64,000 nucleotides of DNA from a virus. Shown here piece after piece: positions 1-64,000 of this stretch; the first letter of the stretch is position 1, and each line of letters starts with the position of its first letter. Location: positions 10,400 through 74,399 of the IMG/VR virus record IMGVR_UViG_3300027891_000005. One strand, 5' to 3'. Below the pieces are notes generated by a model. The model had not been told where the DNA came from. It made no database searches and was given only the letters and a program-made list of their open reading frames with translations. The translations under genes and the position numbers were made by a program.

Positions 1-449
1 CACTCACGCATTAACTCATCCGCCATCTCGTTAACGGTCTGAAGAAATTTATCATACTCCCTAAAAATAAAATAACTCTTTTCCTTTGTGCTTAATTCTA
101 TTTTATAATAGATTTTATCTGGCATATGATGCCTAACCCGTTCCAGTTTTAATTTAAGTATGCCGTTCTCGATCCAAATGTCTAATTTGAATATAGCAAT
201 GGCATCGATTTTTTGGTATTGGTATTCCATAGGCAAATAGTCTTCGCCAATTAAATCAATCCCGCTTTCCCGAAAACAGATAATTACGGAAGACGGACCT
301 TTATCGGCAAAGTCGGAATATTCGGAAAGCTTTTCATTTAAATATTCATAACAGTGAAACAAATCGCCGGCGTAGGAGTCCGTATATTTGGCAGCATACC
401 GGACAAGCGCGTCTTTTATGTCCGCCCAATTCGTCCCGCCTTCCGTTAC
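1..449 (-). CDS. Hypothetical protein, partial (runs off left edge)
   Basis: ATG at 449 after a GAGGGGTG SD; frame stays open to base 1 (MYPRLIRFKDFYPASDNKRW...); not in ORF track. Confidence 0.6.
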
Positions 450-563
450 CCATCTTTTATTATCTGAAGCCGGATAAAAATCCTTGAACCTGATTAGTCT
501 CGGATACATGGTGTCAACACCCCTCATTATAATTTACGACATCTTTTGTATGTCGTAATCCAT

Positions 564-827
564 TTACAAATCATCTTCTTCGTTTTCCGTATTGTTAAAT
601 ATCCCGGACAGCTTTTTAAAATCGGCGTCGATTTCATCGGTGAGCCGGGCTATCTCGGCCTTTATGGCTTTGGAGTTTGGTTCGCAGCCGAATTTGTTTT
701 TAATCTCGGCAGACAGGTTCTTAATATCTTTCTCAGTAACCCGTATCTGTTCCTCCGTACGGATTTTCTCAGCCTCTTGCTTAGACACGAGCTTCCTGTA
801 ATGGTTAAGCGTTTCGACAGTATTAAT
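564..827 (-). CDS. Small coiled-coil protein downstream of the SbcDC fusion
   Basis: Track ORF 564-788; frame is open to ATT at 827, 7 nt after an AAGGGGG SD. Confidence 0.6.
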   Translation of the reverse strand: MNTVETLNHYRKLVSKQEAEKIRTEEQIRVTEKDIKNLSAEIKNKFGCEPNSKAIKAEIARLTDEIDADFKKLSGIFNNTENEEDDL

Positions 828-846
828 AACGGCGCCCCCTTATAAT

Positions 847-3057
847 CTACATAGCCCTGTTGCATAACGGGCATACCTCCAATAAGTCAAAAACCTTATC
901 GTAATCACGCTGATAGCCCTCTTGCTGCTCGGTTATATTGACTAAGTTATTTTTTAATAATTTCAGGCCGCTATAAAGGCCGGTCAATTTGTTGTTTTCG
1001 GCGGAAAGGTTTTTAAATAAAACCATGTTTGTTTCTATCTTTTGAATAAGGGCATTCAGATCTATGACTGGGAACTCCTTTTTATTTAAATCAGATAATT
1101 TATTTTTTGAATCTTTAAGGCCGTCAAATAAGAATTCAAGCTGCCCCTGCGCCTGAATGTTTTTCGAGATTTTATTAATTAATCCGGTAGCCTGATCGGT
1201 ATCAATCAGATTATCAAGATATTCTTTTTTCTCTTTCAGGACTTTATATGCTGAGCTTAGTTTCTCGTATAGCCCCTGCAACTCGGTTAGCTGATCGTTA
1301 TTCTTTTTTATTGCGGCATAGAGGTCCTTGTACTCTAAAATCTCCCTGCGGTAGCCCCCGAGGCCGGCGTACTGTTTTAAATGCTCTATCGTGGTTTCAA
1401 GGTCAAGCCTCTTTGATTTTATGTCCTTGTTCTTGGACATAAACGACTTCCGTATTTCCCGGATAGCCAGGTCTACGGCGTCTATATCTATTAGATGGCC
1501 CAGCACGGCTGCCCGGTCATATCCGGAAGCGCCGATAAAGAACGGGGGATCGTGTTGCAGCGCGACGTTGGGAGTGACCGTATAGTTTTTTGTAAAGGAT
1601 ATAGCCGGTACCTGTGACGCGTTCAGCACATTAATCGGCATCTCCTTGAATTTTTCGAACTCGGTTTCCGTGCCGTCGGCTTCGCGGACAATGTATTTCC
1701 CGGTATTGGATAGGGTACGCATACGCTTTACCCTTACCCCGTTTGTATACTCTACCTCTACGGAACAGGACTTGGCGCCTGCGCGGATGAACCCGGCGCC
1801 TTTAGGGCTGTCCTCAAATACCCAGTCAAGCGCCCGGACTATGGCCGTCTTGCCTTTATGGGAGGCGCCGACGATTACGTTTAGCCCATCTTCAAACTCA
1901 ATAGTTTGATCCTGGTAGCTCTGAAAGTTCTTTATTATTACGCGCTGAATGGCTATATTGGCCTGCTCTTCTTTATAGCCTTTAAACGCGAGGTCATTGC
2001 TGTCCGCAATCTGTGTCAGCTTGGCATCTTCCACATATTTTTTAGCCTGCTGTTTCACGCCGTCTTCGAGGTTGTCTTCCTTGGCAATGTCATTGATAAT
2101 ATCATTGAGATCCCTGGCATTACTGATATTCTGGGAAAGTTTTTTCGAATAGCCTTTAAGGGCGGCCGCGGTCTGCGCGTTCGCCTTATTGGTATTGAAA
2201 TCAAATATGGTTTTATAAGGCTGCGCGCATTTTATTTCTTCTAATTGATAAGTTAAAGCGCCATTTTTAATATCTACAACATAATAATTGACGTTGCGGC
2301 TGCATATAGAATTCCGGCCGAACGAACCGGGGTTTAAGAATACAGAATGGTTCCCACTTGCCCTATGCATTTTTTTAACTTCGAAACCGTCATGATAATG
2401 GCCGGATAAAATTAAATCAGGTTTATATATCTTTGCGTCGTTAAGAATATCATCGATAGAAGTACAATAAACAATAGATTTGCTTTTATTTTTTGCGTCT
2501 TTCTTTTTCTTTTCCAAATTCGGATCCGTGCAGCTCACGAATGGGAAAGCAGATGAAGGCAACAGCATTCCGTGGACAACAAGGATATTGAATTTACTTA
2601 AATCATACTCCTTCATACCATAATCGATATGGATATTTTCTTTGAGCATGTCCATATCGGGATAGTGCCGGCAGCCCTCGATATAAATGCTGCCGTCGTC
2701 TATTGCTGTACCGATATCTCTATCCAGTAATGTCATTACGCCCGAACGGCAGGCATAGCCCAGCATCGTATTGTTAAGGGCGTCATAGTTATACCCTACG
2801 GTATCATGGCTGCCGGGTACGCAGTACCACGGCTTGTTAGTAGCCTTTACCTCCCGGTTGAACGCGCCCGCAAGCTCTACCGATATACGGGGCTTGTCCG
2901 TCCAATCCCCGCCGCATATCACGTAATCAGGGTCGTGCTTATTTATGTCCGCGCATAAATTCTGAAACTTTTTTAGCAAGGCCTCCGGATAATTATCCGT
3001 CCGGCTGGCCGGGGTCTTGTCCGTTATGTGTGGATCCGTGAAGAAAATTAACTTCAT
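847..3057 (-). CDS. Fusion of SbcD/Mre11-like metallophosphoesterase with the N-terminal half of an SbcC/Rad50 ATPase
   Basis: Nuclease motifs TDPH, GGDWTD, GSHD, VHG, GHYH, NPGS; then IQRVIIKNFQSY, Walker A GASHKGKT, coiled coil and terminal CPLC hook. Confidence 0.85.
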   Translation of the reverse strand: MKLIFFTDPHITDKTPASRTDNYPEALLKKFQNLCADINKHDPDYVICGGDWTDKPRISVELAGAFNREVKATNKPWYCVPGSHDTVGYNYDALNNTMLGYACRSGVMTLLDRDIGTAIDDGSIYIEGCRHYPDMDMLKENIHIDYGMKEYDLSKFNILVVHGMLLPSSAFPFVSCTDPNLEKKKKDAKNKSKSIVYCTSIDDILNDAKIYKPDLILSGHYHDGFEVKKMHRASGNHSVFLNPGSFGRNSICSRNVNYYVVDIKNGALTYQLEEIKCAQPYKTIFDFNTNKANAQTAAALKGYSKKLSQNISNARDLNDIINDIAKEDNLEDGVKQQAKKYVEDAKLTQIADSNDLAFKGYKEEQANIAIQRVIIKNFQSYQDQTIEFEDGLNVIVGASHKGKTAIVRALDWVFEDSPKGAGFIRAGAKSCSVEVEYTNGVRVKRMRTLSNTGKYIVREADGTETEFEKFKEMPINVLNASQVPAISFTKNYTVTPNVALQHDPPFFIGASGYDRAAVLGHLIDIDAVDLAIREIRKSFMSKNKDIKSKRLDLETTIEHLKQYAGLGGYRREILEYKDLYAAIKKNNDQLTELQGLYEKLSSAYKVLKEKKEYLDNLIDTDQATGLINKISKNIQAQGQLEFLFDGLKDSKNKLSDLNKKEFPVIDLNALIQKIETNMVLFKNLSAENNKLTGLYSGLKLLKNNLVNITEQQEGYQRDYDKVFDLLEVCPLCNRAM

Positions 3058-3305
3058 GAGGCGACCGCCTTTTTTTGTTTTTGATGTTCTATATACTGCT
3101 TCCAGTATTCAAATTCAAATTGCGTTCCATTTTTGGTTTCAATAAAATCCTGATCACATTTGCAATTAAAGCAAAACATCGTTTTGACGTGCCCCGACTC
3201 CCTTTTGCTAAACCTTAGCCGCGGCACTATAAATACCTTGCCGCAGGACATGCAATGGCAGGGGCTGAGGAAAAGTTGCGTTGAATTTCTATAAGTAACT
3301 TTCAT
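3054..3305 (-). CDS. Small zinc-ribbon protein (bL33-like pattern)
   Basis: CMSC...RESGHVKTMFCFNC; ATG at 3305 after GGAAGGCGGTG. Confidence 0.6.
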   Translation of the reverse strand: MKVTYRNSTQLFLSPCHCMSCGKVFIVPRLRFSKRESGHVKTMFCFNCKCDQDFIETKNGTQFEFEYWKQYIEHQKQKKAVAS

Positions 3306-3370
3306 ATTTTCACCGCCTTCCAATAAAACAGGCCCCAGTCAATAACTATATACTGACCAGGGGCCTTGCG

Positions 3371-4060
3371 TTAGTCTGCGTTATCTTCTTTATCCTTTTT
3401 GGATTCAAGATAATTAATTACTATATTAGCTTCATTTTCTGTAGGTCTTTTCCCGTTCCTTTTCTTTAACGCCGGTCTGCCTATGTTTTCGATTAAATAA
3501 TCGCGGTATTTATTTTTATCGATTACTTTGGTCTGATACAGCTCCCTAATGCGGTCCATTTGATCCTGCGTAGCCGACGGGCCTTCAAAGGCGGCCATCT
3601 CTTCCGCGGTCAGTATCGGTATGTTCAAGTAATTGCGCAGCGCACGGCCAATGGCCCTAGTTCCAGCCATCCTAAGCATGTGCGGCCTAATATATTTATT
3701 CGGCACGCTTTCGGGTGACGCGTCCCCGATATCGGAAAAAGTGCAACATTCCACATTGCCGGCATATTTATTATATTGCACGCCTTTTATAATTGCCTTG
3801 ACGGCCGCATAATTTCCGTTTTCTTTTGATGGGACAGAAATAACGACCATATCCAGTATTTCAAAAGGCCCGCGCTCATGGGCCAGGGCCACCAGCCCGT
3901 CAACAGCAATATAATCGTCGTCCCCTTTCACTTCACCAACGACGAAACGGTCTAAAAACTCCTGTGTCAGGTTAGGCCTGTCCTGTTTAGTTATATCCCA
4001 TCCTTTGCCGCTCACCCAGGGCGGCGGCGCCCCTGCTTCTAATTTCTTCGGTACGGCCAG
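3371..4060 (-). CDS. Rad52/Sak-like single-strand annealing protein
   Basis: YIAVDGLVALAH...FSDIGDASP...HMLRMAGTRAIGRALR; probable CTG start 6 nt after a GGGGGTG SD. Confidence 0.6.
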   Translation of the reverse strand: MAVPKKLEAGAPPPWVSGKGWDITKQDRPNLTQEFLDRFVVGEVKGDDDYIAVDGLVALAHERGPFEILDMVVISVPSKENGNYAAVKAIIKGVQYNKYAGNVECCTFSDIGDASPESVPNKYIRPHMLRMAGTRAIGRALRNYLNIPILTAEEMAAFEGPSATQDQMDRIRELYQTKVIDKNKYRDYLIENIGRPALKKRNGKRPTENEANIVINYLESKKDKEDNAD

Positions 4061-4095
4061 GTTAAACACCCCCAAATAAAAAATGTAAAAAAAGA

Positions 4096-4106
4096 CGGCT
4101 TTGCCG
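4096..4106 (-). promoter_or_regulatory. Hairpin motif A (GGC-AAA-GCC)
   Basis: CGGC AAA GCCG, ~36 nt upstream of the annealing-protein start. Confidence 0.5.
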
Positions 4107-4270
4107 ATTAATCTACCATACTCGTCGGAACCGTGTGTGTTACCCCATAGCATGAACTGAGGATGATGCTACATATCTATTAAATTCCAATTTCTCCATT
4201 AATTATTAATATACATACATTACGCGAATATATATAATTCTGCGTATGATTACAAAAGGAGAATCATCTT

Positions 4271-4576
4271 ATGGAACGATTTCTAATTGAGATACGGCAG
4301 ACTCGTTTATACCACGTTGCGATTAACGCTGATTCAGAAGAAGAAGCTATAGCGTTAGCTGAAAAACGTTATAACATAGAAAATATCGATGAGCCACTGG
4401 ACTTATTCTATAGTAACTATACTATTTGTGGCCCTGAAGAAGATGAAGGCGAACCTATGTCAGCCCCGCCGGGGAGTTATAAAATCCTTGAAGTTCCAGT
4501 AACATTCGATAAAGATAAAAATATGATAATAGATGAAAAATATCAACAAATTATTAATAATTATCGGCGAAAATAA
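4271..4576 (+). CDS. DpnD/PcfM-like small protein
   Basis: FLIEIRQTRLYHVAINADSEEEAIALAEKRY pattern; AAAAGGAGA SD. Confidence 0.6.
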   Translation: MERFLIEIRQTRLYHVAINADSEEEAIALAEKRYNIENIDEPLDLFYSNYTICGPEEDEGEPMSAPPGSYKILEVPVTFDKDKNMIIDEKYQQIINNYRRK

Positions 4577-4585
4577 ATCAATCAG

Positions 4586-5260
4586 TTATTTTATCTGCCA
4601 GTCTATAGTGCCCCTGCCATGCTTCGTTAGGTATTCGTTAGCCATGGAGAAATGCTTATATTTTATGAACGTGTCGCCTTGCCCTGTCATTGGGCTTGGG
4701 TGCAGGCCGCGGATAACAAAATGGTACATACCATTTATAAATTCAGCCTTCCGGCGCGCCTTATGGCCCCATAGGAAGAATACCTTTTTTGATTCATGAT
4801 CGCTAAGTATCTTTATAACGGCATCTGTAAAGCTTTCCCAACCGGCGTCGGCATGTGAGTCGCTTTTGCTGGCCCTTACGGTCAGCGAGGCGTTTAGCAA
4901 AAACACGCCCTGTTTTGCCCATGGTATCAGGCAGCCGTTGGACTTGCTCATCTCGCAGCCTATGTCGTTTTCAATAGCCAAATATATATTGCGGAGCGAC
5001 GGCGGTATTTTAACGCCTTTATTTACCGAGAAGGACAAGCCGTGGGCCTCCCCCGCGTTTATATATGGGTCCTGTCCGATTATGACTACCTTAACATCGT
5101 CAAGGGGCGTCAGCCGGAAGGCATTATATATGTCTTCCGACGGCGGGTAAATGGTTTCATTGGCATACTCGTCTTTTAAAAACTTCCGGAGTTTTTTGTA
5201 ATAGGCTTTGTTAAACTCGCCTTGTAGAGCGTCTTGCCAGTCTTTAGATAAATTAACCAT
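4586..5260 (-). CDS. ung: Uracil-DNA glycosylase (family 1)
   Basis: IIGQDPY, GLSFSV, IPPSLRNIY, GVFLLN, LHPSP motifs. Confidence 0.95.
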   Translation of the reverse strand: MVNLSKDWQDALQGEFNKAYYKKLRKFLKDEYANETIYPPSEDIYNAFRLTPLDDVKVVIIGQDPYINAGEAHGLSFSVNKGVKIPPSLRNIYLAIENDIGCEMSKSNGCLIPWAKQGVFLLNASLTVRASKSDSHADAGWESFTDAVIKILSDHESKKVFFLWGHKARRKAEFINGMYHFVIRGLHPSPMTGQGDTFIKYKHFSMANEYLTKHGRGTIDWQIK

Positions 5261-5270
5261 AACGCCCCCA

Positions 5271-5510
5271 TTAAATTATAGATATTTCGAAGATTTCCCA
5301 ATGGCTAACAATACTAAAAGCATTTATCCATGCAGAACTTTCTTCCAATTCACATTCGGCTATTTCGTCAGGATGAAGGTTAGGTTCTATTTCTTGCAAA
5401 AATACGTTATTATAATCATCAGTCATTGCTTTTCTGGCCTGTTCAGGCGTATCGAATATTTTTGGGGGCACAAATTTATTATTATAGTAGATAAGCAATA
5501 CATATTTCAT
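5271..5510 (-). CDS. Hypothetical protein
   Basis: 79-aa ORF in operon context. Confidence 0.6.
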   Translation of the reverse strand: MKYVLLIYYNNKFVPPKIFDTPEQARKAMTDDYNNVFLQEIEPNLHPDEIAECELEESSAWINAFSIVSHWEIFEISII

Positions 5511-5523
5511 TTAATCATCCTCG

Positions 5524-6060
5524 TTAACTCCCCTTATAGAGTAAATGATATACGCCTTTGGAGTAATTATCGTCAAACCAATGCCATATTTCTTCCCGGG
5601 ATGTTCCGGCTTTAAAAAGCCACCAGTCATTTTCCAGGGACATGTCGGTATCCGGTTTAGAATCGTTAAATGGGACATTCGCAAACTCGTCCCATCTTTC
5701 TCTGATATATTTATCTCTTTCCGGTTTTAATAAGCCTTCCAGATGCTTACGCGTATCGTCATCCAAACCCGGGATGTCAAATGTAAAATCATCGTATCCG
5801 TTACCGCCTTTGGAATGAATGGCATAATTGTAAGTGCCGAAAAGCGTTACCATGTTGTCCTCAAAATCATAACTCAGATAAAGGTTGATATAATCCTCAT
5901 TTTCATTCGTATGTACATGGACGCCTTCAAAATATTCGTCCGGGTTAAAATAGACTGGGATATTAAAACTGATTTCCGTATCTGATCCCCAGCACCCGTC
6001 CGTAAGCTCCATATTCTCTAGTAAGGGTTTTAACAGCTTGCTCATTTCAAATGGTTCCAT
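5524..6060 (-). CDS. Hypothetical protein
   Basis: 178 aa; C-terminal WLFKAGTSREEIWHWFD motif familiar from Clostridial mobile elements. Confidence 0.65.
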   Translation of the reverse strand: MEPFEMSKLLKPLLENMELTDGCWGSDTEISFNIPVYFNPDEYFEGVHVHTNENEDYINLYLSYDFEDNMVTLFGTYNYAIHSKGGNGYDDFTFDIPGLDDDTRKHLEGLLKPERDKYIRERWDEFANVPFNDSKPDTDMSLENDWWLFKAGTSREEIWHWFDDNYSKGVYHLLYKGS

Positions 6061-6603
6061 TTACGCCTCCAACATGGTCGTTTTATATTTCCTGCCGCCG
6101 TAATATTGCGGCTCGTTTTTTATATGTGCTTTATAAACGGACATTTGCCCATTAATATATTCGGCAGGGTATTCCGGCAGGCAGAACCCGGAGAGCTTTT
6201 TGCCTGTATAATACGATGTTATCTTAGACAGCCGGTCAATGTCAAAAGCCGGCGCCGGGCATTGCCCAAGCTCCTTGCGATAATACTTCGTATAGGAAGC
6301 AATGTTGGGGATATATTTTTCAATATAATTTATTTTTTTTTCTTCCGGTTCCTCTTTTTCCTTCATGTCCTGAATAAATAGAATAGCTGTGCGGATATTA
6401 AACGCCAATGGGTGTATCCCGTGCCAATGCGCGCCGTAATAGAACGCGGGGTCCGTTTGCCGGTTCTTCCATATGTCGCAGGACTGTTTAATGTCCTCGC
6501 TGCCAGCAAAGCATTTGCCTTTTACAAGGGAGCATTTTGTAAAACAGCTATAGCAGCCGCTCAATTCATATACCGCCTCCCGGCCGGAGTTAAGGCCCGG
6601 CAT
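6061..6603 (-). CDS. Hypothetical Cys-containing protein
   Basis: 180-aa ORF abutting its neighbours. Confidence 0.55.
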   Translation of the reverse strand: MPGLNSGREAVYELSGCYSCFTKCSLVKGKCFAGSEDIKQSCDIWKNRQTDPAFYYGAHWHGIHPLAFNIRTAILFIQDMKEKEEPEEKKINYIEKYIPNIASYTKYYRKELGQCPAPAFDIDRLSKITSYYTGKKLSGFCLPEYPAEYINGQMSVYKAHIKNEPQYYGGRKYKTTMLEA

Positions 6604-6633
6604 GTAATAAAATAGTTTTTTCGATTTTAACAG

Positions 6634-7194
6634 TTAAATCAAATCCTCAGGGGCATCCAAACCCCAGCGGTCCCATTTCTCTATCGCTTCCGTTGAAAAT
6701 AATTCTATCCGCGGGAGATCCCCGCAAAGTTTTACGATCCGTTCCCGTACCTCACCCGGTTTCTTTGAATGTTTGCTTATGGGGGCGGCCACAGTGCTGT
6801 GTACCGAGGCGCTCTCGCGCTTGGGTTTCCCCCTGGTGGCAAGAAGGCATACTTCAGAAGAGGATCTTGTCCAATTTCCCATACCCCAAAACCATGTATC
6901 AGACATTCGGTTCTTTTTAACCCAATTGAAGGCGACAGTTTTATATTGAAACGACCATGCTTTTATAACGTCTAAACCTTCTTGCAGCATAGGGAACGTG
7001 ACCCATAGGAACAAAACAGAATCCTTGCCGGCAATATTCGAAACAGGGAGATCTTTGATCTCATGCGGCCTTAAGCACGGGTATTTATATCCGGCGCCGC
7101 GTTCCCCCGAATGGCATTTGTCATTGTAAAACCACGGCGGATCCGCCAAGATGATATTATATTTATTTGCAGTATTAAAAATATCAACCTTCAT
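6634..7194 (-). CDS. MT-A70 family adenine methyltransferase
   Basis: ILADPPW catalytic motif, LFLWVT, HSKKP, RIELF. Confidence 0.9.
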   Translation of the reverse strand: MKVDIFNTANKYNIILADPPWFYNDKCHSGERGAGYKYPCLRPHEIKDLPVSNIAGKDSVLFLWVTFPMLQEGLDVIKAWSFQYKTVAFNWVKKNRMSDTWFWGMGNWTRSSSEVCLLATRGKPKRESASVHSTVAAPISKHSKKPGEVRERIVKLCGDLPRIELFSTEAIEKWDRWGLDAPEDLI

Positions 7195-7838
7195 AAGTCT
7201 GCCTTTTTAAGAGACTCCATATGGATTTTGCTGCTGGTCGCCTCTATCTGCCCCTGGTATTTGCTTGCCTTTATGTCACCATACATTTTATCGGCCACCT
7301 CCGCCTGTTCAAAATGGACGTGCGCTATCTTCATGTCTTTATATATTTTAATATAGTATGGAGAGTCATTCTGGATCTCAAATGTTACCGTGCCGCGGAA
7401 CCCCGCGTCTATAAGCCCGGCGTCCTCTGTCTTAATCGCTACCCTGGCTATGGAGCTTCGTCCTTGTACAAATGCCACTATGCCAGCCGGGATGTTTAAC
7501 ACTTCATTTGACGCCATGAGGATAAATTCGTTAGGCTGCAATATATAAAAATCCTCGAACTCCCCTTCGTCATATAGGATAGGCTTGTCTAAGTCTATAA
7601 ACATGCCGAGCAACCTGGAGGAACAAATGAATTTATCGAATATATCGTTAAACTGGATGCTTGCGTGTTCTTCATCGTTCATATATGAATTCGGCCGCAG
7701 CTTTTTCCATGTGCCGCCTAACGTCAGGTCAAAAGAATTCGGGCGTACCTGATAGTCTATTTGCTCCGGCGTCAAAAGACCATCAATCAAGAGCCCTTGC
7801 CTGTTGTACTCTATTATGCTTTTGTCGCATAAAATCAT
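7191..7838 (-). CDS. dcd: dCTP deaminase
   Basis: PNSFDLTL, VQGRSSIAR, AGLIDAGFRGTVTFEI, KYQGQ; ATG at 7838. Confidence 0.9.
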   Translation of the reverse strand: MILCDKSIIEYNRQGLLIDGLLTPEQIDYQVRPNSFDLTLGGTWKKLRPNSYMNDEEHASIQFNDIFDKFICSSRLLGMFIDLDKPILYDEGEFEDFYILQPNEFILMASNEVLNIPAGIVAFVQGRSSIARVAIKTEDAGLIDAGFRGTVTFEIQNDSPYYIKIYKDMKIAHVHFEQAEVADKMYGDIKASKYQGQIEATSSKIHMESLKKADL

Positions 7839-7904
7839 ATGTATTTTCTCCCTATTCCTCTTACGCCCTGGCCTTTTTAAAAGCTGCAAACCAATGTTTC
7901 AGAT

Positions 7905-9836
7905 TCATACTCCCACCTCAATGTTCGTAACATACGCCGGATCAATCTCATTCAGGAAACGCGACGGGGGTATCCTTACGTAAGCTTTCTTTGCGGTATT
8001 GAAGGTGTTGCGGGAACGCGTCAGATACAAGTATTTCTCGGCCCTTGTCATTCCTACATAGAAAAGCCTGCGCTCTTCCTCAAGCTCGTCCTCTGACGCC
8101 TGTAAGGCGAAAGCATGTGGCAATAGGCCGTCATTGCACCCAATTAAGAATACGTGCGCAAATTCAAGCCCTTTAGAGGAATGAAGGGTCATAACCTTTA
8201 CTGTATCGGTGTCAGGATCGTCTTCCGGCTCTATGGCCAGGTTTAACGACAATATAAAATCTTCTACCGTTGGGTCGTTTATTTCTTTTTCGTATTCTTT
8301 GGCAAAATCCATCAGGGTATTGATATTCAACAGCCTGTCTGAATCTTTGTCGTCATCGGAATTAATAAGGTCTTTGCCGTACTCTGTATTGGCCAGCACA
8401 TAATTGATAAATTCGGAAGGGGTAAGTTCGGCCTCGCATATAGCCCTGACCTCCCTTAAGCAAGCGTCAAGGCCCTTTGTAGGCTTGCTGTATTTAACCG
8501 CGGCCCTTAAAAGGGAAAGGTTGGACTGCGCCGCATAATGTTTAAGGTTATTGACCATTGTTTTTCCGACGCCCGGCGCATTGTTAAATATGCGCTCGAC
8601 AGAAATATTGTCTTTTTTATTGATATAAAGTTTCATATAAGCAAGGATGTCTTTGATTTCTTTCCTGTTAAAAAATGATATGCCGCCCACGATTGTATAA
8701 GGCACCTGCAAGGCACGCAGCGCGTTCTCGACTTCGATATTCTGCTTATTGGTCCTGAACAATATGGCGATGTCCTTAGGCTGGTTGCCTTTGGAGATAA
8801 TATTGTGTATATTAAGGGCCACATTCTTAGCTTCCTCAATAGGCGTGGCATAGGAGCTGGATTTAATTTTCTCGCCGGGGGCGTTGGTAGTGAAGCAATT
8901 AAGCTCTACCCTTTTTGTGTTATGCCTTATCAATGACTCCGCGGCATTGACTATAGTTTTAGTAGACCTATAGTTTTGCCCGAGGTTCATGACCTTTCCG
9001 GAATACTCGACGAAATAGTCGGGCTTGGCGTTGCGCCACCCATATATGCTTTGATCAGTATCCCCGACGAACATCTTGTTATTGTTCGTAAGCATATCTG
9101 TAAGCCTGAGTTGCAACATGTTGGTGTCTTGGCATTCGTCAACGCTGATATATTTGAACTGTACCTGTTCGCGGACATCTTTGTGCCTGCGCAGCAGGAT
9201 ATAGCAGTAAAACATCATGTCGTCGAAATCAATCAGCTTGTGCTTCCAGCACTGCCTTTGATAGTTGTCATATATATTATAAATGTTGCGGTTAAGGTTT
9301 TCTTCCGGCACGCCTATCTGGATGCCGGCTTGGAATTTTGACGGGCTAATTAAATTGTTTTTTAAATCGCTTATTTTATTTTTAAAAAACCTAACCGTTT
9401 GTTCTTTCTGATCGCCCTGCGATACGTATTCATTGATAAGGTCCTTGATTATTTTTTTGGAGTCCTCCTCATCGATGATTGAAAATTTAGCAAGGCCAAT
9501 CCTGTCGCCGTAGCCTCTTAATATGTCAAGGGATATTTTATGGAACGTGCCTACGGTTATCTTCCGGACTATGCTGTTAGGGTATACCCCTTTGAGCCTA
9601 CCGACAAGGGAAGCCGCGGCTTTGTTTGTAAAGGTTACAAGGCATATGTCTTTCGGGTTTATACCAGACTCTATTAAATCGATAGTCCTTGCTATAATAA
9701 CCCGGCTCTTGCCGCTTCCCGGCCCGGAGCTTATAAAAGAATCCTCATTCCTTGTCTCGGCCAATACCGCTTTTTGCTGAGGGTTCAAACTTTTTATAAT
9801 TTCATTTGCGTTTTCTTGATAAGCTAAATTACGCAT
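7905..9836 (-). CDS. pcrA: UvrD/PcrA-like SF1 helicase
   Basis: GPGSGKS, VDECQDTN, GDTDQSIYGWR, NYRST, TLHSSKGLEF, EERRLFYVGMTRA. Confidence 0.92.
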   Translation of the reverse strand: MRNLAYQENANEIIKSLNPQQKAVLAETRNEDSFISSGPGSGKSRVIIARTIDLIESGINPKDICLVTFTNKAAASLVGRLKGVYPNSIVRKITVGTFHKISLDILRGYGDRIGLAKFSIIDEEDSKKIIKDLINEYVSQGDQKEQTVRFFKNKISDLKNNLISPSKFQAGIQIGVPEENLNRNIYNIYDNYQRQCWKHKLIDFDDMMFYCYILLRRHKDVREQVQFKYISVDECQDTNMLQLRLTDMLTNNNKMFVGDTDQSIYGWRNAKPDYFVEYSGKVMNLGQNYRSTKTIVNAAESLIRHNTKRVELNCFTTNAPGEKIKSSSYATPIEEAKNVALNIHNIISKGNQPKDIAILFRTNKQNIEVENALRALQVPYTIVGGISFFNRKEIKDILAYMKLYINKKDNISVERIFNNAPGVGKTMVNNLKHYAAQSNLSLLRAAVKYSKPTKGLDACLREVRAICEAELTPSEFINYVLANTEYGKDLINSDDDKDSDRLLNINTLMDFAKEYEKEINDPTVEDFILSLNLAIEPEDDPDTDTVKVMTLHSSKGLEFAHVFLIGCNDGLLPHAFALQASEDELEEERRLFYVGMTRAEKYLYLTRSRNTFNTAKKAYVRIPPSRFLNEIDPAYVTNIEVGV

Positions 9837-9898
9837 AATTTTAATCCCCTTTTAGTTTTTTTTATATCACCTCTTTCTTAAATACATATAAAACAAAA

Positions 9899-9909
9899 CG
9901 GCTTTGCCG
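9899..9909 (-). promoter_or_regulatory. Hairpin motif A
   Basis: CGGC AAA GCCG between recA and pcrA. Confidence 0.5.
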
Positions 9910-9928
9910 ACGAGGGCGGGCAGGCGGT

Positions 9929-11347
9929 TTACCCCTCGCACCGGACGCTCCGGTCGCAGGGGTCGCACCCCTCGCTGCCCATCTCGTCGTCCGTAATCTC
10001 TTCATCGACGCCGGCCATGTAACGGGCGTTAGCCTTAGACTCCTTTTTAATTTCGTTTATCTCTGCTTCATCCAAGTCAACGCCCAAATCGTTTCCCAGT
10101 TCTTCCTCGCGGTTCAGATATAAAATCAATTTGTTATAAATAAAATCAAAAAACTTTTTGTTTTTTTGGAGATAAACCCGGAACTCTTTGAGCCCGTTAA
10201 AGGCCAATTTATTCCCATGCTTATCTACCAAGGTTTTATTCTTGTCCGGGTAATATATCCAGGAGCCGCGTATCTCAACGAGCGGCTTCCATGTGCCTTT
10301 TGATACGATGAATACGTCCGGCATCTCGCGCTTAATAGCGGTAGCAAGGTCGGCATATATATTAATGCCTTTGCCGTATTCGGCGTAATATGTGCATTCC
10401 TTGAACGGGTGCCCTGTAGCCGCACGGTTCTTTGTTATCTTTGCGTGTATGGATATGACTTTCTTCGGGTCTACGCCGCTTTCTTTTTTGATGAATTCCC
10501 GCGTCAGGCGTATGCGCTGCCACGCCCAAAAACGAAGCGCACGGCCTCCGCCTGTGGTCGTTGAATTCCCATACATAGACCCTATATTGTCCCGCTCTTG
10601 GTTTGTGAAGATAACAGTTGTGCCGGTTTTGTCGCATAAAGCATTTGTTACCCGGAAAAACTTGCTTAACATCCTTGCCTGCACGGCAATGACAGACTCG
10701 CCCATGTCTTTGGACATTTCTTCTTTGGGGGTAAGGCCGGCAACAGAATTAATGCCGATAAGATCAAACACGCCGTTCGATATAGCCTCCCTAATCCTGT
10801 CAAGGACCCATTCGGCGCCTTTGTCTGGGTCGAACGGTATAAAATGAAAGCGGTCCTTGTCTATGCCATGTTTCTTTATGGCGTCGCCTAAATCAACGGA
10901 AAACTCCGTTTCAAGCCAGCCGGCAATAAAATTTGGGTCCTCTTTTTGAATCTTGCCTATCGTATTTAAAATAAGTTCAGTTTTCCCGGAATTTTCCGGG
11001 CCGTACAGCTCTATGACTTTGCCTTTTACGAACCCGCCGCAAAGATGTATGTTCAATTCCAATGACGGCGTAGGTATAAATGTCTTTTTTGTCTTCTCAA
11101 CGGCTTTTTGGCCGCTTATAATCGTTCCTTCGCCGAATTGCTCATTTATTTTTTTTTCGAACTCCAATACCCGCTGCTTCTTATTTTTGTCTATGGGCAT
11201 AACTTTGGCGCCTTCCAAAGGGATATTTTCAAAATCATAGTCGTCCAGGCCTGCCGGCATTGCTGTAGCGCCTTCGGCCTCCGGCGGCTTAGTTTTTTTC
11301 ACGGATGTTATGGCGTCAAGATTTTTTTTTGGCCTTCCCCGCTGCAT
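9929..11347 (-). CDS. recA: RecA-family recombinase with N- and C-terminal extensions
   Basis: GPENSGKT, QARMLSK, FTNQER, TTGGGRAL. Confidence 0.9.
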   Translation of the reverse strand: MQRGRPKKNLDAITSVKKTKPPEAEGATAMPAGLDDYDFENIPLEGAKVMPIDKNKKQRVLEFEKKINEQFGEGTIISGQKAVEKTKKTFIPTPSLELNIHLCGGFVKGKVIELYGPENSGKTELILNTIGKIQKEDPNFIAGWLETEFSVDLGDAIKKHGIDKDRFHFIPFDPDKGAEWVLDRIREAISNGVFDLIGINSVAGLTPKEEMSKDMGESVIAVQARMLSKFFRVTNALCDKTGTTVIFTNQERDNIGSMYGNSTTTGGGRALRFWAWQRIRLTREFIKKESGVDPKKVISIHAKITKNRAATGHPFKECTYYAEYGKGINIYADLATAIKREMPDVFIVSKGTWKPLVEIRGSWIYYPDKNKTLVDKHGNKLAFNGLKEFRVYLQKNKKFFDFIYNKLILYLNREEELGNDLGVDLDEAEINEIKKESKANARYMAGVDEEITDDEMGSEGCDPCDRSVRCEG

Positions 11348-11358
11348 ATTTGACACCC

Positions 11359-11514
11359 CTATTCTTCAAAGACCCCTGTTATTTCTGATGACGTGGCTTC
11401 ATCATAAAGATCGCAAAGGCTTAGTTTATCGAACTTAGCCCTTGCCTCGTCTTCATTTTTGGCTTTTATGGACACGCTGCCGATAATTTCAAAAGTGACA
11501 ATAAATTTTTTCAA
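11359..11514 (-). CDS. Small hypothetical protein
   Basis: KFIVTFEIIGSVSIKAKNEDEA pattern; TTG after CAGGAGG. Confidence 0.5.
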   Translation of the reverse strand: MKKFIVTFEIIGSVSIKAKNEDEARAKFDKLSLCDLYDEATSSEITGVFEE

Positions 11515-11518
11515 TAAA

Positions 11519-11683
11519 TCATGCCTCCTGGGCCATTTTCCTATATTCATTGGCTATCCCTTCAAGGATCCCCGCAGTGACTAGCTTGGCCTTTTTATCG
11601 TCAGGGACCGATTCCTTGACATTGAAATACAGGTATAAAACCGTGTCCCTGACTGCTTTTATATAGCCATTTTCTTGATCCAT
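11519..11683 (-). CDS. Small hypothetical protein
   Basis: ORF with GGGAG SD. Confidence 0.45.
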   Translation of the reverse strand: MDQENGYIKAVRDTVLYLYFNVKESVPDDKKAKLVTAGILEGIANEYRKMAQEA

Positions 11684-11940
11684 TTGATCACCGGCTCCCA
11701 TCTGTTGTGTATGGGGTCCCATTTAAAATCCCTATAAAAACGCTCAAGGTCAACGGACGCCCCTGTGTCATCCGCACGGCACGGCTGCCAATAATAATCC
11801 GTGCCACGCAGAAAAATTATTTTTGCGTAGTACCCCAGCTCCCGGCATTTTTCAACTGCCGAGGCCAAGCCGGCCGCACCGGTTGCTCCGGTCGCACCGG
11901 ACGCTCCGGCGGCAGAACATTCAAACGTATAGCCAGCCAT
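11659..11940 (-). CDS. Hypothetical protein with a GA-rich repeat
   Basis: GGAGG SD; AGASGATGATGAAG encoded by GC-rich repeats. Confidence 0.5.
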   Translation of the reverse strand: MAGYTFECSAAGASGATGATGAAGLASAVEKCRELGYYAKIIFLRGTDYYWQPCRADDTGASVDLERFYRDFKWDPIHNRWEPVIKWIKKMAI

Positions 11941-12051
11941 TCAAAAAACCTCCGACATGACATCCCGGAGGTATATATATACCTCCGGCTCGGGTATCGA
12001 GAACATATGTTCGAGTCGTAATCATTCCTTTATATTACTGATGTTTTGCTC

Positions 12052-12804
12052 CTAAAAAGGCAGATCGTCATCGTCCGAATCATCGCTGTCTTCGTCATAG
12101 TCCTTTTTACGCCTGGTTGACGGCTTAGCCGCAGTTTTAGTGGCTGTACGGCCGCTTGTGCGGGAAGATCCTGTTTTGCCGCTTGAGCTGCGCGCTGCTT
12201 TTGAATTCTTCTTTGGCGGCTCATCTTCTTCGTCCTCATCGTCGCTTAATTCGTCATCGGGAAGATCATCAAAGTCGTCTTCTTCGTAATCTTCGTCCTT
12301 TGCCTTGCGGCGGGAACCGTTGCTTGTCTTGGATGAATTTGAAGAACCATTGCTCGTCTTAGATGAATTTGAAGAACCGTTGTTAGATTTTGCCCGCTTG
12401 CGCCTCGACGACGTACGCTCTTCCTCCTCATCTCCGTCTTCGTCATTACCGTTGCCGTTAGGCTTGCCGAATCCAAAGCCCCACGCGACAACCTCAAAGT
12501 TATGGAACCATTGATCATCGCCGTTCTTGTCTTCGTATTTATATGGCGCATAGGTACATTGGACGGTTATCCCGTCGCCTTTATGCATGTTGTCCATAAA
12601 TGCGTCAATGGCGGCTTCCGAATTGCTTAGGTAACTGCAATTAACATAAGTGGCCTCTTCCTTGTTTGGGTTGTTACTGCGCACGGCAATGGAAAAAGTA
12701 ATTTTTTCGAACTCGTTCTTTTTGCTGCCGACGGTTTTGACATCCGGGTCTTTCGTAAGCCTGCCGGAAAATACACAGACATTATCCGCGTTCGCATATG
12801 CCAT
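12052..12804 (-). CDS. ssb: Single-stranded DNA-binding protein with a long disordered linker
   Basis: FSGRLTKDP OB-fold start, FSIAV, acidic tail ending DDDDLPF. Confidence 0.88.
   Translation of the reverse strand: MAYANADNVCVFSGRLTKDPDVKTVGSKKNEFEKITFSIAVRSNNPNKEEATYVNCSYLSNSEAAIDAFMDNMHKGDGITVQCTYAPYKYEDKNGDDQWFHNFEVVAWGFGFGKPNGNGNDEDGDEEEERTSSRRKRAKSNNGSSNSSKTSNGSSNSSKTSNGSRRKAKDEDYEEDDFDDLPDDELSDDEDEEDEPPKKNSKAARSSSGKTGSSRTSGRTATKTAAKPSTRRKKDYDEDSDDSDDDDLPF
12320..12385. repeat. 30-nt tandem coding repeat in the SSB linker
   Basis: GATGAATTTGAAGAACC repeated with 30-nt period (SNGSSNSSKT x2). Confidence 0.8.
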
Positions 12805-12868
12805 ATTGACTATCCCTTTCATCTTAAAATGAGAGCATACCCTTATAAAGATATACTCAATAAAACTT

Positions 12869-12883
12869 TAAGGCTTTGCCTTA
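12869..12883 (-). promoter_or_regulatory. Hairpin motif A, compensatory variant
   Basis: TAAGGC AAA GCCTTA upstream of ssb. Confidence 0.55.
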
Positions 12884-13369
12884 ACCTTCGTCTGCCAGGC
12901 TGTCGATGACGCCTTCCCTTTGCCGTTCGATATCTATATAGAAACTATTTGAAAAAGGAACCGTTTCAGGTTCCTCATACCTTAGAAGCGCGATGGTAAA
13001 CGCCTCGGCCATGCAGTTAACGATTAAGAACAAATCATTAACCTGAAGGTCTTTTAGGGCTGCAAATGACATGATTTGATCAAAAATATATTTAAACGTT
13101 TCGGCCATCCCTAATGTGAGGTCAATCTCATCGGCCGGCGTGGCTTCAATATTGCCGATATAATAGACAATTGCTTTTGAAACGGTTTTCAAAATAACCA
13201 GCGCATGGATAGGCTTAATTTTGTTTTTGACAAAAATATCGGCCAGGTTTAGATACAGCGCCTTGAATTTTTTTAACTCCCGGTTTAACTCTTTTTGAAA
13301 ACTTATATTCGATATTTCGTCTATAGACTTTTCTTTGCGTGCGGCTTCCCTTATCGGTATAAATTCCAT
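12881..13369 (-). CDS. Hypothetical helical protein
   Basis: ORF between dnaE and ssb. Confidence 0.6.
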   Translation of the reverse strand: MEFIPIREAARKEKSIDEISNISFQKELNRELKKFKALYLNLADIFVKNKIKPIHALVILKTVSKAIVYYIGNIEATPADEIDLTLGMAETFKYIFDQIMSFAALKDLQVNDLFLIVNCMAEAFTIALLRYEEPETVPFSNSFYIDIERQREGVIDSLADEG

Positions 13370-13425
13370 TTTTAAAAACACCTACTCCTGAGGGCAATCA
13401 CCCTGGCAAATTCTGCCTTTGCTTA

Positions 13426-16400
13426 TTATCCTAGATCCACCAACGGGGGTATGAACTCTTTAGCGTCCTGATAAGGGCTCTTTTTCTTGGGAAGGATTTT
13501 AGAGCATTTGATATTGTTGAATTCTTTATTGACCTCGCCATGGACGATAATAACTTTGCCCACTCGGGCAATATCGCCGTCAAATGCCTTGTCCCTAAAA
13601 GCGGTAAAATTCTTCCCAAAGAGCATAACGTTAAAATTGTCGCCAAATTTATCTTCAATCGTTATCTTGGCGAAATCATTATTGTTTTTTGCCTTGCTTA
13701 TAGCGCCTGCCAAAATAATGCCGGAAGTCTCTATATATTCCCCGTCTTCTGCTTCGCCGAACGAAGTGTATGGGTAATTGTCGAGCGTTGTGTCCGATAT
13801 ACACATCCCCATATATTTCTTTTCCAAATTGATTTTGATCTTTGGGTCCGTTTCATAAACCTTAATGCCCGTATACGGCATAATTGCAGCCTTTGATTTT
13901 GAATTTTTTTGATAAAGGCCGATCATCAGCCTATTAAACAAAACGTACCTGTTTTTATCATAAGAATCGAAGGCCCCGGACAATACGAGGGCTTCAAACA
14001 CAGTTTTATTTACGGCATTGCTCTTTAGATTTAACTGGTCTTTTAGCTCCGCCTTTGTAACGGATTTGATTTTTTTATAAAAATCCTCAATAGACAAAAA
14101 CAGGCCTTTGGTGTCCCGGACGTATTTTATTATTGCTACGGCATTCGCGCCTACGCCCTTTATATTTGACAGGCCGAAGCGCAGCCTTTTATTGCTGTCA
14201 GTGTCTATATCAATAGAAAAATATGTTTCTGATTTATTGATGTCGGGGCCAAGGATCTCAATGTCCAGCCTTTTGCATTCCATCAGCGTCTCTTTGACGA
14301 GGTCGTCGTTGTCATGGGTCGTGAGGCAACTGAGCGCCCACTCGACAGGGAAATACGTCTTCGCCCACATAGTCTTATAGCCGATGTCCGCATAAGCCGA
14401 GGAATGTGCCTTATTGAAGCTGTATTTAGCGAACTCGGACATGTTCGCAAACAAATGGGCGACCATCTTTTTGTTGTACCCGCGGTTAATGGCCCCTTCA
14501 CAGTACGGGGAATTTTCTTTTGATATGCCGATGACCTTAGGCACGTCTTGCGGGTTGTTTATGTCTATTTTTGAATAGACCGACTGTTTGCCGTAAATAA
14601 ATTCATTTTTGATTTCAGGTATTTTATCCAAAAGTTTTTTGCCGAGTACCTTCCTTATCCGGGAGTCGGCGGTGCCCATCGTATAGCCGGCAAGCACCCT
14701 CGATATATTCATCAATTGCTCCTGGTACCAGAGCGTCCCATATGTTTCCGCCAGTATCTTGTCCACGTCCGGATGTATCCTGTTTACCTCGCCGCCTTCT
14801 TTGGCGATCAAATATAGATCCATCATGGATTTGTTCGTTACCTTGTCTACCGACAAGGGGCCGGGCCGGTTGCCCGCTATAAAAGCGCCTATGTCATCGA
14901 AGCAGTTTATCTTAAATTTCTTAAGCAGCCGCTTAGCCGAATTCGTGCAAAGCTGGAAGCCGTCGGTGACATGGCCTTTATTGATGGTTTCATAAACTTT
15001 TTTGTCGCTAAAGTCCTCCGACTCGTACCACTCCATGTCAAGGCCGGTAATGTTCATAAATTCTTCCAGGGCAGACAAGGTCCTAAGCCCCAATAGGTCT
15101 ATCTTAAGGAGGTTAAAAAGCGTCGCGCCGGCCATATTATACGTCACGACCGGCAATACTGACGAACCGACCGCCCGTGCGAGCGGCACATAGCTTTCCA
15201 GATCTTCGCCCGATATAATCACGGCCCCGGCGTGGAGCCCTATGCCGGTTATGCAGCCCCTTATGCCGTCCATCCCGTCTTTGGCGTACGGGTATTTAGC
15301 GTAAAAATCCTGTAGCCTTTGGTACTGCTTCTCAATGTTTTGCCATTTGGTTTCCCCGAGCGTGTCAACCCAGTTGTCCTTGTCGTTAAACAGGATCTCC
15401 TCGAACAGCTCCGGGGTCAATGGCTGCTGCTCCACTTGAGACGCAAGGCTCCTTGTAAGTTCGTTCGTCTCTTGGAACGTGTCTGTGCCATGGAGGGAGT
15501 CATAGGCGCGCATAATAGCCTTTAAGCCGTTCTTGACGCCTATATACGTGAAGTTTTCCAATTGGACCACACGGATGCCGGTAGGCAGCTCGTATCGCGT
15601 TTTTTTGACCTCTTCGGCCACGGAGTTGTATTCCAGCGCGAGGTATTCGATCATTTCGGGCCGGCGCAGCTTCGCCACGTCGATGTCTATGTCGGGGAAC
15701 TCTTCGCGGCTGCGGTTAATGAACCGTTCAAAGACAAGCTTGTTTTTTATTGGGTCTATGGCAGTTATCCCGTTCGCGTACGACACGATGCTGCCGGCCG
15801 CCGAGCCGCGGCCGGGGCCTGTCAGCACCCCCCTGTTTTTTGCCTCCCGTACGAGATCCGCAAGGATCAGGAAATAGCCGGAGAACCCTTTTGGTATGAT
15901 GTTCTGGTTTAGCTCATAATCGGCCTGTTTTAAATAGCGTTTCTGATCCCTAGCTTTTTTTATCCCTTGTTCTTCAAATTTCCGCAAAAGCCCCTTCTTA
16001 GTCTCTTTCGTTAAAAATGTGTCTTCCGTGTACCCGTCCGGGACACGGAAGGACGGGAAGAAGAAATTCTTGTCCTCCTGGACATAGCTGATTTCGCCTA
16101 TGCTGCCGTAAAGCGACCTGGTGTTTTGGATAAGCGTATCCGAGGGCAGCTTATATTTCCGGCAATAAGACCTTACATTGCGTTCCGACATTATATAGTT
16201 GGTCTCAATCGTATAAGGGCTGCGCCCGGCGGCGAGGAGCAGGATATCGTGGTACATCTTGTCCTTCTTTTTGATATAGTGCGCGTCGGAAGTGATAATG
16301 CATTTTGTATTTGTTGCCCACCCCAACTGTATAAGCTTTTGGTTCACTACGAGCTGGGTGGGGTCTTCCGATATTTGAAGCTCCAAATAGAAATCAGCCA

Positions 16401-16959
16401 AACATTCTTTAAAGCGGTAGGTTGTTTCTTGGGCGGCCTTCATATAGCCGTCTTGAATAAATTTCGGGATTACGCCGCCAATACACGCAGAGCTTCCTAT
16501 GATATTTTTGCCGTATTTCTCAAGCATGGCAAAATCGGTACGCTCATAATATTTGGACGACTTATGGACGTTCATTTTATTTAGCCCGGCGTCAGACATT
16601 AAACGCACAAAATCATGGTACCCGCGCTGGTCTTTTGGGATCAGGATCAAATGGTACGTGTCCGGGTTATCTTTTAAAAGCCGGTCCCCGGGTGTGAAAT
16701 AAAATTCACACCCGATTTTAAAAGGCACGCCGGCTTTCTTCGACTCCGTGATAAGCTCGGGCAATGCCCGGATGTTTCCGTGGTCCGTCACGATGACCCC
16801 GGCCTGGGCGCTTTCTTTGATTGCCTGGAACAACTGCGGGGGTTTTATGATCGCGTCATTAACCGAGTAAATAGTATGTAGGTGGCAATGTACGAACTCT
16901 TCCTGCTTTATGTCCGGAGAGTTGTCCGTATACTTGCCTCCTTGCCCTGTACCGGACAT
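13426..16959 (-). CDS. dnaE: DNA polymerase III alpha subunit
   Basis: PHP motif HLHTIYS..D, GPGRGSAAGS, PDIDID, KIDLLGL, FNKAHS, C-terminal OB fold. Confidence 0.95.
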   Translation of the reverse strand: MSGTGQGGKYTDNSPDIKQEEFVHCHLHTIYSVNDAIIKPPQLFQAIKESAQAGVIVTDHGNIRALPELITESKKAGVPFKIGCEFYFTPGDRLLKDNPDTYHLILIPKDQRGYHDFVRLMSDAGLNKMNVHKSSKYYERTDFAMLEKYGKNIIGSSACIGGVIPKFIQDGYMKAAQETTYRFKECLADFYLELQISEDPTQLVVNQKLIQLGWATNTKCIITSDAHYIKKKDKMYHDILLLAAGRSPYTIETNYIMSERNVRSYCRKYKLPSDTLIQNTRSLYGSIGEISYVQEDKNFFFPSFRVPDGYTEDTFLTKETKKGLLRKFEEQGIKKARDQKRYLKQADYELNQNIIPKGFSGYFLILADLVREAKNRGVLTGPGRGSAAGSIVSYANGITAIDPIKNKLVFERFINRSREEFPDIDIDVAKLRRPEMIEYLALEYNSVAEEVKKTRYELPTGIRVVQLENFTYIGVKNGLKAIMRAYDSLHGTDTFQETNELTRSLASQVEQQPLTPELFEEILFNDKDNWVDTLGETKWQNIEKQYQRLQDFYAKYPYAKDGMDGIRGCITGIGLHAGAVIISGEDLESYVPLARAVGSSVLPVVTYNMAGATLFNLLKIDLLGLRTLSALEEFMNITGLDMEWYESEDFSDKKVYETINKGHVTDGFQLCTNSAKRLLKKFKINCFDDIGAFIAGNRPGPLSVDKVTNKSMMDLYLIAKEGGEVNRIHPDVDKILAETYGTLWYQEQLMNISRVLAGYTMGTADSRIRKVLGKKLLDKIPEIKNEFIYGKQSVYSKIDINNPQDVPKVIGISKENSPYCEGAINRGYNKKMVAHLFANMSEFAKYSFNKAHSSAYADIGYKTMWAKTYFPVEWALSCLTTHDNDDLVKETLMECKRLDIEILGPDINKSETYFSIDIDTDSNKRLRFGLSNIKGVGANAVAIIKYVRDTKGLFLSIEDFYKKIKSVTKAELKDQLNLKSNAVNKTVFEALVLSGAFDSYDKNRYVLFNRLMIGLYQKNSKSKAAIMPYTGIKVYETDPKIKINLEKKYMGMCISDTTLDNYPYTSFGEAEDGEYIETSGIILAGAISKAKNNNDFAKITIEDKFGDNFNVMLFGKNFTAFRDKAFDGDIARVGKVIIVHGEVNKEFNNIKCSKILPKKKSPYQDAKEFIPPLVDLG

Positions 16960-17118
16960 AATATAGCACCTCCCTGCCTATCGCCCTTATAAGCTTCAAG
17001 AGCGCAGCTACGACGCGCTGTATGACATGGTACTTATGGATTAGCGCGATTAGCTTCAGAATTAGCTTCTCTGCCGTCTCAATAATGTTTATCACCCCCT
17101 TTCATGAGGGGATTTATT

Positions 17119-17400
17119 TCACAATACAGTAACCTCGCCGCTTACTCTTATGAGTAGCGTATTCTCGTTGCTGCACCCGACGATTCTGAAATCAACATTG
17201 GACAGATGGCCTTCGCTGATAAGCCTCTCTTCAAGCAAATCAAGAAATTTCTCACGGTCGTTATCAATTAACTCACCTAATTCTATTTCAAGCACGCCGG
17301 ATATGTAGGTCTCTTCACCAGGATCAAATTCTAAGTTTGCGACATCGCATGGCTTATCTTGGATTTTTAAGCCAAAACCCGTAAACGTATAGTTTTTCAT
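17119..17400 (-). CDS. Hypothetical protein
   Basis: ORF with GAGGAG SD. Confidence 0.6.
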   Translation of the reverse strand: MKNYTFTGFGLKIQDKPCDVANLEFDPGEETYISGVLEIELGELIDNDREKFLDLLEERLISEGHLSNVDFRIVGCSNENTLLIRVSGEVTVL

Positions 17401-17404
17401 TAAT

Positions 17405-18064
17405 TTACTCCTCAATTACGCATAAAATATCGCGCTGGTTTAATATGATAAAATCCTCCGGTTCGCTGTCCATATTGACCCGGATAGGGGTGCCGGCGAA
17501 CCGCACGAATAAAACTGACTGGCCTGTCTTATATATCATTGGGGTAAAGCTGCCGTTCTCTAAACAAATACCCTGCCCTGCGGCGCATACGGCGCCCTGG
17601 AACTTAGTTTCTGCGCTCTTTTTCGGGATCATGATCCCGGAGGCAGTCTTTGTTTCGGGCTCGTAGCGCCTCACTATATACCGCTCCCCTAAAGGGACGA
17701 CATAAGTTTTGTTATCATCCGTAAGTTTTACGATAGCGAGGAGATCCCGCTGGTTCACCATCAAGAATGTCTCATCTTTTTTACCATTCTTCGGACAATC
17801 GTCCGCTGTTAAGCCTACCGGCGTCCCGGAGAACTTTGTGAACAGCACGGTATCCCCTATTTCGCAAAACATTGGCGCACGGGTATTGTCCGGACGATTG
17901 TCCGCGGACGATTGTCCGGTGAGCAGCGCGCCTTCCCCTTTGCTTATGACCACGCCCTGCATCCGCTCATCCTGCGCGGCCGACGGTATAAACACCCCGC
18001 CTTTCGAGCCTTCTTTGATATACTGCTTGATTAAATATCGTTCGCCAGTAACCCTGATTTTCAA
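17405..18064 (-). CDS. groES: Tandem GroES/Cpn10 two-domain co-chaperonin (Cpn20-like)
   Basis: Two GroES domains: TGERYLIK..GGVFIP..GVVISKGEG..GDTVLFTKFSGT and PLGERYIVR..ASGIMIP..GQSVLFVRFAGT..ILNQRDILCVIE. Confidence 0.85.
   Translation of the reverse strand: MKIRVTGERYLIKQYIKEGSKGGVFIPSAAQDERMQGVVISKGEGALLTGQSSADNRPDNTRAPMFCEIGDTVLFTKFSGTPVGLTADDCPKNGKKDETFLMVNQRDLLAIVKLTDDNKTYVVPLGERYIVRRYEPETKTASGIMIPKKSAETKFQGAVCAAGQGICLENGSFTPMIYKTGQSVLFVRFAGTPIRVNMDSEPEDFIILNQRDILCVIEE
17793..17917. repeat. Three copies of the palindrome GGACRATYGTCC within tandem groES
   Basis: Exact copies at 17793, 17892 and 17906. Confidence 0.8.
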
Positions 18065-18166
18065 AAAACAAAACCGCCCTTCGAATAAATAAATTAAAAA
18101 AAGCTAAACAGTTATATACCGTCCAGCTTCTTAATTATTTATGTAAGTACGGTTTTGATCTAAATC

Positions 18167-18913
18167 TTAAAAATCGTCGTCGTCGCCGAAATCCTCGGCC
18201 CTGTCGTCGTCGTCCTCGGCAAAGTCGCCATCGAATTCGCCCATGTCGTCGTCCGCGTCTATAATGTCGCTGTCCTCTTCTACGCCATCGTCCTCATCAG
18301 GCGGCTCTTGTTTTGCGGGCTTGCCGTTTTTACTTTGTTCTTTTTTTTTTGTTGACGCTTTAGGTTTCGGCGGGGGCGGGCTGTCGTCGTCATCGTCGCT
18401 AAATAACTCGCCGTCATCCGCGGGCTTCGTTTCTTTCTTCAGCGGGCGGCCGGGCCCTTTCTTTCCTACGGGCTGCTCTTTTACTTCGTCTTCAAAATCG
18501 TCGGGATCCGGGTAGTCATCCGTGGCCGTTTCCTGTTTCGCCGCGGGCCGGGCGTTGTTTACGGGCTTCTTGGGCGCCTCGGCCGAAGGCTTTTTACTGT
18601 TTGGCTTTGCCGGCTGCGCGTCTTCCTTACTGGCGCCGGCGGCCTCTTCATCCGGCCCTTCCGCAACAGGCGCTTCGCCAAGGATGATTTTTATAAGATC
18701 CTCTTTCCTCATCCTGTCCAAGGCCCTCTTGTCATACAGCATGTCCTCGGTAAGCTGGCGGCCGTTCTCGGCGTCGGCAATTATCCTTACGGTATAATTA
18801 TCGGATTGCGTGCCTTCTATAACTTCGGGTTCGTCGCCGGACCAGTCAACGATGGCTTCGTATACGATCTCGGCTTTAAACCTTTTGCTAAAATTATACG
18901 GGCTTAATTTCAT
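18167..18913 (-). CDS. Protein with a folded N-terminus and a long acidic/Lys-Pro disordered tail
   Basis: D/E/K/P-rich C-terminal two-thirds; AAGGAGG SD. Confidence 0.7.
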   Translation of the reverse strand: MKLSPYNFSKRFKAEIVYEAIVDWSGDEPEVIEGTQSDNYTVRIIADAENGRQLTEDMLYDKRALDRMRKEDLIKIILGEAPVAEGPDEEAAGASKEDAQPAKPNSKKPSAEAPKKPVNNARPAAKQETATDDYPDPDDFEDEVKEQPVGKKGPGRPLKKETKPADDGELFSDDDDDSPPPPKPKASTKKKEQSKNGKPAKQEPPDEDDGVEEDSDIIDADDDMGEFDGDFAEDDDDRAEDFGDDDDF

Positions 18914-18955
18914 CTAATTAACCTCCTTGATAAATTCTTTACATATATATACTAG

Positions 18956-18968
18956 AGGGCTTTGCCCT
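18956..18968 (-). promoter_or_regulatory. Hairpin motif A, compensatory variant
   Basis: AGGGC AAA GCCCT, 43 nt upstream of ATG 18913. Confidence 0.55.
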
Positions 18969-19144
18969 GAGGTTTTTTATTCCGGTTCATTTTTCCTTAA
19001 AAATTTAATTTAAAGTTTCTCTTAAATTATCTTCGCCCACTACCCCTATGCCTAAAATATTTCCGAAGCCGCCAGGGCAATAATATATCATTAAAAATAT
19101 ATAATTTAAATACATCCTAATAAATAAGGGGCATAGCGTTTTTT

Positions 19145-20149
19145 TTATACGTTCTGCGTATCCGTGGTGTCAATCATGCGGTTGGCCTTGGACAAAAGCT
19201 TGCCCAGCGAACTCATGGACGTATCGAGAAGCTCTTCGTACACGAGCATTTCCTCTTTGTAGAATTTGAATCGCTCCTTATACGTATTAATTGTTTTCGC
19301 GTGGAATTTAACGTCGTTCGCAATGCCTTCCTGCAAGTCCTTCATGATCGCGTTTATTTCTTTCGATGCATTATTGTTTACAGCTTTTAAAAGCATCTCG
19401 TTTATGTCCTCGGTATTCACGAGCGGGAACACTTCAAGCCGCTGGCCGGGCGCCAGCTCGGACAGGTCGTCCATTAGGCTGCGCATATTAAAAAGGGTCT
19501 CTTTATATTTTTTCGGGATAAATTTAAAATACCCATTCTCCATAATCGAAACCGGGTGCATGTTATTAAACATCTTCATAAAAATATTGCGCAGCGTCTT
19601 CTCATTATGGTACTCGGTATTGTTTTCATACACGGACTTGATCCCCCGGAGGATATCCTCATATGGGTATTCGGGCAACACATTTTTATTTCTGTTTATT
19701 TTTAAAGTGCCGTCATGGCGGTTAAAAATAATCTTTGCGATTTTCGTATAATTTAATTCCTCATTAGGTTTATTGATAATCTTGCGGCCAAGGAACCGGA
19801 TTATTTTGTCGTCGTCGCAAGTAGTCTCGTCAATTTCAAGCTTGGCGCCGACAAGCGCGTTGTTATACATTACCTCTATGCGCTTGTTCTGAACGCTTGC
19901 CGTTGCGCGCCGGAAGGCGTCATGGTTCTTAATGCTGCTGACAAAATCAGTGGGCAGGTTATTGTTCTTAAAAAGCTCCGAAAGCTTTTCTGGCGTTACC
20001 TCTATTTGGGACAGCGAGTTCCCGAATATATAGCCCAATAAGATATCGTCGCTGACCTCCTGGATAGTAGGGGCGATGGCCTTATTAACCTGCAAAGGCT
20101 TTTTTTGCGTCTTCCCGGGGTGCTGTATTATCTGGGCGCTCTGTGACAT
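19145..20149 (-). CDS. DUF6744-like protein linked to MoxR/VWA
   Basis: LPTDFVSSIKNHDAFRRATAS motif; lies downstream of VWA and AAA genes. Confidence 0.6.
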   Translation of the reverse strand: MSQSAQIIQHPGKTQKKPLQVNKAIAPTIQEVSDDILLGYIFGNSLSQIEVTPEKLSELFKNNNLPTDFVSSIKNHDAFRRATASVQNKRIEVMYNNALVGAKLEIDETTCDDDKIIRFLGRKIINKPNEELNYTKIAKIIFNRHDGTLKINRNKNVLPEYPYEDILRGIKSVYENNTEYHNEKTLRNIFMKMFNNMHPVSIMENGYFKFIPKKYKETLFNMRSLMDDLSELAPGQRLEVFPLVNTEDINEMLLKAVNNNASKEINAIMKDLQEGIANDVKFHAKTINTYKERFKFYKEEMLVYEELLDTSMSSLGKLLSKANRMIDTTDTQNV

Positions 20150-20150
20150 T

Positions 20151-20327
20151 CTAACTCTCCTTCAATTTTGTTATTTGCTTATTCTTTGCGACCGTAAGGC
20201 TAAGCGGCGCCAGCCATTCTTTAAGCTCCTTTATCGTTTGAAAAAACCGTTTCCCATTGATGGGGAGTATTTCTTCCCCATCAATGACGGCATAGCAGTT
20301 ATTCGCGATAAGCCATCCGGCATACAT
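20151..20327 (-). CDS. Small hypothetical protein (58 aa)
   Basis: GGAGGG SD, ATG at 20327, TAG at 20151 (MYAGWLIANNCYAVIDG...); not in track. Confidence 0.55.
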   Translation of the reverse strand: MYAGWLIANNCYAVIDGEEILPINGKRFFQTIKELKEWLAPLSLTVAKNKQITKLKES

Positions 20328-20681
20328 TTATATACCCTCCTCCAAATTCAATTCATTTTTAATATATTGGTTAAAATACCCGTCGAATTCGTTAAAACTG
20401 AATTCAAGGTCGTCTACGTCCATAAGGTATGCTTCAAGCGCCACATAAATATTGTCTTCTTCCATTAGCTTTCTAACTGCTTCTGCCGTATACCCGCTGC
20501 ATGTTTCGAAAAAATTGCTATTAAATAAAACATCAAAATATGTGTTCCATTGAAACGATATGGCATTATAATAGCTGTCCTTAAATAATTCCTCCGGGGT
20601 TTTTTTAAGCTCCTTAGCCTCAAATTCTTCCCAGTCAAGTTCTAATTTGCCTTTAAAATCTCTAATCAATAAATAATCCAA
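20328..20681 (-). CDS. Hypothetical acidic protein
   Basis: TTG after AGGGGTG SD. Confidence 0.6.
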   Translation of the reverse strand: MDYLLIRDFKGKLELDWEEFEAKELKKTPEELFKDSYYNAISFQWNTYFDVLFNSNFFETCSGYTAEAVRKLMEEDNIYVALEAYLMDVDDLEFSFNEFDGYFNQYIKNELNLEEGI

Positions 20682-20710
20682 TACAACACCCCTATATAGG
20701 GCCGCAATTT

Positions 20711-22294
20711 TTACTTTGCGGCCGACGGTCGGCTCCCAGCCGTTATTTGATCGAATATGCCGGATACGTCCTTATTTCCTTGGACAAAATCATTTACATT
20801 TACAATTTTGTCCGAGAAGCCTTTTAAGCCGTAATCGCTATATTTTCCGATCATAATCGAAAAACAAGAAACTTCGTTTCTTTCTTTGAATTTTTTGAAT
20901 AGGTCGATGAACATCGAACTGACATTGCATTCGCCGTCCGTAATGAAAACAATGTCGGCTTTTTTGAAGATTTTATTTTTCTGTATCTTATCCATACTCC
21001 ACCTGAGGGGAGGTTCGAACTGGGTGCCGCCACCATAGGCGAATGTCTCCACTATATCAAACAATTCCTTTACGCTGACTTTGCCTTTAGGGAATTCGTA
21101 TTCCCTTACAACGTCGGTCCCGAACGAGCATATGCAAAAATCCCGTTTTTGTAACTGGGCAAGTTCCAACAGCCCCACGACGACAGCTTTGGACCAGATT
21201 TCCTTTTCCCCAAGCATACTGCCGGATTCATCGAGGCTGCATACGATGGGGCCGCGCCCAGATTCCTCGGCGTATGATTTTTCATATTCAAGCAAGTTGT
21301 TTTCAAGGAAGTCCTTAAAGAAAAGGGTTTTTAAAATTGGGTTGCCAAGCTTCATAAGTTCCTGGGGCAGGATATTCGATAAGTTGCTGCCGATTTGAAT
21401 CCCTTCAATCTCAATCTTTACATGCGGCTGCTTGCGTTTGAAGGCCGCCTTGGCAAGCACCCTCATCTTGCCAACAGAATCGGTAAACGACTTTATTTTG
21501 TCCGACTGCCGGATGCGCTCGATGGCGGCGCGCTTCTCTTCCAGCGGGACGCGTTCGGGGTTTATCGTGTCCTCCAGCCCCCATGCGGAAAGCGAATCTT
21601 TATTCTTTTGGGTTTCCTGGTTCGCCTGCTCGATGGCGCCGCTCATGGCGTCGCCCATATCCAGTGACATCTTTTTTACGGCGTTGGGATTAATCTGCCC
21701 CGCCGCCTGCTGGATCTGCTGCTGCAACTGATCCTGAAGCTGCTTGGCCTTGTCTTTTTTTCCCTGGGTTTTGGCCCTGTCCGCAAGGTCTTGGAGCATC
21801 TTCATCTGCTGCTCCATATCGTTTATGTTATTGAACTGATCCATCAGTTCTTTATGTTCCTCTTCCATACGTTTAATGGCGGCTACAAGCTCCGGCATGG
21901 CGTTCCCAAGCGCTATGCCGGAATGCAGGAGGCTCCCGTTGCAGGCCTCCCTAAGATCCGCCAGATGGTTGTCGTTGAACGCCTGGCTCATAATCTTGGA
22001 ATTTATTTTGCCGGTTTCGGAAAGCTCGTCCTGATCATACGCTTCTGGCTCTTTTTTATATATAGAGGCGAACAGGTCCCTTGCCAGATATTCAAACGAG
22101 TTAAGGGTCTCTTCCCCTTCATTCAAGGCATTAGTTAATTTTGAAGACATGTCGGTAAGCAGGCCGAATATTTCCCCGTCCATTTCCGTCTGCTTTATAA
22201 AGTTATCGGAAAGCCTAATGCGCTCTTCGCCAGAATGGCCGTACGGGTTGTCGCTGAGGTTGAGGATGCCTTGGATATCGCTTTGGTCCACCAT
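20711..22294 (-). CDS. VWA-domain protein (ViaA/CoxE-like)
   Basis: MIDAS motif DESGSM, GGGTQF, DIVFITDGE; long helical N-terminus. Confidence 0.88.
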   Translation of the reverse strand: MVDQSDIQGILNLSDNPYGHSGEERIRLSDNFIKQTEMDGEIFGLLTDMSSKLTNALNEGEETLNSFEYLARDLFASIYKKEPEAYDQDELSETGKINSKIMSQAFNDNHLADLREACNGSLLHSGIALGNAMPELVAAIKRMEEEHKELMDQFNNINDMEQQMKMLQDLADRAKTQGKKDKAKQLQDQLQQQIQQAAGQINPNAVKKMSLDMGDAMSGAIEQANQETQKNKDSLSAWGLEDTINPERVPLEEKRAAIERIRQSDKIKSFTDSVGKMRVLAKAAFKRKQPHVKIEIEGIQIGSNLSNILPQELMKLGNPILKTLFFKDFLENNLLEYEKSYAEESGRGPIVCSLDESGSMLGEKEIWSKAVVVGLLELAQLQKRDFCICSFGTDVVREYEFPKGKVSVKELFDIVETFAYGGGTQFEPPLRWSMDKIQKNKIFKKADIVFITDGECNVSSMFIDLFKKFKERNEVSCFSIMIGKYSDYGLKGFSDKIVNVNDFVQGNKDVSGIFDQITAGSRPSAAK

Positions 22295-22295
22295 A

Positions 22296-23681
22296 TCAAA
22301 CCATCCAGTCCGGATCGTTGTCGTCGTTGTCAAAACTTTCTTCGATATCATCAATGGCGCCTGTCTTGTTTATATGCGCTGCCGAGGACGACCGGACAAT
22401 GTCCGAGCCTGACGATTGCCCTGACCTGCGCCCGGATTTGTTTGACCTTGGGGACAGGTCGAGGAGGTCTTTGTCCTGCGCTTCGTAATATTTCTCCGTG
22501 TAATACGTGATCTCTTTATATAGCTTGGAGAAGCTCTGCGCCATGGCTTTAGGCATGGCCTTGTTAATAGAGCCATAGTCGCGCACCTGGTTGCCAAGGT
22601 CGGACATCTTGTTGATAAGCTTTGTCATTTTTATATTGCTTTCCGCGTCAGCCCCAGTGATTTGCTCATAGTCCCTTTTGAGTTCCTTAAATTTATTTAT
22701 GATTTCGTTATACTGCGTCTCATAAGGCGATATAAATTTAGTCAGGGCCTCGTCAATTGCCGGCAGCTCCTCAAGCTTGCGCCATAGGCCGTTGCGGATG
22801 ACCCCAAAATCGTCAAGCTGCGCCTCGTTGCGCTTCTTTAGCAGCGCTTCCCCCTGTACGGCGTGCAGCAGCATAATCTGGCGCCTAGTGGATATGCGTA
22901 TGCCCTGGTTGCGCAGGCTGATGATAAGCTTCGAATATTCTTGCAGCAGGTAATCGGATATCCGTACCTTTTTGGAATATTCATTAAGCAGGAATATATC
23001 CTCCACATCCACCGCCGGGAGGTCCATGCCTTCGAAGTCATTATTGAGGTTGCTGCGGTAGACGGCGATCATGTTGGCGGGGTCCTTTATGTCGTCAACA
23101 TATATCCGCATAAGGAACCTGTCATGCAGCGCTTCGAGGCTGCTGTCCTCTTCCGGTATCTCGTTGGAAGCGCCAAACATCGTTATGAGTGGCAGGTTCA
23201 TAATATCAGGGCCGTTATGGTAGATCTTTTCGTTCATAACGGACAAAAGCGCGTTTAACACGGCGCTATTGCTCTTATAGACCTCGTCCACAAAAATCAA
23301 GTTCGCCTCTGGTACCTTGCCGTCTGTATTGCGCCGGTATTCGTCGTTCTCAAGCCCCTTTAATGAATATGGGCCAAAAAGCTGCGCCTCGTCCGAAGAT
23401 TTTGTAAGCAACGTCTCAAAGTATGTAGAGTTCTCTATCGTCTTGTTAAGGAAACGCGTAAGCATGGATTTTGCGGTCCCAGGGGGGCCGTACTGCAAAT
23501 GGTGCGTGCCGGTAATAATGCACACGATAGCCGTATGGATGGCGTCTCCCCTTTCGCAAAACAGCGACGCGGACGCCTCTTCTATCTTCCTTAGGCCATT
23601 GACGGCCCTGCGCAGCCTTACTTTACGCGTCTCTTTGTCAAGGCTATTAATCTCGTCTTTTATTTCCAATATGTCCCGCAT
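22296..23681 (-). CDS. MoxR/RavA-like AAA+ ATPase
   Basis: GPPGTAKS, LIFVDEVYK, FGASNEIP, LHDRFLMR. Confidence 0.9.
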   Translation of the reverse strand: MRDILEIKDEINSLDKETRKVRLRRAVNGLRKIEEASASLFCERGDAIHTAIVCIITGTHHLQYGPPGTAKSMLTRFLNKTIENSTYFETLLTKSSDEAQLFGPYSLKGLENDEYRRNTDGKVPEANLIFVDEVYKSNSAVLNALLSVMNEKIYHNGPDIMNLPLITMFGASNEIPEEDSSLEALHDRFLMRIYVDDIKDPANMIAVYRSNLNNDFEGMDLPAVDVEDIFLLNEYSKKVRISDYLLQEYSKLIISLRNQGIRISTRRQIMLLHAVQGEALLKKRNEAQLDDFGVIRNGLWRKLEELPAIDEALTKFISPYETQYNEIINKFKELKRDYEQITGADAESNIKMTKLINKMSDLGNQVRDYGSINKAMPKAMAQSFSKLYKEITYYTEKYYEAQDKDLLDLSPRSNKSGRRSGQSSGSDIVRSSSAAHINKTGAIDDIEESFDNDDNDPDWMV

Positions 23682-23746
23682 AATAAACACCCCACATTTC
23701 AGAAATTATAAAATCAAGGCCGGGCGGGTATTACCCGCCCGTCTGT

Positions 23747-24586
23747 TTAAGAAGCTTCCTTCAAGATTTCGGGGATTGCATTTTGATATTCTTTTGGCAC
23801 AAGGTCTTTTAAGACATCCTCAAAATCCTCTTGAAACACAAAGCCGCATGTTTCTCTATTGGCGGAGCCAAGATCCGTGCATTCGATATAAAATAGCGGT
23901 TCGGTTAGGTACCTGTCATAGATCCTTATCTCTTTTTCCAATAAATCACGGGCTTTTTCCGCGTTCGCCTTTGAATACGATCCATAGTTATCAATAATGG
24001 CTTTTTTTGTGACGACCACCCAACCTAGCTGCCCGGAGTCCCAACGGCAGCCAAACGGCGACGTGCTGATTGTAATGCCGGAATGGTCGTAAAGGTAAAC
24101 CGGCACGACGATATTCTCTTTTTCAGCCAGCCCGATTAGTTCCGGCATCTTTAAATTTTCCAATATGGATTCGGCAAGCGATGTCAAATAACCGCTGTCG
24201 GCAATCGAATACGTATACTCGGTATACCATCTGTCCGAATATTCGCCGTAGGCTTCAAGCTGGTATAACTTTTCGCCGCGGTTGTAAATGATCTGGAGGT
24301 AGTTGCATCCTTTCCGGTTTTTAATAAATTTCACGATGTCTTCTTCCGGGACGGTTTTTAGGATTAAGCTGACAAGGTAGCTTTCCGGGCCGTCTCTCTG
24401 TGTATCCCGGTCCAATGTGCCCAATGAATAGCGTTTATGGAAGAAAGCCATTTCGCAAAACGGGTCGCCTATTAATTCAAGCGGGTCAATTGATTCGGTT
24501 TCATAATCTATCTTAACTGAAATGTTATCGTCTTCGTAAAAGGCAAATAGATTTTTGTTATAGCTGCATTCCGCGCATTTGCCCAT
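23747..24586 (-). CDS. Conserved mobile-element hypothetical protein
   Basis: PVYLYDHSGITIST.PFGCRWDSGQLGW motif. Confidence 0.7.
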   Translation of the reverse strand: MGKCAECSYNKNLFAFYEDDNISVKIDYETESIDPLELIGDPFCEMAFFHKRYSLGTLDRDTQRDGPESYLVSLILKTVPEEDIVKFIKNRKGCNYLQIIYNRGEKLYQLEAYGEYSDRWYTEYTYSIADSGYLTSLAESILENLKMPELIGLAEKENIVVPVYLYDHSGITISTSPFGCRWDSGQLGWVVVTKKAIIDNYGSYSKANAEKARDLLEKEIRIYDRYLTEPLFYIECTDLGSANRETCGFVFQEDFEDVLKDLVPKEYQNAIPEILKEAS

Positions 24587-24812
24587 TTTAATTGCCTCCT
24601 ATTTAAAATAAAATGATTTTAAAATAAAATAAAAATTACCCGCTGTTATATATACAGGGGTAATTATTTTAAATAAAATATTTTCAATATTTACCATAAA
24701 AAAAAGGGCTGTACGGAGGCCCTTGTGTATTCTGGCAAATCGGCGTTTATTATATTTTTCATTTCTTCCTTAGTGACTAGGATCCATTTTTGCGTATCAA
24801 TCAAAAATATCT

Positions 24813-25037
24813 TCATGCCCGGAGCGCCTCCTCTATGTTATAAAATGTCTCGCCAAAATCAATCCATACCCCATTTTCTTCCTGGCTTTCATCAAATGGG
24901 TTTTGATTTATGATATTGCGCCATTCAGGTTCTTCGTCATTAAAGCCGCATAGTGCTAAGTCATTTATTCCATGTGCTATGTCATAAATATTAAGCGAAG
25001 CCGTGTTGCATATACTAATTGAAGCTATTGGATTCAT
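24813..25037 (-). CDS. Hypothetical phage protein
   Basis: 74-aa ORF with GGGGG SD. Confidence 0.55.
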   Translation of the reverse strand: MNPIASISICNTASLNIYDIAHGINDLALCGFNDEEPEWRNIINQNPFDESQEENGVWIDFGETFYNIEEALRA

Positions 25038-25077
25038 AAATACCCCCCGACTTTTCCCGGTCTAGGAAAAAGTAAAA

Positions 25078-25635
25078 TTATGCCGGATAACCAATGGTTC
25101 CGGGCACAAAACTAATATCGTTGTCCCCGTCTAATATTGGCTGTACCGGGGGCTGCGGGTCTAAAGTAAATAAGCTTGTTATAAACGGCTTGATTATGTT
25201 ATGGACGCGCTTTAAGGCATATTTATTACCGCCCGCGGCGGTCGCGCCGCGCCGGAGGCCGTTTGCAAAATACCTAAGGGTTTTGCCGGGTTTATTTACC
25301 GTGCCGTCCCCTTGCTTGCCGACAAACTTTGAATATTTTTTTAATCTGGCAAGCTTATTGGGGTTCTGTAAAAAATGCATGTAATATAAAAACAAATAAT
25401 ACTTAGACAAATCCTTATTCTCAAACCGGATATTATTAATTTCAAAATAATCCGGCTTAAGGCCATAGCCGTCGGTTAATTCAAATGGGACTGCATATAC
25501 GCCTGGCGCGCAGCCCTTTGTAACCCGCTTTGACAACAGGTACCATTCGTCTATGGATTTGGTCTCGCCAAACATGGATACCATTGCGTTTTCCGGAGAA
25601 TAGCTGTTTTTGCCGGAGCAGTATAATGTCGCCAT
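25078..25635 (-). CDS. Divergent paralog of the NADAR-like protein at 36735
   Basis: SIDEWYLLSKR, LSKYYLFLYYMHFLQNP and TVNK align by eye with TIEGHYQGCKR, LTAYYKLLWYKYLCQH and TVNC. Confidence 0.55.
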   Translation of the reverse strand: MATLYCSGKNSYSPENAMVSMFGETKSIDEWYLLSKRVTKGCAPGVYAVPFELTDGYGLKPDYFEINNIRFENKDLSKYYLFLYYMHFLQNPNKLARLKKYSKFVGKQGDGTVNKPGKTLRYFANGLRRGATAAGGNKYALKRVHNIIKPFITSLFTLDPQPPVQPILDGDNDISFVPGTIGYPA

Positions 25636-25680
25636 CAGGAACACCCCCTAATTAATATATTGACAACAAAAAAGGCCCCG

Positions 25681-26205
25681 TTAAGGGGCCGGTTTACATT
25701 TTTGTTTAATCACTGCGTATTTTAATAAATCATTGGTGGAATACGATTCATATATAGCCGCCAAGTCACGGTCATACTGCTGTATAATATAAGGCGATTC
25801 TTTTTGGCGCTGTACGGCATTATACAATTCTTTGCTGAACCTATTCGGGAGTCCCAGAAGCTTTATGCTTTTTACTATACTGTTTGAAATATCTATCAGA
25901 CATATGGTAGCCGCATAACCCGATGTTGGATCTTCTATCTTTTCTAAATCGAATCCTGGCGAAAGCAAATAACTAAACGGCATATCGTTCCATGGCTGCG
26001 GGCCGAATTTAATTAAGAAAAATATGACCGATTTAAGTACAGTAAGCGCAACGGTAATTTCGCCGTTTTTAATATCGCTTATTTCTTCGGATGACGGATT
26101 GTTATAACACAGCAGTATCATAAGCCCGCTTTCGTCTATAGTAATGTAGTTGCCCTCTGTTTTTGGAATGCTGCCGGGAAAAGGCTTTCCGACTTCTAAT
26201 ACCAT
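25681..26205 (-). CDS. Conserved hypothetical protein
   Basis: ATG at 26205 after GAGGAG; LEVGKPFP...NPSSEEI. Confidence 0.65.
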   Translation of the reverse strand: MVLEVGKPFPGSIPKTEGNYITIDESGLMILLCYNNPSSEEISDIKNGEITVALTVLKSVIFFLIKFGPQPWNDMPFSYLLSPGFDLEKIEDPTSGYAATICLIDISNSIVKSIKLLGLPNRFSKELYNAVQRQKESPYIIQQYDRDLAAIYESYSTNDLLKYAVIKQKCKPAP

Positions 26206-26209
26206 AAGA

Positions 26210-26617
26210 TTACTCCTCGTCTTCGTCCCATAAATATTCGCCGAAAACTTTATCGGCTTTAATTTCCGCCTGCCATTCCGCATCCGTCCTATATCCGGAA
26301 TCATGATCCGGGATTTCAATAAACTCGGATACTATTAACCCCTGGTCTATAAGCCTGTACCACTTCCCCAATGTTGTCCCATGATCCCTGTCAAGCATGT
26401 CGTCCGCCGCCAGGCAATAGCCTTTTACGGTACCTAAAAGATCTTGTAGACTTTTACGCGATTCCGCCCTGCTTGGCGTATATCTGCTTGGCGAAAAATC
26501 GTCGTCGTCGTATTGGCTGACACGCTCAATGGCTTGGCTAATCCGATGTTCTTCTACGGCAAATTGCCTAAGGCGCAGCGCAAAAATATCTTTTATTTCA
26601 TTTATATCTTTGCACAT
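26210..26617 (-). CDS. Hypothetical protein
   Basis: 135-aa ORF. Confidence 0.55.
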   Translation of the reverse strand: MCKDINEIKDIFALRLRQFAVEEHRISQAIERVSQYDDDDFSPSRYTPSRAESRKSLQDLLGTVKGYCLAADDMLDRDHGTTLGKWYRLIDQGLIVSEFIEIPDHDSGYRTDAEWQAEIKADKVFGEYLWDEDEE

Positions 26618-26624
26618 TATTATG

Positions 26625-26954
26625 CTAACACCACTCTTCCGGAGCTATAACGATTATGTCGTCTTGTATTTCATACAGCTTGCCTATTGTTTCGTATAAA
26701 TCCTCAATATTATTATTCACGTCCCAAAGTAAGCGTAGCTGGCCACCATACCTGTTTTCGAGATACGCGCCGATATCATCTATTTCTTCTGTACCGGTTA
26801 TCTCTATTTCCTCGTTTAGCCCCAGAATCCCTAACCCAGCGGGCGCTAGACGCGGGATGCCGTCAACAGACGACCAATTGCAGATGATCATTTCTTTTGA
26901 CTCGTTAAATATGACGATCCCTGACTCTTGACCAGTCACTTCTTGTAAATTCAT
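26625..26954 (-). CDS. Hypothetical acidic protein
   Basis: 109-aa ORF with GAGG SD. Confidence 0.6.
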   Translation of the reverse strand: MNLQEVTGQESGIVIFNESKEMIICNWSSVDGIPRLAPAGLGILGLNEEIEITGTEEIDDIGAYLENRYGGQLRLLWDVNNNIEDLYETIGKLYEIQDDIIVIAPEEWC

Positions 26955-27104
26955 ATAACCTCATTCTTCCTGGTTTAGTAAGCTGGCTCAAATTACTAAA
27001 ATCCTAGCTATTATTTTAATGTAATTTAAAAGAAAATGCAAACAAAGCATATAAAATAGAGCCCTTTCGGGCCTTAATCCGTCTTCGAATAATATTAAGA
27101 AAAT

Positions 27105-27296
27105 CTAGTCGATTATTTCCAGGTGATCCGGGCCCGTGTAAGTATTGTTGGGGCTCCCGTTGTCCCATTTCACCACGACCTGCCCGTCAAACGTCAGCCA
27201 TTCGACTGTGCCGGTCTGGTTTTCCTCTTTATCGCCCGCTGTGAACATAAGGCTCATTACCCTGTCCCCGGGCTTGAATTTATTGGTTTTTGGCAT
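27105..27296 (-). CDS. Small SH3-like (DUF4314-like) protein
   Basis: FKPGDRV...TGTVEWL..GQVVVKWDNG. Confidence 0.55.
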   Translation of the reverse strand: MPKTNKFKPGDRVMSLMFTAGDKEENQTGTVEWLTFDGQVVVKWDNGSPNNTYTGPDHLEIID

Positions 27297-27320
27297 ATGT
27301 ATCCCCGCTATCTGATTTTA

Positions 27321-27620
27321 TCAAAATGACCTTTGCGAAAACATTTGCGTGTACTTACAAATATCCGACTCGGAAATCGAACAGAACTCAGGGTTATCGT
27401 CGCCTACTATAAAAAATGTCCCTACAATTATGTCGTTACCGAACCAGCAGTTCGGCGGGAGGTTATTAAGCTTCCCTTCTTCGTTGCAAACTAAAACGGC
27501 TGTATCGGAAACACTAAGGGTTTCGATATAGCCGCCATCAATATTTTGCATAGATATTAAGTCCCCGGATATTTCGGACACATAAGGCTTGTTCCCCGGC
27601 TCGATGATCAATATTTTAAT
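27321..27620 (-). CDS. DUF3846-like protein
   Basis: KILIIEPG.KPY, GGYIE, LVCNEEGKL..LPPN, IVGTFFIVG. Confidence 0.8.
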   Translation of the reverse strand: MKILIIEPGNKPYVSEISGDLISMQNIDGGYIETLSVSDTAVLVCNEEGKLNNLPPNCWFGNDIIVGTFFIVGDDNPEFCSISESDICKYTQMFSQRSF

Positions 27621-27972
27621 GCCCCTCACCAAACCTTTCTATAATGCCCTCTAATACAGCTAAATCGCTGTCGGAAAGCTTTTGTAAATCAAATTTCCAA
27701 CTAAAGGCCCATTCGATCTTCTTAATCCGGCTGCGCCGGGCAATATCGGCTTCATAAAGCCCTTTGTCAAGCCATAGGGTATACCCGTCCCTGTCATTAT
27801 AACCCTTTTCCTGCAATGTTTCTTTGTCAAACGCTATCCCTTCGGAATTCCATATAGAAACAGGATCTTTCGCGTAAAAATACTTCCGGCCTATTTTAAT
27901 TATTTCGCTTTCGTATAAATTATCCTTGCCCCCTTTTATTAAATAAACTGTTTGATTAAGCTTGACCCCTAT
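27616..27972 (-). CDS. Hypothetical phage protein, longer than the track ORF
   Basis: Frame is open from ATA at 27972 (ATAG overlap with upstream stop; AAGGGGG SD). Confidence 0.55.
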   Translation of the reverse strand: MGVKLNQTVYLIKGGKDNLYESEIIKIGRKYFYAKDPVSIWNSEGIAFDKETLQEKGYNDRDGYTLWLDKGLYEADIARRSRIKKIEWAFSWKFDLQKLSDSDLAVLEGIIERFGEGH

Positions 27973-28445
27973 AGTTCGGCGCCCCCTTTATATTTATTAA
28001 TTTCAAATAAAAATTCATTGTCAAATAATATTTTGTCTTCCGCATATTCTAAGAGCCATTTATAAACCGGGTATTCATCCCATACGTTAACCTTGTCAGA
28101 CAACGCGCTTATGCCGAGCCCCCATGTAACGTAATGCCCGTGGATGACGGTTTTACCGTCAGCGTTAAACGCAGACAGTGCGCCATCGGCTTCGTCAAGC
28201 ATATTTACGATATCCGCTTTTGTGATTCTATCCGTGACGAGGACCTTATATAAATAGTGTTCAGGGGCCTCATAAACCCCTTTTTTATATGCCTGTATGG
28301 CGTGCCGCCAATTTAACAGTTCCTCATCGGTATTGCAATCTATGTCTGGGATGAACCGGTACGGGTTTTTAGTAGCGCAACGGCCGTATGTCGATAGTTC
28401 CTCTATATAATTTATATCATCTTCGTCTATAATGTTTTTTGCCAC
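27969..28445 (-). CDS. Hypothetical protein
   Basis: 158-aa ORF; start GTG 28445 or ATT 28433. Confidence 0.6.
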   Translation of the reverse strand: MAKNIIDEDDINYIEELSTYGRCATKNPYRFIPDIDCNTDEELLNWRHAIQAYKKGVYEAPEHYLYKVLVTDRITKADIVNMLDEADGALSAFNADGKTVIHGHYVTWGLGISALSDKVNVWDEYPVYKWLLEYAEDKILFDNEFLFEINKYKGGAEL

Positions 28446-28448
28446 CCC

Positions 28449-30230
28449 TTAGTTCGACTTCCTCCTAAGTGTTTTACTCTGTTCTTCATCCGTGCTGAAA
28501 ATACTGTTGCTCATATGGCTTTGTATCTTAAGTCGTTCAAATTTAGTAATTTCCGGGGAGTCTTTTGTAATCAAAAAATATTCCTTAATCTTTTTGAATT
28601 TTGACCCTACCCTGCGCGCACGGCCGCGGCGCTGCTGTATGCCGTCCTGGGCCTGAGGCAGGTCAAAATGTATGACAAAGCCGGCCGCCTGAAGATTTTG
28701 GCCTGTCTGCAACGCGGACGTGCCGATAAGGATTTTACAGTCCGGTTCCTTTTTGAACCGCTGTATGGTTATTACATCTTCTTCCGTATCTGTCATGCCG
28801 GTTACGGTAAGCACGGGCTCGGTTTTAAACGCCTTCTTAAGATCCTTGGCGAGCAGCCTGACTTGGCGCTCAAACTCCGTAAATATAATAACTTTGTTAT
28901 TGTTGTCAATGATCTCCCGCACAAGCTCAATGCACAGCTCCGTCTTCGGGGACATAGGGTATTTAGCCGGGAGGCCGTCGGCATACAGCCTCCTGAGGAA
29001 AGACGAACGGCTCATGGGCAGAAGCCTTGGGTCATCGGCTACGGCCCTCGCGGCCATAGAGTGGAGCATGACGCGCCCATATAATTTCTCTTTGTCCTGC
29101 GCGGATATTTTGTTGTTAAACTTTGCGGAAGCATAGGCCTGGCTGGCCTCCGCCTTATTATTGTTTATGGCGCCCAGCAAAGACTGCTGTGCCTTATCGG
29201 GGTCAATGCGGTATATCTTAGTAATTATATCCGGCAGCTCTAAATCAATCTCGTGTTCCGTCAGCCGCAACACGTAATCATCAACGACATCCTTCAGTTC
29301 GGTAAGGTTCTTATAGCCAACTTTCTGCACGCCGAACTTAGTATGCTCATAGTCAATGTAATGGCTGGCGAAATCGCCCCAGTTGCCCAATATGGCATCG
29401 TCTTTTAACCCGAACACGGCATACAGGTTATCGGGCTTGCTTTTAATCGGGGTAGCCGTAAGTATCGTAAGATACGGGATGTTTTTAATCACTGCCTTTA
29501 CAGCGGTATTTATTTTGCCGCCCCTTGTGGCTATATCCTGAGCCTCGTCAATGACGGCATAATCAATCTTTATATTTTTGAGGATGTCTTTGTCGAACAA
29601 GAATAGATGGAAATTAATGATAAGCGTGCCTGAATCGGCTTGTTCAAACGCTTTGTATATTTCCAGCCTCTTATTTTTTACGACGCCGTTTTTTATTAAG
29701 AATATTTTTTCATTTGGTGAAAAAATCTCATATACCTCTTGGCCCCATTGCGATTTTAATAGTTTTGGGCACACCAATATAGTTTTTTTAACGCCTTTAT
29801 TGATCTTCATCCATTCCTGGGTAACAATGCTGCAAATACTTTTACCAAGCCCCACCGCAAAACAATTCACCGCAAAACTATACTTTTCTAAGCGGTCAAT
29901 CATCCAATTACAGCCAAATTCCTGATATTTAAAAAGCGTAAGGTTGTTTAATTTGGGCAGCACATAAGACGGGATGTTATATAGTTGGGTGTAGTCAGGT
30001 TTTGGTAGACCAAACAGCTTCCATTTCGGAGTCAACCAAATAAGGCGCTCCCCAGCCATATCCTCAAGTATGTCTATGTCGTCTTTCGGGAAGTACCATA
30101 GCCTCCGGTCGCCGTCATATTCCATGCCCGGCACATGCTTCCTTATGTTTTTCATAAGGGTTACGTATGTCTGGCAGTATTTAAAAGACAGTTTTAAATA
30201 ACTTTTTGAAACCTGATCTACGAGAATCAT
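28449..30230 (-). CDS. SNF2/DEAD-like SF2 helicase
   Basis: VGLGKS, VIDEAQ, LTATP, GQNLQ, QRRGRARR. Confidence 0.88.
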   Translation of the reverse strand: MILVDQVSKSYLKLSFKYCQTYVTLMKNIRKHVPGMEYDGDRRLWYFPKDDIDILEDMAGERLIWLTPKWKLFGLPKPDYTQLYNIPSYVLPKLNNLTLFKYQEFGCNWMIDRLEKYSFAVNCFAVGLGKSICSIVTQEWMKINKGVKKTILVCPKLLKSQWGQEVYEIFSPNEKIFLIKNGVVKNKRLEIYKAFEQADSGTLIINFHLFLFDKDILKNIKIDYAVIDEAQDIATRGGKINTAVKAVIKNIPYLTILTATPIKSKPDNLYAVFGLKDDAILGNWGDFASHYIDYEHTKFGVQKVGYKNLTELKDVVDDYVLRLTEHEIDLELPDIITKIYRIDPDKAQQSLLGAINNNKAEASQAYASAKFNNKISAQDKEKLYGRVMLHSMAARAVADDPRLLPMSRSSFLRRLYADGLPAKYPMSPKTELCIELVREIIDNNNKVIIFTEFERQVRLLAKDLKKAFKTEPVLTVTGMTDTEEDVITIQRFKKEPDCKILIGTSALQTGQNLQAAGFVIHFDLPQAQDGIQQRRGRARRVGSKFKKIKEYFLITKDSPEITKFERLKIQSHMSNSIFSTDEEQSKTLRRKSN

Positions 30231-30248
30231 GTCAATCAACTCTTTATG

Positions 30249-30461
30249 TCAGATTTGTGATTTGTACACCGTAAAGGAATAACCCGTTTCAATGTCAATT
30301 TCTTCAACGGACAATAAAGCCCGGCAATCGTTTCCCGCAAGCTCCAATGCTTTGTTTTCCGCGCCTTTTTCATCCATGGCCGTCACGACGCCGACGACAT
30401 TCGCCATAGGCTCTTCTGTCCTATGATGTACCTGTTTCATTACAAAAAAATATGTGTTCAT
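30249..30461 (-). CDS. Small hypothetical protein
   Basis: 70-aa ORF with GGAG SD. Confidence 0.55.
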   Translation of the reverse strand: MNTYFFVMKQVHHRTEEPMANVVGVVTAMDEKGAENKALELAGNDCRALLSVEEIDIETGYSFTVYKSQI

Positions 30462-30525
30462 AAAATAATCTCCATTGGATAAATTTAGTCAGATCGTGAA
30501 GAAAAGCTTGCTTTCTATTTATTTC

Positions 30526-30828
30526 TTAGCTTCTCAAGTCTGTTTTACTTGCTAAACACTCAGAAAGTCCTGGATAATCCCTACATTCTATATTACGCCT
30601 ATTATACGCAATACAGATAGTAGTTCCATCATCATTATCTTTAAGCCATTTACATCTACCTTCAAGTTGTTCTGAGTTTTCATCGATATAATCGCAAAGA
30701 TAATTAAATCCAAATGTCATTTCAAGATAATCTAAAAAGTCAGGAGACAAATCCGAATTCTTATATTTTGGAATCATTATTGAAGAATTATTGCAGCAAC
30801 ATCCACATCGACAGCAATAATTTAACAT
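30526..30828 (-). CDS. YkgJ-like cysteine-cluster protein
   Basis: CCRCGCCC...CKWL...CIAYNRR..ECRDYP; AT-rich. Confidence 0.65.
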   Translation of the reverse strand: MLNYCCRCGCCCNNSSIMIPKYKNSDLSPDFLDYLEMTFGFNYLCDYIDENSEQLEGRCKWLKDNDDGTTICIAYNRRNIECRDYPGLSECLASKTDLRS

Positions 30829-30845
30829 AAATTTATCTTCCTTTT

Positions 30846-31493
30846 TTATCTTTCCATATCGTTCCAAGCGATTTTAGCTTCCTCGGCTGTTTCTACCCAC
30901 TCCCCGCGGCACGTAAAACAATACGGGCATAAGTACGAAAACTTCCCCTGATGTTCTTGCAATTCGGGCCTCTTATGCATAACGCAAAAACAAGATGGGC
31001 ACGGAAGGAAGTCAAATTCTACTTTACCCATAAGGCTTTGCCATAACGCGAGTTCGCTTTCCGACCTGCGGCCATAAAAGTTAAAAATATCCTCGGTTTC
31101 CCGCCGGCGTACTGATATGGCGGCATCCCATAATGAAACGTAAAAGTTGTCGAAAGTATATTTATTGCGGATTATTGCTGCGGCGTCCATTATGCGCGCC
31201 ACGCATTGCTTTAGGTCCTCATAGTCGGAGAACCTGCCTACGAAGCGCCTGTTAATATATGCGTCCCGTGGCCGGGGGGTACCTTTCGGCGCGTACTCCT
31301 TTATTATATAGGGGCTTATAATTAACGCCTGGTTTTGGATATGCTGATCAATGACATCTTGCGTTATCTGCTTTTTAGTAAACCCATTTTCGGTTTTCTT
31401 TATAATATTAATCGGATGGGCAATGTACATGTAATCCTTGCGCTTGTCAAGAATTATGACACTGCCAAGGCGATACGTATAGACTTTAATCAT
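30846..31493 (-). CDS. Protein with a C-terminal Lar-like zinc finger
   Basis: LPCPSC...CPYC...TAEEAKIAWN. Confidence 0.55.
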   Translation of the reverse strand: MIKVYTYRLGSVIILDKRKDYMYIAHPINIIKKTENGFTKKQITQDVIDQHIQNQALIISPYIIKEYAPKGTPRPRDAYINRRFVGRFSDYEDLKQCVARIMDAAAIIRNKYTFDNFYVSLWDAAISVRRRETEDIFNFYGRRSESELALWQSLMGKVEFDFLPCPSCFCVMHKRPELQEHQGKFSYLCPYCFTCRGEWVETAEEAKIAWNDMER

Positions 31494-31541
31494 TTGCCCT
31501 CCGGATTACATCTAACACTTAGTATCTTCCTTAGTATGTAA

Positions 31542-32006
31542 TCATTTCCCTTGTAACATTTCTTCTTTCAAGTCAAATAAATATTTCATGAGCGGGTTAT
31601 GGGTAAGCAGCCCGGCCCAATAGTGGTTTACGGCCCCAAGATCCTGGAATACCCTCTTGTCGGTCATGATGGCCTTTACCGTAATGGTGGCGTTCATCAA
31701 ATTGGAGTTGGTTATAAAATAATCGAATTCCGCGTTTGTAAAACCCATCTCGGTAGCCCGCAGCGCAAGCGCGTCATGCAGATCGCTGGACTTCCGCGCA
31801 AGCTCTTCCGGGTACCCATCAGACCCGGCCTCCTCCATGGATCTTATAACCTGTGCCATATACTGACTGCAAAGGGCGGCGCCGATATAGTTTATCTCTT
31901 CAAGGATGACGCCGGACTGTATAAACGTGCCGGCTATGTGCCGCGCCACGTTATCGAGGCGCTCTATTTCCCTTTGGTAACTCTCTTCTTTTGTAAGTTC
32001 AGTCAA
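31542..32006 (-). CDS. Hypothetical helical protein
   Basis: 154-aa ORF. Confidence 0.6.
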   Translation of the reverse strand: MTELTKEESYQREIERLDNVARHIAGTFIQSGVILEEINYIGAALCSQYMAQVIRSMEEAGSDGYPEELARKSSDLHDALALRATEMGFTNAEFDYFITNSNLMNATITVKAIMTDKRVFQDLGAVNHYWAGLLTHNPLMKYLFDLKEEMLQGK

Positions 32007-32007
32007 A

Positions 32008-32325
32008 TTAACCGCTTCCTAACTTCCCATTATTATGTAGATAGTTTAAATACTTATATATGGCCTTCTCTTGGTCAAATTCCCGCAGCGGCAAAAATTC
32101 CAGTTGGCCGGGCCACCCGTTAACCGCATCCCATATGCCGTCGCTGTCGCGGTATATCACAGGCATATTTAACAGGAACTCTCCCTCAAGGTTATATATA
32201 TCGTTCAAGACGTTCCTTATATCGTTAGTTACGGAGTTTCCGCCTTTGTCCTGATCCACGATGCAAAGAATCCCGCGTTCAATCGTATATGTGTAATCGG
32301 ATCTATAAGATGTTTTTATTAAAAT
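32008..32325 (-). CDS. Conserved mobile-element hypothetical protein
   Basis: SDYTYTIE..ILCIVDQD.G.NSVTNDI...IYRDSDGIWD; only ATT/ATA follows the GGGAGGGG SD. Confidence 0.6.
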   Translation of the reverse strand: MLIKTSYRSDYTYTIERGILCIVDQDKGGNSVTNDIRNVLNDIYNLEGEFLLNMPVIYRDSDGIWDAVNGWPGQLEFLPLREFDQEKAIYKYLNYLHNNGKLGSG

Positions 32326-32534
32326 AATAAACCCCTCCCTTAAAAATAATTATAATATAAAATAAACCCATTGCATATAGGTAAATTACGTACTTATAAT
32401 GGGTTTTGCCCCGCAGGCAGGGCAATCGTCCTCGCTCGCCCCGCAGGGGAAATAAAAAAAATATCCCGCCGATTAGATAATTATGCTATACTATTATAAA
32501 CAAAAAACATACATAATTTAAGGGGGGTAATAGA

Positions 32535-32936
32535 ATAAACCCTTTGAATCAACAATTTATAATGAGGTGCCGCGCCAGGGGCCGCGTAACAATTGAAGAA
32601 GCCGTTGAGATCGGCATACAAATGGGGATTTTTGAAGACGAAGATATCGAAATCGTTCAATACCGAGACAGGAAGCAGCAGGTGCGCCTTATCTTCGGGC
32701 GCGTTATGGATGATGGGGAACGGGTTATACGCAGCATAAGGGCCGGCGACGAAATATTCTATGTGGACCTTACAAGCACGACCAACAGCCTCGCACTTAA
32801 CCTCCTAATAAAAGCCGAAGAAGATAGGATTATAAAAGCCCAGAAAAAACTAAAGAGCCTCAGGAAAATTAAAGCACAGATGGAGGGGCAGCTAAAACTC
32901 GAAGGCTTCGACGAGTATTACGCAGATGCCTTATGA
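32535..32936 (+). CDS. Hypothetical protein, counter-oriented
   Basis: Track ORF from TTG 32544; in-frame ATA at 32535 is 7 nt after the GGGGGG SD. Confidence 0.65.
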   Translation: MNPLNQQFIMRCRARGRVTIEEAVEIGIQMGIFEDEDIEIVQYRDRKQQVRLIFGRVMDDGERVIRSIRAGDEIFYVDLTSTTNSLALNLLIKAEEDRIIKAQKKLKSLRKIKAQMEGQLKLEGFDEYYADAL

Positions 32937-33064
32937 CGCGCTTAATAGCTTCAATTTTTGCCCTAATCTTTACCCTGATGATTATGATTATATCGCTGAT
33001 GTTCCTTTCAAGCGGCCAGAGGGTTAAAATAGCGTTTCCCACGCCCTTCCCGGAAGATGCTTAG
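32933..33064 (+). CDS. 43-aa single-transmembrane peptide
   Basis: ATGA overlap; MTRLIASIFALIFTLMIMIISLMFLSSGQRVKIAFPTPFPEDA. Confidence 0.55.
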   Translation: MTRLIASIFALIFTLMIMIISLMFLSSGQRVKIAFPTPFPEDA

Positions 33065-33081
33065 GAGGCAGTTAACAAATG

Positions 33082-33129
33082 AAAAAAAATTAAGCGCGGG
33101 TAAAAAATTCCCGCGCTTAATTTTTTTTT
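33082..33129. terminator. Bidirectional intrinsic terminator
   Basis: A8-TTAAGCGCGGG / CCCGCGCTTAA-T-run between convergent genes. Confidence 0.85.
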
Positions 33130-33162
33130 GGGAGTGATTATTTCCCTCACCAATTATATAGA

Positions 33163-33798
33163 TTAGAACGGCATATCGTCCTCATCATCCAATGAGCCAA
33201 TGATTTCTTCATAGCTGTCGTCATCGGATTCGGCCTCTATTTCAGCTTTCTTGCCATTTTTCGAGGCAGCCTTTACAGATCTGGAATTCTTGGCCTTAGG
33301 GGCAGCTTCCTCTGTACTGGCGGTATTGTCTACGTTGACCCAGATGTCGTCGTTTACGTCTACTGCGACTATCCTGACACGGGTCTTGACAGCTTTTATC
33401 TTCACTTCGCCGGGTTCAAACGTGACCGTCTCGCCGTCACTAAGCTCTATCTCGCCGGCTTCTTCGTTTGTCACATATCCAATGTATTGTTCCGGGTACC
33501 AGGTGAAAGAGATCCTGCGGGCCTTTAAGCCGCCTTTTTTCTTGCCCTCTTCACTGCCGTCGTGGTAGCAGCGCAGGTACTTGTCCATGAATTCGGCTTG
33601 CTGCCCTATAATTTGGAAGTCCATAATGGTATCCTTGAATACCTTCTTGCCCTCGACTTCTACGCGCACAGGCTGCGGGATTGCTACACGGCCGTAAAGG
33701 GACGCGATTTTGTCCTTGCTGTTCTTGCTTTCAAAATAACGGATCTCTTCCGCCAAATGGATGATCCTGCCGATGGAACGGTTAAAATTTGTTTTCAT
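33163..33798 (-). CDS. Second, divergent SSB-like OB-fold protein
   Basis: GR...EIRYF...DF...GQQAEF..KYL; acidic tail ending DDEDDMPF. Confidence 0.6.
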   Translation of the reverse strand: MKTNFNRSIGRIIHLAEEIRYFESKNSKDKIASLYGRVAIPQPVRVEVEGKKVFKDTIMDFQIIGQQAEFMDKYLRCYHDGSEEGKKKGGLKARRISFTWYPEQYIGYVTNEEAGEIELSDGETVTFEPGEVKIKAVKTRVRIVAVDVNDDIWVNVDNTASTEEAAPKAKNSRSVKAASKNGKKAEIEAESDDDSYEEIIGSLDDEDDMPF

Positions 33799-33838
33799 TA
33801 AAAAACATCTCCTTTTTTATAATAATTTCGCTAATAAG

Positions 33839-33851
33839 GCGGCTTTGCCGC
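33839..33851 (-). promoter_or_regulatory. Hairpin motif A with N8-GAAAT
   Basis: GCGGCAAAGCCGCC-TTATTAGC-GAAAT, 41 nt upstream of ATG 33798. Confidence 0.6.
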
Positions 33852-34009
33852 TGCGAGCGGTGCGACCGCCATTCTTAGAAAGTAAAAATGCCCGCACAAT
33901 TTCTATATGCGGGCATGGCGCCGGGCCGAGCTATCGTTATCGTTTAATGGGGTGCGAATGCTTATCCGGCTTTTCTGTCTTTACTCACACTTTGAAGACA
34001 CGGCAAATA

Positions 34010-34534
34010 TTAATCTGTTTCTTCTAAAATTTCGTCGTCATATTCGTCAGGCTCATAACCAAGCGACAATATATTTTCTTCGGTATACTCAAAATCCTGG
34101 TGTAATGTTTCAGTATAAACCAAGTCTTCGCCATTAGACCTTAGTTCCCCTTCGGCTGAATATAATAATTGGCAGGCGCCTTCCTTATCGGTATAGGCGA
34201 CGGCAATATACGCGCCGCTTTCTTTCATGCCCTTGCATAACGACGCATAGATATCCTTAATATCTTGTTTGCCGGATTCTTTAAACATCTCGCCAAAATA
34301 TTTTAGATTGTTATTATATGCCCACCTGCCTGAGCCATAAAAATACGCGGAATAACAGCCCCCGTCCTCTTCAAAAAACAAACAATCGCCGCCATTGACT
34401 GTAAATTCACTTAATTCTGTGGAATACCACCAACTTGAGGCTTCCTGGAACAATGCCTCTATTTCTTTTATCATTTCTTCGGGCCATTTGCCCCAAAGGG
34501 TAAAAAGCCCGTTCGCGTCGCTGATGTTTGCCAT
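34010..34534 (-). CDS. Hypothetical protein
   Basis: 174-aa acidic ORF with GGGAGG SD. Confidence 0.6.
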   Translation of the reverse strand: MANISDANGLFTLWGKWPEEMIKEIEALFQEASSWWYSTELSEFTVNGGDCLFFEEDGGCYSAYFYGSGRWAYNNNLKYFGEMFKESGKQDIKDIYASLCKGMKESGAYIAVAYTDKEGACQLLYSAEGELRSNGEDLVYTETLHQDFEYTEENILSLGYEPDEYDDEILEETD

Positions 34535-34547
34535 CGATGCCTCCCGT

Positions 34548-35006
34548 TTAAACCCCTGAATTTTCGTAAACGGTATCTTTTTTTATCGGTATGTTATCGA
34601 AAACATTCAAGGCGGCGGCTTTTAAATCCGCTATGTTCCCATAAGAGGGCTTCGCCCATTCGAATTCAATTTTGTATTCTTCGGTCAGCTTATAAATTAC
34701 TTTCCATAGGTCAAAGTTAGCCCTTTTCCTGTCGTTTTTCTCTACCCAGTCGCACATCCAGTCCTTCTTGATAGCGTCAACAATGAATTTGCTGTCCGTA
34801 TAGACAGTTATGTCGGCCTTCCTGCCGAGGGCCTTGAGGGCCTTTATGACGGATATCATGCCGGCCCTCTCTGGCGTCGTCTGCCTGTAACGGCATAGGA
34901 TGTCTTTTTGTTTACCTTCGCAAAGCAGCCGTGAGGCAACGGCTATACTATTTTTATAATTCTCTGTGTTCTCGCAAAATGTAGAAAATATCTCAACTTT
35001 CTTCAA
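34548..35006 (-). CDS. RNase HI-fold protein, apparently catalytically degenerate
   Basis: VYTDSKFIV, NFDLWK, IEFEWAK retained; N-terminal DG and the TNNRME-type Glu are absent. Confidence 0.7.
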   Translation of the reverse strand: MKKVEIFSTFCENTENYKNSIAVASRLLCEGKQKDILCRYRQTTPERAGMISVIKALKALGRKADITVYTDSKFIVDAIKKDWMCDWVEKNDRKRANFDLWKVIYKLTEEYKIEFEWAKPSYGNIADLKAAALNVFDNIPIKKDTVYENSGV

Positions 35007-35008
35007 AA

Positions 35009-35407
35009 TTACTCATCCTCTGTAACAATAATGTTTGCGTGTTTCCTCTTGTTCTTTGAATACCCAAAGGTAAACGTCTTAACAATGCTGCGGGACAGCC
35101 CCGCGCCGAGGCCTACGCCGCGCTTTGCTATGTTCGCCGTGATGTCTATTGCTTCGCACGACACGCCTTCGACGATATTGATGGCGCCGCATACAACGTC
35201 TGAAGCTACGCCGGCCGTGTTGACAAGGAAATTGTCTATGTTACCTTTTTCATGCTTAATCAGGAAGCCGGAGACAACGCCGTTGATTTTGTCTGGTATG
35301 AAATCCTCAAAAGGCTCGACGCTGTTTATTAAGTCCAGCTCGTCTTCCGTGAAAACTATCTCTTCACCAAAAATTTGTTCTACTTCTGCTGTTTTTTTTT
35401 TAGCCAT
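35009..35407 (-). CDS. Hypothetical protein
   Basis: ATG at 35407 after AAGGAG. Confidence 0.6.
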   Translation of the reverse strand: MAKKKTAEVEQIFGEEIVFTEDELDLINSVEPFEDFIPDKINGVVSGFLIKHEKGNIDNFLVNTAGVASDVVCGAINIVEGVSCEAIDITANIAKRGVGLGAGLSRSIVKTFTFGYSKNKRKHANIIVTEDE

Positions 35408-35446
35408 TAAAAACATCTCCTTTTTTTTATAAAATTTCGTCAATCA

Positions 35447-35461
35447 GGCGGCTTTGCCGCC
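35447..35461 (-). promoter_or_regulatory. Hairpin motif A with N8-GAAAT
   Basis: GGCGGCAAAGCCGCC-TGATTGAC-GAAAT, 40 nt upstream of ATG 35407. Confidence 0.6.
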
Positions 35462-35473
35462 AGTATTGGAGAT

Positions 35474-35764
35474 TTAGCCTGCATTATCGTCCGGAAGCAT
35501 TGTTTTCAGTATATTCAAGGCGTCCTGCATTAAAAAAAGCCCGACAGAAAATCCATAAGCGAAAGTATCGCTTTCTTCAAATTTATAAAGCTCCGAGTAT
35601 AAGGCGGAAAGTTCTTTCAGCCGCTCACAATCTTCCGGGGGGAGCTTTTCGGCCAGACCGTTTTCCATCGCGGTAATTTTGCGCGATATTTCTAGCTGCT
35701 TGGCCGCGTTTGGGTTACGGCGTTCGCTCGGGATTATCTTTCCGTCAAACATTTCTTTAAGCAT
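35474..35764 (-). CDS. DUF6809-like protein
   Basis: LKEMFDGKIIPSE...FAYGFSVGLFLM. Confidence 0.7.
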   Translation of the reverse strand: MLKEMFDGKIIPSERRNPNAAKQLEISRKITAMENGLAEKLPPEDCERLKELSALYSELYKFEESDTFAYGFSVGLFLMQDALNILKTMLPDDNAG

Positions 35765-35784
35765 AAGCTATTCAGACCTCCTAA

Positions 35785-36426
35785 TTAATTGTTTGGGCTC
35801 TCCTGCTGCGGATCGTTATAGCTTTCATAATAAACCGGATCGTCCATATTTTCCGCGTAAACCCCGATACAAACCTCTTTGCCCGGAGGTTTCGAAGGGT
35901 TATGTTCGGCAAAACATAATGCTTTGTCTATTTCGCCTGGTTTCCGTAAAAACAAGTTAATGCCGGGGTATTCCGTGTCGATGAATAATTCGGCGCAAAG
36001 CGATACCCCGCCAGGGATAGGGATCTGTATCCTGTCTATTGCCCCGACATAGCTTATAAACCATACACCTTTTTCGTCCTGGCATTTATCGGCCAACTTA
36101 AAAGGCAAATGCTTATTGATTATCTTCCCGCAAAGGGCCTCGCACAGCTCCATGACTTTACCGTCCTCATAATAGTTTTGCTCGCGATCCCATTCGTCGG
36201 CGCCGGCATAATCAAATACTTTTTCAAGCTCGTCAGGGGTCAATGGGTTCATGAATAATTGTAGGACCCAGCATTGCAGATATTCCCTTGCCGCATCGGC
36301 TTCAATCCGGCGCGACAGAAGTTTTGTCAGCTCGTCCGACATGACCGCAGAGATTTCGCCCCATGTTAAATAGAGGCATTGCATGGGCGCTTGTTGGAAT
36401 TTATGATACGGGTTGATTTGAACCAT
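35785..36426 (-). CDS. Hypothetical mobile-element protein
   Basis: ORF; AAGGAGG SD near 36430; start uncertain. Confidence 0.55.
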   Translation of the reverse strand: MVQINPYHKFQQAPMQCLYLTWGEISAVMSDELTKLLSRRIEADAAREYLQCWVLQLFMNPLTPDELEKVFDYAGADEWDREQNYYEDGKVMELCEALCGKIINKHLPFKLADKCQDEKGVWFISYVGAIDRIQIPIPGGVSLCAELFIDTEYPGINLFLRKPGEIDKALCFAEHNPSKPPGKEVCIGVYAENMDDPVYYESYNDPQQESPNN

Positions 36427-36748
36427 CCTCCTTAAGATCCGTCTCAAATTCATAGAGGTCTTCATCACATTGAAAACATTGATATTTATATTCAGGGTTA
36501 TCCGAATAATGGACGGGCGACTTGCAGCGGCGGCATACCCTGTTTGCTTCGCCTGTTTTCATCTCTCCGTAGTCATCCGGGAACTCGTCTATCAAATATG
36601 AATCGACCTTAAAGGAGCCGTCTACGTATTCGTATTCGTCCGGCAGCGGTGATTCTTTGGCGTGCGAGACAGCGGCTTCCAAATATTCCGCCTCTACAAT
36701 TAAGGTAGCTGTGGCGGACCAGCTTACCGGGATCCTAAACTTCTTCAT
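36401..36748 (-). CDS. Hypothetical protein with a C-terminal CxxC zinc ribbon
   Basis: CRRC...YQCFQCDEDLYEFE. Confidence 0.6.
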   Translation of the reverse strand: MKKFRIPVSWSATATLIVEAEYLEAAVSHAKESPLPDEYEYVDGSFKVDSYLIDEFPDDYGEMKTGEANRVCRRCKSPVHYSDNPEYKYQCFQCDEDLYEFETDLKEDGSNQPVS

Positions 36749-37637
36749 AAATTGATTCTTCCTCCTTCTTTTTTGCTAATATTTTTAGCAAGTCAACGAC
36801 ATCGCGCTCATTTACAATAGACTTGAGACCTTGCTTGACGAACTGCTTTATCACGTCGGCCTGGCAATTGACGGTATTCTTGCCCCTGAATTTATCGGTA
36901 AAGTTGTCAAAGGCGCACGCATACTCCACAAGCTCCTTATGCTGGCAGAGGTACTTGTACCAGAGAAGCTTGTAGTAGGCCGTAAGGTACTTTATATCGA
37001 GCTGTATGCCGTAGATGTCAAGTGAATAGGGGCGTTGCCCCTTATGAGTGCGTGAACCGTCCTGTAGCCTCTTACAGCCCTGATAGTGGCCCTCTATGGT
37101 GTCTTCAATACCAAATACCTTTACCTTTGCGTAGAGGGCCGAGAAGCGTTTATCGCCGGCTGAAGAGCATTCAAGGGTCTTCCCTTTGATGCACATTAAT
37201 TTATCCCACGCTTTCTTTTTGGACTCGTCGCTTGGCATGGTACAAACAGCCTGCGTCCAGAAGCCTTTGGCATAGCGGCCGGCCTCTTTGTAGTCGGCAA
37301 GGAGCTTGCTGTATATTTTTCTGTTAAAAAAACGCTGCTGGCGGCGGCGATATATATCGCTTAAGAGCCTTGAAAGCCCTTCCTCCGTCATCGGGTAAAA
37401 ATACATCGTATAATTATCGCGTTTAACGCGATACCGTTCTTTTACGTAAGGCAGCACATTATACATATACTTTAAATGGCCTTTGCCGGAATGGTCGGAT
37501 ATTCGGATAGTGTTGCAGGCGCCGTAGTCGATTTTAATGTATAAGGAATTCGTCGAGTAGGCGTCGTATTCATGTATGACGAACCCTTTGTTTAACAGGC
37601 AGGTTTTTAATTTTTCTTTTGTTTCCCGGAGCGTTAT
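36735..37637 (-). CDS. Two-domain protein with a C-terminal NADAR-like domain
   Basis: LECSSAGDKRFSALYA...IEGHYQGCK...LWYKYL...FTD..NCQADVI; frame is open upstream to ATA 37637. Confidence 0.55.
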   Translation of the reverse strand: MTLRETKEKLKTCLLNKGFVIHEYDAYSTNSLYIKIDYGACNTIRISDHSGKGHLKYMYNVLPYVKERYRVKRDNYTMYFYPMTEEGLSRLLSDIYRRRQQRFFNRKIYSKLLADYKEAGRYAKGFWTQAVCTMPSDESKKKAWDKLMCIKGKTLECSSAGDKRFSALYAKVKVFGIEDTIEGHYQGCKRLQDGSRTHKGQRPYSLDIYGIQLDIKYLTAYYKLLWYKYLCQHKELVEYACAFDNFTDKFRGKNTVNCQADVIKQFVKQGLKSIVNERDVVDLLKILAKKKEEESIYEEV

Positions 37638-37642
37638 TTATC

Positions 37643-37822
37643 TCACCACTTTCTGAGCGCTTTGTTTAAACCTTTATATACTTTTTTCCGGATGCCCTTT
37701 TTTGCCGCCCGTTTAACGATTCTCTTTGGATCGCCGGAAGCCAGCACCTCTACGTCATATAAGGCACTGGCTAGTTTCCCAATCTTGCGGGACGCGTCAT
37801 ATAATAATGATGTGAGTTTCAT
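37643..37822 (-). CDS. Small basic protein (59 aa)
   Basis: GGGGG SD; MKLTSLLYDASRKIGK...; not in track. Confidence 0.55.
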   Translation of the reverse strand: MKLTSLLYDASRKIGKLASALYDVEVLASGDPKRIVKRAAKKGIRKKVYKGLNKALRKW

Positions 37823-37981
37823 TAATGCCCCCCCTATTTAAATAAAGACATAAAAAACCTGACAATAAGGAAACCTATTGCCAGGAACGGGCTGACGAGC
37901 AATAAAACTATTACAAACCACATAAAAAAAAAAGGCATTGCTGCCAATTACCTTATCCATCGTGGTAACACCCCTTTTAGG

Positions 37982-38434
37982 TTAAAATTTTGTTATTACA
38001 TAAAACCGGTCGTCTAAAATCCCTTCAATTTCTTTTTTAACGTCCTTCCAGTCCAATTGCCCGTTGCTGCACCCGGGCCGCGGGAGGATTATTCTATTCC
38101 AATTAAACTTATCGGCCATCTCCACTATTTCTTTGGCTGACTTTTTAATAAGCGATATGTCTGAATTGTCGCGCCAATTATGCTTAGTCGGGAATGAGAC
38201 TATGTCTATATTTTCTTCCCTGACCCGGAATGCCCGGTTTCCGAATCGGTTGACATGGCCGCCCAATATGGACGGGAGCCTGGGGTATCTCTTAGCGAAC
38301 GCCAGGGCTATGCCTTTACCCATTACAAGGCTAGGACAACCGTCCTCGCCCTTTTTTAAAACGCCGTTCGTAGTCACACAAACGGCGTCGGCTTTTCCTA
38401 TGTATTTAAAGATGTTGCCCCTAATCTCATTCAT
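37982..38434 (-). CDS. Macrodomain ADP-ribosyl glycohydrolase (DarG/TARG1-like)
   Basis: TTNG..MGKGIALAF, FPTKHNWR, LPRPGCSNGQLDW. Confidence 0.85.
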   Translation of the reverse strand: MNEIRGNIFKYIGKADAVCVTTNGVLKKGEDGCPSLVMGKGIALAFAKRYPRLPSILGGHVNRFGNRAFRVREENIDIVSFPTKHNWRDNSDISLIKKSAKEIVEMADKFNWNRIILPRPGCSNGQLDWKDVKKEIEGILDDRFYVITKF

Positions 38435-38672
38435 CCGCATTGCCTTTCGGGAATAAATCATTTGCCCAAAATTTAAGGATGTCCCATGTAATCCCGATAT
38501 TACAATCATGGTGCCGTTCTGCCTTCTTTAATACCTCCATGGCTTTGTCGTCATCTAAATCGGGGCGGACTTCCTGAACGTCAGAAACATGCCACAATAT
38601 CCCTATGTGGGCACTGGGGTCGAAGCGGTTGCGTATGTCGTTATAATCCGTCGGGTCATATGGCTCTATCAT
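38427..38672 (-). CDS. Hypothetical protein
   Basis: WHVSDVQEVRPDLDDD.AMEVL...HDCNIGITWD. Confidence 0.6.
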   Translation of the reverse strand: MIEPYDPTDYNDIRNRFDPSAHIGILWHVSDVQEVRPDLDDDKAMEVLKKAERHHDCNIGITWDILKFWANDLFPKGNADE

Positions 38673-38682
38673 AACAGCCCCC

Positions 38683-39585
38683 TTATTTATTTTTGATTGA
38701 ATTTTCGTAACTCCATTCACCAAAATACTTTTCTTCGGCTTCTTTTCTAGCTTTTATAGCGTCGTCTTTATCTTTAAAACGCCCTAAATAAATTTGACGG
38801 TCATTAAATCTTATCGAAGCCAACCATTTATTTTTGCTTTTATCCCAATAAACTCCAATAGTTCCGGAGGTATTTCTTTTTACAGATTGTGTGTTAAAAC
38901 TATTTTGTTGTGGCGTTGCTATACGCAAATTTGTTTTCCGGTTATCCAAAGTATTATGATCCTTATGATCAACATGCGCATCGTCTGCTGGTTTCATTAC
39001 TAACCTATGCATTCGTATATTTTTATCATTAAAACCTGCCACCAAATAACCTTTTTCATTTACGTGCCAGCAATGGTTGCTTATAATGTCGTAATCCTCT
39101 TTGTCAAACCAAAATTCAATCCCTTCATGCGTATACCCAATGCCAAATTCGCCTGTTAAATCATATTTGTTGCGTTCGCCCCTTAAATTTTCGGCATATT
39201 CCTTTTTCAAGCAGCCACATGAGCGTGTATGGCCTGATATTAAACTAGACTGCAATATAGCTTTAATAGTAGCTTTTTCGCAATCACATATACAATTCCA
39301 CATGCTTATTCTATTTCCATTTGAACAAATATAATCTTCAGCTCGATCTACTACTTTTAATTTCCCAAAAATCTGGCCTGTCAAATTCATATTTTTTAAA
39401 CAGCCGCATGATTTGGTGTCACCTTTACGTAATTCTTGACTTCTTGCTGTCACTGAACCACCGCAGTCACAAATACAGTTCCATTTGGCGACAACTTGGC
39501 CGCTTGGCTTAATATAATTCTCCGCCCTGCTTATGACAGTTAGAAGCCCAAATCTTTTTCCTATTAAATCAATAAGTTTGCCCAT
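38683..39585 (-). CDS. HNH endonuclease with an AP2 domain and duplicated Cys-rich N-terminal repeats
   Basis: CICDCG..TKSCGC x2; MHR..VDHKDHNTLDNRKTNLR; SGTIGVYW..KWLASI..YLGRF. Confidence 0.9.
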   Translation of the reverse strand: MGKLIDLIGKRFGLLTVISRAENYIKPSGQVVAKWNCICDCGGSVTARSQELRKGDTKSCGCLKNMNLTGQIFGKLKVVDRAEDYICSNGNRISMWNCICDCEKATIKAILQSSLISGHTRSCGCLKKEYAENLRGERNKYDLTGEFGIGYTHEGIEFWFDKEDYDIISNHCWHVNEKGYLVAGFNDKNIRMHRLVMKPADDAHVDHKDHNTLDNRKTNLRIATPQQNSFNTQSVKRNTSGTIGVYWDKSKNKWLASIRFNDRQIYLGRFKDKDDAIKARKEAEEKYFGEWSYENSIKNK

Positions 39586-39619
39586 TTATTTCACCCAATT
39601 TGTTATAATATAAATTTTA

Positions 39620-39790
39620 TTATAACAAATTATTATCTGTAATGAATTTATCCACTTTATTTTTCATTTCTTTGAGGGTATCGCCATATATCTTATTTTC
39701 TTTCCCATCTATCCAGACGGAACATATATAATAACCAAAATCGGGATAAAGGTACCAATAATATTTTTTATACTTCCCTTCTCTTTTCAC
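39620..39790 (-). CDS. Small hypothetical protein
   Basis: GTG after GGAGG. Confidence 0.45.
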   Translation of the reverse strand: MKREGKYKKYYWYLYPDFGYYICSVWIDGKENKIYGDTLKEMKNKVDKFITDNNLL

Positions 39791-40349
39791 GCCTTTCCTC
39801 CATTTCAGCTTCAGCCCATTTATATACGTCGGTAGCATTGACCTTTTGGCCGAACTCCCGCTCGGTCTCACGCCATAGCATTTGAAGCTCCCTATGCTTC
39901 TTCATGACTTCGACGCGGGAAAGCTCCCCATCATGGGATATGTTTTCGGGCGACAGGCAGTGGTCTAAAATAACAAAACGCTTTTTAAAATCCATCTCTA
40001 TTTCGCCCGTCATAAAGTTCGAGAAATATTTTATTTTTAGCGACTCTAATTCGGCTGATTTGTTTACCGCATTGTTTTGATCAATACATTGGGAAACTTT
40101 ACGCACCCGACCTTTGCCTTCGTCTAAAAGGACAAGGTAAATTCCTTTGGCACGGTACTCGGACTTATAGCCAGCGTTAGGGTAGCCGGGCTGCTTAAGC
40201 ACGCGGCTCAATACGGAATACCCTTTGCTCTCCCCGATGACTTCATATATTTTAGCGTCCATTTTGCCGGATTCAAGCATGACGCCAACAATATCGCCAA
40301 TTTTTGCATTACGGATAGTCTTGCCGTCCTGGGACATAACGTCGTTCAT
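39768..40349 (-). CDS. Hypothetical protein
   Basis: 193-aa ORF with GGGGG SD. Confidence 0.6.
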   Translation of the reverse strand: MNDVMSQDGKTIRNAKIGDIVGVMLESGKMDAKIYEVIGESKGYSVLSRVLKQPGYPNAGYKSEYRAKGIYLVLLDEGKGRVRKVSQCIDQNNAVNKSAELESLKIKYFSNFMTGEIEMDFKKRFVILDHCLSPENISHDGELSRVEVMKKHRELQMLWRETEREFGQKVNATDVYKWAEAEMEERREKRREV

Positions 40350-40368
40350 ACATTTCCCCCTTTATAGT

Positions 40369-40770
40369 TTAATCCCAATCCATTTCCGGTTCCCAGCCAG
40401 GTTTCCGCCACATGTGCAAACAGTATGGATGCATGTTTGTATATTTGTGTTTTGGCGGGTGGAACTGGATGACGCATTCGTTATCAGCCCAGAATATATC
40501 CTTGACAATGCACATCTCTTCCCAAGTAGGGCAGCGCCGCCTAAGCGACACGCTAACATGCTCAAGCTTTTTGCCGTCTATGGCCTGTTCGTCCCAGCCA
40601 GCTATAATAGCTATATCGTTTGATTTATATGCAGGATGGGATAAGAATGCGCTAAGCCCCCTTATGCTGTTGTCCTGAACAGTCGTGATCGATAGCCGCG
40701 GTGATTTAATCACGTCCTCGAATTTACGCATGTGCTTTAATACCTCCTGAAATTTATCCCTTAATGCCAA
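40369..40770 (-). CDS. Conserved phage protein (DUF7694-like)
   Basis: EHVSVS..RCPTWEEMC.VKD.FW...QFHPP...N.HPYCLHMW. Confidence 0.75.
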   Translation of the reverse strand: MALRDKFQEVLKHMRKFEDVIKSPRLSITTVQDNSIRGLSAFLSHPAYKSNDIAIIAGWDEQAIDGKKLEHVSVSLRRRCPTWEEMCIVKDIFWADNECVIQFHPPKHKYTNMHPYCLHMWRKPGWEPEMDWD

Positions 40771-41014
40771 TTTTATCTAATAACATTAAATAGATCTTAA
40801 AATTTTCTTTGTCAAAAAGATACTTTATATATTCTTTATCAAAGAACTCGTTTGTTTCAAATTCAGCTTTACATACAAAAGACTCGCCGTTAAAACCGTG
40901 TTCATCGTCGTAATCCTTAATGTCATAGCCTCTTTCTTTACACCAGTCTAACCGGTACAAATCATAGGCCCTGCCTAAACTGATATCATACTGGATCTTA
41001 TCGTAATGATTCAT
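40754..41014 (-). CDS. Hypothetical protein
   Basis: 86-aa ORF. Confidence 0.55.
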   Translation of the reverse strand: MNHYDKIQYDISLGRAYDLYRLDWCKERGYDIKDYDDEHGFNGESFVCKAEFETNEFFDKEYIKYLFDKENFKIYLMLLDKIGIKG

Positions 41015-41171
41015 ATAAATCCCATCCCTTAAAAAAACGGTCTTAGCGTATAAAAAATTCGGCCTTAACGTCTTTTATTCCCTTAGCGTATAGTTTCTGC
41101 TATTTGCTGCCGGATCGCTTATGGCTGTTTTTTACACGAATCGTTGCCATGCCACTAACATTAGCCCCCGC

Positions 41172-41798
41172 TTACGCAGCGGGGGACTTAACGGCTTCCT
41201 TCTTGAAATTAAGCGTAGAAAGCTTCAGCGTAACCGGATTGATAATAATGATCGGCTTGCCTTTGGAATATGCGTGCCGCAGGCAATGAAGCGTGCCGCC
41301 GTTCTTCTTCTCGCTGCCCTTGATATCCGCTATGTCGCCTTTATATATCCCAAGGACGATATCGGAGTCTTTAACCATGGCGGTGTTCCGGTCATACATA
41401 AGCTGCGCGTTATACGGCTTGTCCGCGCATAGCTTGTACGTCTTGTTCTTCTTCGCCCGCTTAACGATCCTGCCGAACTCTTTCTTGGAAAACGGGCCTT
41501 CGTCTTTCCAATACTTGGCCTGGTTCTGGCACGGCGTATACAGCCAGTTTTCTATTTCGCCGTGATTTCCGTTAGGCCGATTGGCTTCGCGGTACTTCTC
41601 GACCACCCAGAAAAACAACTGGTCTACCCCCTGCGCGCCACCGGAGATATATTTGGTTACGCCGTACTTCTTATGCAGGCGGGTAACGGTGGCTGTGACT
41701 TTCTCGATTACCGCGGAATATTTGTCCCAGTCATAGCCGAACAGATCTTTCGGCCGATGGCCTGTGACACAAACGGTATTAAATTTCTGGTTAGACAT
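41172..41798 (-). CDS. SLOG-family (YspA/DUF1273-like) protein
   Basis: VCVTGHRP, ISGGAQGVD, RNTAMV..SD, GGT. Confidence 0.85.
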   Translation of the reverse strand: MSNQKFNTVCVTGHRPKDLFGYDWDKYSAVIEKVTATVTRLHKKYGVTKYISGGAQGVDQLFFWVVEKYREANRPNGNHGEIENWLYTPCQNQAKYWKDEGPFSKKEFGRIVKRAKKNKTYKLCADKPYNAQLMYDRNTAMVKDSDIVLGIYKGDIADIKGSEKKNGGTLHCLRHAYSKGKPIIIINPVTLKLSTLNFKKEAVKSPAA

Positions 41799-41838
41799 TT
41801 GAACAACCCCTTTGTCAAATTTAGTTTTCATAGACCAA

Positions 41839-41851
41839 GCGGCTTTGCCGC
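41839..41851 (-). promoter_or_regulatory. Hairpin motif A with N8-GAAAA
   Basis: GCGGCAAAGCCGCT-TGGTCTAT-GAAAA, 41 nt upstream of ATG 41798. Confidence 0.6.
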
Positions 41852-41912
41852 CTTTCTGAACGATTGTCCGAATAAAAATGCCCCGATAGATATCACGGGG
41901 CATCGTTCCTTA

Positions 41913-42191
41913 TTAACAATAAAATTTTATTTGATCAGTCTTGTAAAATGCCTTCCATTTGCTGACTATTAAAAAATAGAAAACCGGCAACATTTTAATC
42001 ATAGCGTTTAGATCGCTCTTAGGTATCTTGCCGTTATTATGCGCTAATATAAAACCGCCCTTGCTGGTGAGCCATATTTTCGCAGTATTTTCGGTTGGTA
42101 TGCCTTCGCATATATGGACATGAATTGGCTCGCCGTCCTCGTTTGACCAGAAAAATATCCGATATTTTCCAAATTTAAACAGCGTCGGCAA
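41913..42191 (-). CDS. DUF4160 family (HicA-like) putative toxin
   Basis: YRIFFWSNE.GEPIHVHI. Confidence 0.8.
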   Translation of the reverse strand: MPTLFKFGKYRIFFWSNEDGEPIHVHICEGIPTENTAKIWLTSKGGFILAHNNGKIPKSDLNAMIKMLPVFYFLIVSKWKAFYKTDQIKFYC

Positions 42192-42459
42192 AACTGGCCC
42201 CCCCTGATTCTGCAAGCTCATAAAATATATGGGCGCCGTCCCTTACCATATGATCAAATATCTCTAATTCTTCGTCAGTAAAGCCGCCTTCCCATACTGT
42301 CCACTCATACGATGGCAAACTGCACCTTATTGAGTCAAAACCATCCTCTGTCGGTCGTTCAAAGTGAACTTCTACTATCTTTTGCCCTTCTTTTTCTATT
42401 AAATGTGAATGTGTAACCTGTGTGCCATCTTCAAGTAATGAAAACGGATACATTGCCAT
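42175..42459 (-). CDS. Partner protein of DUF4160 (putative antitoxin)
   Basis: MYPF..LEDGTQVTHS...VHFERP; overlaps DUF4160. Confidence 0.6.
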   Translation of the reverse strand: MAMYPFSLLEDGTQVTHSHLIEKEGQKIVEVHFERPTEDGFDSIRCSLPSYEWTVWEGGFTDEELEIFDHMVRDGAHIFYELAESGGASFADAV

Positions 42460-42554
42460 TAAGCAGCACTACTTTCTGATTATGTTTTAAAACTGACTCT
42501 CGGCTATATTATAGCAAAATACGGGTTTCTATGCAATCGGTGGAAAGGCGACCG

Positions 42555-43469
42555 CTAAACCGCCTCCTTATCTTTTTTTCTTGCGGTTGGGCTTTCCCCG
42601 TATTGTTTAACGCAGTCCTCCAGCCTTTCGGCAAAAGGCGGGTATAAAGCTTTCCCTCGGCATTTATTATTAGTTAAGTTTTTTGCGGCGGACTGGGCGC
42701 TCTTAAGAGTCCTGCGCTCAGTGACCTTAAGGCCCGTCCTGCCTTCCGTGACAACATACTGATCAGCCTCATGCGTAATATAAAAAGCAAACCCGTTGTA
42801 TTCCCACAAGAAGCCTAGCGCTTCTACGAACTCTGGTTTTTTAGTCTCTACATTCATAATGAGTTTGTAGAATTTATCGTTAAAACTGATTTCAGTTTCT
42901 TTTTTGATTTCCGGCCCGGCCAATCCTTTGCCTATGCCCTCAAAATATTCTTTTATTGACTCGGCGCCGGATTTGAATGAGCGCAAATAGCCGCCCGGGT
43001 CCCGGTGCCTCCGCATTTCCACAAGGGCGTCTTTTTCAATGGCTAATTTTATGCCGTTAACATAGCCTAAAATATTACTCAGGCATAGTTTTTCGGCAGA
43101 TTTTTTATCTACTTTAGATATATTTTTAAGCATGTACTGATAGTTTTCGTCGGCCAAATATATCTCGTATGATTTGCGCGCCTGTTCCCTTATCTCGTCG
43201 GGCTTGGCCATGTATTTATTATCCACTGCCCCCGGAGGGGAAAGGTAAAAAATATCTGTGAGGTCAAAACCGTGTTCATTGCTAAGCCTGGTTATTTCTC
43301 TTCGGTCATAAATAATATGGTTATTGACCAAGTTCAAATTGCAGCCGTCTTCCCAAGAAGGGTCAGAGCAGCCATTGTTATAAATATCGTACCAATGATC
43401 CCATTCGCGCTGTAGATTAACGCATAGATTGTCAAATTCAGCTAACGGGTTTGGTTTCTTTTTTGCCAT
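42555..43469 (-). CDS. Conserved mobile-element hypothetical protein
   Basis: GCSDPSWEDGCNLNLVNNHIIY motif. Confidence 0.65.
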   Translation of the reverse strand: MAKKKPNPLAEFDNLCVNLQREWDHWYDIYNNGCSDPSWEDGCNLNLVNNHIIYDRREITRLSNEHGFDLTDIFYLSPPGAVDNKYMAKPDEIREQARKSYEIYLADENYQYMLKNISKVDKKSAEKLCLSNILGYVNGIKLAIEKDALVEMRRHRDPGGYLRSFKSGAESIKEYFEGIGKGLAGPEIKKETEISFNDKFYKLIMNVETKKPEFVEALGFLWEYNGFAFYITHEADQYVVTEGRTGLKVTERRTLKSAQSAAKNLTNNKCRGKALYPPFAERLEDCVKQYGESPTARKKDKEAV

Positions 43470-43668
43470 TAAGTTCAACCTTCCTGACCCAGAACTCCCC
43501 CAACCTATGTTGGAGGAGGAAGCCTTTGCCGGTCTCTTTCAGGGTAAATTCCAAGTCCTGATTTAGCACGTTAAGCATATATGCCATCTTTTCCAACGCA
43601 TTTTTTGGGCCGTCGGCAATAAAAAGGTATTTCTCGTCCTTGTCAACATTATATACGGTAAATCTCAT
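43438..43668 (-). CDS. Hypothetical protein
   Basis: 76-aa ORF, ATGA-coupled. Confidence 0.55.
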   Translation of the reverse strand: MRFTVYNVDKDEKYLFIADGPKNALEKMAYMLNVLNQDLEFTLKETGKGFLLQHRLGEFWVRKVELNGKKETKPVS

Positions 43669-43838
43669 ACCGTTTTCACTTCGTCAAAATCATATTCCAA
43701 ACGGATGCCGCAGAACGGGCATCTCGGTTCGTTATATGTGGGGTAGTTTTTGCATGATGGGCATTTTGGAAGATAATTAATTATTATTTTTTCGTTAAAA
43801 ATGTCTTCCTGTAGATCCTCAACATATTCAACTTTCAC
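43665..43838 (-). CDS. Small zinc-finger protein (57 aa)
   Basis: GTG after AAAGGGG; CPSC...CPFC; not in track. Confidence 0.6.
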   Translation of the reverse strand: MKVEYVEDLQEDIFNEKIIINYLPKCPSCKNYPTYNEPRCPFCGIRLEYDFDEVKTV

Positions 43839-43891
43839 TATGCTTCCCCTTTCTAAGCCATTTGGCTGATATTATTTGTTGGCAGCAAACA

Positions 43892-44197
43892 TTACACGGC
43901 ATCCTGGTTTGGCCTTGTACCGTCGATAAAATGCATTATAAATGACGGGGCGGGATCTTCCGGAATAAGCCCGCCTTCTGAGTATATGGACAGGATACAG
44001 AACCCGCGGTCGCTGCACTGCGGGTTGTTGCACATCCCCGTAGCAATATCATCTGTACCGCTATCTATATAACCGCACATATCGGTCATATCATTAACAT
44101 CGTCAATATAGTCCCGATGCTGCGGGCAACCGTTGTTATTGCACAAGCCGCATTCACCATCACAGCCCGTAATACCTCTGTTGTAACCGCCATACAT
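43892..44197 (-). CDS. Cys-rich hypothetical protein
   Basis: Multiple CxxC-type motifs. Confidence 0.55.
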   Translation of the reverse strand: MYGGYNRGITGCDGECGLCNNNGCPQHRDYIDDVNDMTDMCGYIDSGTDDIATGMCNNPQCSDRGFCILSIYSEGGLIPEDPAPSFIMHFIDGTRPNQDAV

Positions 44198-44304
44198 ATG
44201 AAACACCCCCCTCTAAAATAGATGCGAAAACTACGCGGTTTTACCGCGTCTGCCAAATAAAAAAAGATTGAGGCGAAACCCTCAATCTATATATTACATA
44301 TGCT

Positions 44305-45180
44305 TCACACGCCAGCCGTTCTTTCAAGTATAATAAACTTATTTTTAATTTCTTTAACTTTTTCTTCCGGAATCTCCATTTGATTTGCAATTTCAATATC
44401 CGACATGCCTAAACGGACCATTACGCGTATACCTTTTTCCAAGCCCATTTCCAAGCCCTTTTCTACACCCTTATCTTCCGCATACTCAAGTTCTGCCAAT
44501 CTATCAGCTTCCGCTTTCTCTAATAAATCCAGCACGGTTCTCTCCTCCTCGTTCATATTGGCATAATCAGCAATTTCAGCGGCTTTCTGGATATAGTCGG
44601 GGGCCTCCGGAGGTAGATCCCTGTCCAGGAAATAATCCCGCCAATATCTTTGATTTTCTGTAAAGAAATTAGGTTTCGTGTACTCAAAATACGCGATAAT
44701 AAAATCAACAGGAAATGGCTTATTGTGCCTGCGGTCCCAAAATTCAAATTGCCGCAGACCATCGTCGTCATCAGCAAACATGTAAAACCCTAATATATTT
44801 ATACCATAAATCGGCTTAAGGTCGCCATACTTTTTATATTCCCGATGATAATTCTCAGTAAAGGTAATAGCTGGGTAATATAAAGACCTTTCTGCAAAAA
44901 AATTCGTCCCGCGGACTTGCAATTCGCTTACCAGGTTGGCTTCCTCATCAGAAACCGTAATATTGGCGGATACGTCCTTAATGGTCTGCTGGAGCGTCTG
45001 GAGCCCGTTCTCTTTTATCATTTTCGTGTAATTGCTTATAGAATACGGCTGTTTGAAATTAAGTTCGGCTATATTAATATCCAGCATATCCTTTGCAAGG
45101 CCGATTAAAGGATCTGTAACCCCGTCAGTACAGAAAGCCTTTTTAAACAGTAGGTCTTTTATTCTGCTAACTTTTTTCAA
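44305..45180 (-). CDS. Rpn family PD-(D/E)XK nuclease / putative transposase
   Basis: KDLLFKKAF, ELQV, PIYGINILGF, C-terminal EKG repeats. Confidence 0.85.
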   Translation of the reverse strand: MKKVSRIKDLLFKKAFCTDGVTDPLIGLAKDMLDINIAELNFKQPYSISNYTKMIKENGLQTLQQTIKDVSANITVSDEEANLVSELQVRGTNFFAERSLYYPAITFTENYHREYKKYGDLKPIYGINILGFYMFADDDDGLRQFEFWDRRHNKPFPVDFIIAYFEYTKPNFFTENQRYWRDYFLDRDLPPEAPDYIQKAAEIADYANMNEEERTVLDLLEKAEADRLAELEYAEDKGVEKGLEMGLEKGIRVMVRLGMSDIEIANQMEIPEEKVKEIKNKFIILERTAGV

Positions 45181-45192
45181 ATAACTCCCTCC

Positions 45193-45573
45193 TTAATTTA
45201 CAATGATATAAATAACCGGCTTGTCTAATTCTTTTTCCTCAAATAGAAAATATCCCGTCCGCGCTTCCATCCTGGCGACATTCATTTCAAAAGGATCATC
45301 AGTCACATTTTTTAACGATTCATAAAGGGCTCCATCTATCGCATATTGCGCCGTCCCCAAAAAATCATATTCGTTGATTGTGGTAGCCGCTTTTATAACA
45401 ACAGGCTGGTACGGCGCGACAGATTTAAGCGCGTCGCCTAGTTTTAAATAATCATGTTTCTTCACGATTGCTTTGATATCGTCCAAATCAACCACCATGG
45501 TAGGTTTCCCGTCTACAGGATGTTCAACCTCGTAAGATTCATTATCCAAATCAAGCCATAATCTATCACTCAA
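45193..45573 (-). CDS. Hypothetical protein (paralog pair, copy 1)
   Basis: LKLGDAL...YDFLGTA...PFEMNVAR. Confidence 0.6.
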   Translation of the reverse strand: MSDRLWLDLDNESYEVEHPVDGKPTMVVDLDDIKAIVKKHDYLKLGDALKSVAPYQPVVIKAATTINEYDFLGTAQYAIDGALYESLKNVTDDPFEMNVARMEARTGYFLFEEKELDKPVIYIIVN

Positions 45574-45666
45574 AAAAATCCCTCCATATTCATTTGTCAA
45601 TCAATATCCGTAATTTACCCCGCATTTGGGTATTTTTTGCGGCGTAGACATCCCGCCCCTCCCCGC

Positions 45667-46062
45667 TTAGTGCAATAGTATAGCAATTGTAGGTACATCG
45701 ATTTCTTTTCCGTTCATGTCCGTAAATACGTGTAACCCCTTCTGTACATCAATCCTTGCGACACTCATATCAAACGGCTTGTCGCTGATATTTTTGAACG
45801 AGTCCTGTATGCCCCAATTTAATGCATCCCCGGCCGTACCTATAAAATCGTATCTAAACAGCGTAGTCCCTGATTTTAACGCTACCATCTGTGACGACGA
45901 TATGATATTTAATAAATCGCCCAACTTTAAAAAATTATGTTTACTAAGCAACGAATCTATAACGGGCAAATCCACGACCTTAAATGTCATAGGCGTACCT
46001 TCTATAATTTCTTCTGTTTCGTAAGCTGCGTTATGTAAGTCATTGTATAATTGCTCATTCAT
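45667..46062 (-). CDS. Hypothetical protein (paralog pair, copy 2)
   Basis: LKLGDLL...YDFIGTA...PFDMSVAR. Confidence 0.6.
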   Translation of the reverse strand: MNEQLYNDLHNAAYETEEIIEGTPMTFKVVDLPVIDSLLSKHNFLKLGDLLNIISSSQMVALKSGTTLFRYDFIGTAGDALNWGIQDSFKNISDKPFDMSVARIDVQKGLHVFTDMNGKEIDVPTIAILLH

Positions 46063-46139
46063 TTAAACCCCTCGTTTTATTATTGAGTATAACATATAAA
46101 CGTTGTCCAATAAATTAAAATATGTACAGGCGGGCGGCA

Positions 46140-46712
46140 TTACGCCGCCCTTTTTGTCTGGTACCCAAAATAAAGGTTCTCTATTTTAAAACAGTTTTCT
46201 TTTGTAAATTTCTTTGTGTAAAGAGGGTTGGCTTTACTTGCGGCGTCGGTTTGGGACTTATAGGCCGAATATCCGGATATCCCGACAACCTTATTATTCT
46301 TCTTGTTGGCTATGAGCAGGTCGTTAAACATTTCGTCAAGGTATTTTTGGGGGTCGAATTTAATGTCCTTGGCGTTGATTTCCACCAAAGCAACGCTGTT
46401 GCCCTTGGGCGTGGAGACACCGACGTTGACAAACACTTTTGCGGCGCCGTAGATGGCCTTAAAGAACTCATAGCGGGCCACGGACTCGTCGGATGTGACT
46501 TTCTTTTTAAGGGCCTTCCTGGCGTCCTCCAACTTGGCGCCATAGGAAACAGGCAAGCCGTTCTTGCGGTTGACTATCACAAACATGTTCTTGTGGTCTG
46601 CGCCATTGACGGAAATGTTGCCGCGATAATAAAACAGATCCTCGCGGTTGTTTAAGTCATAGCATTTCTTTTGCATAAGCTTCCCATTTGAAAATACGTA
46701 ACCTGTAAACAT
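46140..46712 (-). CDS. Hypothetical basic protein
   Basis: ATG at 46712 after AAAAGGGG. Confidence 0.65.
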   Translation of the reverse strand: MFTGYVFSNGKLMQKKCYDLNNREDLFYYRGNISVNGADHKNMFVIVNRKNGLPVSYGAKLEDARKALKKKVTSDESVARYEFFKAIYGAAKVFVNVGVSTPKGNSVALVEINAKDIKFDPQKYLDEMFNDLLIANKKNNKVVGISGYSAYKSQTDAASKANPLYTKKFTKENCFKIENLYFGYQTKRAA

Positions 46713-46752
46713 GTCAAACATCCCCTTTTATTTTTTTTTGGTTCACGAAGTC

Positions 46753-46767
46753 GGCGGCTTTGCCGCC
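46753..46767 (-). promoter_or_regulatory. Hairpin motif A with N8-GAA
   Basis: GGCGGCAAAGCCGCC-GACTTCGT-GAACC, 41 nt upstream of ATG 46712. Confidence 0.6.
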
Positions 46768-46838
46768 TTTTTTCGGAAAAATTTAAATAAAAAACCGCCC
46801 GCTTTATACAAAAGAGGGCGGTTCATCTTTTTATAATT

Positions 46839-47048
46839 TTACTCATTTTCCCGAAACTTTTTTGCCAAATCAGCCAAACAGTTGCGTATAACGATATCTA
46901 CCGGGACGCCGTTAATTTCCGCTGTTTCGCAAAATGTAGCGTAGTCTTCATTTCTTAAGGCTATTTCTATTTTTGTCATAAGCTTATCAAAATATGGGTT
47001 TTTAACCCCGCGGGCAAAATCTTCCTCGGTTAATTCACGAATCAACAT
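46839..47048 (-). CDS. Putative RHH/BrnA-like antitoxin
   Basis: KNPYFDKL...IAL....F...AE..GVP; resembles CopG-type partners of BrnT. Confidence 0.5.
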   Translation of the reverse strand: MLIRELTEEDFARGVKNPYFDKLMTKIEIALRNEDYATFCETAEINGVPVDIVIRNCLADLAKKFRENE

Positions 47049-54072: not shown

Positions 54073-57000
54073 CTAGAAGTCATAAGCAGACAGATCTTCA
54101 AGCCCGTCTATTTCTTCTTGTGTTAAGACAACCGTATAGCCCATGTCGGCGGCCATATCTTCGTAATTGGCTTCATCGGCGGCATACCAATTGGAATTAT
54201 TATCGTCCATAAAAAAAGAACCGCCAGGGATGTTATCCCCAGCGGTTTCAGCCATGACGCCATAACCGGTATCCCTGCCGGTATTAATGAACGTCACGAT
54301 GTTTGCGGTGCGATAAACCCTGAATTCCTTTCCATTTTCATCCTTCTTTGTGTAATATTCTGTGTTGCTTTTGCCGAATACCGGGATGCAGACAAACTTA
54401 AGCTCTTTACCGATAAGCGCGGCGATATCGCTCATAGTGGAAACGTTTTTGTCTGCGTCGAATATTGTACCGACCCACTCGCCGTTTACCATGAGGACAT
54501 ACTTCAAATTGCCATTCATGGTTGTCGGCGCGATGGTTGTCACGCTTCCCTCGGCCTGCATACGCGTAACGGCATAGCGGGAATCCTTGGCGCCTTCCGC
54601 AATCTCGGATGTTTTCCAGGATACCTTGATGTTGTACTCGCCCTCGGCGGCCTTCTTATTGGCCTTCTTCATTACAGGCACGATAAGCTTTACACTGCCG
54701 TTAGTTGTCCCGTTGACTTCATACAGCCCATCGGCGATACCGGAAACCTTGTCTAGGAACGGCTGCCCGATGCCTTCGGCTCTGCACTTGCCGTCTTCCA
54801 CTACTACGCGGGCCGTATCGGGAGGCACATTTATACTCAGCACACGGTAGTCCGTATTGCTGATGCTCTTAGCGACCGCATGGATGCCGTCAAAACAGCA
54901 CATAAACACAAAGCTGTTGATGCCTTGGTTATTGTGCCCTTTCCTCATCAGGCGTTCTTCGCCTACGCAATAGGCGGCAAGTGCCAAGCTATACCTGTCG
55001 CCTGACAAAGCGGCAAGCTTGTCCGTATACTCCGCAATGACCTCTTTACGCAGCCCCATCATCTCTTCCTTAGAAAGGGCGCGAGACGAGAATATTGCCC
55101 TGATGTCGGACGCATAGGCGCTCTCAAGGGCGGCCGCTTCTTCTTTGATCCTGTCGTATTCGTTGATGTCAACAAGCTCGCTTTGTTTGTAAGACTCCGC
55201 AAGGCTATAGCAGCAGCTATAATCCGGTTCGATGGTAGCGATTTCGTTAGCGACAAACGCATGGATGTGGCTCATGATGTCGTTAGTTTCATACATAAGG
55301 TCGATCTTGCGCAACTTCTTTTTGCCGACCTCTTTATCGGTAACAATGCCGACCCTCTGGCCACCGGTTTTAAGCGGCACGTTGGATCCGTGGTTGAAGC
55401 GCTGTACGCGGACAGATACGCGGTTGCCATTCCTATCCTCATAATCTTTGTCCTCAGCAATGTCGAATTTCTTTTCCGTCTTGCCTTTGATATCGGCAAA
55501 CCAGCGGGTCACGAACGGTATCTGGTGTTCAGGCCCGAAATTAGGCTTATAGCCGCTCTTAGGGCTGTCTATCTCAAGCTCGCTCATCGTAGTGAGGATA
55601 ACACTCAAGAGATCGAAATAGGCCCTTGCTTCCGCTACAGCGGCCGCGTACGCCACGGGGTCGTTCGCAAGTTTGCGCAGGTTCCTAAATTTGTTATACG
55701 GCGTCTGGGGCTTCTCGCCCTCATGGAACCAGCTTGGCGTATTGATAACGTACTGTGAGAATTTCACGTACGCTGTCAACGCTTCCTCATCATTCAATAA
55801 ACCCAGCACGTTAGTATTGGCGTTTATTATAAGACCGACGCGGCTCTTGACGAGGTTCTTGCGGATCTGCTCTACAAAAACGTCATACTTAAGGGCAACG
55901 TTGTTCCCTTTAGCGCCTGGGTTGTCGTTATAGATAATCACGTCGGATGCCTTAAAGTCATCGACAAAGATTTTTGTTACAAAACAGAAGTCTCCGTCGA
56001 AATCAGCTCCTGCCATACCAAGGGCAGTCGAGTCATAAGCGTTGAATACAACAAGGTCGTTCATAAAACGGTACCAGTCAATAACAACACCGTCTTTGCC
56101 CTTTCGCGTGAATGCCGGCTGGATGCAGTTAAGCTTCCTAATCTGCCTCCAGTTGGTAAGGGGCGTACGCATAGCAAGGGCATGTCCCGCATAGCCGCCA
56201 AGATAAAACTCTCCGGATTTGAGCCCCTGCTCTTTGTCAGGCTCTTTCATAACCGGTGTGTCGCTTTCATTGAACGTGTACTTGCGGGTCACTTTCCCAT
56301 CCCCATCTATATATTTCTTAACCCTGAGGTTGTTGAAATATTCAACGGGATCGCACGCCATAATGTGAATGCTGCCCGGCATTGGCACATGGCCGTTGAG
56401 CATATTCTTTTCTATTGTCTCTTTCCTGCGCATGATGCTGCGTACAACCCATGAAACCGTAAGCGCTGTGGCGGGGTTGGCTAATATGAATTCACGCAGT
56501 TTGTCCGTGGTTATATTCTCTTCCTCGTCCTCTACGATTTCGATGGAGTTTTCATCGGTATATACATAGGGGACGATTTGGAGGAACGCCAGCGCGTTCT
56601 CTATTGATGACGTGCAATTAAGGATCAGGTCTTTAATACGCTCCAGGTATGGCGTGAAATGATCAGGTCCCAGTTGGTTGTTAAGGGTTGTGATCATCTG
56701 GTAGTTCCAAGACACAAACTCGGTCGGCTGCTTGGAGATGTTGGCTACCAAGAATTCCGCCATTGTGGGGTCGAAATCCGACTTCCACATGCCGCCTGTG
56801 AAAATAACGTCTTCGCATACGGCGTTCTTGGTATAGGAACGAAAGTCAAATACAACCAAAATGCCTTTAACCTGGCCGTACCTGATCTGAAACATTGACG
56901 GGAGGCGCTTTAAGCCCATAGCTTTTGCGAGCCTCTTGGCCGTACAGGGAAGCATGAACCCCATGCCGTCATTAGCCGATACGGTTTTCCTCATTTGTTG

Positions 57001-57840
57001 CTTAAACACTTGAAGTTTAGCCATTGCCTTCTCTTCATCGGTACCTGTATCCATAACCCCTTTATATAATCCTTCAAACTTTTCATTGTCTTTGGAATCG
57101 TAATAGGTCAGGGCGGTGAATTCTTTCTCGATTTCTAAATCGTCGGCGCGGGCAAAAGTAAAATCAAAGCCCTTTATGATTGTGCCGTTCGTACCGGACA
57201 GTCCTTTGCGCGAAATGCTCTTGTGTACAGGCTGGAATTCTTCGCGCAGGTACTTGGCGTTGCAGGTAAGCGTTACTGCCGTATCGTCGAAATCGAGCGT
57301 TGACATATCGACTTTGCAAAGGCGGTTTTTGCTACTGGTTTGATCGCTTACCCTATAGATAGCGAACTTTTCCAGTTTCTCACGGCCTTCAACCTTGCAC
57401 TTTACAAACGTCCCTTGCGGCATTACGCCGATTTCCTCAAAAGCCGCAACCGGGAACAATAGGCCGCTGTAACACAGGGCATTTTTCATCGCCACGTCGT
57501 CTTCGTTGTTATCGTTGCCGCCAGACGCATCGGCCTGGACGACATTCTGCATCCAAAGTTCGCCGTCAATTTCTTCCGCGCACTTGTAAGCGCCAAACGA
57601 CATGCCGCCTTTTACTGTTTTCACTACTGACGGGCGCGTATAGCCCCTGCCGTTCTCAAAGTAGAACCTTTTGTGTTCAGGCCTAAGCTCGATAACATCC
57701 GGGTTTACCATTACAAAATCCTTGCCTTCGCGGTTCTTGTAGATAAAGGCGTTGTTTACTTCTGTTCCATCGTTTAAAATCGTTTTGCCGAACACGTCAA
57801 ATACGAACGACCAAGGCTGCCTCTTTTCGATCTGATACAC
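54073..57840 (-). CDS. YonO-like single-subunit RNA polymerase (cellular RdRP / double-psi beta-barrel family)
   Basis: NDGMG, FQIRYGQVKG, MRTP, AGADFDGD (DxDGD), EIDSPKSG; GTG at 57840 after AAAGGTG. Confidence 0.88.
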   Translation of the reverse strand: MYQIEKRQPWSFVFDVFGKTILNDGTEVNNAFIYKNREGKDFVMVNPDVIELRPEHKRFYFENGRGYTRPSVVKTVKGGMSFGAYKCAEEIDGELWMQNVVQADASGGNDNNEDDVAMKNALCYSGLLFPVAAFEEIGVMPQGTFVKCKVEGREKLEKFAIYRVSDQTSSKNRLCKVDMSTLDFDDTAVTLTCNAKYLREEFQPVHKSISRKGLSGTNGTIIKGFDFTFARADDLEIEKEFTALTYYDSKDNEKFEGLYKGVMDTGTDEEKAMAKLQVFKQQMRKTVSANDGMGFMLPCTAKRLAKAMGLKRLPSMFQIRYGQVKGILVVFDFRSYTKNAVCEDVIFTGGMWKSDFDPTMAEFLVANISKQPTEFVSWNYQMITTLNNQLGPDHFTPYLERIKDLILNCTSSIENALAFLQIVPYVYTDENSIEIVEDEEENITTDKLREFILANPATALTVSWVVRSIMRRKETIEKNMLNGHVPMPGSIHIMACDPVEYFNNLRVKKYIDGDGKVTRKYTFNESDTPVMKEPDKEQGLKSGEFYLGGYAGHALAMRTPLTNWRQIRKLNCIQPAFTRKGKDGVVIDWYRFMNDLVVFNAYDSTALGMAGADFDGDFCFVTKIFVDDFKASDVIIYNDNPGAKGNNVALKYDVFVEQIRKNLVKSRVGLIINANTNVLGLLNDEEALTAYVKFSQYVINTPSWFHEGEKPQTPYNKFRNLRKLANDPVAYAAAVAEARAYFDLLSVILTTMSELEIDSPKSGYKPNFGPEHQIPFVTRWFADIKGKTEKKFDIAEDKDYEDRNGNRVSVRVQRFNHGSNVPLKTGGQRVGIVTDKEVGKKKLRKIDLMYETNDIMSHIHAFVANEIATIEPDYSCCYSLAESYKQSELVDINEYDRIKEEAAALESAYASDIRAIFSSRALSKEEMMGLRKEVIAEYTDKLAALSGDRYSLALAAYCVGEERLMRKGHNNQGINSFVFMCCFDGIHAVAKSISNTDYRVLSINVPPDTARVVVEDGKCRAEGIGQPFLDKVSGIADGLYEVNGTTNGSVKLIVPVMKKANKKAAEGEYNIKVSWKTSEIAEGAKDSRYAVTRMQAEGSVTTIAPTTMNGNLKYVLMVNGEWVGTIFDADKNVSTMSDIAALIGKELKFVCIPVFGKSNTEYYTKKDENGKEFRVYRTANIVTFINTGRDTGYGVMAETAGDNIPGGSFFMDDNNSNWYAADEANYEDMAADMGYTVVLTQEEIDGLEDLSAYDF

Positions 57841-57941
57841 TAAAAACACACCTTTCATAATTTTATTTTTAAAGCAATAAAAAAAAGGCATAGTTTAACG
57901 TCACCCATGCCTGTTCGGACGATTTGCCAGGACTGTTGCCC

Positions 57942-58814
57942 TTATGCAACTTTAACGCGCATTTCTTTTGCAATTATAAGGGCCTTTGCCTTCTGCGCCT
58001 CCCATACAGCCAGCTTCCCGCTGTCTTTCTCTTTCCTTGACGCAACGAGGCCCGCTTTGACCTTGTTGTATTTCGAGAAAAAAATTAAGGCCTCAGCAGC
58101 CATACCGGCAAACTGGGCCTTTTCAATCTGCAATTTCTCCATGAGCGCGTGGTCTTTGACCTTCACATCCCACGAGTTGTTCCTCTGCACCTGATATGCG
58201 TACGCCACCTGCGCCTTTCCTGCGTACAGGTTGATAAAATCCATGCCGTTGCGCCCTATGCCATGTGTGAGATGGTATTCCGGCGCGGCCGCATCCTCTT
58301 TTGCCGGGCCAACAAGGGGATCGGGCTTGAAGGGGGCCCATTTGCCGTTCAGATACTCAAGCGAGAACTTTTCGCTCTCTTCTGACCCAGGCGCTACCTC
58401 CCTGGCGTCAACTACGCCTGACAAATCAGCGTCTATATCAGCCACGAACAGCCTGCTCATCTGAGCGGAAACGAAACCGTCCCTGTTGATTTGTGCAGCG
58501 TTAACAGCGTGCGCGTTTTGATACTTTACTTCCTCAGGCAGATCCACAGAAATAAACAGGGCCCCCTGATGAAGCGCGCTTGTATACAGGCTTGTGTCAT
58601 CCATATCAGCCGTTAAAATTTCATTGCCAGTTTTAATTGTGATACTCATCTTTACTTCCTCCTTTTTATTTTCAATGATGTACCGCTGTACCTTCGCTTC
58701 GATTTCCTCGTCTAACGCGTTGTTTAATAAATTATTGAACGCTTCGGTGTCCAGGTTGTTACAGACCATCTCAAGCAGGTCTATCCTCTCTTCGTTTGTC
58801 AGTGCTTTTGCCAT
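57942..58814 (-). CDS. Hypothetical protein
   Basis: 290 aa; AAGGAG SD. Confidence 0.7.
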   Translation of the reverse strand: MAKALTNEERIDLLEMVCNNLDTEAFNNLLNNALDEEIEAKVQRYIIENKKEEVKMSITIKTGNEILTADMDDTSLYTSALHQGALFISVDLPEEVKYQNAHAVNAAQINRDGFVSAQMSRLFVADIDADLSGVVDAREVAPGSEESEKFSLEYLNGKWAPFKPDPLVGPAKEDAAAPEYHLTHGIGRNGMDFINLYAGKAQVAYAYQVQRNNSWDVKVKDHALMEKLQIEKAQFAGMAAEALIFFSKYNKVKAGLVASRKEKDSGKLAVWEAQKAKALIIAKEMRVKVA

Positions 58815-58853
58815 TTACAACATCTCCTTTTTATTTTTTTTATGCGTGTCCCA

Positions 58854-58865
58854 GGACAATCGTCC
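58854..58865. repeat. Palindrome GGACAATCGTCC upstream of the 290-aa gene
   Basis: Exact copy followed by TCGC, as at 32420. Confidence 0.75.
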
Positions 58866-59168
58866 TCGCATACCAGATTAAAATCCTCTTGAAAAAAATA
58901 AACCCCCAATCGCTTCCGCCGCCCAGATCTAAGACCCCATGGGCATGAAACGATTTTGAGTTTACAAAGATCAATATTATTACCGCCTGGAAAATTTATA
59001 TATTTTTATCCGGTATCGATTTTTTTTTGAATATAATTTTAAAATAAAAATTAAAATATAAATTTTTTTGTATTACAGTAGTACCTCTGCGTAAGGAATA
59101 TAGTAATTGCCGTCAGGAACACTTCTTTTTTATCAAATCATATATTGATAAAAAAGGAGTGTTGACTG

Positions 59169-59417
59169 ATGGCTTTTTCTTTTCAAATTCCAAAACCAAA
59201 AAACCTGGGCCAAGTGTTGGTACAGACATCGAAGACCATTCGAGACGGCGGCGGAACATTCTCCGGAACTGAAGAATACGGCGGTTTCACCGGAAACGGC
59301 GTCAAGGGCACATATGCGGTCGGAGACCAAATCTCGATTACCATTACCGAAAAGCCGTTCCTGGTGCCGGAATCACTTGTAAAATCGACAATTACAGACT
59401 TTTTCAAAGGAGTATAA
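59169..59417 (+). CDS. Small hypothetical protein
   Basis: AAGGAG SD; ITITEKPFLVPESLVK. Confidence 0.65.
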   Translation: MAFSFQIPKPKNLGQVLVQTSKTIRDGGGTFSGTEEYGGFTGNGVKGTYAVGDQISITITEKPFLVPESLVKSTITDFFKGV

Positions 59418-59608
59418 TATTTTTAGCGACTGGGGAAATGGATGGGTCGGCTTTACTATAGAATCCAATTGAATGGATATTGAAAGGGCAAAAAAAAAGC
59501 GGCGGATTATAAATATAGTTATTTTAATAAATTTTAAAGAATAAGCCTTTCATACGAATTTGCGGCGCAAAGGGTGAGCATTAAGAAAATAGGGATTTAA
59601 AATAAAAA

Positions 59609-59646
59609 ATGAAGGCGCGTAGCCTTTCTTACGCGCCTTCATTTTT
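59609..59646. terminator. Bidirectional intrinsic terminator
   Basis: ATGAAGGCGCGTA / TACGCGCCTTCAT with flanking A and T runs. Confidence 0.8.
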
Positions 59647-59721
59647 TATTGCCTCTACATTCAATATCCCCGCCTGTATATTATATTTCAAATAAACCTT
59701 TTCTAAAGAGGTGTTTTTTTA

Positions 59722-60051
59722 ATGGATATAAATTTGGTTAATTCAAATAAGGGCACTATACCGGGATCTGCCAGCCGGCTCAGGAGCAACAGTTCTAATG
59801 CCGTAATAAGCAACACCGATATACCGAAAAGCAGCTTCGGAAACAATGTCGGGACTATAAATGCGACTATCCCTAAATCCAGGTCGGTAGGTTTGGCGCG
59901 AAATGCCGGCGCCTCGTATGGGTCCACCGTATTAAGCAACCGTACCGACAGGCGCGGGGCCGTAGACAACATCAAGCTTAAGCATCAGCAGATGTTTGGT
60001 ACCGGGACAGACAATATGCGTAATACCAAAAACCCTTTTGTTATTAATTAA
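59722..60051 (+). CDS. Hypothetical late-region protein (Ser/Asn-rich)
   Basis: AAAGAGGTG SD. Confidence 0.6.
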   Translation: MDINLVNSNKGTIPGSASRLRSNSSNAVISNTDIPKSSFGNNVGTINATIPKSRSVGLARNAGASYGSTVLSNRTDRRGAVDNIKLKHQQMFGTGTDNMRNTKNPFVIN

Positions 60052-60101
60052 TTATTTTATTTAATAAAAAATATTTATTTTTGTAGGAACGGAAAGTATG
60101 A

Positions 60102-60941
60102 ATGCCAAATAAAAAAAGAAAAAAACCCGCGGCACAGCCGGAAGAAGAGTTCGATTTATGGGACGAGGACGATGATTTATTAGAGGTTGAAAAAAACAGG
60201 AAAACACTCCGGGACATACCTAAGGAGCTTATCGACCCGCACGCCGGCAAGCACCCGGTCGAGCTTATATGGGGCCTCCGCAAAGGCGAGATAGAGGAAA
60301 CAAATAGGAACGCCAGGATGTTTTCGATGAAACATGGGATGCTTGCCGGCGTGCCTTTGATATGCAAAGACGAGAAATGTAGTTTTATCGACGTATGCAC
60401 GGTGGATAAATTATATAGGCGGAAGAAAATGCGCTGCCCCATGGAGATAGCGGCGTTGATATCCCGGTTCGAATACTACTGCCGCCATTTTGAGGTAGGC
60501 GTCGGGGACGATGTGCTTCCGGAAGAGGTCACTGACCTGACGCTTATCAGGCAGCTTTGCGATTTGGAGATACAGATACTCAGGGCAGACAATAAAATAG
60601 CCATTGACGGCGATTTTATCGTACGGAACTTGATCGACGAGACGAAAAAAAGCGGGCTTTTGATATACGAAGATAAAGTGTCCCCTGCCACCGCGTTCAA
60701 ACTTGAACTGTATAACAAGCATAATAAAATCCTTCAACTATTGGCGGCTACACGGAAGGACAAAGTAAATATCGCCGTGTCCGACGCTTCCGTGCAGGCT
60801 TCCGAATTAATGCGGAAGATCAAGGAGCTTAAGGAGGAGGACATTATAAACGTTAATTTGGAAGAAGACGAGCTTGTCAATGACGACGGCTCCATTAACT
60901 TTAATATCATAAGTAAATTTGCGGAAGGCGGTGAAGGGTAA
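60102..60941 (+). CDS. Late-region protein, possible terminase small subunit
   Basis: Cys cluster followed by helical region; upstream of terL; assignment is positional inference. Confidence 0.45.
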   Translation: MPNKKRKKPAAQPEEEFDLWDEDDDLLEVEKNRKTLRDIPKELIDPHAGKHPVELIWGLRKGEIEETNRNARMFSMKHGMLAGVPLICKDEKCSFIDVCTVDKLYRRKKMRCPMEIAALISRFEYYCRHFEVGVGDDVLPEEVTDLTLIRQLCDLEIQILRADNKIAIDGDFIVRNLIDETKKSGLLIYEDKVSPATAFKLELYNKHNKILQLLAATRKDKVNIAVSDASVQASELMRKIKELKEEDIINVNLEEDELVNDDGSINFNIISKFAEGGEG

Positions 60942-61675
60942 TGGCAATGATGACAGGCGACGCTGCCGGGATTATAGCAAATAAGGTTGCAAAAGAGGGG
61001 ACTACCGGGTTTGTTTGTTCCGCGCTAAAAAGGGCCGGGGCGAAAATAAACCCTAAAATACCAAAAACAGGCGCGGAATTGGCAAGGCACCAAGAATATT
61101 TGCAAAACCTCTATATGAGCCGTATGCCGTCTATGGCTTCTTTGGAAGCCCGATCCGATATGCTTGGCGCGGCGAATAACAGGCTGACGGATCTTGAAAA
61201 CCAGTTGGCTGCCGTATCTGACAACAAAGAAGGTATTCTAAATATTGTAGGCAATGCAAGAAACAACATGAGCAGGAAAGGCCTCCAAAATAAAATAGAC
61301 GCCCAAAAAAGGGGCATAGCGGAATTCCGAAGCACAACCCCGGATGTACAGGCAAGGGCGACATTCCAAGACGAAGCCGCCGCCATAAACGCGGAAGTTA
61401 CGAAAAGACGGGAAGCTATTAATTGGGCGCCTATAGGCAGTGATAGAAAAAAAGCTTTTAAAGCCGGCGGGTTTACCGGGCTTATGAACTCGTATCAGAA
61501 CGTTGAAGGCAATTTAAACTGGGGCGCGGCCGCACGGGACGCCGCTGGATTGACAGTAGGCGGGGCCGTAGGGCTAAACGCGCTTGGGGACGCAGGGGGC
61601 TTGTTGTTCGGGAACAGGACTTTGACAACCGACGAAGTTGGCAGGAAAGACATAGCCCTCGTGCCATTTATTTAA
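60941..61675 (+). CDS. Gly/Ala-rich late protein
   Basis: Coiled coil plus hydrophobic GLTVGGAVGLNALG. Confidence 0.65.
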   Translation: MAMMTGDAAGIIANKVAKEGTTGFVCSALKRAGAKINPKIPKTGAELARHQEYLQNLYMSRMPSMASLEARSDMLGAANNRLTDLENQLAAVSDNKEGILNIVGNARNNMSRKGLQNKIDAQKRGIAEFRSTTPDVQARATFQDEAAAINAEVTKRREAINWAPIGSDRKKAFKAGGFTGLMNSYQNVEGNLNWGAAARDAAGLTVGGAVGLNALGDAGGLLFGNRTLTTDEVGRKDIALVPFI

Positions 61676-61720
61676 GTTTTATTTATATATCATAAACTTT
61701 ATAGGAAGCCGGTGAGAATA

Positions 61721-62302
61721 ATGGCTAAAGGCTTAGGTAGAGCAATAATAAATGAAAATAAAATGGCCGGGAAGTTCATTCAAAATTCAATTAATGCAAA
61801 TATGGTTTCCGGGAATGTAATTGTAAAAAACATTGACCCGGGGCTGCCGATAGGAGCTAGGGCTGCTTCATCTGTTGCAGGGCTTGCGCCTGCCGCAACA
61901 ACAAGATCATTAGCCGCAGGTACAATTGACCCAGTTCTTTCCGCCGCGGCAGGCGGTGCGGGAAGCGCCGCCGCTATGCCGGCGGCGGGCTTAGTAGGCT
62001 CCCCTGTGGGCGACACGGCAGGGAGGATTGCCGGCGCTACAAATACATATTGGGGCGGGGTCAGAGACGTAGGCGGCGATATAAAACGGGGTGCAAGAAG
62101 CCTTTGGGAAAAAACGAGGGATTATTATACCGGCGCCGATATCGAAGGGGCCGCGGATTTTAGAAGGCAAATGGGAAGCAGGTATGCCATTGCCGGAGGG
62201 GCCGTTGCCGGATCCCTGGCAGCCATAGGCTTAATGAATTCAAGCGAAGACAGGCGTATGCAAAGGAATGTGCAAAGGGCCACGGGCGGGTACGGATATT
62301 AA
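61721..62302 (+). CDS. Gly/Ala-rich late protein
   Basis: AIAGGAVAGSLAAIGL hydrophobic segment. Confidence 0.65.
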   Translation: MAKGLGRAIINENKMAGKFIQNSINANMVSGNVIVKNIDPGLPIGARAASSVAGLAPAATTRSLAAGTIDPVLSAAAGGAGSAAAMPAAGLVGSPVGDTAGRIAGATNTYWGGVRDVGGDIKRGARSLWEKTRDYYTGADIEGAADFRRQMGSRYAIAGGAVAGSLAAIGLMNSSEDRRMQRNVQRATGGYGY

Positions 62303-62328
62303 TTCGATTATTTAAAGGTTGGTCAAAC

Positions 62329-62940
62329 ATGCCTACTGTAAATTTAATTCAAGACTTAGTAGACGTAACTAAAGGAGTATTTAAATCCACTTCCAAAATT
62401 ACCCCAAAATCCGCAGCCAAAGCAGCCGCCGCAGGCACCGCGAAAGGGGCATGGGGCGTAGCTGCGGGTACAGGCAAATGGGCCGGCGCAAGGACAAAAA
62501 CTTTAGTTACCGATGAAATACCCGAATTAGCCAGGGATATAAAGAATATTTATAATTCTTCCCTTTTTCAAAACATCAAAGACACCGACAGGGATTTCGG
62601 CCTTATATGGGAAGGCTATAAAGCTTTAGGCGGGCGGGAGTTTTCCGGGGGCGGCAAAGCGCTCGCTTATACTGCGGCCGGCGGAATTGCGGCTTACGGA
62701 ATGTACAAAGGGTACAGCACAGGCAATAACCGTGTAATAATGGGGAATATCGACGCCGATCTGGAAGGCCTGCCAAATAAGGTGTCCTCCAATGCCTCCC
62801 CAGTCAATATGTCGGAAGAAGGCATTGGCGAGGCGATGGCAAGCCAACGGAGGCGCTCGATACGGAACTCCGGCGCGGACGGCGAGCTTGCGATGTCACT
62901 GCATAGGCTGTACGGCACGGGCCAGCAGCGGTTTATTTAG
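62329..62940 (+). CDS. Gly/Ala-rich late protein
   Basis: ALAYTAAGGIAAYGMY hydrophobic segment. Confidence 0.65.
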   Translation: MPTVNLIQDLVDVTKGVFKSTSKITPKSAAKAAAAGTAKGAWGVAAGTGKWAGARTKTLVTDEIPELARDIKNIYNSSLFQNIKDTDRDFGLIWEGYKALGGREFSGGGKALAYTAAGGIAAYGMYKGYSTGNNRVIMGNIDADLEGLPNKVSSNASPVNMSEEGIGEAMASQRRRSIRNSGADGELAMSLHRLYGTGQQRFI

Positions 62941-62959
62941 AAAGGGGATTTAATATAAT

Positions 62960-63403
62960 ATGTCCGCTTATATGACGGCCGCAATAGCGGGGCAGATAGC
63001 GTTGGGCGTATTCGGCAAAAACCTCCCGAAAGGCGTCAAGCTTGCCGGGGACGCGGCGGCCTATGGGCTGACATTTGCCGGGGCAAGGCAGGAAGGCAGA
63101 TCCGGCTGGGGCGACATAGGCTCAATGGTGGCATGGAATATAGGGTCCGCGGTGCTTGGCACGGGGCCTATGATGGCGCTTACCGGCGCGACCCTTGTTG
63201 GCGCGATGGCGCCTGCGCTTTACCAATCCGCCGTCCAGACCGCGGGCGTCAGGAACCAGGCATATCTCGGCTCGTTCGGCGGTGGCTTCCAAATGTCGCA
63301 GACGGCCGCGACAATGCGGGACGCCGGGATGCGGGCAATAAATGAAAACGGTTATAACCTGAGATCCGTCCTCGGATCGGAAGTAAGGAAATACGTTCAA
63401 TAA
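62960..63403 (+). CDS. Gly/Ala-rich hydrophobic late protein
   Basis: Several Gly/Ala-rich hydrophobic stretches; AAAGGGG SD. Confidence 0.65.
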   Translation: MSAYMTAAIAGQIALGVFGKNLPKGVKLAGDAAAYGLTFAGARQEGRSGWGDIGSMVAWNIGSAVLGTGPMMALTGATLVGAMAPALYQSAVQTAGVRNQAYLGSFGGGFQMSQTAATMRDAGMRAINENGYNLRSVLGSEVRKYVQ

Positions 63404-63432
63404 AAACAATTTTAAAAAAGGAGTTTTTATAT

Positions 63433-63672
63433 ATGAACCCATCGCCAAGGATATCACCGAGATTGGAGGGCTTAAACCTGCCCCCGCGTTTCCCCCATGC
63501 AAATTTTGAGACAAAAAACCATAAACGTGAAATTGCCACAAGCAAATGGTTCTTTAGGAACGCGGATCTGTTTTTGCTAAGCCAAAACCAGGCATTGGAC
63601 AACGAACCCAATATTTTTGCGCGCAAATTTTTGCGCATGTATAACAACCTCGTCCCGGCGCCGCGCAGCTAA
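63433..63672 (+). CDS. 79-aa ORF in frame with terL
   Basis: AAAGGAG SD; TAA at 63670-63672. Confidence 0.55.
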   Translation: MNPSPRISPRLEGLNLPPRFPHANFETKNHKREIATSKWFFRNADLFLLSQNQALDNEPNIFARKFLRMYNNLVPAPRS

Positions 63673-63690
63673 TCGGTATTAAGACAAGCC

Positions 63691-64000
63691 ATGGCCCAGG
63701 CAAGCACAAAAGAGCAGCGCATAGAGCTGGCTATCTTAAACAATCCCGTTTTATGGGCAGAGAAGAACTTCGCCTGGGTAGCGCGGGATTATCAGGTAGC
63801 CCCCCTTCAAAGCGTTAAAAATTCCAGGCAGACCGTCCTGCGGTTCGGCCGCCGCCTTGGCAAATCGGAGATTATAGATATTGCCGTCTTGTGGCACGGG
63901 TTCTGCCAGCCGAACAAAATCCACCAGGACAAATACAATATCTTAATTTTATGCCCATATGACGCCCAGGTGGACCTACACTTTGACCGGCTGCACGAAC
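63691..64000 (+). CDS. terL: Terminase large subunit, N-terminal ATPase (partial)
   Basis: NPVLWAE, RDYQ adenine-binding motif, Walker A RFGRRLGKS, ILILCP..QV. Confidence 0.8.
   Translation, partial: MAQASTKEQRIELAILNNPVLWAEKNFAWVARDYQVAPLQSVKNSRQTVLRFGRRLGKSEIIDIAVLWHGFCQPNKIHQDKYNILILCPYDAQVDLHFDRLHE

Follow-up and report, generated by a model that had tools for sequence, protein, structure and literature searches.

A divergent single-chain two-barrel RNA polymerase of a termite-gut phage and the strand-specific hairpins of its gene arm

Introduction

RNA polymerases with two barrels in a single chain are believed to look much like the enzyme from which all cellular RNA polymerases descend, and the PF05183 superfamily of such enzymes includes the eukaryotic RNAi polymerases, YonO of Bacillus subtilis phage SPbeta and gp99 of the Bacillus jumbo phage 0305phi8-36. 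The eukaryotic RDRs, among them Arabidopsis and maize RDR2 and Neurospora QDE-1, are RNA-templated silencing enzymes. YonO is a proven, processive DNA-dependent polymerase and the only biochemically characterised prokaryotic member; it transcribes the SPbeta late operon, and its promoter and any need for a specificity factor are still undefined (PMC5467207). In 0305phi8-36, gp99 has been assumed to be DNA-directed, phage-specific candidate middle promoters were proposed in 2007, and two primases are encoded besides gp99 (PMC2147016). The gene for YonO lies upstream of the late operon, on the same strand. The gp99 protein was reportedly annotated as an RNA polymerase in 2007. The injected virion RNA polymerase of coliphage N4 is characterised by promoters that form hairpins, with a stem of 5-7 bp and a loop of 3 nt.

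Here we describe a member of the PF05183 superfamily encoded in DNA from termite-gut metagenomes; no RNA sequencing run was seen to contain this DNA. The window is a stretch of 64,000 nucleotides, and the viral record that was searched holds 89,989 bases and is about 42% complete. The carrier is a contractile-tailed phage of the ~200-kb class; its link to Clostridia comes only from its nearest genomic relatives (Defluviitaleaceae MAGs). The host of 0305phi8-36 is Bacillus.

The polymerase gene and its predicted structure

54073..57840, minus strand: RNA polymerase gene; 1255 aa when begun at GTG 57840, 1272 aa when read from ATG 57891, to which the frame stays open

The minus-strand open reading frame is uninterrupted over 54073..57891 and encodes 1272 aa from its first ATG. 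GTG 57840 is the best-supported start, because it has the Shine-Dalgarno context used by other genes of its arm (AAAGGTG followed by 8 nt before the start codon) and is where the 1255-aa product in the protein collection (P0002) begins. Residue numbers are counted from ATG 57891 throughout, and in this numbering residues 1-20 have a pLDDT below 50 in the AF2 model.

A sequence-only reading of this DNA had proposed a single-subunit polymerase of the RdRP superfamily on the basis of five motifs, and this identification is borne out. All five are present (DGMG at 308-311, QIRYGQVKG at 335-343, RTP at 575-577, DFDGD at 630-634 and DSPKSG at 775-780), and Pfam PF05183 matches residues 299-701 with 56.9 bits against a curated cut-off of 23.8 (E 2e-15), a match recovered too in a six-frame search of the viral record. 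Such agreement lies well outside what chance would give. A profile built from 77 relatives gives E 1e-41 against Arabidopsis RDR2, with the DxDGD, FQIRYG..KG and D..KTG motifs in register. The residues invariant in all two-barrel polymerases are, in QDE-1 numbering, D709, R738, K743, R962, P964, D1007, D1009 and D1011 (PMC2919709). The phage protein keeps all eight with matching spacing, D308, R337, K342, R575, P577, D630, D632 and D634, the first three corresponding to D709, R738 and K743 of QDE-1 (PMC2919709). Among the 77 relatives, invariance is complete at D308, R337, K342, R575 and P577, as it is at G309, G343 and K370, and almost complete at D630, D632 and D634.

57502..57813, minus strand: N-terminal beta-rich domain, residues ~27-130; AF2 strands at 27-121, pLDDT ~90
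56707..57009, minus strand: first double-psi beta-barrel (beta-subunit-like), residues ~295-395, with D308 (DGMG), R337 and K342 (QIRYGQVKG) and K370
55972..56394, minus strand: second double-psi beta-barrel (beta-prime-like), residues ~500-640, with R575 and P577 (RTP) and the triad D630/D632/D634
54862..55914, minus strand: post-barrel helical region, residues ~660-1010, from AF2 secondary structure and the family profile aligned to the RDR2 C-terminus
54271..54849, minus strand: clade-specific C-terminal beta-rich region, residues ~1015-1207, pLDDT mostly 70-88
54076..54264, minus strand: acidic, aromatic-rich, predicted-disordered tail, residues 1210-1272, common only to the closest relative, P0027 (partial)

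The AF2 model (pLDDT 87.8, pTM 0.88) contains both of the double-psi barrels that had been expected from the sequence, and in this predicted structure the second fits the bacterial beta-prime catalytic barrel (residues 500-650, Z ~8.4-8.5, rmsd 2.0-2.3 over 87-88 residues; VIA). The metal triad (DFDGD, nt 55990-56004) aligns with DLDGD of RDR2. The eukaryotic RDRs are the best structural matches, over ~515 residues: VIA gives Z 25.8 to plant RDR2 over 514 residues, in an alignment that begins at model residue 21 (RDR2 residue 374), and Z 23.9 to Neurospora QDE-1, while Foldseek places QDE-1 first (4.5e-17), then RDR2, crAss-like gp66 and Thermus-phage polymerases. With RDR2 and QDE-1 the phage protein has nearly identical QIRYG..KG, DxDGD and D..KTG motifs and a common post-barrel helical region (residues 790-1014: ZmRDR2 Z 8.8, QDE-1 Z 7.1), in which a long helix at 745-774 is followed by DSPKSG (nt 55552-55569). 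The eukaryotic enzymes differ in their N-terminal domains and lack the C-terminal beta-rich region and the acidic tail.

The N-terminal beta-rich domain has no Pfam match and is conserved in the close clade only. The C-terminal beta-rich region is kept in P0003, P0005, P0006 and P0027 and more weakly in 0305phi8-36-like proteins, which align in the C-terminal region of the polymerase. It has no convincing match in PDB or Atlas, and its AFDB matches are the C-termini of other proteins, the top one named RNA-dependent RNA polymerase and the rest unnamed or uncharacterised. We suggest that this region is a candidate specificity or partner-binding module.

The intact gene is confirmed to code for a PF05183-superfamily RNA polymerase with two barrels in a single chain and an intact active site. 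The enzyme type is already known, and the phage gene adds an intact, well-modelled and very divergent member. The protein is very probably an active RNA polymerase, and it is likely to be a DNA-templated transcriptase.

The nearest named relative is gp99 (ORF099) of 0305phi8-36, a Bacillus thuringiensis jumbo myophage; a tblastn search of the phage collection (cut-off 1e-5) returned gp99, at E 2e-13, and nothing else. The two proteins are similar in length (gp99 has 1218 aa) and are 22% identical over residues 178-634 (~460 residues, pairwise E 7e-20), with a further alignment over 907-1003 in the C-terminal helical region (E 1e-4); gp99 differs in lacking the acidic tail and in having its own longer C-terminal end. 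YonO, likewise a single-chain two-barrel enzyme of this superfamily, was absent from the phage-collection tblastn at 1e-5. It is 839 aa long versus 1255 for the phage protein, and the two give one alignment, of 60 residues around the first barrel (30% identity, E 2e-5). The label "YonO family" used in the sequence-only reading is right at the superfamily level, and closer kinship is doubtful, given 60 aligned residues for YonO versus ~460 for gp99. Nor would a Clostridial member be new, as had been supposed, since Clostridium phage c-st and 0305phi8-36 are both on record as carrying YonO-like enzymes (PMC7824862).

Position of the gene in the phage genome

57942..58814, minus strand: 290-aa gene that opens the arm, immediately before the polymerase gene; no family match
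58854..58865, no strand assigned: 12-bp palindrome GGACAATCGTCC in the leader of the arm's first gene
54034..54055, minus strand: perfect 22-nt palindrome 18 nt past the polymerase stop codon, terminator-like, without a T run

The polymerase gene belongs to a replication arm with genes for SbcCD, UvrD, RecA, DnaE, MoxR/VWA and SNF2. The genes for TerL, portal, capsid and sheath lie on the opposite strand, and the polymerase gene faces away from the terminase module, as had been described, with the terminase large subunit starting at 63691 on the plus strand. It had also been said to end the minus-strand arm, but because minus-strand genes read from high to low coordinates, it is in fact the second gene at the head of that arm. 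This divergent orientation relative to the terminase, portal, capsid and sheath arm differs from the layout of SPbeta, where yonO is co-oriented with the late operon. In 0305phi8-36, gp99 also sits near the head of a non-structural arm, with no sigma factor and with a phage-specific motif upstream of non-structural genes.

Where the phage has its 22-nt palindrome, the closest relative (L013) shows a GC-rich hairpin with a T-rich stretch after it. The 12-bp palindrome GGACAATCGTCC is a possible operator; a 12-mer of this type also occurs inside a small ORF of L013.

Searches of the 89,989-base record (~42% complete) found no Sigma70_r2, beta-prime barrel or T7-type polymerase family, in agreement with the earlier remark, made on the window, that no sigma factor or multi-subunit RNA polymerase was visible. 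A faint Sigma70_r4 match falls in a PD-(D/E)XK transposase. PF00940 (T7-like polymerase) was not found in the record, and the control genomes of the same search likewise gave no match. Because the record is ~42% complete, a sigma factor or a second polymerase could sit in the missing part. Toprim primase and DnaB helicase were likewise not found in the 90 kb, and their absence means little for the same reason.

Hairpins on the polymerase strand

53942..53956, minus strand: first hairpin copy, GGCGGC-AAA-GCCGCC, 117 nt past the polymerase stop and 37 nt before the next gene's ATG (53904)
4094..46767, minus strand: nine further hairpins of this type, each ahead of the start of a minus-strand gene; loops centred on 46760, 44241, 41845, 35454, 33845, 18962, 12876, 9904 and 4101

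A strand-specific Y-AAA-R triloop hairpin stands upstream of ten genes of the polymerase arm. The element has a 5-6 bp GC-rich stem and an AAA loop and lies ~25 nt before the Shine-Dalgarno sequence; the first copy has a DNA fold energy of -7.4 kcal/mol. The string GGCAAAGCC occurs 11 times, 11 of 11 on the minus (gene) strand, versus 0.88 expected. The hairpins are on the coding strand only, and no AAA-triloop hairpin was found in the 30-kb late arm. The distance from hairpin to downstream start codon is nearly fixed at 34-41 nt, while that from the upstream stop codon to the hairpin varies from 0 to 478 nt. Neither the 290-aa gene nor the polymerase gene is preceded by a hairpin. At 4101 and 9904 the stems are just 4 bp long with T-rich runs behind them, and these two copies could be terminators. 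Only about one in four of the arm's ~40 intergenic gaps has a hairpin, so that another promoter class or read-through must exist. The sequence-only reading had held out the prospect of an identifiable cognate promoter, and these strand-specific hairpins now supply a candidate, whose use by the enzyme is a step beyond the observed pattern. We put the chance that they are the promoters of the polymerase at about even.

The closest full-length relatives of the polymerase come from islands in Defluviitaleaceae (Clostridia) MAGs and related metagenomic loci (P0003, P0005 and P0006), with 32-35% identity over ~1150 residues that include the C-terminal beta-rich region. These loci also carry the AAA-triloop hairpin on the same strand, but they are not phages, their polymerases lack the acidic tail and each has one to three hairpins. 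Their neighbouring genes encode an SNF2-type helicase, DnaN, SSB, JAB/ThiF, DUF6094, transposases and an integrase. In L005, L008, L012, L013 and L015, AAA triloops whose stem has at least 6 bp are confined to the polymerase-gene strand, with none in control sequences and at most 0.12 in shuffles. Five other loci, which have almost nothing else in common with the phage, carry this hairpin type after the polymerase gene, and in four loci a hairpin lies 8-126 nt past the polymerase stop. The polymerase is the sole protein common to the phage and four mobile-element-like loci. In the latter the polymerase gene precedes genes for a large SNF2-type helicase, a sliding clamp and SSB, the distance from hairpin to next start codon is not fixed (83 and ~140 nt), and several hairpins are inside coding sequence.

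Phage 0305phi8-36 has a different element, CGT-GCGA-ACG, with 19 strand-specific copies versus 0.1 expected, 17 in the non-structural arm and two in the terminal repeats; it has a 4-nt loop and lies ~10 nt before the Shine-Dalgarno sequence, versus Y-AAA-R and ~25 nt in the termite-gut phage. As promoters of the two-barrel enzyme, the hairpin motifs of both phages are candidates. The yonN-yonK gap of SPbeta, the experimentally mapped region where YonO starts, holds no comparable hairpin. The N4 promoters resemble the hairpins of the termite-gut phage in having a short GC-rich stem and a 3-nt loop just upstream of genes, a likeness that may extend to how the element works. The N4 virion polymerase, however, is T7-like and packaged, whereas the present enzyme is of the two-barrel type and its gene lies outside the virion module. 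The likeness is limited to the DNA element and implies no homology, so that any common mechanism would be convergent.

Possible roles of the polymerase

On balance we favor a middle-gene transcriptase that uses the hairpins as promoters, like that proposed for gp99, over a late-gene enzyme like YonO. If so, the host polymerase would first transcribe the hairpin-free 290-aa gene and the polymerase gene, and the phage enzyme would then synthesize RNA from phage DNA; its D630/D632/D634 would coordinate the catalytic magnesium, and R337/K342/K370/R575 would bind the substrate. Initiation would take place at about ten small strand-specific DNA hairpins that precede replication and early-middle genes, at a nearly constant 34-41 nt from the start codon.

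If the enzyme instead followed YonO, it would be made early and would transcribe the structural and lysis arm from an unrecognised promoter class, and the hairpins would be unrelated. The sequence-only reading had adopted late-gene transcription by analogy, and YonO, the only characterised prokaryotic member, does transcribe the SPbeta late operon (PMC5467207); in addition, the plus arm resembles one long operon from near 59.7 kb, and no late-gene sigma factor was seen in the 90-kb record. The analogy does not fit this locus, however, where the gene stands at the head of the replication arm and points away from the late genes, whereas yonO is co-oriented with and upstream of its operon, and where the 30-kb late arm has no copy of the hairpin, the one non-coding element that accompanies polymerases of this clade. 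YonO is a remote relative besides, and the nearer gp99 is linked to middle-type promoters, all of which makes a late-gene role rather unlikely. A genuine polymerase with other promoters could also coexist with hairpins that act in RNA or bind another factor, as an mRNA 5' stabiliser, a processing site or a translational operator. An RNA element, too, would be expected to lie at a constant distance ahead of the Shine-Dalgarno sequence and on the coding strand only, and only about a quarter of the gaps carry a hairpin. We nevertheless regard this as unlikely, since the spacing to the start codon is not fixed in the mobile-element loci (83 and ~140 nt), and the phage of a distant member has a different, equally strand-specific hairpin family. 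Moreover, because the polymerase is the only protein common to the phage and the mobile-element loci, no other conserved binding factor is available.

The enzyme might, on the other hand, synthesize RNA on single-stranded DNA or on RNA, either by primase-like or second-strand priming at the hairpins or as an RNA-dependent polymerase of the kind known from eukaryotic RNAi. Its closest structural relatives, QDE-1 and RDR2, copy RNA (QDE-1 structures include DNA templates), the gene precedes helicase, sliding clamp and SSB genes in the mobile-element loci, and searches of the 90 kb found neither Toprim primase nor DnaB helicase. Yet ten hairpins just upstream of ribosome-binding sites fit gene expression and not replication priming, the missing primase genes carry little weight in an incomplete record, and 0305phi8-36 has two primases in addition to gp99 (PMC2147016). 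With YonO a processive DNA-dependent transcriptase as well, such a role seems improbable. If the polymerase were instead packaged in the virion and entered the cell together with the DNA, as happens in N4 and crAss-like phages, the hairpins would be early promoters; the likeness of the hairpins to the N4 promoters, the fold common to a crAss-like virion polymerase (6vr4, Foldseek E 4.7e-6) and the large extra C-terminal region are all in keeping with this, but the gene belongs to the non-structural arm, well away from the virion genes, and we consider packaging very improbable indeed.

Conclusions

The candidate recognition element is short and simple, and it recurs with the enzyme in loci that otherwise have almost nothing in common. 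If the middle-gene reading is extended to the family, a tentative step that we hold with less than even confidence, then prokaryotic PF05183 polymerases as a class may start at lineage- and strand-specific DNA hairpins (Y-AAA-R in this clade, CGT-GCGA-ACG in the 0305phi8-36 lineage) that are read by the clade-specific C-terminal beta-rich region, and polymerase plus hairpin may constitute a self-contained unit of transcription able to pass between jumbo phages and mobile elements of chromosomes. Were this true, the mechanism would be convergent with that of N4 and would answer what YonO-type enzymes recognise. If the hairpins are unrelated to the enzyme, a known family simply gains one more member from an uncultured phage. 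The promoter question is reduced to one protein and a 15-nt hairpin, and a hairpin counterpart exists in a culturable Bacillus phage, 0305phi8-36. If the hairpins are promoters, the two would make up a compact orthogonal transcription system.

Gene and genome context

The window belongs to an 89,989-base IMG/VR record judged 42% complete, the DNA of which occurs in termite-gut metagenomes (DNA runs). The minus arm codes for an SbcCD-like fusion, UvrD, RecA, DnaE, MoxR/VWA and an SNF2 helicase, and the plus arm starts at about 59.7 kb and continues into terminase, portal, protease, capsid and tail-sheath genes. The polymerase gene, on the minus arm, does diverge from the terminase module on the plus arm, as the sequence-only reading had it, but it does not end its arm; it is the second gene there, behind a 290-aa gene for which no family match was found.

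Features in and around the window
54073-57840, minus strand: two-barrel RNA polymerase gene
53981-54035, minus strand: three direct repeats CCTTCGGT(A/G)T, exact 25-nt period, starting at 54035, 54010 and 53985
58854-58865: 12-bp palindrome GGACRATYGTCC in the leader of the first minus-arm gene
59605-59645: strong bidirectional terminator-like hairpin (GAAGGCGCGTA ... TACGCGCCTTC) with A and T runs on its flanks
44305-45180, minus strand: PD-(D/E)XK family transposase
38683-39585, minus strand: HNH endonuclease
10645-11730 of the late-arm locus L002, minus strand: transposase
9940-9990, 11887-11920 and genome positions corresponding to window 78583-78650: tandem 9-bp palindromic repeats of the ACCCCTCGC/AGGGGTCGC type

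The minus strand from 57891 to 54073 is a single unbroken frame of 1272 codons, and residues are numbered here from its ATG. Within it, the GTG at 57840 has AAAGGTG and 8 nt upstream, a Shine-Dalgarno and spacer pattern like that of other minus-arm genes, and yields the 1255-aa product found in the protein collection as P0002. Relatives begin at roughly this point in the alignment, and disorder is predicted for residues 1-20 of the longer frame. On these grounds we take 54073-57840 as the gene, with the start at 57840 that had been chosen from the sequence and that the Shine-Dalgarno context, the length of P0002 and the start points of relatives bear out.

Searches of the 89,989-base record for Sigma70_r2 and the beta-prime barrel found neither, extending to the whole record the observation that no sigma factor or multi-subunit RNA polymerase is visible in the window, and neither a T7-type polymerase nor a second PF05183 gene was found in it. 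One faint Sigma70_r4 match (E 0.03) falls in a PD-(D/E)XK transposase, and we reject it as a hidden sigma factor. No competing polymerase or sigma factor is seen in the record. Sigma-70-type promoters around the polymerase gene are uninformative (12 sites against 11.7 expected).

Several other elements punctuate this genome. The palindrome GGACRATYGTCC recurs at about 881-892 of L013, the nearest related phage fragment, where it falls within a small ORF, and so is conserved across related phages. The hairpin at 59605-59645 stands between a small ORF on the plus strand (59169-59417) and the structural arm, which starts at 59722. The ACCCCTCGC/AGGGGTCGC repeats lie at the 3' end of RecA, between genes near 11.9 kb and in a late-arm gene; the coding copies probably specify low-complexity linkers of Pro, Gly and Ala. 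Among the mobile or selfish genes, the L002 transposase sits midway along the head-gene module, on the strand opposite to it.

Active site and predicted fold

The Pfam RdRP family PF05183 matches the protein with E 2e-15, well above threshold, and all five motifs named in the sequence-only reading are present, at residues 308, 335, 575, 630 and 775. In a 77-sequence alignment D308, G309, R337, K342, G343, K370, R575 and P577 are invariant, and D630, D632, G633, D634, D775 and K778 nearly so. D308, R337, K342, R575, P577 and the DFDGD triad are, at matching spacing, the eight residues that every two-barrel RNA polymerase shares according to Ruprich-Robert and Thuriaux (PMC2919709). The 77-sequence profile also matches Arabidopsis RDR2 (E 1e-41, across RDR2 residues 452-1120), with DxDGD, FQIRYG..KG and D..KTG each aligned. 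The single chain carries an intact two-barrel active site.

A model of residues 1-820, built with the same alignment (pLDDT 87.8, pTM 0.88), has QDE-1 and RDR2 as its top Foldseek matches (E 4.5e-17 to 1e-13), followed by the crAss-like phage virion polymerase (4.7e-6) and then by small two-barrel Thermus-phage polymerases. With VIA-align it superposes on RDR2 with Z 25.8 (514 residues, rmsd 3.0), on QDE-1 with Z 23.9 and on P74 gp62 with Z 13.7, and residues 500-650 match the catalytic barrel of bacterial beta-prime with Z about 8.5. The double-psi barrel fold on which the polymerase assignment had been made to depend is, as far as the model goes, present.

Beyond the barrels, residues 790-1014 are helical and match the C-terminal region of RDR2 (Z 8.8), to which they can also be aligned by sequence, and that of QDE-1 (Z 7.1). 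Residues from about 1015 to 1207 form a beta-rich region, modelled with moderate confidence, that is kept in the close clade and is weaker in 0305phi8-36-like proteins. It has no convincing match in the PDB (VIA, Foldseek), the Atlas (features, shape), AFDB or Pfam, and such absent library matches do not establish a new fold. The tail (residues 1210-1272) is acidic, aromatic-rich and predicted to be disordered, and is common only to the closest relative, P0027, a 231-aa fragment with 46% identity.

Relatives of the polymerase

A profile made from four close relatives and searched against 1.84 billion proteins recovers 524 representatives at E 0.001 or better, from which the 77 sequences of the alignment above were drawn. 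At 1e-30 or better only 23 remain, which makes the immediate clade a small one. The sole match in the phage collection is gp99 of Bacillus phage 0305phi8-36 (1218 aa), annotated as a hypothetical DNA-directed RNA polymerase, and a search of IMG/VR viral contigs with close-clade patterns confirmed no relative. The closest full-length relatives (32-35% identity) lie outside phages, in islands of three Defluviitaleaceae (Clostridia) MAGs and similar metagenomic contigs, with SNF2-type helicase, DnaN, SSB, JAB/ThiF, DUF6094, transposases and an integrase as neighbours. In these mobile-element loci a polymerase-helicase-sliding clamp trio is conserved: behind the polymerase gene there is always a helicase (L005 13481-16675, L008 13860-17165) of about 1060-1100 aa that carries ResIII/SNF2/Helicase_C domains, and behind this the DnaN gene. 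In one of the Defluviitaleaceae MAGs (L016 10154-12498) the polymerase homologue is broken into three or more frames.

Of the proposed YonO/RdRP assignment, the PF05183 superfamily match stands, whereas YonO itself aligns across only 60 residues. The enzyme type is already known, having been predicted in 2003-2010, with gp99 annotated in 2007 and YonO characterised in 2017. YonO-like enzymes are recorded in some 50 genomes of firmicutes and cyanobacteria (PMC2919709), and in 0305phi8-36 and Clostridium phage c-st (PMC7824862), the latter of which removes the suggestion that a Clostridial member would be new. The present gene adds to this type a new and divergent member, whose C-terminal region and tail are specific to its clade.

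Hairpins of the minus arm

The window contains 11 copies of GGCAAAGCC, all on the minus strand (shuffles: mean 0.88, maximum 3). Nine of these, together with one GGT-AAA-ACC variant, form stems of 4-7 bp around an AAA loop. Eight of the 10 lie 33-41 nt ahead of the next start codon, and those at 12876 and 9904 about 46 and 60 nt ahead of it; the spacing from the stop codon before them varies between 0 and 478 nt. Since the spacing is near-fixed to the start and variable to the stop, each hairpin belongs to the gene downstream of it. The first copy lies 117 nt past the polymerase stop, with a perfect 22-nt palindrome and the three direct repeats in between; the CCTTCGGT repeats, placed after this terminator-like palindrome and before the first triloop hairpin, could be regulator binding sites. 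Neither the polymerase gene nor the one preceding it has a copy in its upstream sequence.

Hairpins in other loci

Both strands of the loci listed below were scanned for AAA triloops having a stem of 6 bp or more with 4 or more GC pairs.

AAA triloops on the polymerase-gene strand and on the other strand
Window: 5 and 0
L005: 3 and 0
L008: 2 (plus one GAA-loop copy) and 0
L012: 2 and 0
L013: 2 (within 1 kb) and 0
L015: 1 and 0
Late arm (L002): 0 on either strand
Left end of the record (L003): 0 on either strand
13 kb around gp99 (L004): 0 on either strand
40 kb of SPbeta (L011): 0 on either strand

Shuffled loci hold at most 0.12 per locus. Stem sequences vary between loci, and the loop and closing Y-R pair are constant. 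In L013 the order is that of the window: a terminator-like hairpin follows the polymerase stop, then comes a triloop, and the ATG stands about 39 nt further on. The L015 triloop begins 8 nt past the polymerase stop and 41 nt ahead of the next start. By BLASTP of all ORFs, the polymerase is the only protein common to phage and mobile-element loci, and one 55-aa ORF is also common to the phage and L013. The third MAG locus, L016, with its broken polymerase gene, has no AAA-triloop hairpin; as a single case it is given no weight. The gap between yonN and yonK in SPbeta, which contains the YonO start site, has no comparable GC-rich triloop. Pair covariation across 21 hairpins looks strong, and we set it aside as circular, the sites having been picked by pairing; the case is built on enrichment, strand bias, position and co-occurrence. 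On this evidence a strand-specific hairpin travels with this polymerase clade.

A parallel in phage 0305phi8-36

The whole 0305phi8-36 genome has no AAA triloops. It does contain 19 copies of CGTGCGAACG, all on the plus strand (0.1 expected), which fold as 5-8 bp stems with a 4-nt GCGA loop, each about 10 nt 5' of a Shine-Dalgarno sequence on the gene strand. Seventeen lie at record positions 144270-211780, in an arm (144-212 kb) transcribed in the direction of gp99, and the other two are terminal-repeat copies at positions 71 and 212,540. For this arm Hardies and colleagues described in 2007 14 phage-specific 21-bp promoter candidates, proposed as middle promoters for gp99, a sigma factor being absent; their text does not present these candidates as hairpins (PMC2147016). 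The CGTGCGAACG hairpins are likely the same elements.

A proposed model for early-middle transcription

On the most likely reading, which we infer, the hairpins are promoters of the polymerase. About three quarters of the intergenic gaps of the minus arm have no hairpin, and Hardies and colleagues described a mixture of this kind for 0305phi8-36 (PMC2147016). A late-gene role for the phage polymerase is a less likely alternative; it would call on some other signal, the late arm and the left 10 kb of the record being free of hairpins.

The hairpins might also, less probably, act in RNA, where a stem and loop ahead of a start codon could equally form. The GAA-loop copy at L008 20487-20501 presents on the gene strand the heptamer GCGAAGC, a classic DNA mini-hairpin of unusual stability, and this hints that the DNA form on the gene strand may matter. 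Priming or RNA-templated synthesis by the phage polymerase, and its packaging in the virion, are unlikely alternatives, the one recalling the structural likeness to RDR2 and QDE-1 and the other that to the crAss-like virion enzyme.

With the hairpins as promoters, transcription of the late arm would fall to something else or depend on an unrecognised signal. Host polymerase would transcribe the first two minus-arm genes, the 290-aa gene and the polymerase gene, and the phage polymerase would then start at the hairpins, transcribing the replication and other early-middle genes.
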